From IMG/VR virus record IMGVR_UViG_2562617057_000007: DNA of 60,252 nucleotides; one strand, given 5' to 3'. The notes beneath the pieces were generated by a model. That model was not told the origin of the DNA, made no database searches, and worked only from the letters and a program-made list of their open reading frames with translations. This document shows positions 1 through 60,252 of this stretch, piece by piece (the stretch's first letter is position 1; every line of letters begins with the position of its first letter). This stretch comes from a virus (taxonomy: Duplodnaviria > Heunggongvirae > Uroviricota > Caudoviricetes). Made by a program: the position numbers and the translations under genes.

Positions 1-270
<270 letters not shown>

Positions 271-475
271 TTACCGTTAAATCATTTTAAAATCAGTAAG
301 TTGTATCGAGTTTATATGCTTTACTGTCATTAACTTACTGTATGTTGATCCAGTGTATTTAACCCTGATAAACTCAGTCCAGTAACACAAAGCCGCAACA
401 CATTGCATTTTGTCCCGTAGAAAAGACTTGTATGTGTGAGCTTGTTTTCTGCGCCTACGCAGATAAGGATTGAGA

Positions 476-1873
476 ATGCCGCGCACTGTAACACATAATC
501 CGGATAGCCCCAATAATGACGATGTTTTAGCCGCATCTGAAAAATGGGACGCCTGTAAACCCCCCTATACCAGCGCACACATGAAAATCTGTGTTGCTGC
601 CGCCAAAATCATCCTCGCTGCTTCCGGCGTGGCTCGTCGTTCCAAATACGAAAAAGAGAACTATCTCCGTATCGATTTCAGCAAAGCCGGTAAGGTTACA
701 TTTTACGCCGAGTATCCAAAAAAGATGGGCCTCAAAGGTAAAAAGCTTGGCGAGTGGCCGGAGCTCGCTATCCAGCTGGCGCGCGAAAAAGCACTAGGTA
801 TGGCTGACGGTGGACTGCGGGCAGAGTCCGTACATGCAGCGCTGGAAATGTACCGGGATGACCTCAAAGCCAAAGTCGCCCGGCAGAAGCTGAGCCCGGA
901 CAGTTTCACAACCTACGGGGTGCGTATCGACCGGATTAAAGCAACGTTCGGCGAGCGCGAGGTGTTCAGCGACGTAACATACAATCGGCTGGTGGAAGTA
1001 CTGGACGAGTGGATCGCCACTCGCTCGAACAATAACGCCCTGGAGTTGTTTGCCGAGCTCCGTCGGTTCTGGAAGTTCTGCGCACCTACTCTTTGCAACG
1101 GCCGCAATGTTGCCGCCAGTCTGCCAGATGATTATGTTTCCTCCCGCGTACAGAAACCTACCCCCACACGGCTTTTTACCGATATTGAATCAATCGCCCG
1201 ACTCTGGCTCAATGTTGCTGCCTGCACCTCTGTACACCAGAAGAATGCTGTTCGCTTCATGATCATCACCGGCGTTCGTCCGATTAATGTCCATAACCTG
1301 CGCTGGGACTACGTTCACGAGGAGACTGGCGAAATTGTTTATCCTGAAGGGGTTATCGGCATGCGAGGGGCTATGAAAACACAAAAGGCTTTCCGCCTGC
1401 CAATAACGCCGGAGATCCGGCGGATTATCGACGAGCAGAAAGCCTGGCGTGATTCAGTTCCTGAGTGCAACAGGGATTATGTATTTTTGCAGCCACGTGA
1501 TCCAATGCAGCCATTTTCAAAACGGTCACTGGATAAGCTGGTGAAAACATACAGCCCGGACGGGGCTGTAAAAGGAATAAAACATGATGGGACTGTTAAA
1601 GGGAAAGACGGTGCATTTAATACGATGTGCCGTAAATTCCTTAAGAGCAATGTTATTGCCTTGATGAAGGAAAGAGGCTATTCCCGATCAGACCGAAGGG
1701 AAATCAGCCTCCTTTGCCTTCACCACTCCAGCAAGTCAGATGACCCGATGGCAGAACATTACGACTTTTCTGATGAGATTTTACAGGAAGAGATTGCGTT
1801 AAAGCGCGAAGCTTTCGAGGCTCACGAGCGGAGCATACTTGCGCAGGTTGCATTGCTACGGCGGCGAGGTTAA
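476..1873 (+). CDS. phage-type tyrosine integrase
   Basis: about 465 aa; C-terminal region has integrase-like R (ITGVRPIN) and terminal HY motifs; AGGA-like RBS before ATG at 476 (ORF track begins at TTG 470); converges on an AlpA-like gene. Confidence 0.75.
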   Translation: MPRTVTHNPDSPNNDDVLAASEKWDACKPPYTSAHMKICVAAAKIILAASGVARRSKYEKENYLRIDFSKAGKVTFYAEYPKKMGLKGKKLGEWPELAIQLAREKALGMADGGLRAESVHAALEMYRDDLKAKVARQKLSPDSFTTYGVRIDRIKATFGEREVFSDVTYNRLVEVLDEWIATRSNNNALELFAELRRFWKFCAPTLCNGRNVAASLPDDYVSSRVQKPTPTRLFTDIESIARLWLNVAACTSVHQKNAVRFMIITGVRPINVHNLRWDYVHEETGEIVYPEGVIGMRGAMKTQKAFRLPITPEIRRIIDEQKAWRDSVPECNRDYVFLQPRDPMQPFSKRSLDKLVKTYSPDGAVKGIKHDGTVKGKDGAFNTMCRKFLKSNVIALMKERGYSRSDRREISLLCLHHSSKSDDPMAEHYDFSDEILQEEIALKREAFEAHERSILAQVALLRRRG

Positions 1874-2070
1874 TACTGGCTGCGACACTTTTGAATAAAA
1901 GCGTCGACATTTCGGCGCTCATAACGAACTACTTTTGCACTGAAACGAATTGGTGCCAGGATAGCCCGATGACGATGCTTAATATTCCACTCACATAGCG
2001 TTTTTTGTGTAATACCTAACTTTTGGCATACTTCATCCGGGGTGAGTAAATCGTCGGGTTTCTCGCTCAT
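1870..2070 (-). CDS. AlpA-family excisionase-like DNA-binding protein
   Basis: 66 aa small HTH protein (LTPDEVCQKLGITQKTLCEW), typical size and position next to an integrase; 4 nt overlap with upstream helicase gene. Confidence 0.7.
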   Translation of the reverse strand: MSEKPDDLLTPDEVCQKLGITQKTLCEWNIKHRHRAILAPIRFSAKVVRYERRNVDAFIQKCRSQY

Positions 2071-3461
2071 GCTATACCTCTCTTTTTCATGGCATCGAGC
2101 AGGATGTCCTGCACTGTTCGTTTTGAGTTGCGCCGCTCCATCACCATTTCGTCCATAGTGTCGGCAGCAATAATGTGGTGAATAAATACCGGACGATTGT
2201 GTCCGGCCTGTATCTGCCTGGTGGGGCCGATACGTTCAATAATTTGCTGATACTGCTCCAGGTCCCACCAGTGTGAGAAAAATACCAGTATATTTCCGCC
2301 GTCCTGCATGTTCAGACCGTGGCCCGCGCTGGCTGGGTGTGCAAAGAGAACAGGAATCTTTCCGGAATTCCAGTCACGTAGTGTCTGTGGATCCTGGTCG
2401 AGGTGACGACCGCGAGGAAATGCTTTAAGCAAGCGTTCAAGATCGTGTTTCCAGTGATAAGCAACCAGCACAGGCGCGCCAGCTGCTTCGGTCAGTATGC
2501 TGTCCAGCGCCTGTAGTTTGGTGTCATGCAGTTCTGACCAACTTCCGGTGTCGTCTGTGTATACTGCGCCACTGGCGATTTGAAGACACTTTTGCGTCTT
2601 TGCCGCAGCGTTTGGCGCTTCGATGCTTTCGCCGTTCAGCTCGAGGAACATTTCCTTTTCCATTTCACGATACTGCTGACGTGCCTTCGGCGGCATATCC
2701 ACGCGGACCACGTTATGAACGGGCTCTCTGACATCGAACCAGTCGGCCGCATCCAGCGAGAGGGTCACATCGGCTAACGCTCGCTGTATTTCAGCCTGTG
2801 AGTGAGCAAACGGCTCCAGTTTGGTCCAGCTCTGCCCCGGAAACTGTATCGAGTTGAACCAGCGTGAGGTAAACGCGCCGTAAGTGCGCCCGAGACGTTG
2901 CCCCTGGTCCACAAACCACGATTGTCCCCACAAATCTACCAGGCCGTTCGGTGCTGGCGTACCAGTGAGATTTATCCAGCGCCGGACATACTTATGCGCC
3001 ACTTTGCCCAGCGCCGCCGCGCGCTTACCACCACCTCGCAGCCGGAAGGATTTTAGCCGGGTGCTTTCATCTGGAATGACAGTACCGAACGGCCATTGTT
3101 CTCCCAATTCTTCAACCAGCCAGACAAGGTTATCGTAGTTGATGGTGAACACGCTTGCGTTGCTGTTCGCCAGCGCCGTAGAGCGCGCTTTGGCATTACC
3201 AACAATCGGCTGTACCTCGATATTGCGCAGATGCTCCCATTTCAGCGCTTCATCCGGCCATGTGCTTGCTGCAACGCGTAGCGGCGCGAGGACCAGCGCG
3301 GGGCGTGTTTCTGTTCCAGCCATGAAAAGATCTTCCAGCGTGGTGAGTGTTGCTACGGTTTTACCCATTCCCATCCCCGCCCAGATGTTGCCGCGCAGGG
3401 TTTCGATTTGGTGATTGATGATCAGGTCTTGATACGGGCGGGGGGTGAAAATTTGTCCCAT
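2067..3461 (-). CDS. SNF2-family helicase-like ATPase
   Basis: 464 aa; Walker A GMGKT, DExx box (IPDESTR), LTGTP motif, C-terminal helicase motifs (HPASAGHGLN, QQIIERIGPTRQ). Confidence 0.8.
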   Translation of the reverse strand: MGQIFTPRPYQDLIINHQIETLRGNIWAGMGMGKTVATLTTLEDLFMAGTETRPALVLAPLRVAASTWPDEALKWEHLRNIEVQPIVGNAKARSTALANSNASVFTINYDNLVWLVEELGEQWPFGTVIPDESTRLKSFRLRGGGKRAAALGKVAHKYVRRWINLTGTPAPNGLVDLWGQSWFVDQGQRLGRTYGAFTSRWFNSIQFPGQSWTKLEPFAHSQAEIQRALADVTLSLDAADWFDVREPVHNVVRVDMPPKARQQYREMEKEMFLELNGESIEAPNAAAKTQKCLQIASGAVYTDDTGSWSELHDTKLQALDSILTEAAGAPVLVAYHWKHDLERLLKAFPRGRHLDQDPQTLRDWNSGKIPVLFAHPASAGHGLNMQDGGNILVFFSHWWDLEQYQQIIERIGPTRQIQAGHNRPVFIHHIIAADTMDEMVMERRNSKRTVQDILLDAMKKRGIA

Positions 3462-3504
3462 AGTGTTTTAGCCAGTAGGGCGCGGGTAATCCCGCGCAAT
3501 AATG

Positions 3505-4311
3505 TCAGATTAGATCGGTGTAGTAGGTGAAGTTGCCAAACTGCGGATGTGTCCAGCGCTTGCGGTTACCTTTCGGCGGTGTCGATTCGTTTAACAGCTT
3601 TTGAGCTGCTTGTTCGATCGCTGGGAGCTTAACGAGCAATCCCCGAACACCGGTGTCTGAACGTACCGGTATCCTGGCGAAGCCGATCAATTTCCGGCAT
3701 GTTGAATCAGATAAACCTGTTTTCCATGCTGCTTTGCTGACGGGGACATATTCACCGTTACTGTGTGGTTGTGACTCTCTGACTTGTTGTTTTAAGTCTT
3801 CTACCCAGTTGGTTTCATGTCCCAGAGTTGAAAGCGTTACGTTTTGAACTTGCCGGGGAGCCATCACTTCGACAATTGCTTTCATCGTTGCGGATGCCGT
3901 AGCTTCTGCAACGACACGGGCAAACTGAACGATGTTGTCGTTTACCTGAATTGCAGGAGTTGGCACTGGTAATGATGCCGGACGAGGTTGCTCTAATTCA
4001 ATCTTCATCGCCTGCCACTGTTCGATGAGTGCCAGCCGGCGTTTTGCGTCGTAACCGGTGACGAGAGTCATGGAAAGATTTTCATCAAGCCAAATCTCGT
4101 CGATGACATCACGTCCCTTGTATTCTTTGCGCTTGATAATAAATCCTTTAAAATCATCATAATCCAAATCTGGACTATAGATTTGTAACTGTTCAAGCAT
4201 AGCCAGAATATCCCGTACAACATGCTTATGCTGTTTGCCAGTGACTTCTGCAATTTTCCGGCTGCCCATCATTGGTTGCTTGGTATCGTTTATCAGTGTT
4301 AAAGTATTCAT
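3505..4311 (-). CDS. Rha-family phage regulatory protein (antirepressor-like)
   Basis: N-terminal Rha signature GSRKIAEVTGKQHKHVVRDI; start placed at MNTLTL (ORF track extends to 4353). Confidence 0.7.
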   Translation of the reverse strand: MNTLTLINDTKQPMMGSRKIAEVTGKQHKHVVRDILAMLEQLQIYSPDLDYDDFKGFIIKRKEYKGRDVIDEIWLDENLSMTLVTGYDAKRRLALIEQWQAMKIELEQPRPASLPVPTPAIQVNDNIVQFARVVAEATASATMKAIVEVMAPRQVQNVTLSTLGHETNWVEDLKQQVRESQPHSNGEYVPVSKAAWKTGLSDSTCRKLIGFARIPVRSDTGVRGLLVKLPAIEQAAQKLLNESTPPKGNRKRWTHPQFGNFTYYTDLI

Positions 4312-4370
4312 GCTGTATTCTTCATTCAGTAAAAGATGCGCTGGTAGCTGCAACTATCAGCGCGTTTTGT

Positions 4371-4547
4371 TTATTCATCCCACGGCTTGTTTGCAGCTTC
4401 CCTTGCGGCCTGCTGCGCAAAATAAATCAATTCAAAAGCTAACTGCTCTCCTTTTTCCAGCGAACTGAGAAGTCTTGCTGTTTCCAGCATGTCCGCGATA
4501 TACCCGAAAATATCTGCCTGATGTAACTGCGTGATCTGAATAGCCAT
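4371..4547 (-). CDS. hypothetical small protein, first gene of leftward operon
   Basis: 58 aa from MAIQITQLH; GAGGT RBS 8 nt upstream; longer ORF to 4619 would read through the operator palindromes. Confidence 0.45.
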   Translation of the reverse strand: MAIQITQLHQADIFGYIADMLETARLLSSLEKGEQLAFELIYFAQQAAREAANKPWDE

Positions 4548-4563
4548 AGCGTTAACCTCGATA

Positions 4564-4627
4564 GAACCACGGTGGTTCATTTTTAGTAAACCACCGTGGT
4601 TCATTGATGTCAACACCACCGTGGTGC
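4564..4627. promoter_or_regulatory. three 15 bp operator-like palindromes in divergent promoter region
   Basis: GAACCAC-G-GTGGTTC (4564..4578), AAACCAC-C-GTGGTTC (4588..4602), ACACCAC-C-GTGGTGC (4613..4627), centres about 24 bp apart; overlapping candidate -35 TTGATG (4604..4609) and -10 CATAAT (4626..4631) for the rightward gene. Confidence 0.6.
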
Positions 4628-4661
4628 ATAATTTGGTGATTGAGTTTATGAGGTGTTTGCT

Positions 4662-5006
4662 ATGAGTCGTGAAGATGCACAGATGAAGATCCGTTTACCT
4701 GCGGAGCTGAAAGCGCAGTTAGAAAAAGCAGCTCTGGAAAATAAGCGGTCTATGAATGCGGAAGTACTCCATCGTCTCAAAGAAAGCTTTAATGTTTTAG
4801 TTCACATAACATATAAAGATTCCGAGGGGGAGTTATCAGATAGTAATACCTGGAAGCGTTTTTTGGAATCATCTGAACATGGTGATGAATATAAAAAAGG
4901 CTTTGTTAAGCTTGTCAAAGAAAAATATAAACTTGATAAGGAAAATGAGAGGTTATATAGCTTAATTATAAGCTATTTGAACCCCACAAAGAGTGAAGAT
5001 GATTAG
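4662..5006 (+). CDS. ribbon-helix-helix (Arc/MetJ-like) DNA-binding protein with AT-rich C-terminal extension
   Basis: N-terminus MSREDAQMKIRLPAELKAQLEKAALENKRSMNAEVLHRLKESF is a classic RHH fold signature; GAGGTG RBS 6 nt before ATG 4662. Confidence 0.7.
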   Translation: MSREDAQMKIRLPAELKAQLEKAALENKRSMNAEVLHRLKESFNVLVHITYKDSEGELSDSNTWKRFLESSEHGDEYKKGFVKLVKEKYKLDKENERLYSLIISYLNPTKSEDD

Positions 5007-5136
5007 TTTGTGTTTGTAAGTCTGAATAATATTTCTGCATTTACTGAACGCATATTTTTCTTTGCTGTTTTCTTTAACTCCTCCGCTAATGCGCGGGGGA
5101 CCCGTAATTTAAACTGTAAGTGCTCATCTGATTTTT

Positions 5137-5406
5137 TCACAATATTCCCTCCAGATTTTTGCTATCCAGCACCACTACGGTAAAGCCCAGTTTTCGCAGA
5201 CGTTCATGTTCGCGCAATTGGTCAGGCCGTGGTGGCTTGCCGGGAGATTTACATTCAACGAAAACGATACGACCACCTGGTAGCAGGACAATGCGATCCG
5301 GTACCGAGCGGTGACCGGGAGATACAAACTTAAAGGCCACTCCGCCAGCTTTTTTCACTTCAGCGACGAGGTGCTTTTCGATAAGGCTTTCACGTTCATA
5401 GGCCAT
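5137..5406 (-). CDS. VRR-NUC domain nuclease
   Basis: PD-(D/E)xK-type motif region DRIVLLPGGRIVFVECKSPG; start placed at MAYERE. Confidence 0.75.
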   Translation of the reverse strand: MAYERESLIEKHLVAEVKKAGGVAFKFVSPGHRSVPDRIVLLPGGRIVFVECKSPGKPPRPDQLREHERLRKLGFTVVVLDSKNLEGIL

Positions 5407-5695
5407 CTGAATCCCACTCTTCAAAAAGCACATTCAATTCCAGTTTCTCTGCCAACGCGTTTTCTGCACGTGCGCCAGCAGAGTACTCCCACTCTTTGAG
5501 CATATAAATCGTATCGGCACAGCGAAGCATTGCGAGGCAGATGTCCATATACTGAGCCTGTGTCAAACCATTGGGTAAAGTTGCGGGGTTAAGCACAACA
5601 TATCCCTTGTCCGTTAGCCTCTTTGCTGCGGAATGAAAAGCCGGGCGGTTAAATTGTTCGTAACCGCTCATAGGCCCGGCAACGTAAACGATCAT
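5396..5695 (-). CDS. DUF4406 (nucleoside deoxyribosyltransferase-like) phage protein
   Basis: N-terminus MIVYVAGPMSGYEQFNRPAFHSAAKRL matches DUF4406 pattern. Confidence 0.7.
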   Translation of the reverse strand: MIVYVAGPMSGYEQFNRPAFHSAAKRLTDKGYVVLNPATLPNGLTQAQYMDICLAMLRCADTIYMLKEWEYSAGARAENALAEKLELNVLFEEWDSDGL

Positions 5696-5907
5696 TCTTC
5701 GACCGCCTTACGCTTTTCACGCATATTCTGCATCAGGCAAAAATCAGATCTGCGTTCACTCCATTCCTGATTCAGTTCGTGATGTGATTCGCGGTTGGCT
5801 TTTGCCCAGGCCTTCGCTGCCCGGTCATATTCGCCGGACTGCTCAAGGCGCAAGGCCTCCCTCGCAGCCCGGTAATAAAGTGGGCTGTCCCGATATTTAA
5901 ATGACAT
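5692..5907 (-). CDS. hypothetical phage protein
   Basis: 71 aa ORF translationally coupled (4 nt overlap) to downstream gene; no recognised motif. Confidence 0.5.
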   Translation of the reverse strand: MSFKYRDSPLYYRAAREALRLEQSGEYDRAAKAWAKANRESHHELNQEWSERRSDFCLMQNMREKRKAVEE

Positions 5908-5959
5908 AGCTTTCGAGTCCTGTAAAAAGCCCCTGACTGAGCAGGGGCGAATTGAAGGA

Positions 5960-6724
5960 TTAACGGGGTAACTCTGGTGGAATATATCTGCCGATGCGGT
6001 CTTCTATGGTCGGCAGAATGCACATGCTGTCGTTAAAGCGGTCATGCAGTTTGTAGACCAGTTTCGAATCCATTTTTTCGAGAGCAGGCATTAACTGCGC
6101 TCGCCAGATTTCATTAATACGTCGGAAGTTATGACAGACGGCGCGGAGATTGTTGATGAACATTTCCTTCTCTGCGTCATTGATTGCTGTCTGCACTTTC
6201 TGAATACGCTTTGTGCTGCCGTTCCGGTAAAAGTCCTTCTGCGCAGCGACAGCCTCATCCACGGATGGATAACACCCTACGTAAACGCTTTTCTCTCCGT
6301 TCCATGCGTAGGCTCTGTACGGGTTGTATTTGCTCTGGTGATGGTAAACCATCTTCGGCAGGCACTCCCTGTGCGGCGCCAGTATCGTGGAGGACTGCTG
6401 GTGCAGTTTGCGTTCGCATTCGATGAAGTATCGGCGTATCTGGCGACCTTTTTCGTTACGCTCGACCATCGCCAGTTCTTTGGCTGTATCGAGGGTGAGG
6501 TGGTAGTCCTTACAAAGAACATTTTTACGCTTTCCAGTTTTGGAAAACGTTACGATATAATCATGATTTTCAACGAATTTATAGTCTGCAATTCGTGATG
6601 TAATCCATGCTGCAAACACTTTCCCTACCCCAAGGAATGCGTGCAGATCGCGAGCATTGCAGAGCAGGGTGATTTCGTTGGCGATAGCGCCGTTGAAAAC
6701 GGGGATGAGTTGAGCTGCCATCAC
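5960..6724 (-). CDS. AntA-domain antirepressor-like protein
   Basis: AntA signature DYHLTLDTAKELAMVERNEKGRQIRRYFIECE in N-terminal half. Confidence 0.8.
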   Translation of the reverse strand: MMAAQLIPVFNGAIANEITLLCNARDLHAFLGVGKVFAAWITSRIADYKFVENHDYIVTFSKTGKRKNVLCKDYHLTLDTAKELAMVERNEKGRQIRRYFIECERKLHQQSSTILAPHRECLPKMVYHHQSKYNPYRAYAWNGEKSVYVGCYPSVDEAVAAQKDFYRNGSTKRIQKVQTAINDAEKEMFINNLRAVCHNFRRINEIWRAQLMPALEKMDSKLVYKLHDRFNDSMCILPTIEDRIGRYIPPELPR

Positions 6725-6884
6725 AGTTACCTCTAACGGTGAAATTCACCGCCACCACTGAGTTGCAAATCTCATATGGGTGGCGAACTGACGAGGTTTG
6801 CAATACCGGCGTTAGAGGAAACCGGCGCGCCGAAGCGCCCCCGCCAGCCCGCCATAATGCGAACGTGGCAAAGCTTGCGACAAT

Positions 6885-6904
6885 AAAAAAGACGCTGGCG
6901 CGTC
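6885..6904 (-). terminator. candidate rho-independent terminator
   Basis: minus-strand hairpin GACGC-GCCA-GCGTC followed by TTTTTTATT; lies downstream of the PolA fragment. Confidence 0.4.
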
Positions 6905-7202
6905 TGGTGTCGCCCCTAACAATTCCGGGTTGCAAATCCCGATCTCCATTTGGGAGATTCGGTGAGCATAAACCGGAAGGGGGTGATGAGTCAATATCGG
7001 GGTAGCAGGGCGGTCGGGTACTTGAACACCGCAGCAAGTCGGCCCGTATCCTTAGCCTTTCGGCTGTTTTTCGGTATACGCGCTACCCGACCATATCTGA
7101 AAATGGACATAAAAAATCCGCATGACTGACGGGCGCGGTTTCCGCTTGCTGTGGTGTGTTCAGCACCATGAAGCGGAATATACCTATTGGTCATCGCGGA
7201 TG

Positions 7203-8135
7203 TCAATCTTTCCGGTATCTGTAAGATTCGAATCCTCCGGCGTTTAGTGGAATGCTCGTGGCCCAGTCAGGAACGGTTGCCAGTAACTGGCTGACATGTT
7301 CTGCTGAGTAATCGGGTGAGTCAGGGGCCTCACTTATAATTTCATCGTGTACCGTCAGCACAATGCTGTAACCGGCATCTTCGATAAGCGGCATGTTTCC
7401 GGCCAGAACGTCGCGGGCGGCCGCCTGGGTGACGTTCTCCACCAGCTTTCCGCCGTAGGTTTTGAGTCGTTGCCATTTACGCGAATAAGAGTTAACACCC
7501 ATATAGGTGATATTCCCTTTTTCGATAACCGGAGACGGGTAGCATACAGCGCGTCCGGATGGTAGCTGTATGCGCAGCCACGCGCCATCGCGGCGGATTT
7601 TAAGATAACCGCAATACAATGTTTTTTGCGGTGTGGCGATTGCAGTGCGGACGGTGCGCTCCAGTTCGTACCAGAAATCGCAGGTCGCCGGGTGCGCCCT
7701 GCGCCAGAGACGTTTAAGTGAGTCGCAGGCGATAAATACCCGTTCAGAAAGGCCGTAGGTTGACTTACGTTTAACCGATTCGTAGTACCAGCTTTTCGCC
7801 TCGCGGATAACATCGCGGGGAATGTTTGGCAGTGCGGCGTTCGCCAGCTCGTCGAGATCGAGACTGTAAACCAGTGCAAAAGTGATGAAGGCCGACACAC
7901 CACCACCGTACCCGCAGTTGTGAACGATTAAATGTCCTGAGTCGGTTTTAATCGTGAATCTGTTTCGAGGCCCCGCATGTGCAATGTCGTAAACATCGCT
8001 CCAGCTCGTCGATACGTTTTTGCAGGTCTGCGATTTTTCTTCTGTTGCGGTTATTGTCTGCTTTGGAGACGAACTGGATATTACCCGGTTCGTAGCCTTT
8101 GTTATTGTCGATGCGATCCATTTCCAACTACCCAA
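7203..8135 (-). pseudogene. C-terminal fragment of a family A (PolA-type) DNA polymerase
   Basis: Contains Pol I motif B-like GYGGGVSAF, NxxQG-AAD-like VTQAAARDV and motif C LTVHDEI; N-terminal exonuclease and most of the polymerase domain absent; first about 40 codons of the ORF lack homology. Confidence 0.6.
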
Positions 8136-8297
8136 ACTTCATTGGCTGAAAGTGTTGGCATGCGCCAGCAGTCTGTTCAATACCTTGAGTCCGGACGCGC
8201 CACCCGTACCGGTTTCATCCTTGAATTGGCAAAAGTTCTGAAATGCGATCCTGACTGGCTATTAAACGGCGAAAATTCAGAGCAGCAAAAGGTGTAA
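8100..8297 (+). pseudogene. HTH XRE-family regulator fragment (helix 1 missing)
   Basis: TQTSLAESVGMRQQSVQYLESGRATRTGFILELAKVLKCDPDWLLNGE is a helix-turn-helix core, but upstream in-frame sequence is Cys/Phe-rich and non-HTH-like; no convincing start. Confidence 0.4.
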
Positions 8298-8300
8298 CCC

Positions 8301-8793
8301 ATGGCTGATAACAAACCATGGGGAGCTACGCCCGATGAGTGGTTCCACTTCGATCTGGTGTTGGGGATGACAGACAGGCTTTTACCTGTGGTGTCCAATC
8401 CCTGTGCAGAACTGTCGCCTAATAGCAAGCTGTCTCATAATTTCGGCAAAACTCCCTGTCGCTACAATGGCCAACGTAAGGTCGTTGGTATAATTCGCTG
8501 CGTATACAGACCTGTCGTTGCAGGTCAAAGGTAATATTGGCGCATCAATGAAGGCTCAACTTGGCATCAGGATTGAACGAGAATTGTACAGTGAAGATGT
8601 TACTTACTGTGATTCAGCAGTTCAGTTGATGTGGACACTCTTTCAGGCAGGTGTTCTGGCCGAACGAAGAGCTACCAGCGTTACGCTTCCTGCGCTGAAG
8701 GCAAAGCCGGATAGCTTCTACGATGCGGGTTATAACGAAGGTATTCAGGACTGTCGTAAACATCTGACGGCATCAGGCATCAAGGTAAGATAA
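8301..8793 (+). pseudogene. hypothetical phage protein split into two overlapping frames (8301..8534 and 8518..8793)
   Basis: two consecutive ORFs in different frames overlapping by 17 nt, suggesting a frameshifted gene; function not recognised. Confidence 0.35.
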
Positions 8794-8860
8794 AAAATAG
8801 TTGTGGAATTCCAAAAAGCCGATTAGCCTGATATCCGTTGAAAACAGTTCATCACGAAGA

Positions 8861-8884
8861 GGCTTCCGCAAGGGGGCCTTTTTT
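8861..8884 (+). terminator. rho-independent terminator
   Basis: GGCTTCC-GCAA-GGGGGCC hairpin (GNRA-type loop, two G-U pairs) followed by TTTTTT. Confidence 0.55.
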
Positions 8885-9221
8885 ATTGCCCCATTCTGGG
8901 GAAAAGTTAATAAAACAGGGCTTTCGCTGCGAAAAAACGCTATGCAGTTTTTGCCCTTTTTTATGCACCTTTTATTCACTCGAATTTCGTCATTCTGGAC
9001 CACTTAAGTTGATTAAATAGGCCTTTCATCGCAAATCTATTGCGAGCGGGGATCGTGTGGTTCCTATAATGTATATTATGTTAAATCATGTTGACTGTTA
9101 ACTTACTTCATGAACCAAGATGGTTCGCATAAAATCATAGGGTTAAGTCCCCCCTTAATCTTTCGTTTGCTGGCATTATGTTTAAGAGCTATTTTCTTCA
9201 TATCCATGAACTTCTCTGAGG

Positions 9222-10592
9222 ATGTCTCAGATGTATATACTCGACCAGTTGAGTGTTGCTCCAAACCGGCGGATTTGGACATTGGTTGACGCCACTACTA
9301 ACTTACCGCTTCTGTTTCCACTTCTCTTTCTCATTGATCGCTTGTCTTTACGTTCCGAATCCACGCAGTCATCTACGCTACAGGCTCTAAAATTTTTTTA
9401 TGAGTACTGGTATCAAAAACATGATGTTACTTTCTGTTTGAGCTTCCATCTGTCTGGATACAATCCTTCGATTGCAATTAGTGAGATTGAAGCATTTCTT
9501 CATTATCTTGAATCAGGAAAGCTTGTGTTGCCTACACTCGGACGCGCTGTAATTAGCAAGCACAATACAAATATTAATCATGTACATGCAGTCTGCCGTT
9601 TTATCAACTATCTGATCAATACTTACGTTTCTCCTCGTTATATGGATGGTACCCCAAAAGAACTTTCTCGTTACGCTTTACAATTATCCAGGCGTTTGTC
9701 GGCCTATCGTTCGGATTTTCGACCCAGCAAGCAAAAGCATTCAAACAAACATTTTAATAGCCTTACAGCAGACATGGTCAGGAAATTTTATGAGATTATT
9801 AGACCAGAATCGTCTTCCAAGCCAAATCCTATTAATCCCTTCCCTACTGGAGAAATTCAATTCAGAAATTATTTAATCTGTCGCCTTCTTTTGAATTATG
9901 GTTTGCGTGTAAGTGAATTGCTTTTGTTAGAAAAAAACTCAATTAAACCTAACATCAAGGGCGTACAGTTCAGTATCATAGTGACGTCTGTAGATGATGA
10001 TGTTAGAGATCCAAGAAAGAGATTACCGTCATTAAAAAACTCATGGGCGCATCGAGTTTTAGCGTTAGACATAAATGATTACAACCACTTAAAAACATAC
10101 ATTGATAAAATAAGGAAAAAAACCTCTCATAGTTTCATATTCACTTCAACTAAAAATAACACTCCACCACTATCGTATCACTCTATATATGATATTTTCT
10201 CAAAAATTGATTGTGCTTTCAAAAAAGAGTACCCGCAATTCAGTGATGAAGAAAGCATTGATTCTGTAGTTAGCATAACCCCACACGTAGCTCGCCATAC
10301 ATGGGCTTATTTGATCTTAAAGAGAGTCTATACTGATAAATATCAGTCTGTTATGAGAAGTTGCCAGCTTGCAGGAGTTGATTTCGCTATTGCAGGTCTG
10401 ATGAGTGAAGCCAAAGATGAGCTCCGTCTTTTAGGTGGATGGAGCCATAATAGCCGCATGCCAGAACTCTATGCCCGCCGTTTTCTTTCTGAGCGAGCTA
10501 ATTTTTCCAATCTCACGCGTATTGCTGCTGATGCCTCAGAAGATGATTTTTTTTCATCTATACATCAAGCGTTTAGGGAAACGACCAAGTGA
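9222..10592 (+). CDS. tyrosine recombinase-like protein 1
   Basis: 456 aa; GLRVSE (box I Arg), HVARHTWA, GGWSH, ELYARRF (catalytic Tyr). Confidence 0.8.
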   Translation: MSQMYILDQLSVAPNRRIWTLVDATTNLPLLFPLLFLIDRLSLRSESTQSSTLQALKFFYEYWYQKHDVTFCLSFHLSGYNPSIAISEIEAFLHYLESGKLVLPTLGRAVISKHNTNINHVHAVCRFINYLINTYVSPRYMDGTPKELSRYALQLSRRLSAYRSDFRPSKQKHSNKHFNSLTADMVRKFYEIIRPESSSKPNPINPFPTGEIQFRNYLICRLLLNYGLRVSELLLLEKNSIKPNIKGVQFSIIVTSVDDDVRDPRKRLPSLKNSWAHRVLALDINDYNHLKTYIDKIRKKTSHSFIFTSTKNNTPPLSYHSIYDIFSKIDCAFKKEYPQFSDEESIDSVVSITPHVARHTWAYLILKRVYTDKYQSVMRSCQLAGVDFAIAGLMSEAKDELRLLGGWSHNSRMPELYARRFLSERANFSNLTRIAADASEDDFFSSIHQAFRETTK

Positions 10593-12139
10593 ATAAAATC
10601 TTAGAGATAGAAAGCGAAGATAAGCATGTCTTTTTTTCACGTGAACAAATGATAAAAATAAAAAGTCTTTACATCCCTTCTAAAATACACTTGAGGTCAG
10701 CTGATGTTTTTGATGACAAGAATATATTTGCAGAGACTAATGATTGGGTGTTCCATTATTCAGGTAGCCAGTCACACATTAATTTCAAAACGGATGATTA
10801 CACCACAAAAATAATGAAGTATATATTATTCCATTATGCATCTTCAAAGTCTCCTGGGACTATATATCGTGTGCATCGTGCATGGATAGGCGCAATTGAA
10901 TATACTTCGAAACAAGGAATGTTTAACTTTCAATTGTTAAGATCTTTCCTTGAAAAGGAAAGTGTATTGCCCACACATTTTTTCTATATTATTTTTGGCC
11001 TTAAAATTCTTTGTATAGATGAATTTCCGGGTTTTACTTTAGATGACTACGAAGACCTTGAATTCATTCCTCGCCCTAATTCAAATGATTGGAGTGTATA
11101 TCAAAACATAGATAATATCTTTGAACCAGTTGAAAAGAACATGATCAGCAAAGGCCTTTTTGAAATGGCTACCGCCATATCACGAGGCAGAAATTACAAT
11201 CTGGTAGATCTTCGCAATGCCACTGTTTTGGGTCTATGTTACGTCACAGGTGGCCGTCCAGTTCAGTTAGCTAAATTGGCTGCTGGTGACTTTCGAATCG
11301 ATACTTGTAATACGACTACAGGGTTGGTTCGTTATAGCGTTCTTTTACCTTATGCTAAACAAAGGCACGTCACTACTGATCGGTTGATTCTGGCGCTCCC
11401 GCCGGAAATCGGTGTACTGGTTAACCATTATATAGATAAAGCAAGATTGTTGCCTACCGATAAGATGTTTGATATGGGGGCATCAGCAACTAAGTTTGTC
11501 TCTCAGTCTATTAGACAAACCATTCTAAACTTCAGCCCCCCTGATTATCAAGATGCCGTTGCTCGCGGAGAAGCCGCTCCCCCATCAATCACGCCAACTG
11601 ATTTACGCCACAACGTTGGTCACTCACTGGCTATGCAAGGAGTAAGTGCCGAAGAGATTGCTCACATTCTTGGTCATTCATCCTTAGTTGTAGCAAAGCA
11701 CTACATCTTGGCGACACCGGCCTTGGCCTTGATACGCGCTAAAGCACTAGGTTCTAACCCCGTGTGGCAAAACATGGTGGCTATGATGATGACAGGGAAG
11801 TTGGTCCCTTCAAAAGAATGGCAAGGTCGACGAGTAGTTGGCATGGTTGGTGATCGATTACACTATGAGATTGGTGGCTGTGCGAGAGGCGATGACGAAT
11901 GCCCTTTCTGTGAAGTCCGTTGCTGCTATGGTTGCTTATATTATCGCCCTTTCCTTGATGGCCAACACCAGGATGTACTAGATAGCATCTTGAAAGAAGT
12001 CGATGAGCTGATAGCTGTGTCAGATAGTGTAGGCAATGCTCACAATCCACTAATTTCTATCCACGAGACGACGCAAATAGAGATCAAGTCAGTGATTGCC
12101 CGTTGTCATTTGCATAACGTCAGAGGTTGTGGGAGATGA
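10589..12139 (+). CDS. tyrosine recombinase-like protein 2
   Basis: 516 aa; GGRPVQ, DLRHNVGHSLA, HILGHSS, KHYI; GTG start overlapping stop of upstream gene. Confidence 0.8.
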   Translation: MNKILEIESEDKHVFFSREQMIKIKSLYIPSKIHLRSADVFDDKNIFAETNDWVFHYSGSQSHINFKTDDYTTKIMKYILFHYASSKSPGTIYRVHRAWIGAIEYTSKQGMFNFQLLRSFLEKESVLPTHFFYIIFGLKILCIDEFPGFTLDDYEDLEFIPRPNSNDWSVYQNIDNIFEPVEKNMISKGLFEMATAISRGRNYNLVDLRNATVLGLCYVTGGRPVQLAKLAAGDFRIDTCNTTTGLVRYSVLLPYAKQRHVTTDRLILALPPEIGVLVNHYIDKARLLPTDKMFDMGASATKFVSQSIRQTILNFSPPDYQDAVARGEAAPPSITPTDLRHNVGHSLAMQGVSAEEIAHILGHSSLVVAKHYILATPALALIRAKALGSNPVWQNMVAMMMTGKLVPSKEWQGRRVVGMVGDRLHYEIGGCARGDDECPFCEVRCCYGCLYYRPFLDGQHQDVLDSILKEVDELIAVSDSVGNAHNPLISIHETTQIEIKSVIARCHLHNVRGCGR

Positions 12140-14498
12140 AAAAAATATAGAGAATTTTGACACTTTTATCGTAGAACAGAAAGCTTGGTTCGAAGAGAAT
12201 CTGGCAGCAGATTTTGCAGAATCATGGGATAGCCTTGTCTGGATATGTGGGAAAAAAGGTTCCGGCTGGTTACGAGGCAATGGTGTTAATGTATTGCGAT
12301 TTGATGAGATTAACCGGCTAAAAGGAATCGATGAACACTATACTGTATCCGATACTTATCAGTTGTTTATGAAAGCCATGCTGGTACTCGTCTATCGAGG
12401 CAGAAATCGCAGCATCTCCCCTGCGGTTGCTATTGCAACTCTGATTATTTTGAAACGCTGGTACTGTGCGCTGATTAAATTAACCGGGCAGACTCATCCC
12501 ATCTATCTGGCTACAGATGTTGTTCGTAGTGCAATGGATACTATGAGTGCAGCATCCAAGCCAGGTGATCCTAACATAGCCAACTACAAGGGGCGTTGCG
12601 TTAAGATTCAAAAATTAGTAAATCATCATGCTTTCACATTGGTAACTCTACATTATGTGTCCGACGAAAATTACACTAACCGGACCAATTTGACCCAGAA
12701 AGCCCGGGAAACAATAGCCCTTAAACACAAGGACAGGCTCGATGATACAGTCACTGATGGTGAAGATGCACTTATTACAATTCGAGGATTCCTCAATATC
12801 GTGTCACTTATCCAGCGTGTAGAAAACGGCACTGAAAAGATAGCGCTCAATTGCCTTCTGCTACTCATCATCACGGGTTTTCGGTCCATTGAAGCATTCA
12901 ATCTCAGGCTGGATGCGTTGGTCAAACGAAAGATAGATAACGCTGATATCAGCAGACGTCTACGCGATAAAGGGTTGCCGGATTATTTTCTTGGCATTCG
13001 CTATGTTGGTGTTAAGGGAGCTGGTGAGCGAACACATTGGGTCGAACCCTTAGCTGTTCCTTTAGTTGAAAACATATTCAAATCGGTTAAGTCACTAACA
13101 TGTGAGTTACGAAAGCATCTCATAAACTTACGTTTAAAAGGATTTGCTGATTATTTACCGGAGGCGATCAGTGATATTGCAGGTGAACTTGTTGAACTTG
13201 ATGATATTGTAGAACACATAGCCCAATCCTCATCAGAGCTTCGGGGGCGTGCGGGATTACGTGATAAAGCATCAAAAGCGTTAGCGAAACGAGGCTGTAT
13301 TCCGACTGAAGTCATTCTTTTTCCAGGTAATGAAAAAAGGAAATATTATTCAAAATCAGACCTTAGTCTTTACCTTAAAAATGAATTTGGTGATAGCAGC
13401 GCAAATACTCCCTGTACTCACTCATGGGTAGAAAACGGCAAAAGATTTGAGATTATGTATGAGGATTTATTGTTCCTTTACCCCAAAGGGTCTATGACGT
13501 TAAAGAGAGCATTGGGGCTAAAAGCAACACCTTTACCACTGAGTAATGCTGGCGTAAACAAGTTTCTCGGTAACGTTGACGGCTATGCTTCAGTCTTCAG
13601 TAAATACAGGCTACTCGAAGATGACGGTCGTCCTACCCAGCTTCGCACTCATATTCCTCGTCACAATATAAACACTTTTCTCGCTATTGCTGAAATTTCA
13701 GACCACTTACAAGCCATGTTGATGGGGCGTGTTGATATTACTCAAAATAAACATTACCAGCATCTGGCTCTTAAGGAGCGCCGAAAGGCTGCTTCTCTTA
13801 TTCCGTTAGTTCCGATCATACAGGAGCAGACAACACCAATTACTATTGACGCTGATACACCGCTCGATGTGGTAAAACAAAGTGGTATGATGATATTTAG
13901 CAGTACGAAGAATCTGGAAACCAACATAAAGGCGAACCTACATACCTTCGATAATCGTGACGATGTTGCAGGATTCATTGAGGCGTCGTTAGACGATGGA
14001 TTATTCGAAGACATAGCCGCTGCGTTCGAAGATATTAGTAAAAATGAAGGGCCATCGCAAGCGACTGAAATGGTGCATAGGCACGCGGTGCTGCATCCAT
14101 TGAAATTGGGCTCCTGCATGAGAGACGTAAACTTGTGGGGATGCCCTTATCGAATGAAGTGTCAGGCATTGAAGCCCTGTGAGCATTTCACGTTAACAGG
14201 TCGTATTGATGAATACTCCACAATTGAAGCCAAAGGTCGTGCATTAAACGAGGCTACGTTTGCTTTTGAACAGTATACCGCGACCTTTCCGGGTAACCAG
14301 CTAATGCAGGGCAATATCGAAGAAAATCTAGCACAACTAGATGCCTTAACTAAGCAATTACGCAGCCGCTCAAACTCGCTGGAAGCAATCCCCTCTCAGG
14401 TGGTCCTGTCCGGAGAGATAAAAGTAGAAGGTGAAATTCGTACTCTGGCTCAACTATTTGCCCTCGAGTACCAAAAAATCAAACAAGGAGAAGACTGA
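12096..14498 (+). CDS. tyrosine recombinase-like protein 3 (large, 800 aa)
   Basis: TGFRSIE, IPRHNINTFLA, MGRVDITQNKHYQH motifs; start uncertain (ATG 12096 or GTG 12129). Confidence 0.75.
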   Translation: MPVVICITSEVVGDEKNIENFDTFIVEQKAWFEENLAADFAESWDSLVWICGKKGSGWLRGNGVNVLRFDEINRLKGIDEHYTVSDTYQLFMKAMLVLVYRGRNRSISPAVAIATLIILKRWYCALIKLTGQTHPIYLATDVVRSAMDTMSAASKPGDPNIANYKGRCVKIQKLVNHHAFTLVTLHYVSDENYTNRTNLTQKARETIALKHKDRLDDTVTDGEDALITIRGFLNIVSLIQRVENGTEKIALNCLLLLIITGFRSIEAFNLRLDALVKRKIDNADISRRLRDKGLPDYFLGIRYVGVKGAGERTHWVEPLAVPLVENIFKSVKSLTCELRKHLINLRLKGFADYLPEAISDIAGELVELDDIVEHIAQSSSELRGRAGLRDKASKALAKRGCIPTEVILFPGNEKRKYYSKSDLSLYLKNEFGDSSANTPCTHSWVENGKRFEIMYEDLLFLYPKGSMTLKRALGLKATPLPLSNAGVNKFLGNVDGYASVFSKYRLLEDDGRPTQLRTHIPRHNINTFLAIAEISDHLQAMLMGRVDITQNKHYQHLALKERRKAASLIPLVPIIQEQTTPITIDADTPLDVVKQSGMMIFSSTKNLETNIKANLHTFDNRDDVAGFIEASLDDGLFEDIAAAFEDISKNEGPSQATEMVHRHAVLHPLKLGSCMRDVNLWGCPYRMKCQALKPCEHFTLTGRIDEYSTIEAKGRALNEATFAFEQYTATFPGNQLMQGNIEENLAQLDALTKQLRSRSNSLEAIPSQVVLSGEIKVEGEIRTLAQLFALEYQKIKQGED

Positions 14499-14941
14499 TG
14501 CGGGGTAAAGAATTGGATACTCAGATTGAGCATGAGCTCCAGCTGATGTTGATTGAAGGGTTTGATAAATCGCCAATTTCAGCTAAAAGCTTACACGCCA
14601 GACTTAAGTCAAAAGGCATCATCAATGGCGGCTTAAGTACATTAAGTAGCATTGAACGAAAACGTCTTATTGCAGCCTATGTCGATCAACAGCTATCTCC
14701 CCTAAATCTTCGCCCCAAAGAAAAGCAGCAGTATGTGAATCGTAAGACCCGTCAGGCTTTGCTTGGTCGTAATCAGCAGCTTCAGGAAGAGAACAAAGAG
14801 CTGCGCGAACAGCTAGCACAGAATACCTTGTCATTAATTGAAATTGTCAAAGCGGTAAAAATCAATACGGTTATACCGGTAGAAAGCCTTCTTGCTCCGC
14901 ACTTGATCATGGAGCTACACGAAAGGAAAAAAAATCAATGA
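14498..14941 (+). CDS. small coiled-coil protein, fourth gene of recombinase operon
   Basis: 147 aa; ATG overlaps TGA of upstream gene (TGATG); heptad-like QQLQEENKELREQLAQN segment. Confidence 0.6.
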   Translation: MRGKELDTQIEHELQLMLIEGFDKSPISAKSLHARLKSKGIINGGLSTLSSIERKRLIAAYVDQQLSPLNLRPKEKQQYVNRKTRQALLGRNQQLQEENKELREQLAQNTLSLIEIVKAVKINTVIPVESLLAPHLIMELHERKKNQ

Positions 14942-14971
14942 TAGGTATAGCGCTATATTTGTACAACAAAG

Positions 14972-15166
14972 TCATGAATAAACGCCTTGCTCTATTCGAA
15001 AAATGAGCATGGCAACTTTCAATACCCCCTCTTCTGAGTCCATTATTTCAGAGGGCATTTTCCACTGTAATGCTCTGTTTGGTTCATTGCACCAGTTTAA
15101 TGCTGCACTTTCGTTACCTTCAAAAAGATCAATAGCCTTTTGTATAACATCATTTTTTGTCAGCAT
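14972..15166 (-). CDS. DUF2384-like antitoxin C-terminal domain (Xre/MbcA/ParS type)
   Basis: ends with ...ALQWKMPSEIMDSEEGVLKVAMLIFRIEQGVYS, matching the DUF2384 RIExGVY signature; overlaps upstream HTH ORF in a different frame. Confidence 0.6.
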   Translation of the reverse strand: MLTKNDVIQKAIDLFEGNESAALNWCNEPNRALQWKMPSEIMDSEEGVLKVAMLIFRIEQGVYS

Positions 15167-15482
15167 ATTTTACACCTGAAGACGTTTTTAGTGCTTCGAT
15201 AAGGTTACTTCGCTCTTCCTCTGTCATTCGGGAGATGAGTAATGCAAGTTCTGCTGTTGTCTGATCATCACAAAAAAAATAGTTCAACGGTACGTTTAAC
15301 TCTGCCGCCATTCGTCGAAGCGTATCAATATCGGGGACATGGCGTCCTTTCTCATAATGATTCATACGACTGCTAGCCGATGCGGGATCAAAGCCAACAA
15401 GGAGACCCAGAGAGCGCTGTGATAAACCCGCCCTGCATCTCGCTTCCTTAAGTCGTTCTGGTATTGGATTTTTTTCAGACAC
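15150..15482 (-). CDS. HTH XRE-family DNA-binding protein
   Basis: IPERLKEARCRAGLSQRSLGLLVGFDPASASSRMNHYEKGRHVPDIDTLRRMAAELNVPLNYFF is a canonical Cro/C1-type HTH. Confidence 0.7.
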   Translation of the reverse strand: MSEKNPIPERLKEARCRAGLSQRSLGLLVGFDPASASSRMNHYEKGRHVPDIDTLRRMAAELNVPLNYFFCDDQTTAELALLISRMTEEERSNLIEALKTSSGVKYADKK

Positions 15483-15869
15483 TGATTCATCTTCATTGGC
15501 CTCGAATGCTTAGATTGTCTAAGTATCTGTCATTGTTGTATACTTAGCAATCCTAAGTTAACAGCCTTGTTTTGTCATATGAATAGTCGAGTAACCAACC
15601 CTGAGTCGTACATATTTTCTGCAATCATCTTAATTGGCAAAGATAACTTCACCAGTAACGAAGTAGCAAAAATTCTTATCGAGCGATTTTCACTTCCGAA
15701 AAATTATTTAAAGGCAAAAGCTTTTGCTTATAACCAAATTCAATCCCTGGTTAGAAAAGGATTATTAAACAAAGTAAGAAAAACGTAACCGTCTCATTTA
15801 AACCGTCTTTCGCCTCCCTTTCCTGTTTCCGATACTAATGTCCATTTTCGCAGTAAAGGGACATTTAAG

Positions 15870-16511
15870 ATGAATGCACGAAAAGCGGTACTGGCAGACA
15901 ATCCGGAATTGATCCTGCGTGTGCTACAACTGAGATTTGACGAGTCACTGTCGTACCCGCGCATTTCTGCGCAGACCGGTATCAGCAAAACCGCCATTTT
16001 TTCTCTGGTGAGGCGATTTCACCAGGTATTCACTGACTGGCCTCTTTCCGGGGAATATTCCTGCGTGCAACTGGCCCGGGCTTTGTTCCCGGGGCGATAC
16101 CCTTCAGCCCCGACAGTAACTCAGACTGTGAAAACAGAGAAAAACCGCCGGAACCGATTTTCACCGGAGTTTAAATGGAGACTTGTTCAGCAAACTCTTT
16201 TACCCGGTGCCTGTGTCGCACAAATAGCTCGTGAGAACGGAATCAACGATAACCTGCTCTTTAACTGGCGGCATCTCTGGCGTAACGGCGGCCTGCAGCC
16301 GACCGGCGAACATGAAACATCGCTACTTCCCGTGACGTTAACTCCGGAGCCGGATAATAAAATCCCGGCACCAGTGCAGATACCTGAACAGATGCCCGAC
16401 AGTCTGTGCTGTGAGCTGGTTCTGCCGGCCGGAACTCTCAGGCTGAAAGGTGAACTGACACCGGCGTTATTACAGACACTTATCCGCGAAATGAAAGGGA
16501 GCAGCCACTGA
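15870..16511 (+). CDS. IS66-family accessory protein OrfA (copy 1)
   Basis: 213 aa, identical to 20728..21369. Confidence 0.8.
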   Translation: MNARKAVLADNPELILRVLQLRFDESLSYPRISAQTGISKTAIFSLVRRFHQVFTDWPLSGEYSCVQLARALFPGRYPSAPTVTQTVKTEKNRRNRFSPEFKWRLVQQTLLPGACVAQIARENGINDNLLFNWRHLWRNGGLQPTGEHETSLLPVTLTPEPDNKIPAPVQIPEQMPDSLCCELVLPAGTLRLKGELTPALLQTLIREMKGSSH

Positions 16512-16612
16512 TGTCAGCGCCAGTGATATAAGACGGTAATTCGCCATTTGGATTGTCCGCTCCACCCAACATGTTGTTTCCTTAAGGTTCTCACACCAGA
16601 AAGGACATCAAC

Positions 16613-18582
<1,970 letters not shown>

Positions 18583-18644
18583 CGAAAGTATTTAGCGGGC
18601 ATGAAAATGGCAAATAACGGTCAAACATCGTGGCGTTGACACTG

Positions 18645-18992
18645 ATGATATCTCTCCCTGCCGGTTCGCGTATCTGGCTGGTTGCCGGTATCACCGACAT
18701 GCGAAATGGTTTTAACGGCCTGGCATCAAAAGTTCAGAACGTCCTGAAGGATGACCCGTTCTCCGGGCATCTGTTCATCTTCCGCGGACGCCGGGGTGAC
18801 CAGATAAAAGTGTTGTGGGCTGACAGTGACGGACTGTGCCTCTTCACCAAACGCCTGGAGCGGGGCCGCTTCGTCTGGCCGGTTACCCGTGACGGCAAGG
18901 TGCACCTTACTCCGGCTCAGTTATCTATGCTTCTTGAAGGTATCAACTGGAAGCACCCGAAACGAACGGAACGCGCTGGCATCCGCATATAA
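18645..18992 (+). CDS. IS66-family OrfB (copy 1)
   Basis: MISLPAGSRIWLVAG..., identical to 21369..21716; separated from orfA by the IS21 insertion. Confidence 0.8.
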   Translation: MISLPAGSRIWLVAGITDMRNGFNGLASKVQNVLKDDPFSGHLFIFRGRRGDQIKVLWADSDGLCLFTKRLERGRFVWPVTRDGKVHLTPAQLSMLLEGINWKHPKRTERAGIRI

Positions 18993-19011
18993 CCCGTTGT
19001 AAAGTGAGGAT

Positions 19012-20583
19012 ATGGACACCTCACTTGCTCATGAGAATGCCCGCCTGCGGGCACTGTTGCAGACGCAACAGGACACCATCCGCCAGATGGCGAAATACAA
19101 CCGCCTGCTCTCACAGCGGGTGGCGGCTTATGCTTCCGAAATCAACCGGCTGAAGGCGCTGGTTGCGAAACTGCAGCGCATGCAGTTCGGTAAAAGCTCA
19201 GAAAAACTTCGCGCTAAAACCGAACGACAGATACAGGAAGCACAGGAGCGAATCAGCGCACTTCAGGAAGAAATGGCGGAAACGCTGGGTGAGCAATATG
19301 ACCCGGTACTGCCATCCGCCCTGCGCCAGTCTTCAGCCCGTAAACCGTTACCGACCTCACTTCCCCGTGAAACCCGGGTCATCCGGCCGGAAGAGGAATG
19401 CTGTCCGGCCTGTGGTGGTGACCTCAGTCCTCTGGGGTGTGATGTGTCAGAGCAACTGGAGCTTATCAGCAGCGCTTTTAAGGTTATCGAAACACAACGT
19501 CCGAAACTGGCCTGTTGCCGGTGCGACCATATCGTGCAGGCACCAGTACCTTCAAAACCCATTGCACGCAGTTATGCCGGAGCGGGGCTTCTGGCTCATA
19601 TCGTCACCGGGAAGTATGCAGACCATCTGCCGTTATACCGCCAGTCAGAAATATACCGTCGTCAGGGCGTGGAACTGAGCCGCGCCACGCTGGGGCGCTG
19701 GACCGGTGCCGTTGCTGAACTGCTGGAGCCGCTGTATGACGTGCTGCGCCAGTATGTACTGATGCCCGGTAAAGTCCATGCGGATGATATCCCCGTTCCG
19801 GTCCAGGAGCCGGGCAGTGGTAAAACAAGAACTGCCCGGCTGTGGGTCTATGTCCGTGATGACCGTAACGCCGGTTCACAGATGCCCCCGGCGGTCTGGT
19901 TCGCGTACAGCCCGGACCGGAAAGGTATCCATCCACAAAATCACCTGGCCGGTTACAGCGGTGTGCTTCAGGCCGATGCTTACGGTGGTTACCGGGTGTT
20001 ATACGAATCCGGCAGAATAACGGAAGCCGCGTGTATGGCTCATGCCCGGAGAAAAATCCACGATGTGCATGCAAGAGTGCCCACCGACATCACCACGGAA
20101 GCCCTGCAGCGTATCGGTGAACTGTATGCCATCGAGGCAGAGGTCCGGGGCTGTTCAGCAGAACAGCGTCTGGCGGCAAGAAAAGCCAGAGCCGCGCCAC
20201 TGATGCAGTCACTGTATGACTGGATACAGCAACAGATGAAAACACTGTCGCGTCACTCGGATACGGCAAAAGCGTTCGCATACCTGCTGAAACAGTGGGA
20301 TGCACTGAACGTGTACTGCAGTAATGGCTGGGTGGAAATCGACAACAACATTGCAGAGAACGCCTTACGGGGAGTGGCCGTAGGCCGGAAAAACTGGCTC
20401 TTCGCGGGTTCTGACAGCGGTGGTGAACATGCTGCGGTGTTGTACTCGCTGATCGGCACATGCCGTCTGAACAATGTGGAGCCAGAAAAGTGGCTGCGTT
20501 ACGTCATTGAACATATCCAGGACTGGCCGGCAAACCGGGTACGCGATCTGTTGCCCTGGAAAGTTGATCTGAGCTCTCAGTAA
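19012..20583 (+). CDS. IS66-family transposase OrfC (copy 1)
   Basis: 523 aa, N-terminal leucine-zipper-like region, Cys cluster CPACGG...CCRCDH, identical to copy 2. Confidence 0.85.
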
Positions 20584-20727
20584 ATATCAATACGGTTCTG
20601 GCGAGCCGCTTACGAAAAACAGGCGTGTATCAATATTTATACGTAACCGTCTCATTTAAACCGTCTTTCGCCTCCCTTTCCTGTTTCCGATACTAATGTC
20701 CATTTTCGCAGTAAAGGGACATTTAAG

Positions 20728-21369
20728 ATGAATGCACGAAAAGCGGTACTGGCAGACAATCCGGAATTGATCCTGCGTGTGCTACAACTGAGATTTGACG
20801 AGTCACTGTCGTACCCGCGCATTTCTGCGCAGACCGGTATCAGCAAAACCGCCATTTTTTCTCTGGTGAGGCGATTTCACCAGGTATTCACTGACTGGCC
20901 TCTTTCCGGGGAATATTCCTGCGTGCAACTGGCCCGGGCTTTGTTCCCGGGGCGATACCCTTCAGCCCCGACAGTAACTCAGACTGTGAAAACAGAGAAA
21001 AACCGCCGGAACCGATTTTCACCGGAGTTTAAATGGAGACTTGTTCAGCAAACTCTTTTACCCGGTGCCTGTGTCGCACAAATAGCTCGTGAGAACGGAA
21101 TCAACGATAACCTGCTCTTTAACTGGCGGCATCTCTGGCGTAACGGCGGCCTGCAGCCGACCGGCGAACATGAAACATCGCTACTTCCCGTGACGTTAAC
21201 TCCGGAGCCGGATAATAAAATCCCGGCACCAGTGCAGATACCTGAACAGATGCCCGACAGTCTGTGCTGTGAGCTGGTTCTGCCGGCCGGAACTCTCAGG
21301 CTGAAAGGTGAACTGACACCGGCGTTATTACAGACACTTATCCGCGAAATGAAAGGGAGCAGCCACTGA
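20728..21369 (+). CDS. IS66-family accessory protein OrfA (copy 2)
   Basis: 213 aa; stop overlaps orfB start (TGATG). Confidence 0.8.
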   Translation: MNARKAVLADNPELILRVLQLRFDESLSYPRISAQTGISKTAIFSLVRRFHQVFTDWPLSGEYSCVQLARALFPGRYPSAPTVTQTVKTEKNRRNRFSPEFKWRLVQQTLLPGACVAQIARENGINDNLLFNWRHLWRNGGLQPTGEHETSLLPVTLTPEPDNKIPAPVQIPEQMPDSLCCELVLPAGTLRLKGELTPALLQTLIREMKGSSH

Positions 21370-21716
21370 TGATATCTCTCCCTGCCGGTTCGCGTATCTG
21401 GCTGGTTGCCGGTATCACCGACATGCGAAATGGTTTTAACGGCCTGGCATCAAAAGTTCAGAACGTCCTGAAGGATGACCCGTTCTCCGGGCATCTGTTC
21501 ATCTTCCGCGGACGCCGGGGTGACCAGATAAAAGTGTTGTGGGCTGACAGTGACGGACTGTGCCTCTTCACCAAACGCCTGGAGCGGGGCCGCTTCGTCT
21601 GGCCGGTTACCCGTGACGGCAAGGTGCACCTTACTCCGGCTCAGTTATCTATGCTTCTTGAAGGTATCAACTGGAAGCACCCGAAACGAACGGAACGCGC
21701 TGGCATCCGCATATAA
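21369..21716 (+). CDS. IS66-family OrfB (copy 2)
   Basis: 115 aa. Confidence 0.8.
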   Translation: MISLPAGSRIWLVAGITDMRNGFNGLASKVQNVLKDDPFSGHLFIFRGRRGDQIKVLWADSDGLCLFTKRLERGRFVWPVTRDGKVHLTPAQLSMLLEGINWKHPKRTERAGIRI

Positions 21717-21735
21717 CCCGTTGTAAAGTGAGGAT

Positions 21736-23307
21736 ATGGACACCTCACTTGCTCATGAGAATGCCCGCCTGCGGGCACTGTTGCAGACGCAACAGGACAC
21801 CATCCGCCAGATGGCGAAATACAACCGCCTGCTCTCACAGCGGGTGGCGGCTTATGCTTCCGAAATCAACCGGCTGAAGGCGCTGGTTGCGAAACTGCAG
21901 CGCATGCAGTTCGGTAAAAGCTCAGAAAAACTTCGCGCTAAAACCGAACGACAGATACAGGAAGCACAGGAGCGAATCAGCGCACTTCAGGAAGAAATGG
22001 CGGAAACGCTGGGTGAGCAATATGACCCGGTACTGCCATCCGCCCTGCGCCAGTCTTCAGCCCGTAAACCGTTACCGACCTCACTTCCCCGTGAAACCCG
22101 GGTCATCCGGCCGGAAGAGGAATGCTGTCCGGCCTGTGGTGGTGACCTCAGTCCTCTGGGGTGTGATGTGTCAGAGCAACTGGAGCTTATCAGCAGCGCT
22201 TTTAAGGTTATCGAAACACAACGTCCGAAACTGGCCTGTTGCCGGTGCGACCATATCGTGCAGGCACCAGTACCTTCAAAACCCATTGCACGCAGTTATG
22301 CCGGAGCGGGGCTTCTGGCTCATATCGTCACCGGGAAGTATGCAGACCATCTGCCGTTATACCGCCAGTCAGAAATATACCGTCGTCAGGGCGTGGAACT
22401 GAGCCGCGCCACGCTGGGGCGCTGGACCGGTGCCGTTGCTGAACTGCTGGAGCCGCTGTATGACGTGCTGCGCCAGTATGTACTGATGCCCGGTAAAGTC
22501 CATGCGGATGATATCCCCGTTCCGGTCCAGGAGCCGGGCAGTGGTAAAACAAGAACTGCCCGGCTGTGGGTCTATGTCCGTGATGACCGTAACGCCGGTT
22601 CACAGATGCCCCCGGCGGTCTGGTTCGCGTACAGCCCGGACCGGAAAGGTATCCATCCACAAAATCACCTGGCCGGTTACAGCGGTGTGCTTCAGGCCGA
22701 TGCTTACGGTGGTTACCGGGTGTTATACGAATCCGGCAGAATAACGGAAGCCGCGTGTATGGCTCATGCCCGGAGAAAAATCCACGATGTGCATGCAAGA
22801 GTGCCCACCGACATCACCACGGAAGCCCTGCAGCGTATCGGTGAACTGTATGCCATCGAGGCAGAGGTCCGGGGCTGTTCAGCAGAACAGCGTCTGGCGG
22901 CAAGAAAAGCCAGAGCCGCGCCACTGATGCAGTCACTGTATGACTGGATACAGCAACAGATGAAAACACTGTCGCGTCACTCGGATACGGCAAAAGCGTT
23001 CGCATACCTGCTGAAACAGTGGGATGCACTGAACGTGTACTGCAGTAATGGCTGGGTGGAAATCGACAACAACATTGCAGAGAACGCCTTACGGGGAGTG
23101 GCCGTAGGCCGGAAAAACTGGCTCTTCGCGGGTTCTGACAGCGGTGGTGAACATGCTGCGGTGTTGTACTCGCTGATCGGCACATGCCGTCTGAACAATG
23201 TGGAGCCAGAAAAGTGGCTGCGTTACGTCATTGAACATATCCAGGACTGGCCGGCAAACCGGGTACGCGATCTGTTGCCCTGGAAAGTTGATCTGAGCTC
23301 TCAGTAA
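21736..23307 (+). CDS. IS66-family transposase OrfC (copy 2)
   Basis: 523 aa. Confidence 0.85.
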
Positions 23308-23713
23308 ATATCAATACGGTTCTGGCGAGCCGCTTACATTTATACTCAGTCACATCAGAATTTAATATCGCAACAGAATGCGTGGAATTAATTGAGGCAA
23401 CCCCAAAGTCTTCCTGTCAACTTGTTTCAAGTGCTACCAACCATGAACACAGAAATGTAAATATCCAAATAAAGTCTCTTATTGAAAAATACAGCAGTGA
23501 GTTGGCGAAAGTATCAGGAGCAAAGGAGATTTATGAAGAATTGATAGTTGCTGTGCCGAGCAGGGAAAATGAATTCAGGAAGCTTTCTCTTGAACAAGAG
23601 AAAAAACACATCAAGATAAATGAAAAAATAAATACATTAATTGGAATTATTAATCAATCTCTTGCAGTAACGCAATGAATTTTAACAAGTATTTGAAGAT
23701 AAATGGAGTCATG

Positions 23714-23746
23714 AAAAAGAGAGGGCAAAGCCGAGCCCGCCCTCTC
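23714..23746 (-). terminator. candidate rho-independent terminator for the hsd operon
   Basis: on minus strand, GAGAGGGC...GCCCTCTC stem (8 bp, 12 nt loop) followed by TTTTT. Confidence 0.4.
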
Positions 23747-23986
23747 CCTTCATGCACTGACAAGCCTCATTAAAATGAGATTAACAGCGACACCCCTATA
23801 TGCTAGACGTATATAAATATAATGTCAGCCAGTCCCGGATGCAACTCCTTAATGAAGTTCAGTACTCTCTGTTTATTAGTTACCGAAATGATAGTTGGTT
23901 ATAGGTTTGTAAAATTCCGCTCGGGATGAAGCAAAGCAAACATTCGGTAAAGGGCTTTTTTATTATCGGTGACCCGTCCTGAATAA

Positions 23987-24742
23987 CTACATATCAGCCA
24001 ACAGCATCCCGGCTATCCCGTCCAGGCGTTTTTTTACCTTTTCCCAACCCGGCATAACCTGCCCCATCAGCCGGTAAAATTTCTCGCTGTGATTGTGCTC
24101 AGCGACATGGCATAACTCATGGAGCAATACATAGTCGATGCATTCCGAGGAAGCCTTTACCAGCCACGGGTTAAGTGTCAGGCAGCCTTTTGCAGAACAG
24201 TTTCCCCATTGCGTCTGCATGGCTCGTAAACGTATCGGAGGACGCTCACTTACCCATAAGGTTTGCGGTATCAGTAAATCCAGTCTGCGTTGAAACACAT
24301 CTCTGGCGCGTTCCCGATACCACTCAACCAGCACCGCCTTAACGCGTTCAGCGGATTTGTGTCTGACGGTGACTTCCAGACGGCCCCGCAACATTTTCAC
24401 TTTTTGCGTAACAGCAGCATCTTCTGTTACTTTCAACTGGTATTGTTTGCCAAGATAGTAATGGCTTTCGCCACTCACATACTGACGCGGAACGATATGC
24501 GTTTGTTGCTCCCTGAAGTCGCGTAGTTGCTGGTATATCCAGCGCCCTCGCTTTTTCAGCGCAGATATCACATCCAGCTCCGGCGTTCCGGGTGGTACAG
24601 ATGCGACTACCCGGCAGTCCGGATGAACCTTGATAAGTATCCTGCCTTTAACAACCTGCCGTGGTACACACTGAACCACGATGGTTTCATCACCATAAAC
24701 AAAACGTACAGCATTCATAGATAGTGACTTTTTCTCACTCAT
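23987..24742 (-). CDS. M48/DUF45-type zinc metallopeptidase (YgjP-like)
   Basis: 251 aa with HELCH zinc-binding motif; start overlaps hsdR stop by 4 nt. Confidence 0.75.
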   Translation of the reverse strand: MSEKKSLSMNAVRFVYGDETIVVQCVPRQVVKGRILIKVHPDCRVVASVPPGTPELDVISALKKRGRWIYQQLRDFREQQTHIVPRQYVSGESHYYLGKQYQLKVTEDAAVTQKVKMLRGRLEVTVRHKSAERVKAVLVEWYRERARDVFQRRLDLLIPQTLWVSERPPIRLRAMQTQWGNCSAKGCLTLNPWLVKASSECIDYVLLHELCHVAEHNHSEKFYRLMGQVMPGWEKVKKRLDGIAGMLLADM

Positions 24743-27700
24743 GATTTCATCAAACCAACGCGCAGGATCTGTATGATGGTTTCAACGATACGGTTTACCT
24801 GGTTCATTCCAGCACCGATCTCTCGACAGGCAGTAAACAGTCGCGGCAACAGGCTTGTCTTAACGGCTTTCTCGATATCCTGAGGATTGAGGGAATTTTC
24901 CGCAACCGCTTTGACAATAATAGTGTCCACTTCGAAAGCCAGCTTCGTCCATTTATGCTGAACCTGATCATCGTTTACCGCGAAAACCTCAGGTAGCTCT
25001 TTTTTAAATACTCCGTAGTATGCCTGCGCATGTTTGTTTACGGCCAGCGCATCCGGGATGTCGCTGAGTTTGCGGGCTTCCACCTGCGCCTCAAACTCGC
25101 GGAAAAGGAGATATTGCTTCAGCGGATGGTCGAACAGTTTTTCAGTCTCTTCAATAACCATACGCAGGAGTTTTGAGAATGCCTCCTGAGCATAGGGATC
25201 GTCGCACAGTTCATGTTCAATCATCTTCGTGACGCGGGTTTTAATGATGTCGGTCTCATTGCGGGTTTTGTTGTTATCCCACTCTTCCGGCTTTTCAGTT
25301 TTACCCATCTTGCCCACTTCATATACGCCATCCGGTTCACGAACCGCGACACCAGTAACATGCTTATTCAGCAGTTTTTTCACCTGTTCAGCGTAGTCGT
25401 CATAATTGACCTGCTCACCACTGACCTGCATCGCCCACTGGCGCAGGCTGGACATCTGTTTTACGGTTTCTTTATAGATATTTCGGTCTTGTTCCGTAAA
25501 GCTCTTGTCGGTGAAGAAGGTGGCGGACTGCAGCGCTACTTTCAGGCATCCGGCAAAGGCCGTTAACACCTCGAAGAAATCATCACGGGTTTTCTGATGG
25601 ATATCGACCATCTCTCCGTCACGTTCTTCCATTTTAGGCACCAGAACTGCACGTAACTGCTCAGTATCATTCTTGTTTTTAACACCGGCAAATATGGCCC
25701 ACAACTGGTTATACAGATGCGGCAGACGCTTGTATTCAGAGCTCATGGCGCTGTACAGCCCATCAATATCCTTGATGTCATATCCTCCCTGAGTTCGGGA
25801 GGCAAGATCCTGATATTTACCGATAGTCGTGTCCAGTTCAGCCAAAATGCCGCGATAATCAATCAGCAGACCAAACTTTTTCAGTGGATGCAGTCGGTTC
25901 ACCCGGGCAATCGCCTGGATAAGATTATGGGACTTAAGAGGTTTGTCGATATACAGCACGGTATTCTTCGGTTCATCAAACCCGGTGAGCAATTTATCAA
26001 CGACGATCAACAATTTAAGCTTATCATCGGTATCGAAGCGGCTAATGATATTACGGGTATACACAGACTCATCCTGCGTGCCGACATTATCCTTCCACCA
26101 TTTCGTCACTTCCGGCAGTTTGCTTTCATCCACCTCGGTGTTCCCTTCCCGGGTATCCGGCGGGCTGATAACGACAGCTGACTCAAACAACCCGGCTTCA
26201 TCAAGATACTTTTTATATTTGATGGCGGAAATCTTGCTGTCGCAGGCAAGTTGGCCTTTCAGCCCCTCATCAATATTCTTCGAGAAGTGCATGGCGATAT
26301 CTAATGCAATCAGCCGGATGCGGTCATCTGCACTATAAACCTCACCCTTACGGGCATATTTACGCTTAAGGTCGGCTTTTTGCGCTTCGCTTAACCCATC
26401 GGTAATACGATCAAACCATGCATCTATTGCCCGGTCGTTTACCTCAAGATCAGGAATACGTTCCTCGTAAAGCAGAGGCGTCACCGCCTGATCTTCTACC
26501 GCTCGCTGCATGGTATAAGCGTGGACAATCGGCCCGAATTTATTGGTGGTCTTATCTTCTTTCAGCAAAGGTGTACCGGTAAATGCCACAAAAGCAGCAT
26601 TCGGCAGGGCCAGTTTCATACGCACATGGTTTTCGCCACCCTGGCTGCGGTGTCCTTCATCAATCAGTACGATGATGTCGGGGCTGGTATTGACGCATTC
26701 AGGAAGTTTTGTCGCTGAATTAAATTTCTGGATCAGGGTGAAGATAATACGTTCTTTACCGGAGCCAATCTGTTCCGCCAACATCTGCCCGGATGTCGCC
26801 ATTGCATTGGCTTTGTCTTTTTTCCCGACCAACTCGCCGCCGGAAGCAAAGGTACCGCTGAGCTGTTCTTCAAGATCGATACGGTCCGTCACCACCACAA
26901 TACGACACTGCTTCAGGCTGTCATGAAGAATCAGCGCCTTACTGAGGAACACCATGGTATAAGATTTACCGGAACCCGTGGTATGCCAGATGACACCACC
27001 TTCCCTGCCGCCGTCTGATCTACGGGTACTGATGCGTTCCAGTAGTCTTTTAATGCCGAACACCTGCTGATAGCGGGCGACAATCTTCCCGGTCTTTTTA
27101 TCAAACAGGGTGAAAAAGCGCGTCATCTCCAGCAGACGTTCCGGCGAAAGCAGACTGATGAGCAGTTTGTCCTGTCCACTAACGGCCAGTTCACCCCCGG
27201 CGATTAACTGCTGATACCAGTTGAGATCGGCTGACGGACGATGATCAAATAACGCATGAATCTGTTCAGTCGATAACGGATGGTTGCGCAGAGCATACAT
27301 CTGCGCATCCGTAATATCTTCTTCCCGCCATGCCGCCCAGAATTTCATTGGCGTATGGCAGGTACCGTAGCGACCGTCATGCCCGTTAATCGAAAGCAAT
27401 AGCTGGCTATAGGCAAACAGCTGCGGGATTTCATCGTTGAACTGGTTGCGGATACTCTGAGATATCCCTTCGTCAATGGTTGGCCCTTTCTTACCGTGAC
27501 CTGCCGGGCTTTTCGCTTCAATGACTGCCAGCGGGATACCATTCACAAAGCAGACAATATCCGGTCTGCGGGTTTCGACACCGCCTGACCGCAATACCGT
27601 AAATTCTTCGGTAAAGTGAAACTGGTTATTTTCCGGATGTTCCCAGTCAATCAGCGCAATGGTGGGGTTCACCTTCTTGCCATCGACAAACTCCGTGACG

Positions 27701-28026
27701 GCGATACCGTAGAGCAGATGGTTATACATCCGCTCATTGGCTTTCAGCAGTCCTTCATTCAGCGCCGGAGAACAGACCTGCGATATCAGGTTATCCAGCG
27801 CCTTTTCCGATAACTGGCAGATTTTGCCACCCGCCATAAAGGAACGCTTCGAAAGCTCTTCACGCAGAACCGGACGCAGCACCACCTCATCCTGTTTATA
27901 GCCCCGGTAATCCATAATCTGTTTCGGGGATAAAAACGTCCAGCCGAGGCTGGTCAGTAACGTCAGTGCCGGAATTTTGGCGCTGTATTCTTCCTGGAAT
28001 TTTGGCGTGTACGTCTGGTTCATCAT
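24739..28026 (-). CDS. hsdR: Type I restriction enzyme R subunit
   Basis: 1095 aa; Walker A TGSGKS, DEGHR (DEAH-box) motif, size typical of HsdR. Confidence 0.9.
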   Translation of the reverse strand: MMNQTYTPKFQEEYSAKIPALTLLTSLGWTFLSPKQIMDYRGYKQDEVVLRPVLREELSKRSFMAGGKICQLSEKALDNLISQVCSPALNEGLLKANERMYNHLLYGIAVTEFVDGKKVNPTIALIDWEHPENNQFHFTEEFTVLRSGGVETRRPDIVCFVNGIPLAVIEAKSPAGHGKKGPTIDEGISQSIRNQFNDEIPQLFAYSQLLLSINGHDGRYGTCHTPMKFWAAWREEDITDAQMYALRNHPLSTEQIHALFDHRPSADLNWYQQLIAGGELAVSGQDKLLISLLSPERLLEMTRFFTLFDKKTGKIVARYQQVFGIKRLLERISTRRSDGGREGGVIWHTTGSGKSYTMVFLSKALILHDSLKQCRIVVVTDRIDLEEQLSGTFASGGELVGKKDKANAMATSGQMLAEQIGSGKERIIFTLIQKFNSATKLPECVNTSPDIIVLIDEGHRSQGGENHVRMKLALPNAAFVAFTGTPLLKEDKTTNKFGPIVHAYTMQRAVEDQAVTPLLYEERIPDLEVNDRAIDAWFDRITDGLSEAQKADLKRKYARKGEVYSADDRIRLIALDIAMHFSKNIDEGLKGQLACDSKISAIKYKKYLDEAGLFESAVVISPPDTREGNTEVDESKLPEVTKWWKDNVGTQDESVYTRNIISRFDTDDKLKLLIVVDKLLTGFDEPKNTVLYIDKPLKSHNLIQAIARVNRLHPLKKFGLLIDYRGILAELDTTIGKYQDLASRTQGGYDIKDIDGLYSAMSSEYKRLPHLYNQLWAIFAGVKNKNDTEQLRAVLVPKMEERDGEMVDIHQKTRDDFFEVLTAFAGCLKVALQSATFFTDKSFTEQDRNIYKETVKQMSSLRQWAMQVSGEQVNYDDYAEQVKKLLNKHVTGVAVREPDGVYEVGKMGKTEKPEEWDNNKTRNETDIIKTRVTKMIEHELCDDPYAQEAFSKLLRMVIEETEKLFDHPLKQYLLFREFEAQVEARKLSDIPDALAVNKHAQAYYGVFKKELPEVFAVNDDQVQHKWTKLAFEVDTIIVKAVAENSLNPQDIEKAVKTSLLPRLFTACREIGAGMNQVNRIVETIIQILRVGLMKS

Positions 28027-28075
28027 TAATCCTTTTCTTTCTGGCGCTACTCGCTACTGGTCACATGAAGATTCA

Positions 28076-28759
28076 TCAATGCAGACAGCACTTCTTAAAT
28101 TTTTTACCGCTGCCACACGGACACGGGTCATTTCGCCCGGGCATGTTTTCTGCCCTCTTCACTGGAACAGGCCGGGATGATGCCTCTGACATTCTCACTG
28201 ACAACCAGTACTGATAAAGTGCCAGTGCAGCAGGCTGAATAAGGGAAATACTTTTCTCAAACTGCTCTCCGGTCATTTTCTCAAGTACAGGAAAATTCTT
28301 CTCCACGCCATGAAGAGCGATCACTTCCAGAGAAGGCCGTAACTCACCGGGAAGACCAGACCAGTCATCCAGTGACTTTCCTTTCATATAACCAAAACAC
28401 CACTCTTCCACAATGGTATATTTTTCCCCCTTTACCTCACGCTCATTGAAAATCGGCTCAAACAGTTCAGGGGCGTCATAAAGGCAACCAGCGATATCGT
28501 TCATATGCTGAAAACACAGACTGACAAAACGCTCCATCTCTCTCTCAGATGACCATTTCGGATGATAATCGCCTCTTCCCCAAATAGCACTCAGCCAGAT
28601 ATTGGGTGAAACCATATTTGGACCTGATAAAATCGCCGTCAGCAATCCATCCAGCTCAGAGAAACAGAGTACAGAATCATCCATTCCATACTTCATTAAT
28701 ATTTCTTCCAGCCAGTCGATTTCCCGGTCAGTCAGTGGACCGCTTTTCGTCAGTTTCAT
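28076..28759 (-). CDS. YecA-like (UPF0149) protein with C-terminal SEC-C zinc motif
   Basis: 227 aa; collinear similarity to E. coli YecA as recalled; terminal [24 protein letters not shown] motif; start overlaps hsdS stop (ATGA). Confidence 0.8.
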
Positions 28760-29940
28760 ACGGCAACCGCCTCATCCACTTTCACCCGACGTTTCCCGGT
28801 CAGCAGTTGCTGCATCAAGGCTTTCTTCTCGTTTTTCAGGCAGGCGAGTTTTTTCTCAAGTGTGGAGATTTCGGTGTCGGCAGCGGACAGAACGGCGGCA
28901 ATTTTTTGTTGTTCTTCAAAATTGGGCACTGATAATTTTAATGTCTTTATATCATCACTATTAATTGATTCAAATGTGCTACCTTGTGATAGGTAACACC
29001 ATTTTGGTTCAAACCAAAGAAACCATTGATAAAGAAATGATTGACTCATTTTTCTCTTGGATTTTATAGCCGATATACCACGCCCTATACATGCTTTATG
29101 TTGAGAAAGTGCAACAGTACCTACAGGTGCCCTGACACTTAGAAGAATATCTCCAGGAGTACATTCTTTCGTAATGTCAGACGTATAAACTCTGGGACAT
29201 GAAACTCGGCACTTTATATCGGCATTACCCTGTATTAATGGCAAACCTAAGCCATTATCGTTGTAGGCTTCGGATTTAGGTGATGATCCCATAATAATAT
29301 GTGCTACTTCAGACAAAGTGCACGTACACCACTCCCCACTAAACCTCACCCCATTCTCATCCAGCAACCGTTTCTTCCCGGTAAGCAATTGCTGAATCAG
29401 GGCTTTTTTCTGCTGCTGGCTGTTGGCGAGAAGCTTTTCCGTCACCGAAATCGCCTTATTCCAGGTTGACAGGATTTGGGATATTTTCTTTTGTTCAGCA
29501 ACAGGCGGGGTAAGCACAAATTGATTATCAATGTCTTTTTTTTGAACATGTAATAATGTTGATTTGAAACCATGAGCCTGCGCTTCAATTTTTTGAGTTA
29601 TATGCAATAAAGCTAAATACAGCCAGTGTTCATGAACATTTTCATTTGCAAATACCTTGTAGATATGCTGATTCAAAACACCTTTTGGCCCATTCCAAAT
29701 GAAAGGACCGAAGGATACACCTTTTGTACCTGCCCAAGAAAATAGTAACTGCCCTGGTTCAACTAACCATTTATCCTGAGGAACACCTGAAAAATAGTTA
29801 TAATTACCGCTTCCATTTAGATTTTGAATTCGAATGATAGGAAGACCTTTTGTATCCCACTCATGTGGCTTAAAACTATTACCATTTTGTAACTTACAGA
29901 TATCTGACACTTGGAGAAGCATCCACCCCTTAGGCACCAT
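28756..29940 (-). CDS. hsdS: Type I restriction-modification specificity subunit
   Basis: 394 aa with two variable halves separated by repeated conserved segment [14 protein letters not shown] / [14 protein letters not shown]. Confidence 0.85.
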
Positions 29941-31453
29941 AACCCAACTCCTTCAGATAACCCGCCATCTCCGTTTCCAGTTTCGCCAGTTCCACCTTCA
30001 ATTGCTCACGCTCAGAACGCACGGCCAGCAAATCAATCTCGTCTTCTTCTTCAAAAGTATCGACATAGCGCGGAATATTGAGGTTGTAATCGTTATCCTG
30101 AATCTCCTTCAGGCTGGCGAGATAGGCATATTTCTCGACGTTATCGCCTTCACGATAGGTGTTAACGATCTTCTGGATATTTTCTGCGCTGAGCTGGTTC
30201 TGGTTTTTGCCCGCCTTATATTCACGGCTGGCATCGATAAACAGCACCTTGTCATCCACTTTCTGCTTCTTAAAAATCAGAATCGCGGCCGGAATCCCCG
30301 TACCGTAGAACAGTTTTTCAGGCAAACCAATCACCGCATCCAGCAGATTTTCATCAATCAGTTTCTGGCGAATCTTACCTTCGCTGGAGCCACGGAACAG
30401 CACACCGTGTGGCACGACCACCCCCATACGACCCGTTCCCGGTTTCAGGGTTTCTATCATATGTGAGATAAAGGCGTAATCGCCTTTGGTCTTCGGCGGT
30501 ACACCACGACGGAAGCGACCAAACTTATCGTTCTCGGCCTCATCATGGCCCCACTTATCCAGACTAAACGGCGGGTTAGCGGTCACGATATCAAACAGCA
30601 TCAGATCGCCATTTTTATCGAGCAGCTTCGGGTTACGAATGGTATCGCCCCACTCGATTTTATGGTTGTCCTCGCCATGCAGGAACATGTTCATTTTCGC
30701 CAGCGACCACGTGGAGCCAATCGCTTCCTGACCGAACAAAGCATAGTTACGGCTGTCATGCCCGGATACAATCTTACGCCCGCACTTCATTAACAACGAA
30801 CCAGAACCACAGGCCGGATCGCAGATGGTATCACCCGGTTGTGGATCAAGTAGTTCAGCAATCAGGTCCGAGACTTCCGGCGGGGTATAAAATTCCCCGG
30901 CTTTCTGCCCACCGCTGGCGGCAAAGTTTTTAATCAGATATTCGTAGGCATTACCGATAACGTCCAGCGTACCTACACGGCTTGGCTTCAGGTTAAGATC
31001 TTCACCGGCAAAGTCTTCCAGCAGCTGACGCAGGATGGTGTTCTTCTGTTTTTCTTCACCCAAGCGGTCAGTGTTAAACGAAATATCCTGAAAGACGCTT
31101 TTCCCGGCATCTTTCAGTTTGGTGCCGTTGGCTTCTTCAATAGCGTGTAGTGCCTGATCAATACGCTCGCCGTTTCCCGGCTCATAGCGACGCTCGTAAA
31201 GAGTATAAAAGCTGGCACTTTTCGGCAGCACAAAACGCTCGTTAGCCATCATCGCTTCAATCAGCTCCGGCGCATCGCCATACTGTTCTTTGTATTCGTC
31301 ATAGTGATCCTGCCAGACATCCGAAATGTACTTGAGGAACAGCATGGTAAGGATAAAGTCTTTGTAAGTATCAGCACTGATGGTACCACGGAACGTATCG
31401 CACGCGGCCCACAGGGCTTTGTTGATCGTGTCCTGACTGATTTTGTCGTTCAT
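29930..31453 (-). CDS. hsdM: Type I restriction-modification N6-adenine methyltransferase subunit
   Basis: 507 aa; motif I DPACGSGSLL and motif IV NPPF (VTANPPFSLDKW). Confidence 0.9.
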   Translation of the reverse strand: MNDKISQDTINKALWAACDTFRGTISADTYKDFILTMLFLKYISDVWQDHYDEYKEQYGDAPELIEAMMANERFVLPKSASFYTLYERRYEPGNGERIDQALHAIEEANGTKLKDAGKSVFQDISFNTDRLGEEKQKNTILRQLLEDFAGEDLNLKPSRVGTLDVIGNAYEYLIKNFAASGGQKAGEFYTPPEVSDLIAELLDPQPGDTICDPACGSGSLLMKCGRKIVSGHDSRNYALFGQEAIGSTWSLAKMNMFLHGEDNHKIEWGDTIRNPKLLDKNGDLMLFDIVTANPPFSLDKWGHDEAENDKFGRFRRGVPPKTKGDYAFISHMIETLKPGTGRMGVVVPHGVLFRGSSEGKIRQKLIDENLLDAVIGLPEKLFYGTGIPAAILIFKKQKVDDKVLFIDASREYKAGKNQNQLSAENIQKIVNTYREGDNVEKYAYLASLKEIQDNDYNLNIPRYVDTFEEEDEIDLLAVRSEREQLKVELAKLETEMAGYLKELGYGA

Positions 31454-31936
31454 GAATCATCCTGGTATGAAGAAAACCATACGATGTGTTGTATTCATCG
31501 TAGAAAATTTGGTGCAGATAATACCTTAAGGTGCGTCTTCAGGCACGTCAAAGCCGCATCGTTCGAAGTGGATTTTTCCTGAGGGGAATAGGACTCTTTT
31601 TTCCCGTAATGTGGTGGACTGGTTGATGAAACAAACACTAACGCGCGGCTTGGTACTGGATTGACCTGCTCCCCGTGATATCAATACACCCTACCCCAGT
31701 GACGCTAAAACGCATTTTACAACCTTTTATTACATTGGGAATGGTCCAAGATTAAGCTGTCAGGAAATACTCATAAGAGGTGCATTTCCTGTTAGTTCAT
31801 GAAGTACTCTTGAAGTGATTTCATCTTTCTATTAAAAATATCTTTCAAAGCAATGAAATATGTACCATATGGTTTATGAACTGAACTCTTACACAACATA
31901 AGTTAAATAACCTTCTTTTTTAACAAATTTAACAAG

Positions 31937-31958
31937 GTTCGCTATGGCGAACTTTTTT
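31937..31958 (+). terminator. rho-independent terminator upstream of lysis genes (tR'-like position)
   Basis: GTTCGC-TATG-GCGAAC hairpin (extendable to 9 bp) followed by TTTTTT, about 100 bp before the holin gene. Confidence 0.55.
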
Positions 31959-32059
31959 GTATTCAGGGCCCACCGAAGGACGGCTCATAACCCAATCCTA
32001 CGGGCGTATACGCAGGGCCCGCCTTTCAACAACACCCCGTAATGGCGGAGGTGGGAAGT

Positions 32060-32401
32060 ATGAAAATGCACAATACTCCTCATTCCTGGCCTGACTTACT
32101 GGAACTCTTACAAAGTTGGTGGCGTGGAGATACGCCGTTGGGCGCAGTGGTTATGTCAATTGTTATGGCTGGTTTGCGCATCGCCTATTTTGGCGGTGGC
32201 GGCGGCTGGAAACGAAAAACGCTCGAGATTTTGCTCTGTGGCGCTCTGACGCTGACTTTTGCATCCGCTCTTGAGTATGTCGGATGGCCTAAATCACTTT
32301 CTGTTGCCCTTGGTGGTGGTGTTGGGCTGATCGGTGTCGATGCTATTCGTGGGGCTGCAATGCGAGTAATCGGTAACAAGTTTGGTGGCTCTAAGGAGTA
32401 A
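32060..32401 (+). CDS. class I holin with dual-start motif
   Basis: starts MKM (lambda S-like dual start); GGAGGTG RBS; hydrophobic segments; lies directly upstream of a lambda R-like endolysin. Confidence 0.8.
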   Translation: MKMHNTPHSWPDLLELLQSWWRGDTPLGAVVMSIVMAGLRIAYFGGGGGWKRKTLEILLCGALTLTFASALEYVGWPKSLSVALGGGVGLIGVDAIRGAAMRVIGNKFGGSKE

Positions 32402-32404
32402 TTC

Positions 32405-32881
32405 ATGCAGACACTAAATTCCCAACGTAAAGCTTTCCTGGATATGGTGGCATGGTCAGAAGGAACGGATAACGGGCGACAACCGACACGTAATCACGGT
32501 TATGACGTTATCGTCGGAGGTGAGTTGTTCACTGATTACTCCGATCACCCTCGCAAACTTGTCACGCTAAACCCGAAGCTTAAATCAACAGCCGCAGGCC
32601 GGTATCAGCTTCTTTCACGCTGGTGGGATGCCTACCGCAAGCAGCTTGGCCTGAAAGATTTTTCGCCAGAAAGTCAGGACGCTGTGGCGCTGCAGCAGAT
32701 TAAAGAGCGTGGCGCTTTACCGATGATTGACCGTGGCGATATTCGTCAGGCAATCGACCGTTGCAGCAATATCTGGGCGTCGTTACCTGGTGCAGGTTAC
32801 GGTCAGTATGAACATAAAATCGGTGACCTGATTTCCAGGTTTAAAGATGCTGGTGGGGTGGTAAATGAAGCTGACTTATAA
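32405..32881 (+). CDS. endolysin, lambda R-like lytic transglycosylase
   Basis: 158 aa, near-collinear match to remembered lambda R (NSQRKAFLDMVAWSEGTDNGRQPTRNHGYDVIVGGELFTDYSDHPRK...). Confidence 0.9.
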   Translation: MQTLNSQRKAFLDMVAWSEGTDNGRQPTRNHGYDVIVGGELFTDYSDHPRKLVTLNPKLKSTAAGRYQLLSRWWDAYRKQLGLKDFSPESQDAVALQQIKERGALPMIDRGDIRQAIDRCSNIWASLPGAGYGQYEHKIGDLISRFKDAGGVVNEADL

Positions 32882-33389
32882 GATTGTCATCGCGGCATTT
32901 TTCTTCTCTGTCTTTGGGGCGCTCGTCTGGTCTGCAAACCATTACCACAGCAAGTATCAGGCAGAAAAGTTGCGGGCTGATAAAGCGGAAGGTGAAGCTG
33001 AATATCAAGGGAAAGTGATAGCTAATCAGGCATTAAACTTCAATCGTTTTAACCAGATAGCAGAAAACGCAAGCCGATTAAATTCTCTGGTCGACATCGG
33101 TCACGAGAAGACAGTCATCAAATACCGTGAGGTTTTGCTCCGTGAAAAGAACTGTGATTTCCCTGTTCCTGTTGATATTGCTGTCGGGTTGCTCAACTAC
33201 GCGAACCGTTTACGCGCCAGCGCATTGCACTCCGATTCCGGGGACATTGACTCAGCCGGTGATCGTGCCACTACCACCAGAACGTTGACATATTGCCAGG
33301 CTGTTCTGTGGATTAACCCACTGTTGGCAGCCATCGAGAAGGCGAATAACCAGTTGGCTGGTGTCCGACAAATAGAACAGTCCCGGTAA
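32865..33389 (+). CDS. i-spanin (Rz-like)
   Basis: 174 aa with N-terminal transmembrane segment and coiled-coil region, positioned after endolysin. Confidence 0.7.
   Translation: MKLTYKIVIAAFFFSVFGALVWSANHYHSKYQAEKLRADKAEGEAEYQGKVIANQALNFNRFNQIAENASRLNSLVDIGHEKTVIKYREVLLREKNCDFPVPVDIAVGLLNYANRLRASALHSDSGDIDSAGDRATTTRTLTYCQAVLWINPLLAAIEKANNQLAGVRQIEQSR
33127..33288 (+). CDS. o-spanin (Rz1-like lipoprotein) embedded in +1 frame of Rz
   Basis: frame encodes ...ISLFLLILLSGCSTTRTVYAPAHCTPIPGTLTQPVIVPLPPER with lipobox LSGC and Pro-rich tail; start GTG 33127 or 33142 uncertain. Confidence 0.55.
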   Translation: MRFCSVKRTVISLFLLILLSGCSTTRTVYAPAHCTPIPGTLTQPVIVPLPPER

Positions 33390-33450
33390 TAGCATTACAG
33401 AAGCTCTTCCTGGAGGGGCTTCGATAATGACCTGATAACTGGAAAATAAA

Positions 33451-34023
33451 ATGACTAAGAAGCTGAAAGCAAAACACGAGGTGTTTTGTCGCGAGTTTCT
33501 TGTCGATCTGAATGCTACACAAGCAGCTATTCGCGCAGGCTACGCCTCCAGGCGAGCACATGTTACGGGGGCTGAACTATACGGTAAACCTGAGATACGC
33601 GCCCGTATTAACGAGCTAAAGCAGGAGCGTATTGATCAACTGGGCATTGATGCGAATTATGTGCTGATGCGACTGGTTGAGATCGACAGGCTCGATGTGG
33701 CTGACATCCTGGAGGACGATTTAAGTATTAAGCCTCTGTCTGCGTGGCCGGAATCGTGGCGTCGGTACCTGAGTGGATTTAACCTCGCTGAAATGTTTGA
33801 GGGGCGAGGAGATGACAGAGAAATGGTCGGGATCCTTAAAAAGATTAAGTGGCCTGATAAGGTTAAAAACCTTGAGTTGCTTGGGCGCCATGTTTCTGTT
33901 CAGGCGTTTAAAGACAACGTCAAAAATGAAGTGACTGGCGCTGACGGAGGACCAGTCAGAACAGAAATTACCAAATTAACGCCTGAGCAGGCCGCAGAGG
34001 TGTATAGAAAAATGATGGGCTAA
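33451..34023 (+). CDS. terminase small subunit
   Basis: 190 aa; N-terminal HTH-like region ([23 protein letters not shown]), immediately upstream of large terminase. Confidence 0.8.
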
Positions 34024-34025
34024 GT

Positions 34026-35645
34026 ATGCCGTTACCATTCCCCTTCGATTTTAAACATCCTGATTACCAGATGGTTTTTGAATGGCGGATGGAACGCCTA
34101 CAGCGCATTCGCCAGAATCCTGAAATATTGCCTGCACTAAAACAGTTTTACCGTACCAATCCGGCTCAGTTCATCATCGACTGGGGCATGACAACGGACC
34201 CGCGTAATATTGATTATGGCCTGCCGGTGACCATTCCGTTTTTACTCTTCCCTAAGCAGGAGGAGTGGATCCACTGGATTATGGAACGCTGGAGCAATCG
34301 GGAGAATGGTATTACCGATAAATCCCGTGAAATGGGGCTCAGTTGGACCGCGATCGGACTGGCCTGCTCGCTTTGTCTCTTCAACAAAGAAATGGTTATC
34401 GGTTTCGGCTCCCGTAAAGAGGAATACGTCGACAGCACCGGTGACCCGAAAGCATTGTTCTGGAAGGCGCGCAAGTTCGTGGAAACACTACCTGTAGAGT
34501 TTCGCGGTTCGTGGAGCGAGAAGAAGCACGCGCCATATATGCGTGTTGAGTTTCCTGAAACTGGCGCGGTTATCAAAGGTGAGGCTGGCGATAATATCGG
34601 TCGTGGTGACCGTACGACCCTTTATCTTGTGGATGAGGCTGCTTTTCTCCAGCGACCATTACTTATTGATGCCGCGCTTTCCCAGACAACCCGATGTCGT
34701 ATCGATCTCTCATCGGTTAACGGCATGAACAACCCCTTCGCACAGAAGCGGCACAGTGGAAAAATCCCGGTGTTTACGTTTCACTGGCGTAGCGATCCGC
34801 GTAAAGACGATGAGTGGTATCACAAGGAGTGCGAGAAAATTGATAACCCAGTCATCGTTGCCCAGGAACTGGATCTTAATTACCAGGCATCAGCAGAAGG
34901 CATCCTGATCCCCTCAGAATGGGTACAGGCTGCGGTTGATGCACATATCAGACTGGGCATTCAGCCCGGCGGCCAACGGCTTGGTGCAATGGATGTCGCC
35001 GACGAAGGGCGGGATAAAAACGCCTGTTCGCTCCGTTATGGCATCCTGCTGAATGACGTACAGGAGTGGTCAGGTAAGGGGAGTGACATCTATGACTCTG
35101 TGGTTAAGGTTTTTGGTCTGTGCGATGACTTTGGTGCCGATGAGTTTCGCTTTGATGAGGACGGATTGGGTGCTGGCGTTCGTGGTGATGCGCGCGCTAT
35201 CAACGAACTGCGTGAAGCGGAGGGCATCTGTCAAATCACCGCCACTCCATTCCGGGGCAGCGGGAGCGTGTTTCATCCTGAAAATGAAGCTGTTCCCGGT
35301 GATAATGGTAAACCGGCTCGTCTGAATAAGGACTTTTTTGTCAATGCCAAAGCCCAGGGGTGGTGGCATCTTCGCAAATTATTCCGCAATACATTTCGTG
35401 CACTACAGGGTATGGAGTATGACCCGGATGAGATTATTTCCATCAGCAGCACAATGGAAAATAAAGACCGGTTGTTGATGGAGCTGTCACAACCTACCTG
35501 GTCAAAAAATGCCACCGGAAAAATTCTTGTGGATAAGCAACCTGACGGAACGAAATCTCCAAACCTGGCTGATTCTGTGATGATTGCTTATGCCCCGATG
35601 GAAATGCCCATCGTAATTTCTGATGACTTTATGGAGTGGATCTGA
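34026..35645 (+). CDS. terminase large subunit
   Basis: 539 aa; ATPase N-terminal domain and nuclease C-terminal domain layout, followed by portal. Confidence 0.85.
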
Positions 35646-37186
35646 TGTGGCCGTTTAAACGAAAAGAACCGTCAGCGCCGGCGGTACCGGACAAACAACC
35701 TGAACCACAGCCACCGGAAATTAACGATGAGGTGATCGCTTCCGTCCGGCAGAAACCACGGAGGGAGTTTGTTCGCTATGAGCCACCACCGGGCGTTATC
35801 CCGGCACCGGTTCGCGACGCTGTGCTGGCAATGGATGCAACACCGTATGACACCCTGAACAGTCATTATCCTGATTTTGTTTATGGTGGTTTCCCGGGCT
35901 ATCCGTATCTGGCACTTCAGGCGCAGTTACCGGAGTACCGGCGTATGGTCAGTGTGCTTGCCGAGGAGATGACCCGTAAGTGGATAAAGGTTAAGGCGGT
36001 CGGAGAAGGGGACGACAGCCACGCGTCACGCATAGCGCAGCTTACTGACGCACTGGAGCACTATAACGTACAGGACGTTTTCAGACTGGCGATTGAGCAC
36101 GACGGCTTTTTCGGGCGAGGGCAGATTTATATTGATGTGCGTTCGCCATCGGGTATATCTGCCTGGACTGACCCGGCGGAGCTGGGATCCAGACTGTTTA
36201 TTTCCGACAAAAAAATCCCGAAAGGTTCCCTGCTGGGGCTTCGTGTTATTGAACCCGTCTGGACGTATCCGGGTATATATAACGCGGATAATCCGCTGAG
36301 TGATGATTTTTACCGTCCGTCCGAATGGTACGTAATGGGAAAAACGGTTCACGCCAGCCGCATGATTGATCTGATCTCCCGTCCGGTTCCGGACATGCTG
36401 AAGCCGGCCTACAACTTTGGCGGCCTGTCACTGGTTCAGATTGCTGAGCCTTATGTTGATAACTGGCTGCGAACACGCGACAGCGTGGGCGATATGCTGC
36501 ATTCGTTTTCGCTGAGCGGGATTAAGACGGATATGACACAGGTATTAAGTGGTAAAAGGGACCCGAATTACGCAAAACGCGCGGAGTTGTTTAACCGTAC
36601 CCGTGATAACCGCGGGCTGCTGATGCTGGACAAGACGAACGAAGAGTTTTTCCAGTTCAACACTCCCCTGAGCGGCCTCGACACCCTTCAGGCGCAGGCA
36701 CAGGAACACATGTTCTTTGTCAGTGCCATACCGTCCGTAAAATTCGCCGGGCTGAGCCCAACGGGACTGAATGCGTCGAGTGAGGGTGAAATCCGGGTGT
36801 TTTACGACACCATTGCTGCACTTGCCACCCGTCTTCTGAAGAAACCGCTGAAAAAGGTGCTGGATATTATCCAGTTGTCTGAGTTCGGCGATATCGATCC
36901 TGATATCACGTTTGAATTTGAACCCCTGCATGAACTGACGCGTGAGCAACTGGCGAATATCCGTAAAACTGAGGCGGAAACGGATCAGATTTATGAGAGC
37001 ACCGGAGCAGTGACCAATAACGAAGTACGCGAACGGCTGGCGACTGCGCAGGACAGCCCGTACAGCGGTATTGACCTGAGCGGGGACATCGAAATTGACG
37101 ACACTGAAATTGACAACACCGAAGAAAATCCGCCGCAAGGCCCGAATGCAGACCCTGAGGCGGATTTCACCCAACGCGGGGATTGA
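35636..37186 (+). CDS. portal protein
   Basis: 516 aa, position between large terminase and head morphogenesis gene; acidic C-terminus. Confidence 0.75.
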
Positions 37187-37916
37187 GGCCTGGTACCGCA
37201 GACAACTGGATAATGCCGTCAGTGGGATGCACAACAGTGTACTTTACTGGCTGCGGGCTGAGTACCGTAAAACAGACCTCGCGCAGGATGCGTCCCCCGT
37301 TAACCTGATGCGTGGTGCCATGCAGCAACTTGCCCGGCGCTGGCAGAAAAATTTTGACGAAATGGCCCTGCGGCTGGCGAGGCGGTTTGCCGGTGATGTC
37401 CTGAAAAACAGCGATGCGTCACTGTACACTGCGCTCCGTGATGCCGGGTTTACGGTTCCTTTCCGTATGACAACGGAGATGAATACCGCACTTCAGGCCA
37501 GCATCACGGAGAATGTGAACCTCATTCGCTCCATCCCGCAGCAACATCTCACCCAGGTGGAAACACTGGTCATGCAGTCTGTTGGCCGGGGACGTGACCT
37601 GAAAACGCTGACCGATGAACTGGAAAAACGTTACGGCATCACACGACGGCGCGCGGCGCTGATTGCCCGCGACCAGAACAATAAGGCAACGTCGGTAATG
37701 CAGGCCGCCAGACAGCGTTCGGTGGGTATCACTGAAGGTGTCTGGAGGCATTCCCGCGCGGGTAAAACATGGCGTCCGTCGCATGTGAAGGCGAACGGTA
37801 AACGGTTTGACCTGCGAAAGGGGATGTTTCTGGATGGTAAGTGGGTACTGCCGGGCGAAGAAATCAACTGCCGGTGTGGCTGGGAGGCCGTTATTCCCGG
37901 ACTGGAGAAAAAATGA
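37095..37916 (+). CDS. head morphogenesis protein (Mu F / SPP1 gp7 family)
   Basis: C-terminal conserved region with CRC motif ([12 protein letters not shown]); start may be the internal Met at 37146. Confidence 0.7.
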
Positions 37917-39262
37917 TTATTACCGAAATGCTGGCGTTTGACCGGGCATCGGTAAGGCAGTTCGATAAAGTCGGTCGCCTCCAGATTGAGCGCAGTAATC
38001 TCAGCAAGGCGAACGTCTGCGGTTATTTCGGGTATGAAATACCGGGGGCGGAAGCGCTGGGACTCGACCCCAAAAAACTTTATCAGCTTTACCGTGACCC
38101 CGATGAACTGCGCAAGGCAGTTTCAACCTTCAACAATATTCCCGTCCTGTGCCGACACAAACCCGATTATCCGGGCGCGCCCGCGCGCGAGTACCGGGTG
38201 GGGACGACTCATGCCAACAGCGAGTTTGACGGTACCTATCTGGTTAACGGCATGTCCATCTGGGACAACTCCGCCATCGCGGGGATAGAAACGGATGAAC
38301 AACGGGAAATCTCATCGTCATATGCCTATGTGGCAGATATGACGCCGGGAACCACCCCCGACGGTGAGCCGTATGACGGCGTTATGCGGAATATCGTGGG
38401 AAATCATGTGGCCCTGGTCGGCGATGGCCGGGTAGGGTCGGACTGTCTTGTTATGGACTCTCTCCCTCAGGAGCTAAAACGCATGAAACTGAGTAAAAAA
38501 GAAGTGGCGGTGCTTACCGCGCTGGGAACCTATCTTGCGCCGCGTCTGGCGCAGGATGCGGCTCCCGGGGATTTGTTACGCCTGATGGCGCAGTATAAGC
38601 GTCCGGCAGCTATCGCCAGCGCGGTAAAAACTGCTTACAGCGAACGGCTGGCACAGGATATGGATATTGAACCGGCGGAGCTGGCGCAACTGATGGAATC
38701 AGCAGAAGCCGTACCGGAGCTGGTCGGGGATGATGATACCGGGTTAACTGACGAGTCGAAGGCATTTGATACCGACAGCCCGATGGAAAGTGTACTGGCG
38801 TTGCTGTCCGGCAAAGTTCCTGATGATGTGCTGGAAAAAATTAAATCCGCACTGTCTCCGACAACCGACGAAGCCCCCGAAACAAAAGAGGCTGATGTGA
38901 AACCCGACGATGTGAAAGTCGATAAACCTGCGATGGATGCAGCAATCAGGCTGGCAACTGACCAGGCAACGAAACGGGCTGCTGAAAATTTCCGCGCCGT
39001 CCGTGTGGCTGAAGCTGAAGTGCGACCGCTGATTGGCGATGTGGTGGCGATGGACTGCGCCGAAGATGTTTACCGTACCGCGCTGGAACAGACGGGGATC
39101 GATATTCAGGGTATTCACCCCAGTGCGTACCGCAGCATGGTGAAGTTTGCCGTTGAGCAGAAGCAGACGGCCAAATCCTCTCCCCGTGTGGCGATGGATC
39201 AGGCCAGCGCATCGACGTTTGCGGCAGATTTCCCCGGTGCAAAACTGAAACGAGGTTACTGA
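37913..39262 (+). CDS. putative prohead protease/scaffold (DUF2213-like)
   Basis: 449 aa, acidic middle region, location between head morphogenesis and capsid genes; GGAG RBS before ATG 37913. Confidence 0.55.
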
Positions 39263-39263
39263 T

Positions 39264-39746
39264 ATGAATACTTTTCAGACACACATGAACCAGTACCCGG
39301 CACCGGGTATTCCGGGGGCGTTTGCCAGTGCTAACCCTCATGCCTCGTATGTGGCGGGAGATGGCGGGCTGATTACCGGCCCTGACGGGCTGGTAATTGC
39401 CCGGTTTGCCTGGGTAACCAAAGGTGTTGCCGCTAATAAGGGGGCCGGCGCACCGGCGGGTTTTGTTCCTCGTGACGGGCAGGCTTCCATTGTGGAATGG
39501 CTGGCCGGGGACTCGAACACCATTTATCCGGGGCGTGAATGCACCCTGATGGTGTCGGGGGATTTCTGGGCGCTGACCACCACTACTGCGACGATCGGGC
39601 AGAAAGTATTTGCCTCACTGGCCACCGGGGAGATAGCCACGGGGGCGGCTGGCACCTCGATGGCGGGGTTTGTCGAAACCTGGTTTTCCGTTGCCAGCGC
39701 TGCGGCGGCAAAAGAAGTCATTAAGATCAGTACCTGGAGCAAATAA
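39264..39746 (+). CDS. head structural protein (possible decoration protein)
   Basis: 160 aa Gly/Ala-rich protein immediately upstream of major capsid gene. Confidence 0.5.
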
Positions 39747-40774
39747 TGAATAAATTTAAACAGCATTATGCGACGGCAAGTCGCGACTACGGGATTATTC
39801 TTCCCGGAGCACAGGCTTATTTGCCGAAGGAGTACGCTGCCGATTACGGACTGGCGATGGACGCGCAGCCTGCGCTGGTCACAGCGGCTAACAGCGGTAT
39901 CCCTGCGTATTTCACCAATTACGTTGAGCCAGAACTGATCCACGTGCTGGTGACGCCGATGAAAGCCGCTCAGATTCTGGGCGAAACCAAAAAAGGTGAC
40001 TGGACGACACTGTCGGCACAATTCCCGATTGCAGAATCTGACGGGGAGGTGAGTTCCTACGGGGATTACAGCAACAACGGGGTGGTAAGCGCAAACGTCA
40101 ACTGGGTACCGCGCCAGAGCTATCACTTCCAGACCTTCACCGTATGGGGCGAACGTGAGCTGGAGATGTACGGCGCAGCCCGTATTGGCTGGGCGGCAGA
40201 GCTGAACGTGGCGTCAGCACTGACGCTGAATAAGTTCCAGAATAAGTCCTATTTCTACGGTATTGCCGGACTGACGAACTACGGTTTGCTGAATGATCCG
40301 TCGTTATCTGCACCAATCACCCCGGATACCGTTGACGGTAAACTGAAGTGGGACGACAAGGACGGACAGGGCGTGTATGACGATATCGTGAAACTCTTTA
40401 AGCAACTGGTGAAACAGACTAACGGTCATATTGAGCGTACCGACAAAATGAAACTGTGCATGTCGCCGCTGGCAGAGGTGAACCTCACCAAAACAAACCA
40501 GTACAGGGTTAACGTGTCCGATCTGCTGGCGAAAAATTTCCCGGCGATGACCATTGAAACGGCGGTGGAATACACCTCTGACGCTGGCGAGCTGGTACAG
40601 CTTATCGCGGAGCGTCTGGGTGAACAGGATACAGGCTATTGCGCTTTCACTGAAAAAATGCGCGCCCATGCGGTAGTGGCAGATACGTCTTCCTGGAAAC
40701 AGAAAAAATCCGCTGGTACCTGGGGGGCGATTATTCGCCAGCCGCTGGCGTATGCACAAATGCTGGGGGTGTGA
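39746..40774 (+). CDS. major capsid protein
   Basis: 342 aa, position and size typical; follows scaffold/decoration genes. Confidence 0.7.
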
Positions 40775-40777
40775 GTT

Positions 40778-41125
40778 ATGGCTGAAATGGTAACAGTGGG
40801 CTGCAAACTGCCGAACGGTCTGGTGCTGGAAGTGGGTCAGAAACGGGTTCAGGTGGCAGGCTGGCGGAATAACGCGGTTAAAATTGTGGGGGGCTATGGT
40901 CTGACGCAGGTCGATAAGGTGTTTTTTGACGCCTGGCTGGCGGAGCACGGACAGCAACCTTATGTGAAAAATGGCGTTATTTTTGCGCAGGATAAGGCGA
41001 ACAGTGCAGTCTCGCAGGCTACGGAGCAGAAAGCCGTTAAATCCGGCCTTGAACCGCTGCCGCAGAAAAATCCGGCTCCGGGCGTTAACCGCAATGATGA
41101 AGTGATGGGTAAACCTCAGGAGTAA
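40778..41125 (+). CDS. hypothetical head-associated protein
   Basis: 115 aa ORF in structural operon. Confidence 0.5.
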
Positions 41126-41130
41126 ACGCT

Positions 41131-41589
41131 ATGGGTACGGTGACGTTTGACTGTCGGATGTTTGTCAGTCTGTACCCGGAGTTTTCCACGGTGACACCGG
41201 AGCTACTGACGGCGGTGTTTAACCAGGCGACCGCGTTGTACCTGGATAACACGGACGACAGTCCGGTTACCGACCTGAAGGAGCGGGAACAGCTTCTGTT
41301 CCTGCTGGTTGCGCATCTGTGCGCATTGCGGGGGCTGGGAAACGGGAGAGACGGGCAGGCTGGTCTGGTGGGGCGTATCACCAGTGCGTCGGAAGGTTCT
41401 GTATCGGTATCGGTGGATAATAGCGGCAGTAATGATGCGTCGTGGTGGTATCTCCAGACCCCCTGGGGTGCTGACTACTGGCAGGCGACAGCGCCATACC
41501 GCTCAATGCAGTATCATTCCGGGGGGTCACCTTCGCGATATCCGGGGCATTATTACCGGGGATACGGGAGGGGCGTCGATGGTAAATAA
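41131..41589 (+). CDS. putative head-tail connector protein
   Basis: 152 aa ORF in structural operon. Confidence 0.5.
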
Positions 41590-42163
41590 AGTCACAGGTG
41601 GCAAACAGTTCCGGCAGAAGCTGAAACAGGTTGCCGCGAACCTTTCATTGGGTAAAAAACTCAAAGTGGGTTTTCTTGAGGGAGCAACTTACCCTGACGG
41701 TACGTCAGTGGCTTATATTGCCGCAGTTCAGGAGTTTGGTGGAAGAGCGGTCATACCCGCCCGTGAGCAGACGCTCCACTTTCGCTATAACGAAAAAACG
41801 GGAGAAACCGGGCACCGCTTTGTCAAAGCCGGTAAAGGGAATTTTGTTCAGGATGTGGTTATTCCTGAGCACACGGTCACCATTCCCCCCCGTCCGTTCT
41901 TCCGTAAGATGATCGAACATAAAAGTCCCGAATGGGGCGAAAAAATGGCGACCTTATTACGGGCGAATGATTTTGATACTGCGACCGCTCTGGTGTGTAT
42001 GGGAGAACATATCAAAGGGCAGTTGCAGATGTCTGTTCGCGACTGGGAAAGTCCGCCCAACGCTGCATCCACTGCCCGGCAAAAGGGTTTTAACAACCCG
42101 CTTATTGAAACCGGACATATGATGGACAGCGTTGATTATTCTGTAGACGGGGGCAAAAAATGA
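41579..42163 (+). CDS. hypothetical virion morphogenesis protein
   Basis: start at MVNKVTGG; the longer track ORF from 41309 overlaps the upstream gene in another frame. Confidence 0.5.
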
Positions 42164-42525
42164 ACTTTCACGGTATTGTTTCCGGCGCAGTACGTCGGGT
42201 AAATCCCTTTACAGACGCGCTGGTTTATCGTTCCCGCGGGAGTACACAGCAGGCAGATTATTCCCGCGTACCTGAGTATGAAGATCCGGTTTCCGTCAGG
42301 GTGCAAAAGCAGGCTGTCACCCAGGCTGATTTACGTCATCTTGATAATCTTAACCAGCAGGGAGTTTTCGCCACATTGTATACCGATGGTAACTGGTGCG
42401 GGCTTAACCGTGCCCGGCAACAGGGAGGCGATAAATTTGTTATTGGCGATGAAACGTGGCTGGTGATTGAGGTACCGGAAATCTGGCCTGACTGGACGAG
42501 GGTTATTGTATGCCTTCAGGTGTGA
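42160..42525 (+). CDS. hypothetical tail-associated protein
   Basis: 121 aa, coupled to neighbours. Confidence 0.5.
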   Translation: MNFHGIVSGAVRRVNPFTDALVYRSRGSTQQADYSRVPEYEDPVSVRVQKQAVTQADLRHLDNLNQQGVFATLYTDGNWCGLNRARQQGGDKFVIGDETWLVIEVPEIWPDWTRVIVCLQV

Positions 42526-43055
42526 CCCTCTCCGTTACGGAAAGCGCTCTTTATCAGGCCCTCGGTGATTATCTCCGGGGGCTTTTTTCTGATGCCGGGA
42601 TTGAACGAACGCAGCAGAACCAGGTCCCGATGCCTCAGGGGAATTTCATCACCATGACGGGCATTGATGTTACCGGATTATCCACTGCGGTAGTGGCATA
42701 TTCTGCGCCAGCGCAGGCTGGTGAGGGCTCTCAGCATATCACCCGTACCACAAAATGGCGTTGCCAGCTTGATTTCTACGGCCCTCACGTGGCAGATAAC
42801 GCGCAGGTGCTGGCAACGCTTTTCCGGTCTGAATTTTCCGTACGGCTTTTCCGGCAGGGCGGTGGGCTGATTTCCCCGCTGTATTGCTCAGAGCCCTTTA
42901 ACACCACATTCCCCAACGGTCAGCAACAGTATGAACCGCGCTGGACGCTTGATATTCAGATGCAGATTAACCCTGTGGTCACAACTTCCCTGATGTTTTT
43001 TGACAACGTGATCACCCGGACAACGGAGGCTGATAATGCCAATTCCACTCAGTAA
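42510..43055 (+). CDS. hypothetical tail-associated protein
   Basis: 181 aa immediately upstream of sheath gene. Confidence 0.5.
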
Positions 43056-44520
43056 AGATGTACAGATAAATCCCGGTGTGCTGGCTGTGGCGGGTAATGC
43101 CGTCGATCTTAACGGCCTGCTGTTGACCAGTAATCCGTTACTTCCGGTCGGCACTGTGGTTCCGTTTTCCTCTCCGGATGATGTGGCCGCGTATTTTGGT
43201 GCATTATCCGATGAGTACGCACGCGCTCAGCTTTATTTCCAGGGCTTCAAAAATGCCACCAGGACGCCGGGGCAATTGTTGTTTTCCCGTTTCAGTCCTG
43301 CCCCATCGGCGGCCTGGTTACGTAGCGGTTCGTTTAAGGGCGCGACTGTTGAACAGCTACAAAAACTTTCCGGCACGCTGATGCTGAGTATTAACGGGAA
43401 AAGCGTCAGCATTGAAGTGAATTTTAACGGTGTCGCCAGCTTCGCCGCTGCTGCAACGGCACTACAGACAGCGCTGACCGCAGCAGTGGCTACAGTGGTA
43501 TTCGATACCACACAGAATGCTTTTGTCATTACTGTCGCCGGGGCGAAACCCGGGAGTACCACGATAACGTTCGGCAGTGGATCGGCAGCAGAACTCCTGA
43601 AGATGACCAGTAACACCGGTGCGGTGATATCCCGGGGCGCGCCTGTATCTGATGTCCCTGACACAATGGCAGCCATTAAGGCCGCTTCCCAGCAATGGGC
43701 GGGTTTTTCCACGGTATCTGAGGTCACTGACGAGCAACACCTGGCGTTTTCTGCATGGGCAAACGGGCAGGGCAAGCGTTACTTTTATGTGGCATGGACA
43801 ACCAGCGGCAACGCCAGAGTAAAAGGCAGTACTGAACACATCGCTTACCAGATAATTGCTGTCAATAACTACAGCTCTGTTGTACCTGTTTTCGCGACTG
43901 ATGGTAACCGGGCTGCAGCGGTACTGGGGTATGCAGCGTGCCTTGATTTTGTCCGACCAGAGGGGCGTGTATCATTCAAGTTCCGCGAGTATGAGGGGCT
44001 GGCCGCTGATGTTACCAGTGGCAGCGATTATGATGCGCTGATCGCCGCAGGTTACAATTTCTACGGAAAATATGCGGAAAACAGTGTGGTGGAAGATTAC
44101 TGGGCGGATGGCACTATTACCGGTGATTTTAAATGGCTGGACAGTTTCTGCGGGCAAATCTGGCTGAATGCCAGTTTGCAGGGGGCGGTGATCGCGTTAT
44201 TCAAGTCAAACCAGACGATCCCCTACAACAATGAAGGGCGGGCGCTGGTTGCAGCGTCAATGAGTGACGTTATCCAGCAGTACAAACGCTGGGGAGGGAT
44301 CCGTGAAGGGGTGACACTGACGGAGGCGCAGAAGAAACAGATTAACAATGTTGTGGGGGCAGATGTTTCTTCAACGTTGTTTGCCACCGGCTATTACCTG
44401 TATATCGGCGATATGCTTCCCTCTTTGCGGGCAACCCGTAGCAGTCCGTCCTGTACGCTCTGGTACTGTGACGGCGGTAGTATCCAGAAACTTGTTATTG
44501 CATCCACGGAGGTCCAGTAA
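43036..44520 (+). CDS. contractile tail sheath protein
   Basis: 494 aa followed by 148 aa tube-size gene, frameshifted chaperone and tape measure: canonical myovirus order. Confidence 0.75.
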
Positions 44521-44967
44521 ATGTCGGGTAACAACAACACCATCACTGCGGCGGATGCCATTATCACGCTGACAGTGAATAATCTGTATCCCTCCGGCGT
44601 ACGACTTCAGGGATTTGCAACAGATAACGTTTATGGCACCGATCCACTGGTACTGGCGGAAACTGCCCGCGGTATTGACGGTAAACTGTCCGCGGGATTT
44701 GTGTACAGCAACATTATCCAGACGTTTCATATCATGCCGGATTCCCCCAGCCGGGATATTTTTGATACCTGGTCAACCACATCCCGGGCCAGTCGGGCTG
44801 TATTCCGTTGTAACGCTGTCGTCCTGCTTCCGGCGATTGGCCGTAAATATACCTGCGTGAATGGCGTACTCAAACAATGGAAAGCGCTGCCTGATGCAGC
44901 TCGTACGTTGCAGCCAGGGCAGGCGGTTATTGAGTGGGAAACCATTACTCCGGAGGTTTTTAACTGA
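44521..44967 (+). CDS. tail tube protein
   Basis: 148 aa directly after sheath. Confidence 0.7.
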   Translation: MSGNNNTITAADAIITLTVNNLYPSGVRLQGFATDNVYGTDPLVLAETARGIDGKLSAGFVYSNIIQTFHIMPDSPSRDIFDTWSTTSRASRAVFRCNAVVLLPAIGRKYTCVNGVLKQWKALPDAARTLQPGQAVIEWETITPEVFN

Positions 44968-45371
44968 TGGCCCGTAAAGAGAAATTTATCACTATTGAAG
45001 GTCAGGGACGGGATAAGGGCAAGGTATTTCATCTTACCGAAATGTCTGCCTCACAGGCGGAATGGTGGGCGATGCGTGCCATTATGGCAATGGGGCGTGG
45101 TGGCGTGGAGTTACCGGATGATGTTCGTAGTCTGGGGATGGCTGCGCTTGCCCTTGAAGGGCTGAAAGCATTATCGAAAATTCCGCCTGATGAGGCGCGT
45201 CCGTTGATGGATGAAATGATGGACTGTGTGCAGTTTGTTCCCGATCCGAAAAAACGCAGCATCCGGAGACCGCTTGTTGAAGAGGATATTGAAGAAATCA
45301 TTACCCGTCTTAATCTGCGTGCGGAGGTCTTTAAGCTGCATGTGGATTTTTTCGCTACCGTCGTCAGCTAG
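44967..45371 (+). CDS. tail assembly chaperone (short form)
   Basis: 134 aa between tube and tape measure; contains slippery heptamer T-TTT-TTC near 3' end. Confidence 0.65.
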   Translation: MARKEKFITIEGQGRDKGKVFHLTEMSASQAEWWAMRAIMAMGRGGVELPDDVRSLGMAALALEGLKALSKIPPDEARPLMDEMMDCVQFVPDPKKRSIRRPLVEEDIEEIITRLNLRAEVFKLHVDFFATVVS

Positions 45372-45595
45372 ATATCCCCCCGCGTTATCTCGACCCCGAC
45401 AGACCGTTCGGGGTGGTGGATTACGTTAATGTTCCCCGTACCATTGCGACCGTTATCTCCTCCGGTAAGGCTTCAAAAGCTGAACTGGATTCTGTCCTTG
45501 GTGTGCAGGACTTATGGGATCTGCTGGAAATAATTCATGTGGATGCCCATAACGAACAGGTGATACAGGAGAACAGAAATGGCGCAGGTACTTGA
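45347..45595 (+). other. programmed -1 frameshift site and extension of tail chaperone
   Basis: slippery T TTT TTC at 45347..45353 in correct register; -1 frame stays open to 45595. Confidence 0.55.

Positions 45596-60252: not shown

Follow-up and report, generated by a model that had tools for sequence, protein, structure and literature searches.

A holin-proximal leader terminator probably orphaned by deletion of Q and insertion of an island in a decayed prophage

Why does an intrinsic terminator stand in front of the lysis genes of a prophage that has no antiterminator gene beside it? The question is raised by a window of 60,252 nucleotides, the whole stretch of IMG/VR virus record IMGVR_UViG_2562617057_000007, in which, according to the original prediction, a hairpin GTTCGC-TATG-GCGAAC followed by T6 lies about 100 bp before the holin gene, as tR' does in lambdoid phages. 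The hairpin is present at 31937-31958 and its T-run ends 101 nt upstream of the holin start at 32060. We privilege, with a probability of about 0.8, the explanation that this hairpin, called T2, is the holin-proximal second terminator of a late leader that was orphaned in a decayed prophage by deletion of the activator gene Q and by insertion of a mobile island. The features around T2 and the first late genes are:

31909-31936, + strand: phage leader just 5' of T2, conserved in 7/7 aligned relatives
31934-31958, + strand: T2, distal leader terminator (GTTCGC-TATG-GCGAAC then T6; from fold and conservation)
31966-32020, + strand: predicted structured RNA element with a GGGCCC/GGGCCC closing stem, 3' of T2 and 5' of the holin ribosome-binding site
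32060-32401, + strand: lambda-family holin, first gene of the late operon (PF05106, E = 1.8e-27; TIGR01594)
32405-32881, + strand: endolysin (as annotated in 611R5 and H10407, whose region is 92% identical)
32865-33389, + strand: Rz-like spanin (annotation of the same 92%-identical region in 611R5 and H10407)
33451-34023, + strand: terminase gene (Terminase_2 match)

The core of T2 is composed of GTTCGC (31937-31942), the loop TATG (31943-31946), GCGAAC (31947-31952) and T6 (31953-31958), and its stem reaches 9 pairs once flanking A-U and G-U pairs are counted. As RNA it has a predicted folding energy of -10.9 kcal/mol, compared to -3.6 +/- 1.95 in shuffled sequences (n=200; z = -3.7; 0/200 as good), and it is the top-ranked + strand terminator-like site within 29500-34000. 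A tandem TTTAACAA repeat precedes it, with copies at 31919-31926 and 31928-31935. T2 is invariant across 7 aligned leaders drawn from 138 E. coli genomes with an uninterrupted leader (95-98.5% identity), and covariation support is therefore impossible. Judging from position, structure and the behaviour of its family, T2 would terminate transcription in vivo and would be read through under the action of Q.

Downstream, the + strand carries from 32060 the holin, endolysin and Rz-like genes, the small and large terminase genes, the portal gene and structural genes, all intact ORFs from holin to baseplate. The holin scores 135.6 bits against NCBIfam TIGR01594 holin_lambda (cut-off 55) and begins with ATG-AAA-ATG (MKM), a lambda-S-like dual start that is also the annotated start in relatives; translation probably does not begin at the ATG at 32042 that the ORF finder lists. 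The virion module is of the contractile-tail type, with E217- and Pam3-like parts, and the prophage associates lambdoid-type regulation with this structural module. Its tail-fibre gene is interrupted by an IS3-family element, so that particles would be defective in any case. The prophage is integrated beside yfhL and has an IpaH virulence cargo at its end, a gene that points to Shigella or EIEC as source strain.

Upstream of T2, the original prediction had placed roughly 480 bp of AT-rich non-coding DNA, preceded by a restriction-modification island on the opposite strand. The island genes are confirmed (hsdM, hsdS, YecA-like, hsdR and M48/YgjP-like), and the 480 bp that separate T2 from the hsdM start (31453, minus strand) are AT-rich and hold no convincing ORF, but 448 of these 480 bases are the right end of the island rather than phage leader. 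GC content is 0.40 in 31454-31903 and 0.32 in 31700-31903, against 0.50 in the whole window; a candidate hsdM promoter lies here on the minus strand (31741->31714). The island comprises:

9080-9086: left copy of GTTAAAT (alignment with the intact phage and with two E. coli island copies)
9087-31901: GInt-type mobile island of 22.8 kb (junction alignments, inverted-repeat ends)
9222-14941, + strand: left end with three integrase-like genes plus a gene for a 147-aa coiled-coil protein
15785-23337: IS66/IS21/IS66 composite insertion in the island
23987-31453, - strand: restriction-modification block M48-hsdR-YecA-like-hsdS-hsdM (type I)
23987-24742, - strand: M48/YgjP-like gene
24739-28026, - strand: hsdR
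28076-28759, - strand: YecA-like gene
28756-29940, - strand: hsdS
29930-31453, - strand: hsdM
31454-31901: non-coding right end of the island, upstream region of hsdM, containing the right terminal inverted repeat at ~31855-31901
31902-31908: right copy of GTTAAAT, where phage DNA resumes

Both junctions are directly visible in alignments. Positions 31454-31903 match island copies only and positions 31899 onward match phages and prophages, while no genome in the collection spans both the island right end and the adjoining phage DNA. On the phage side, window 8737-9086 corresponds to 7661-8010 and window 31899-35600 to 8001-11706 of the relative L001. On the island side, the segment 31454-31901 is found in 203/5426 E. 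coli genomes with 95-100% identity, always with the island and never with this phage. The island terminates in imperfect inverted repeats of ~45 bp and is flanked by GTTAAAT on either side, in E. coli G3/10 as in the window. In E. coli chromosomes the island stands beside hipA, and the empty chromosomal site with ATAATGTATATTATGTTAAAT is contiguous in 86 genomes. The phage target shares 19/21 positions with this chromosomal target, and the sequence at the left junction of the window (9066-9086, the att-like ATAATGTATATTATGTTAAAT at the end of the left leader half) shares 21/21; the target in the leader is a 21-bp mimic of the usual hipA-side target. The possibility that 31899-31908 is a prophage end (attL/attR) was rejected, phage sequence being continuous there in 138 genomes and 4 phage records. 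A tRNA scan of the window found none, hence no tRNA-linked attachment site.

Among the four genes at the left end of the island, the ORFs of 456 and 516 aa match Phage_integrase (E = 3.5e-9 and 4e-7), Pfam and NCBIfam give no match for the 800-aa ORF, and the 147-aa ORF gives a weak coiled-coil-type match only. Their order and sizes fit GInts, whose module encodes the tyrosine recombinases GinA and GinB, the recombinase-fold protein GinC and the small coiled-coil protein GinD (2017, PMC5385486; Hochhauser et al. 2023, PMC10121019). The likeness to GInts covers the three consecutive integrase-like genes followed by a small coiled-coil gene at the left end, site-specific insertion, flanking imperfect direct repeats, restriction-modification cargo and a chromosomal hotspot that is occupied in several percent of E. 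coli genomes. The difference is the location, a look-alike site in a prophage late leader instead of the hipA-side chromosomal site. SEs have the order intA-tfp-intB-srap (Idola et al. 2023, PMC10214605) in place of A-B-C-D, and sequence does not separate the two types here because the 800-aa protein has no Pfam/NCBIfam match. Gene order, the integrase annotation of the second protein and the reported prevalence in Escherichia nevertheless favour a GInt; the repeat is of 7 bp here, against the 6-bp spacer reported for SEs (PMC10214605). The same three features speak for a GInt over a recombinase-in-trio (RIT) element.

Intact relatives reveal what stood upstream of T2. The prophage of ETEC H10407 has the order cro - VapE - Q - ORF113 - T1 - ~250 bp - T2 - holin and phage vB_EcoM-611R5 the order Q - T1 - T2 - holin, the Q stop codon being 692 nt upstream of the T2 hairpin in the former and ~400 nt in the latter. 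The tR'-like character given to the hairpin is thus borne out by relatives that have Q upstream of the same hairpin, with the correction that it is the distal of two leader terminators. Q of these relatives belongs to Pfam PF06530 (Q21/Q933W family, E = 8e-41); its best solved-structure match, to Q21, is weak (E = 0.04), and the family assignment consequently rests on Pfam. A preprint (Yin, Kaelber and Ebright, bioRxiv 10.1101/651190) assigns PF06530 to the Q21 and Q82 families alike, which looks like a typo, and the weak PDB match supports a putative placement on the Q21 rather than the Q82 side.

The window was predicted to have no antiterminator gene adjacent to the terminator, and none is detected anywhere along it. 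Searches with both Q alleles by tblastn (best E = 0.5) and with a profile built from 64 family members against the six-frame translation (best E = 2.6) yield nothing, and Pfam scans of ~50 selected ORFs, the means by which the Q-lambda (PF03589) and Q82 families were checked, give no PF06530, PF03589 or PF06323. A Q-like activator elsewhere in the prophage, the finding that had been named as counting against uncoupling, was therefore searched for with a negative outcome. What remains of the early-right region lies on the far side of the island:

8136-8297, + strand: cro-like HTH gene, 5'-truncated (HTH_3 match, profile positions 11-55 of 55)
8301-8498, + strand: first 65 codons of a VapE primase/helicase-like gene (tblastn, VapE residues 1-65)
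8503-8793, + strand: 3' fragment of ORF113, codons 18-113 (phiTE_015 family; tblastn 99% identity, residues 18-114)
8856-8890, + strand: T1, proximal leader terminator (12-bp stem, GCAA loop, T-run)
8891-9086, + strand: upstream half of the T1-T2 leader interval, left of the island

Two deletions are read directly from this remnant. One of ~2.8 kb joins VapE codon 65 to ORF113 codon 18 (junction ~8492-8506) and took the remainder of VapE together with Q and with the candidate pR' lying across the Q stop codon. The ORF113 fragment has 99.5% nucleotide identity to H10407, where ORF113 sits between Q and T1, and to many E. coli prophages. The other, larger deletion took the repressor, the cro 5' end and part of the replication module: the cro-like gene is the left breakpoint of the surviving fragment, homology to 611R5 starts at 8286, the repressor and divergent promoter region of relatives are missing, and the H10407 repressor is not found in the window by tblastn. 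The deletion and the island are present together in two other assemblies as well and are an inherited state. T1 folds with -17.1 kcal/mol (z = -2.55) and is identical in H10407 and 611R5; strain MINF_1D has another hairpin at its position, with pairing and T-run preserved. Compared with L001 (7661-8010) and with the leader of H10407, the leader part left of the island is 97-99.5% identical.

These data suggest the following scheme. In the intact phage, Q of the Q21/Q933W family would be produced from the early-right operon and would load on RNA polymerase at a late promoter most probably abutting the 3' end of Q. The Q-loaded polymerase would then pass T1 and T2 into the holin, endolysin, Rz, terminase and structural genes, while transcripts made without Q would end at one or the other terminator. 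In the window this circuit is broken three times, the ~2.8-kb and the larger deletions being among the breaks. The former removed Q and the probable Q-proximal promoter region, and site-specific insertion of the island split the late leader, leaving T1 and the upstream leader 22.8 kb from T2. T2 and the lysis and morphogenesis genes would thus be orphaned, with neither activator nor cognate promoter and with an intact terminator in front. That late genes are cut off from their activator in a defective prophage, as originally proposed, is supported by the comparison with intact relatives, which gives the uncoupling two identifiable causes, internal deletion of Q and site-specific insertion of the island.

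Neither a prediction tool nor a position-weight scan gives a candidate clearly above background, so that the position of pR' is not fixed; in particular, the promoter prediction that had been suggested for 31454-32059 yields no + strand site exceeding background. A candidate in relatives, TTTGCG-17-CATAAT, spans the Q stop codon and is deleted in the window; its score of 7-8 is not above the background median for 600-bp windows. No sigma-dependent pause or Q-binding element is recognised in H10407-type sequence. The argument comes instead from mosaic modules. MINF_1D combines a Q allele of just 44% identity, whose HTH-like segment has diverged, with a T1 hairpin of its own located 25 nt past the Q stop; beyond T1, across T2 and up to the holin, its DNA is that of H10407. 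This exchange favours a pR' located beside Q. A pR' at the Q stop would put ORF113 of H10407 inside a terminated leader, an arrangement unusual for lambdoid phages.

A promoter placed between T1 and T2 (TTGCGA-19-TATAAC) is the alternative that survives best, although it appears unlikely. T1 would then only close the early-right operon (Q-ORF113), and T2, ~55-60 nt into the transcript, would be the sole tR'. The window reads TTGCGA-19-TATAAT at 9040-9070, and the island would separate this -10 element from the terminator, falling exactly where one would look for a sigma-dependent pause or a site of Q loading. TTGCGA with TATAAC/TATAAT is the top + strand promoter-like site in 8794-9221 (score 10.2 in the window, 6.1 in intact H10407), the -10-like hexamers TATTAT and TTAAAT follow downstream, the T1-T2 interval is nearly invariant among relatives, and T1 is found directly after ORF113, the expected place of an operon terminator. 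However, the spacer, at 19 bp, departs from the canonical length, and in the intact phage the score of this site is below background. Since the T1-T2 interval is common to both Q alleles (44% identical, with diverged DNA-binding segments), these would also have to share one Q-binding site. The first terminator is ≤130 nt from the Q stop in 29/61 relatives of other genera and conserved motifs are found at the stop, which argues for a pR' beside Q. With this promoter too, Q is absent and the late genes would be uncoupled.

Loci of the Q21 family in other genera bear equally on the reality of T2 as a terminator. Across 61 such loci, + strand terminators occur at 0.97/kb in the 1.5 kb after Q and at 0.07/kb in the 2.5 kb before it, a 14-fold enrichment downstream of Q, and 27/61 have two or more; two-terminator leaders are therefore documented as common in this Q family. 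The H10407 leader has no nucleotide similarity to 62 loci of other genera, which makes cross-genus covariation of T2 impossible and leaves architecture alone to be compared. It is highly improbable that T2 is a chance or structural hairpin, such as a 5' stabiliser of mRNA or a processing site of the lysis transcript, and not a regulatory terminator. Its stem is short (6 core pairs, 4 of them G-C), lacks covariation, and a loose terminator consensus scan of the region shows no overall enrichment (7 found, 4.7 expected). Against this stand a fold far above that of shuffled sequences with T6 or T7 directly 3', invariance in the 7 leaders although the neighbouring att-like site varies, recurrence, in leaders of unrelated sequence with the same Q family from other genera, of a terminator that precedes the first late ORF by 50-130 nt, and the enrichment downstream of Q, which counts against chance.

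That the late genes are still expressed, by read-out from the island right end or by a same-specificity Q of another prophage acting in trans, is the least credible alternative: GInts are reported with outward-facing promoters at their gin end (PMC5385486), several lambdoid prophages are usual in a Shigella or E. coli genome and the late genes are intact ORFs from holin to baseplate, but 31454-31936 has no + strand promoter above background, the adjacent island genes point away from the junction, Q acts only in cis on polymerase from its cognate promoter/binding site, whose Q-proximal region is deleted, the remaining leader is 22.8 kb upstream, T2 is intact before the holin, and the split tail-fibre gene would leave particles defective anyway.

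With T2 taken as an orphaned leader terminator, the locus is the remnant of a known arrangement. In the Q21/Q933W cassette the Q gene is followed by pR', which has a Q-binding and a sigma-dependent pause element, then by tR' and the late genes (bioRxiv 10.1101/651190), and the relatives have a PF06530 Q 5' of the terminator leader and late genes. The window keeps the terminator-and-late-genes half only, with intrinsic terminators and same-strand lysis and morphogenesis genes and no detectable Q gene, Q and the Q-proximal region being deleted. This leader type differs from the textbook single tR' by two terminators ~250 bp apart and, in H10407, by a 113-codon gene between Q and the first terminator; its Q is weakly similar to Q21 itself, and the contractile-tail virion module is a difference from lambda.

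The decay pattern is also familiar. In cryptic lambdoid prophages of E. coli K-12 and Shigella, such as DLP12, Rac and Qin, lysis cassettes persist after regulators are lost, and DLP12 retains Q (quuD) beside its lysis cassette. Here, likewise, lysis and structural genes are kept while the repressor, the replication functions and the antiterminator have gone, late genes are disrupted by IS elements and IpaH cargo is found at the prophage end; in contrast to DLP12, Q itself is deleted and a defence island, beyond IS elements, splits the leader. The orphan terminator before lysis genes is thus an ordinary case of decayed prophage, explained through intact relatives, and reveals no new regulatory principle. 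For annotation, the locus defines the precise boundaries, the 7-bp repeat and the terminal inverted repeats of a GInt-type element that is common in E. coli and able to land in a prophage at a pseudo-target.

A more speculative thought, which we regard as a long shot, is that the 21-bp site 28 nt 5' of T2, the ATAAYRTAYATTATGTTAAAT site of the leader, is a recurrent and selectable landing pad and that GInt insertion is a specific route of prophage domestication. The site occurs in variant forms among the uninterrupted leaders of 138 complete E. coli genomes, and is the most variable spot of an otherwise invariant leader; the variability could be footprints of past insertion and excision or selection to escape targeting. 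If true, insertion would cut the lysis and virion genes off from Q, lock the prophage and its IpaH cargo in the chromosome and bring a restriction system, domestication then proceeding by GInt insertion and not by random decay.

The leader downstream of T2 has features of its own. The segment 31920-32065 folds with -49.8 kcal/mol (z = -2.75), and the sole two substitutions among relatives in the structured element 31966-32020 sit in a predicted loop. This element has no Rfam match, and a permissive Rfam search gives nothing in 31400-32100 and sub-threshold terminator-like matches only at T1 of the H10407 leader, so the leader is not a described RNA family. At gathering thresholds, Rfam matches in the whole window are C4, isrK and sRNA-Xcc1 only, at 6776-7092 and unrelated to T2.

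The hairpin T2 stands ahead of the lysis genes as the original prediction had described, with the sequence and the distance of about 100 bp to the holin that it gave. Its core consists of:

31937-31942, + strand, GTTCGC
31943-31946, + strand, loop TATG
31947-31952, + strand, GCGAAC
31953-31958, + strand, six T residues

The stem has 9 pairs when flanking A-U and G-U pairs are counted. T2 is the top + strand terminator-like site of a consensus scan of 29500-34000, a segment with no overall enrichment in such sites (7 versus 4.7 expected). Its predicted RNA fold (41 nt) reaches -10.9 kcal/mol versus -3.6 +/- 1.95 for shuffled sequences (z = -3.7), none of 200 shuffles being equal. The gene 3' of T2 encodes a holin of the lambda family (Pfam PF05106, E = 1.8e-27; NCBIfam TIGR01594, 135.6 bits). 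The holin start, ATG-AAA-ATG according to the annotation of relatives, corresponds to window position 32060, and the T-run of T2 ends 101 nt before it.

Two further elements border T2. A perfect tandem direct repeat, TTTAACAA-A-TTTAACAA (31919-31935, + strand), adjoins the 5' side of the stem and is kept in all relatives; two 8-bp subsites in direct repetition are the reported binding site of the antiterminator Q21, and every plausible promoter lies upstream of the repeat found here. A stable stem-loop with closing stem GGGCCC/GGGCCC is predicted after T2 and ahead of the holin ribosome-binding site (31966-32020, + strand). It is also kept in all relatives, its sole two substitutions sitting in a predicted loop, and gives no match in Rfam. 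This structure may act as a stabiliser or translational control element of the dual-start holin.

The 480 bp from the hsdM start (31453, minus strand) to the hairpin had been described as AT-rich non-coding DNA. Composition (GC 0.40, and 0.32 over the final 200 bp, versus 0.50 for the window) and the lack of a convincing ORF in this interval agree with that description, but what is AT-rich here is the terminal part of a restriction-modification island of GInt type, inserted in the leader, the DNA from the late antiterminator gene Q to the holin, rather than phage leader itself. A search for + strand promoters above background in the region 31454-32059 was negative (best score 8.4 versus a background median of 8.0 in equal-size windows). 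Its top promoter-like site, 31741->31714 on the minus strand, is probably that of hsdM.

Two unrelated DNAs meet in the region. When 31454-32100 was searched against 5426 complete E. coli genomes, none covered 80% of the query; the part from 31454 to ~31903 matches 203 of them with 95-100% identity, and the match in phage records is limited to 31899-32100 (97.5%, four vB_EcoM phages). Every E. coli match to the first part forms the end of an island. This island usually lies beside hipA and carries genes for two annotated site-specific integrases, a ~790-aa ORF, a 147-aa ORF, an M48 peptidase, hsdR, a YecA-family protein, hsdS and hsdM. The island of the window (9087-31901) has GTTAAAT at both ends (9080-9086 and 31902-31908), the same 7 bp that flank the copy of E. 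coli G3/10, and its termini are imperfect inverted repeats of ~45 bp. Its left flank, ATAATGTATATTATGTTAAAT, is identical to that of G3/10, and 86 E. coli genomes have the empty chromosomal site with ATAATGTATATTATGTTAAAT in one contiguous piece, downstream of hipA. Uninterrupted phage leaders have ATAACGTACATTATGTTAAAT at the island target, a 19/21 match to ATAATGTATATTATGTTAAAT. Flank identity, GTTAAAT repeats and target match together show that the island integrated site-specifically into a look-alike of its usual target; the T2 core stem begins 28 nt further downstream. The target stretch is the sole variable spot of an almost invariant leader, with CA for CG or a 4-bp deletion in other strains; the two T residues at the window left flank, C in intact phages, are either a natural polymorphism or island-borne.

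The island has three integrase-like genes, the third of which lacks the Pfam integrase match of the other two; it also has a small coiled-coil protein and restriction-modification cargo. This gene content, on which the class is assigned, fits the GInt mobile elements, the related SE class being the alternative. GInts integrate site-specifically, are flanked by imperfect direct repeats and often have restriction systems aboard; those of E. coli carry defence systems at several hotspots (PMC5385486, PMC10121019, PMC10214605). At the left junction (9040-9070, + strand), the promoter-like TTGCGA-19-TATAAT has a perfect -10 hexamer in place of the TATAAC of intact phages. This promoter-like site faces the island integrase operon, which starts at 9222, and could drive or boost these gin-like genes. 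The cargo is itself interrupted:

15785-23337, IS66/IS21/IS66 composite inside the island cargo

The first of the two IS66-family copies is broken by an IS21-family element (istA/istB, 16613-18582); the same stretch is uninterrupted by the composite in the related assembly L074. Segments 15007-15784 and 23338-23693 are extra cargo without counterpart in the E. coli island copies and include a Xre/MbcA/ParS-type small gene pair. All components, those of the leader as well as those of the island, are of known kinds; the insertion of such an island in a prophage is a new instance.

Intact relatives show what the leader was. Phage vB_EcoM-611R5 has a 530-bp intergenic region before the holin, and its upstream gene is annotated as antitermination protein Q. 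The prophage of ETEC H10407, integrated between yfhH and yfhL, has the order int - SNF2 helicase - ... - DNA polymerase - DUF2815 - DUF2800 - ... - repressor - cro - VapE (primase/helicase-like) - Q (141 aa) - ORF113 (113 codons, phiTE_015 family) - 445 bp - holin - endolysin - Rz - terminase - .... The H10407-type Q covers the whole Pfam model PF06530 (E = 8e-41), and its best match among solved structures is, weakly, phage 21 Q (6jnx/6p18, E = 0.04). PF06530 is the Q21/Q933W family, whose cassette consists of the Q gene, the late promoter pR' carrying Q-binding and sigma-dependent pause elements, a terminator and the late genes (bioRxiv 10.1101/651190). The intact leader has two intrinsic terminators on the + strand, T1 (12-bp stem, GCAA loop, -17.1 kcal/mol) and, ~250 bp later, T2. 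In these relatives T2, with its stable stem and T6 or T7 run, comes after Q and before the holin. It is invariant in all seven aligned leaders, drawn from 138 E. coli genomes with an uninterrupted leader.

The comparison was extended to 61 loci of other genera encoding Q21-family proteins of 37-53% identity. Coding-strand terminator-like hairpins number 0.97 per kb over the 1.5 kb that follow Q in these loci, versus 0.07 per kb over the 2.5 kb ahead of it. A terminator is found at most 130 nt from the Q stop in 29 loci. Since 27 of the 61 have two or more, the last one often 50-130 nt before the first late ORF, two-terminator leaders are normal for the Q21 family. We infer that T2 is a Q-controlled terminator, with termination at T2 and read-through by Q.

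Over window positions 1-3455, which correspond to the yfhL flank, integrase and SNF2 gene, identity to H10407 is 97%, and by this comparison the two prophages are of the same kind and at the same site. Three blocks align to 611R5/H10407 around the leader:

8286-8491, cro end and first VapE codons
8507/8737-9086, ORF113 3' part, T1 and upstream half of the T1-T2 interval
31899-35600, downstream half of the T1-T2 interval, T2, holin onward

The leader halves are thus 22.8 kb apart, with island DNA between them. In tblastn, VapE residues 1-65 map to 8301-8498 and ORF113 residues 18-114 to 8503-8793, and neither Q nor the repressor is found in the window; therefore one deletion took most of VapE, all of Q and the surroundings of its stop codon. 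A second, with its junction near 8130-8136, removed the cro 5' end, repressor, DUF2800, DUF2815 and the polymerase N-terminal part. A fragment like an HNH homing endonuclease C-terminus (7948-8127, minus strand) sits where the polymerase gene is cut off; in L074, DUF2815 and DUF2800 have an HNH_3 gene between them. The evidence supports a defective prophage whose Q21-family late leader has kept its distal terminator, T2.

The proposal that late expression is uncoupled from its activator gains support from the search for a Q-like or alternative late activator elsewhere in the prophage. A profile of 64 Q21-family proteins, run against all six reading frames of the window, found nothing (best E = 2.6), and Pfam scans of ~50 ORFs, from both prophage arms and the small ORFs of the structural module, gave none of the three Q family types. 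With the promoter search also empty, the outcome is negative.

Sequence scoring of promoters singles out no pR' position. The Q allele of E. coli MINF_1D is 44% identical to that of H10407 and has a diverged helix-turn-helix-like segment; at the end of Q, TGCGCTACGC occurs twice, as a 10-bp direct repeat. T1 of MINF_1D is a different hairpin with pairing retained, 25 nt past the Q stop codon, and from directly after T1 as far as the holin, T2 included, MINF_1D and H10407 share the same DNA. What is exchanged is therefore Q with the DNA up to T1, as expected if the Q-binding site and pR' abut Q. Conserved motifs are present right at the Q stop in many loci from other genera. On this pattern pR' probably abuts Q; T1 would then be the promoter-proximal terminator and T2 the distal one, and the window deletion would have taken both Q and pR'. 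The rival placement puts pR' between T1 and T2, at TTGCGA-19-TATAAC, in which case the island sits between the -10 element and T2. Under either placement the late genes are without activator.

Many Q21-family loci of Photorhabdus, Xenorhabdus, Providencia, Pantoea, Erwinia and others have the near-palindromic CTTTTCGTTACGAAWTTT 5-30 nt past the Q stop (L017, L024, L026, L035, L036, L041, L043, L047, L050, L052, L054-L057, L060), with a terminator ~40-50 nt further; it is a candidate Q-binding or promoter element of its sub-family. A second group, which includes MINF_1D, has AGTGCGCTACGCAAAAAC in common. ORF113 (Pfam PF26207) is between Q and T1 in some relatives (8946-9287 in the H10407 locus, L005; remnant at 8503-8793 in the window), internally deleted in 611R5 and absent from MINF_1D. 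If pR' abuts Q, lysogens would express ORF113 constitutively from the terminated leader, much like a moron gene.

The VapE-ORF113 fusion followed by the island is found also in two other public assemblies. The first is identical to window 1-15811; the second, L074, has no IS composite, a smaller left-hand deletion and a loss of 69 bp across the island left junction. This comparison indicates that decay was stepwise in one lineage, island insertion and Q deletion being older than the IS insertions. The 69-bp loss (L074 4707/4708, window 9042-9110) comprises 45 bp of phage leader, GTTAAAT and the first 24 bp of the island, and probably immobilises the island there.

The late ORFs are open from holin to baseplate. 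The tail-fibre gene (phage_tail_N domain, 54120-56742) is cut in two by an IS3-family element (54416-55686, minus strand; HTH_Tnp_1 and rve ORFs), another inactivating event in the late region. At the prophage right end, beside a resolvase/invertase gene (59791 onward), an IpaH-family gene (57496-59322, minus strand) encodes a type III secretion effector E3 ubiquitin ligase (NCBIfam IpaH_Shig, 564 bits versus a cut-off of 550; Pfam NEL and LRR_TTSS). It suggests Shigella or enteroinvasive E. coli as source, and a defective prophage retained as an ipaH island. In the left arm, C4 antisense RNA (70.6 bits), isrK (50.9) and sRNA-Xcc1 (72.8) lie in a row above the Rfam gathering score (6776-7092, minus strand), directly upstream of an AntA/AntB antirepressor gene (5960-6724, minus strand). 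This cluster, absent at the corresponding position of H10407, looks like a P1 immI-like antirepressor module controlled by antisense RNA.

Follow-up and report, generated by a model that had tools for sequence, protein, structure and literature searches.

A short gene lying between the tail tube and tape measure genes of a prophage of E. coli/Shigella type very probably gives rise to two predicted tail assembly chaperone forms, of 134 and 209 aa, by a programmed -1 frameshift at U_UUU_UUC. On comparative grounds, the conserved -1 frameshift site of this predicted chaperone gene can be regarded as confirmed and genuine. Direct support is provided by the anatomy of the locus, the preservation of both the frame relationship and the slippery nucleotides throughout the family, the lack of an independent start for the second reading frame and a natural in-frame fusion of the two parts. 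The window, i.e., the whole stretch of DNA analysed, comprises 60,252 nucleotides, and all coordinates given below refer to it.

Organization of the Locus

The following features define the locus:

44967..45371, plus strand: short chaperone ORF (G-like, 134 aa), from ATG to TAG 45369..45371
45335..45371, plus strand: two-frame interval of 37 nt, bounded by TAA 45332..45334 (-1 frame) and TAG 45369..45371 (0 frame)
45347..45353, plus strand: slippery heptamer T_TTT_TTC in the X_XXY_YYZ register, 0-frame codons GAT TTT TTC
45353..45595, plus strand: -1 frame extension (T-like part), 80 codons and TGA 45593..45595
join(44967..45353, 45353..45595), plus strand: predicted long product (GT-like fusion, 209 aa) obtained by a conceptual -1 shift

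The short ORF begins with ATG 44967, which overlaps the stop codon of the tube gene (TGATG) and is preceded by GGAGG 10 nt upstream. Its 3' codons are CAT GTG GAT TTT TTC GCT ACC GTC GTC AGC TAG. An earlier sequence-only reading of this DNA had placed a heptamer T TTT TTC at 45347..45353 in the correct register, and direct reading bears this out; the heptamer also holds the tetramer T_TTT. It had been described as lying nine codons before the stop, whereas the first slippery codon (TTT 45348) stands seven codons before it, and five sense codons follow the heptamer.

In the -1 frame, TAA 45332..45334 is the last stop before the site and the frame is open from 45335; a productive -1 shift is possible only within 45335..45371, the interval into which the heptamer falls. 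Counted from the last heptamer base (45353), this frame does remain open for the further 80 codons that had been claimed, up to TGA at 45593..45595. The extension was said to stop directly ahead of the tape measure gene; it actually overlaps the ATG of that gene (45579) by 17 nt. The fusion would be composed of 129 frame-0 residues up to ...HVDFF, followed by RYRRQLDIPP...NGAGT.

At the local base composition, 80 open codons would be found by chance with P ~0.025, and an in-register canonical heptamer within 12 codons with P ~0.05 (uniform composition assumed). Taken alone, this locus is only moderately unlikely by chance, at about 1e-3. Since this single-locus chance is not negligible, the verdict rests on comparison with relatives.

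Related Loci and Conservation of the Reading Frame

The conceptual fusion was used as a tblastn query against 50,697 phage records, 134 of which were matched. Each listed match was split into two pieces, i.e., into two frames. Hosts of the matched phages include Pantoea, Burkholderia, Pseudomonas, Klebsiella, Aeromonas, Edwardsiella, Vibrio, Acetobacter, Acinetobacter and others. Loci were fetched from phage records (13), from IMG/VR (80) and from a species-level genome collection (26); the last were found via peptide patterns located far from the slip site, in a scan that used a 7-sequence alignment. The related loci fetched numbered 121, with 88 distinct and 87 scorable at the slip site.

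The conserved downstream domain lies in the -1 frame and is open in 85 of the 88 distinct loci, and the -1 frame is open for 69–89 codons past the site in nearly all scorable sequences (85/87). In one locus (L014) this frame closes after 25 codons, and three single-base indels in homopolymer runs move T to the 0 frame; these indels look like sequencing errors. Another (L074), unscorable at the site, carries a nonsense codon in G, and its T is still in the -1 frame. In Paraburkholderia panacisoli (L110) the T domain is found in the +1/-2 frame and the -1 frame closes after 17 codons. The -1 arrangement together with the slippery site is kept across 16 clusters at <70% protein identity, which span Enterobacterales, Burkholderia, Pseudomonas, Aeromonas, Acinetobacter, Vibrio, Acetobacter and others.

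Nucleotide-Level Constraint at the Slip Site

The tetramer U_UUU, in the form NNT TTT, is present in all 87 scorable sequences. The site variants are distributed as follows:

GAT TTT TTC: 62 sequences
GGT/GAT TTT TTA: 6 sequences
GAT TTT TTG: 3 sequences
GAT/AGT TTT TTT: 4 sequences
GGT TTT TTC: 1 sequence
GAG GGT TTT or xxG GGT TTT (G_GGT_TTT): 7 sequences
non-canonical sites keeping T_TTT alone: 4 sequences

The non-canonical sites are GCT TTT GTA in two Klebsiella phages, GAT TTT TCG in L112 and GCT TTT CTG in L120. Homologues lacking the slippery site and the extended frame, which the sequence-only reading had named as counter-evidence, do not characterize this family: a canonical heptamer (T_TTT_TTN or G_GGT_TTT) is found in 83 of the 87 sequences, and the frame is open in the 85 counted above.

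Synonymous choice at the site is fixed, Asp being encoded by GAT (71/71) and Phe by TTT (82/82). Nearby synonymous positions vary freely: Phe five codons upstream is TTC in 55 sequences and TTT in 10, His two codons upstream of the site is CAT in 44 and CAC in 38, and four codons are in use for the adjacent Val. Given the amino acids and the local codon usage, the joint probability of NNT TTT is ~1e-16, an approximation in which the 16 clusters are treated as independent. One representative per <70%-identity cluster entered this calculation, with codon usage taken from long ORFs of the same locus. Some of the clusters are GC-rich, and TTT makes up just 8–25% of their Phe codons. Synonymous variation is also reduced in the codons just 3' of the site (ACC 31/31, GCC 58/61), as expected for dual coding.

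An identical protein (...DFFRYRR...) could be produced by transcriptional slippage, in which RNA polymerase adds one U on the T6 run (45347..45352) and a minority in-frame mRNA results. Efficient transcriptional slippage in enterobacteria usually needs runs of 8–9 or more. The site is a homopolymer run indeed, with T6 at this locus and T7 in a small number of relatives (L113, L115), but many relatives (Burkholderia, Aeromonas, Rhodovarius) have T4 or T5 only, within a register-correct G_GGT_TTT. Furthermore, the register of the run with respect to the 0 frame is kept in 87/87, which such a mechanism does not require. Two literature observations speak for polymerase slippage: E. coli genes contain fewer U7/A7 runs than expected in every frame, a deficit partly attributed to transcriptional slippage (PMC4066793), and the title of a work on T4-like phage TACs (reference 76 in PMC12846349) suggests, as far as a title can, non-translational mechanisms in some lineages. 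On balance, transcriptional slippage is an unlikely source of the long product.

The Extension as Probable Part of a Fusion Protein

The -1 peptide of relatives is conserved from the first post-slip codon, ahead of every candidate start. It starts with an Arg-rich segment (R.RR / RRRP / W.RR), followed by D/E..P; in this locus the Arg-rich linker is RYRRQLDIPP. The extension core is Y.NVPRTIA.V.S...A...EL..V.G..DL.DLLEI..VD.HN., with the fuller consensus Y.NVPRTIA.V.S..LATL.ELQTVYG..DL.DLLEI..VD.HN. Candidate starts in the aligned -1 peptides are scattered, and none is conserved. The 89-codon extension of Acetobacter phage phiAO1 (L011) is devoid of any ATG, GTG or TTG, and the only candidate start of Burkholderia phiE131 (L003), like that of a Photorhabdus prophage (L098), is a GTG inside the conserved core.

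An exhaustive HMMER search with the 80-aa extension against 1.84 billion representatives yielded 139 relatives. Most of them had been called as 39–97-aa ORFs with N-termini anywhere from query positions 3 to 40; such scattering is the usual output of gene callers where no real start exists.

In RefSeq (PGAP) the locus is represented by two separate hypothetical proteins, the second of which starts from the GTG equivalent to 45413:

45413..45595, plus strand: GTG-start 60-aa ORF, a separate RefSeq hypothetical protein

If this annotation were correct, the 134-aa and 60-aa proteins would be products of two independent genes and the heptamer would be incidental. Several phage records present the homologues in the same way as the PGAP CDS, and a GTG with a nearby G-rich stretch does exist. 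However, GGG abuts this GTG without any spacing, there is no spaced SD, and the start is not conserved in the relatives described above, being absent from L011 and confined to the core in L003 and L098. Conservation of the -1 frame begins at the slip site, 20 codons before the GTG, and the synonymous sites of the heptamer are frozen. In a natural one-ORF fusion, in addition, the two parts meet precisely where the junction was predicted. Two independent genes are thus very improbable, and the 60-aa ORF is interpreted as the probable C-terminal part of the fusion and not as an independent gene.

The natural fusion, one of the 139 relatives, is a metagenomic protein of 199 aa (P0188), in which G and T form one ORF colinear with residues 8–200 of the conceptual fusion (35% identity, E 3e-32). 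At the predicted shift point it keeps the junction ...LHVDFF. In its contig (L121) the T run is broken, the site being GAT TTC TTT, and the fused gene lies directly before a downstream ORF that starts at its stop. Hence, where G and T are fused in frame, the slippery run is not maintained. A second apparent in-frame fusion is P0144 (178 aa). Annotated fusions were also sought among close relatives and none was found, all top matches being 134-aa short forms.

Tail Module and Protein Families

The genes around the chaperone locus form a contractile-tail module, including the following members:

42510..43055: neck terminator
43036..44520, plus strand: tail sheath, 494 aa (Pfam DUF3383, 2e-140; PHROG 205 'tail sheath')
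44521..44967, plus strand: tail tube protein, 148 aa (Pfam E217_Gp32, 1.8e-17; PHROG 1964)
45579..47600, plus strand: tape measure / lytic tail protein, 673 aa (PHROG 2013, 1.8e-246; C-terminal Pfam SLT, 8.9e-26)

SLT is a transglycosylase domain, and the tape measure gene has AGGAG 7 nt upstream of its ATG. It is followed by genes for a Dit-like baseplate protein, plug, hub, spike, baseplate J, DUF2612 and tail fibres. The same succession of tube, chaperone pair and tape measure recurs in 12 phage relatives that carry annotation.

The short ORF matches PHROG 1932 'tail assembly chaperone' (E 3e-59), the -1 extension matches PHROG 3976 (function unknown; E 5e-32), and PHROG 18181 is matched by the fusion across the junction (residues 56–198). 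Pfam gave no match for the short ORF or for the fusion, and a PDB profile search gave no sequence match. When the AlphaFold model of the 134-aa protein, of only moderate confidence (pLDDT 69.5), was compared with the PDB by Foldseek, no meaningful fold match was revealed; the best BFVD neighbours of this model are myovirus proteins annotated by name as 'tail assembly chaperone' and an Acinetobacter AB1 homologue. Database homologues of the short ORF number 353, and among the 120 listed most are 'hypothetical proteins' of 133–135 aa. The predicted name 'chaperone' rests on the position of the gene, the PHROG name and the names of the predicted-structure neighbours. Membership in the tail-chaperone functional class appears well supported by position, architecture and conservation.

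Search for RNA Stimulators

Frameshift stimulators were sought both downstream and upstream of the heptamer. The pseudoknot-free downstream fold of 45354..45440 (87 nt) showed no significant structure relative to shuffled sequences (MFE z = -0.31), nor did the wider fold of 45330..45480 by the same method (z +0.23). A hairpin or pseudoknot of the dnaX / IS3 type would be placed 5–9 nt past the heptamer; the first stable hairpin here is at +29. In 20 relatives folded downstream, z ranged from -1.95 to +1.2 with no common structure, and Rfam gave no match at the locus. The downstream stem-loop suggested for checking together with the original reading therefore did not appear in significant or conserved form, either here or in those relatives. 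Two individual elements were considered:

45382..45426, plus strand: the sole stable predicted downstream hairpin, starting 29 nt after the heptamer
45323..45328, plus strand: GGAGGT (SD-like), 18 nt upstream of the heptamer, the dnaX / IS3 expectation being ~10–14 nt

The hairpin was rejected as a stimulator, its z being near that of the shuffles and its structure not conserved in relatives. The SD-like element is a possible but unsupported upstream stimulator, as it is not conserved across lineages. It is present in some lineages (L008, L111) and absent in many (L002, L004, L006, L011, L012); five of the 16 cluster representatives lack it, and its spacing varies. With no stimulator detected, the efficiency of the shift may be low.

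Proposed Mechanism

According to the programmed -1 frameshift scheme, most ribosomes would stop at TAG 45369..45371 and produce the 134-aa short form. A minority would slip one base back on U_UUU_UUC (45347..45353), where the single E. coli tRNA-Phe (anticodon GAA) could re-pair with UUU in the P and A sites. The slipped ribosomes would then read the -1 frame to 45595, yielding a protein of 209 aa with the shared N-terminus and an 80-aa C-terminal domain. If lambda gpG/gpGT is taken as a guide, the shared N-terminal part would coat the tape measure protein encoded next, and the extra domain of the rare long form would recruit the tail tube protein. If the long form does recruit the tube protein in this way, the fixed ratio set by slippage would matter for tail assembly.

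The slippery sequence alone seems to suffice for the slip. In E. coli assays, H_HH.U_UU.Y heptamers were among the most efficient, and U_UU.U_UU.C, which is under-represented in E. coli genes, supported a >0.1% shift without any stimulator (PMC4066793). In the presence of the IS3 pseudoknot, the tetramers U_UU.C and U_UU.U ranked second and third, and R_RR.U_UU.Y was still efficient (PMC4066793). These measurements cover every site variant of the chaperone family. The ribosomal nature of the slippage, the efficiency of the shift and the functions of the short and long forms are inferred.

A further reading could be built on the same observations. U_UUU is the sole invariant RNA feature, no stimulator was detected and L121 carries a fused gene; taken together, this would suggest non-classical control of the ratio and a dispensable short form. 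Codon context, a dual-coding GCC/CGC repeat or the nascent chain may set the ratio instead. In L110, with T in the +1/-2 frame, a -2 shift on the U6 run could take place. As a joint proposition (a ratio set without a classical stimulator, a short form dispensable in some phages and a possible -2 shift in L110) this is rather doubtful, and it is put forward tentatively.

Comparison with Known Systems

The nearest textbook counterpart is lambda gpG/gpGT. In both systems two overlapping ORFs are located between the major tail gene and the tape measure gene, the second ORF, read in the -1 frame, lacks a start of its own, the heptamer lies near the end of the first ORF and no RNA stimulator is evident. 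Lambda G/GT is described as dependent on the slippery sequence alone. In contrast to these common properties, lambda G/T has no detectable sequence or Pfam relationship to this locus, its heptamer is G_GGA_AAG instead of U_UUU_UUC, and the phage considered here is contractile-tailed. No relationship to lambda gpG itself can be demonstrated. For long-tailed phages, a conserved frameshift in tail assembly is textbook knowledge (Xu, Hendrix & Duda 2004, cited in PMC7266877 and PMC10885494).

A true homologue is known in Burkholderia phage PhiE067, for which Hammerl et al. described a 'tape measure protein chaperone' gp16.1 of 204 aa and proposed a GGGTTTT shift at G127 of gp16 (PMC7266877). Its gene order is the same, and its 204 aa compare with 209 aa here. 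The fusion matches PE067, phiE058 and phiE131 with 51% identity (tblastn, two pieces; E 1e-37 to 7e-38). In the codon alignment TTT is shared: the Burkholderia G_GGT_TTT ends on it, and T_TTT_TTC here starts on it. The two systems differ in that G_GGT_TTT is placed one codon earlier, so that UUU is the A-site codon in PhiE067 and the P-site codon here; the short form of PhiE067 also has a longer 0-frame tail. The original assignment of the locus to the G/GT type of -1 frameshift is supported by this proposal (PMC7266877), as well as by gene order, PHROG 1932 and family-wide conservation.

A 2025 study reported a conserved GTTTTT -1 site at the TAC-N end in Vandenendeviridae (Pakpunavirus) and Andersonviridae (PMC12846349). 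The downstream piece of TAC was found to be routinely mis-annotated, either as a separate hypothetical gene or as intergenic (PMC12846349). Pakpunavirus and Andersonviridae TAC-N/TAC-NC resemble the present case in that they belong to myovirus tails of the related DUF3383-sheath type and in that the case for them was likewise built on a conserved open -1 frame. Unlike the present case, they represent other protein families by sequence, which were absent from the search matches, and the phages are lytic with large genomes.

The orfA/orfB pair of IS3-family elements also employs a -1 slip on an X_XXY_YYZ heptamer to produce a fusion protein at a set ratio. An example exists within the window, A_AAA_AAG at 55324..55318 on the minus strand. 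IS3-type sites typically have downstream pseudoknots or hairpins and/or an upstream SD, whereas none was detected at the chaperone site.

Prophage State and Annotation

Prophages with 99.9–100% identity to the locus region occur in 9 of 5426 complete E. coli genomes, and megablast of 43000..47700 against phage records gave no match. In terms of nucleotide sequence, only prophage copies of the element are known. An IS3-family element splits a tail-fibre gene at 54413..55686, and the entire prophage is therefore probably defective. The tail assembly module had been taken to be intact; this holds for the sheath-to-baseplate genes, which are open, but not for the interrupted tail-fibre gene. With an IS in this gene, the signal may no longer be used in the host. 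That the site is a mere relic of a dead prophage, inherited but neither expressed nor needed, is a very improbable explanation: the IS3-family insertion, the rarity of the element in those nine genomes, often with further IS insertions, and a frameshifted head-tail gene in a neighbouring strain are compatible with it, but decay bears on present use and not on the nature of the signal, and in this prophage the reading frames of G, T, tube, sheath and tape measure are uninterrupted.

An apparently 'frameshifted' gene at a C7 tract was also considered and proved intact in this window. A window-wide scan for a heptamer followed by a long extension returned, besides the chaperone and IS3 sites, 38946..39341, 35273..35515 and 41631..41912; these were rejected as spurious, being antisense or off-frame ORFs inside real genes.

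The frameshift is unannotated in RefSeq for this prophage; its kind is known, and the same shift was proposed earlier for a homologue. RefSeq and most phage records contain either two 'hypothetical proteins' or a gap of ~200 nt at this position, and the correct representation would be a joined 209-aa CDS together with the 134-aa form. The short form could be named tail assembly chaperone. The main value of the locus lies in annotation, and knowledge of phage tail assembly or recoding is unchanged by it. The family data constitute a clean comparative case for slippery-sequence-only frameshifting, comprising 16 divergent clusters, frozen sites and one fusion.

Variant chaperone loci among the relatives

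The tail assembly chaperone and its extension are carried by a single ORF of 199 aa in the related locus on JGI metagenome contig Ga0596940_0213146 (L121:985-1584), where the position of the slip site reads GAT TTC TTT. This locus is a natural in-frame fusion of chaperone and extension without a slippery run. In Paraburkholderia panacisoli (NZ_VTUZ01000005.1, L110:1501-2122), GAT TTT TTC is unbroken, although, counted from the chaperone ORF, it is the +1/-2 frame that encodes the conserved T domain (the extension part). This arrangement could result from an indel or assembly error, from decay of the prophage, or from a -2/+1 event.

The Klebsiella branch, represented by phages RCIP0114 (L006) and PDP110P1 (L013), retains the open 80-codon -1 frame. 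Its site is GCT TTT GTA, the slippery sequence being the tetramer T_TTT only, and no canonical heptamer is found at any point of the 70-94-nt overlap. In Burkholderia phage phiE131 (L003:2114-2605) the extension is separated from the tape measure gene by an inserted HNH homing endonuclease gene, whereas in the other relatives the two abut or overlap.

Homopolymer tract in the head-tail region

41885..41891, C7 tract inside ORF 41579..42163, a head-tail region gene

This ORF is unbroken in the window. The copy in E. coli CFSAN029787 has C6 and is labelled 'frameshifted' by RefSeq; either the tract length differs between strains or the difference is an error of assembly.

Insertion sequences

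An IS66-family element is present twice, in near-tandem copies:

18630..20583, copy 1 (523-aa TnpC at 19012..20583)
21369..23307, copy 2 (523-aa TnpC at 21736..23307)

A tail-fibre gene is split by an IS3-family element, which breaks the Pfam phage_tail_N match into profile positions 1-91 before it and 84-132 after it:

54413..55686, - strand, IS3-family (IS600-like) element (HTH_Tnp_1 and rve)
55686..55276, - strand, its orfA (HTH_Tnp_1)
55318..54413, - strand, its orfB (rve)
55324..55318, - strand, its own -1 slip site, A_AAA_AAG
54138..54488 and 55705..56742, its flanks

Effector gene at the prophage edge

An IpaH-type gene directly adjoins the tail-fibre end of the prophage, on its outer side:

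57496..59322, - strand, IpaH-type type III effector gene (608 aa; LRR_TTSS and NEL E3 ubiquitin ligase)

Its place beside the tail-fibre end marks the prophage as an ipaH carrier of the Shigella/EIEC kind.
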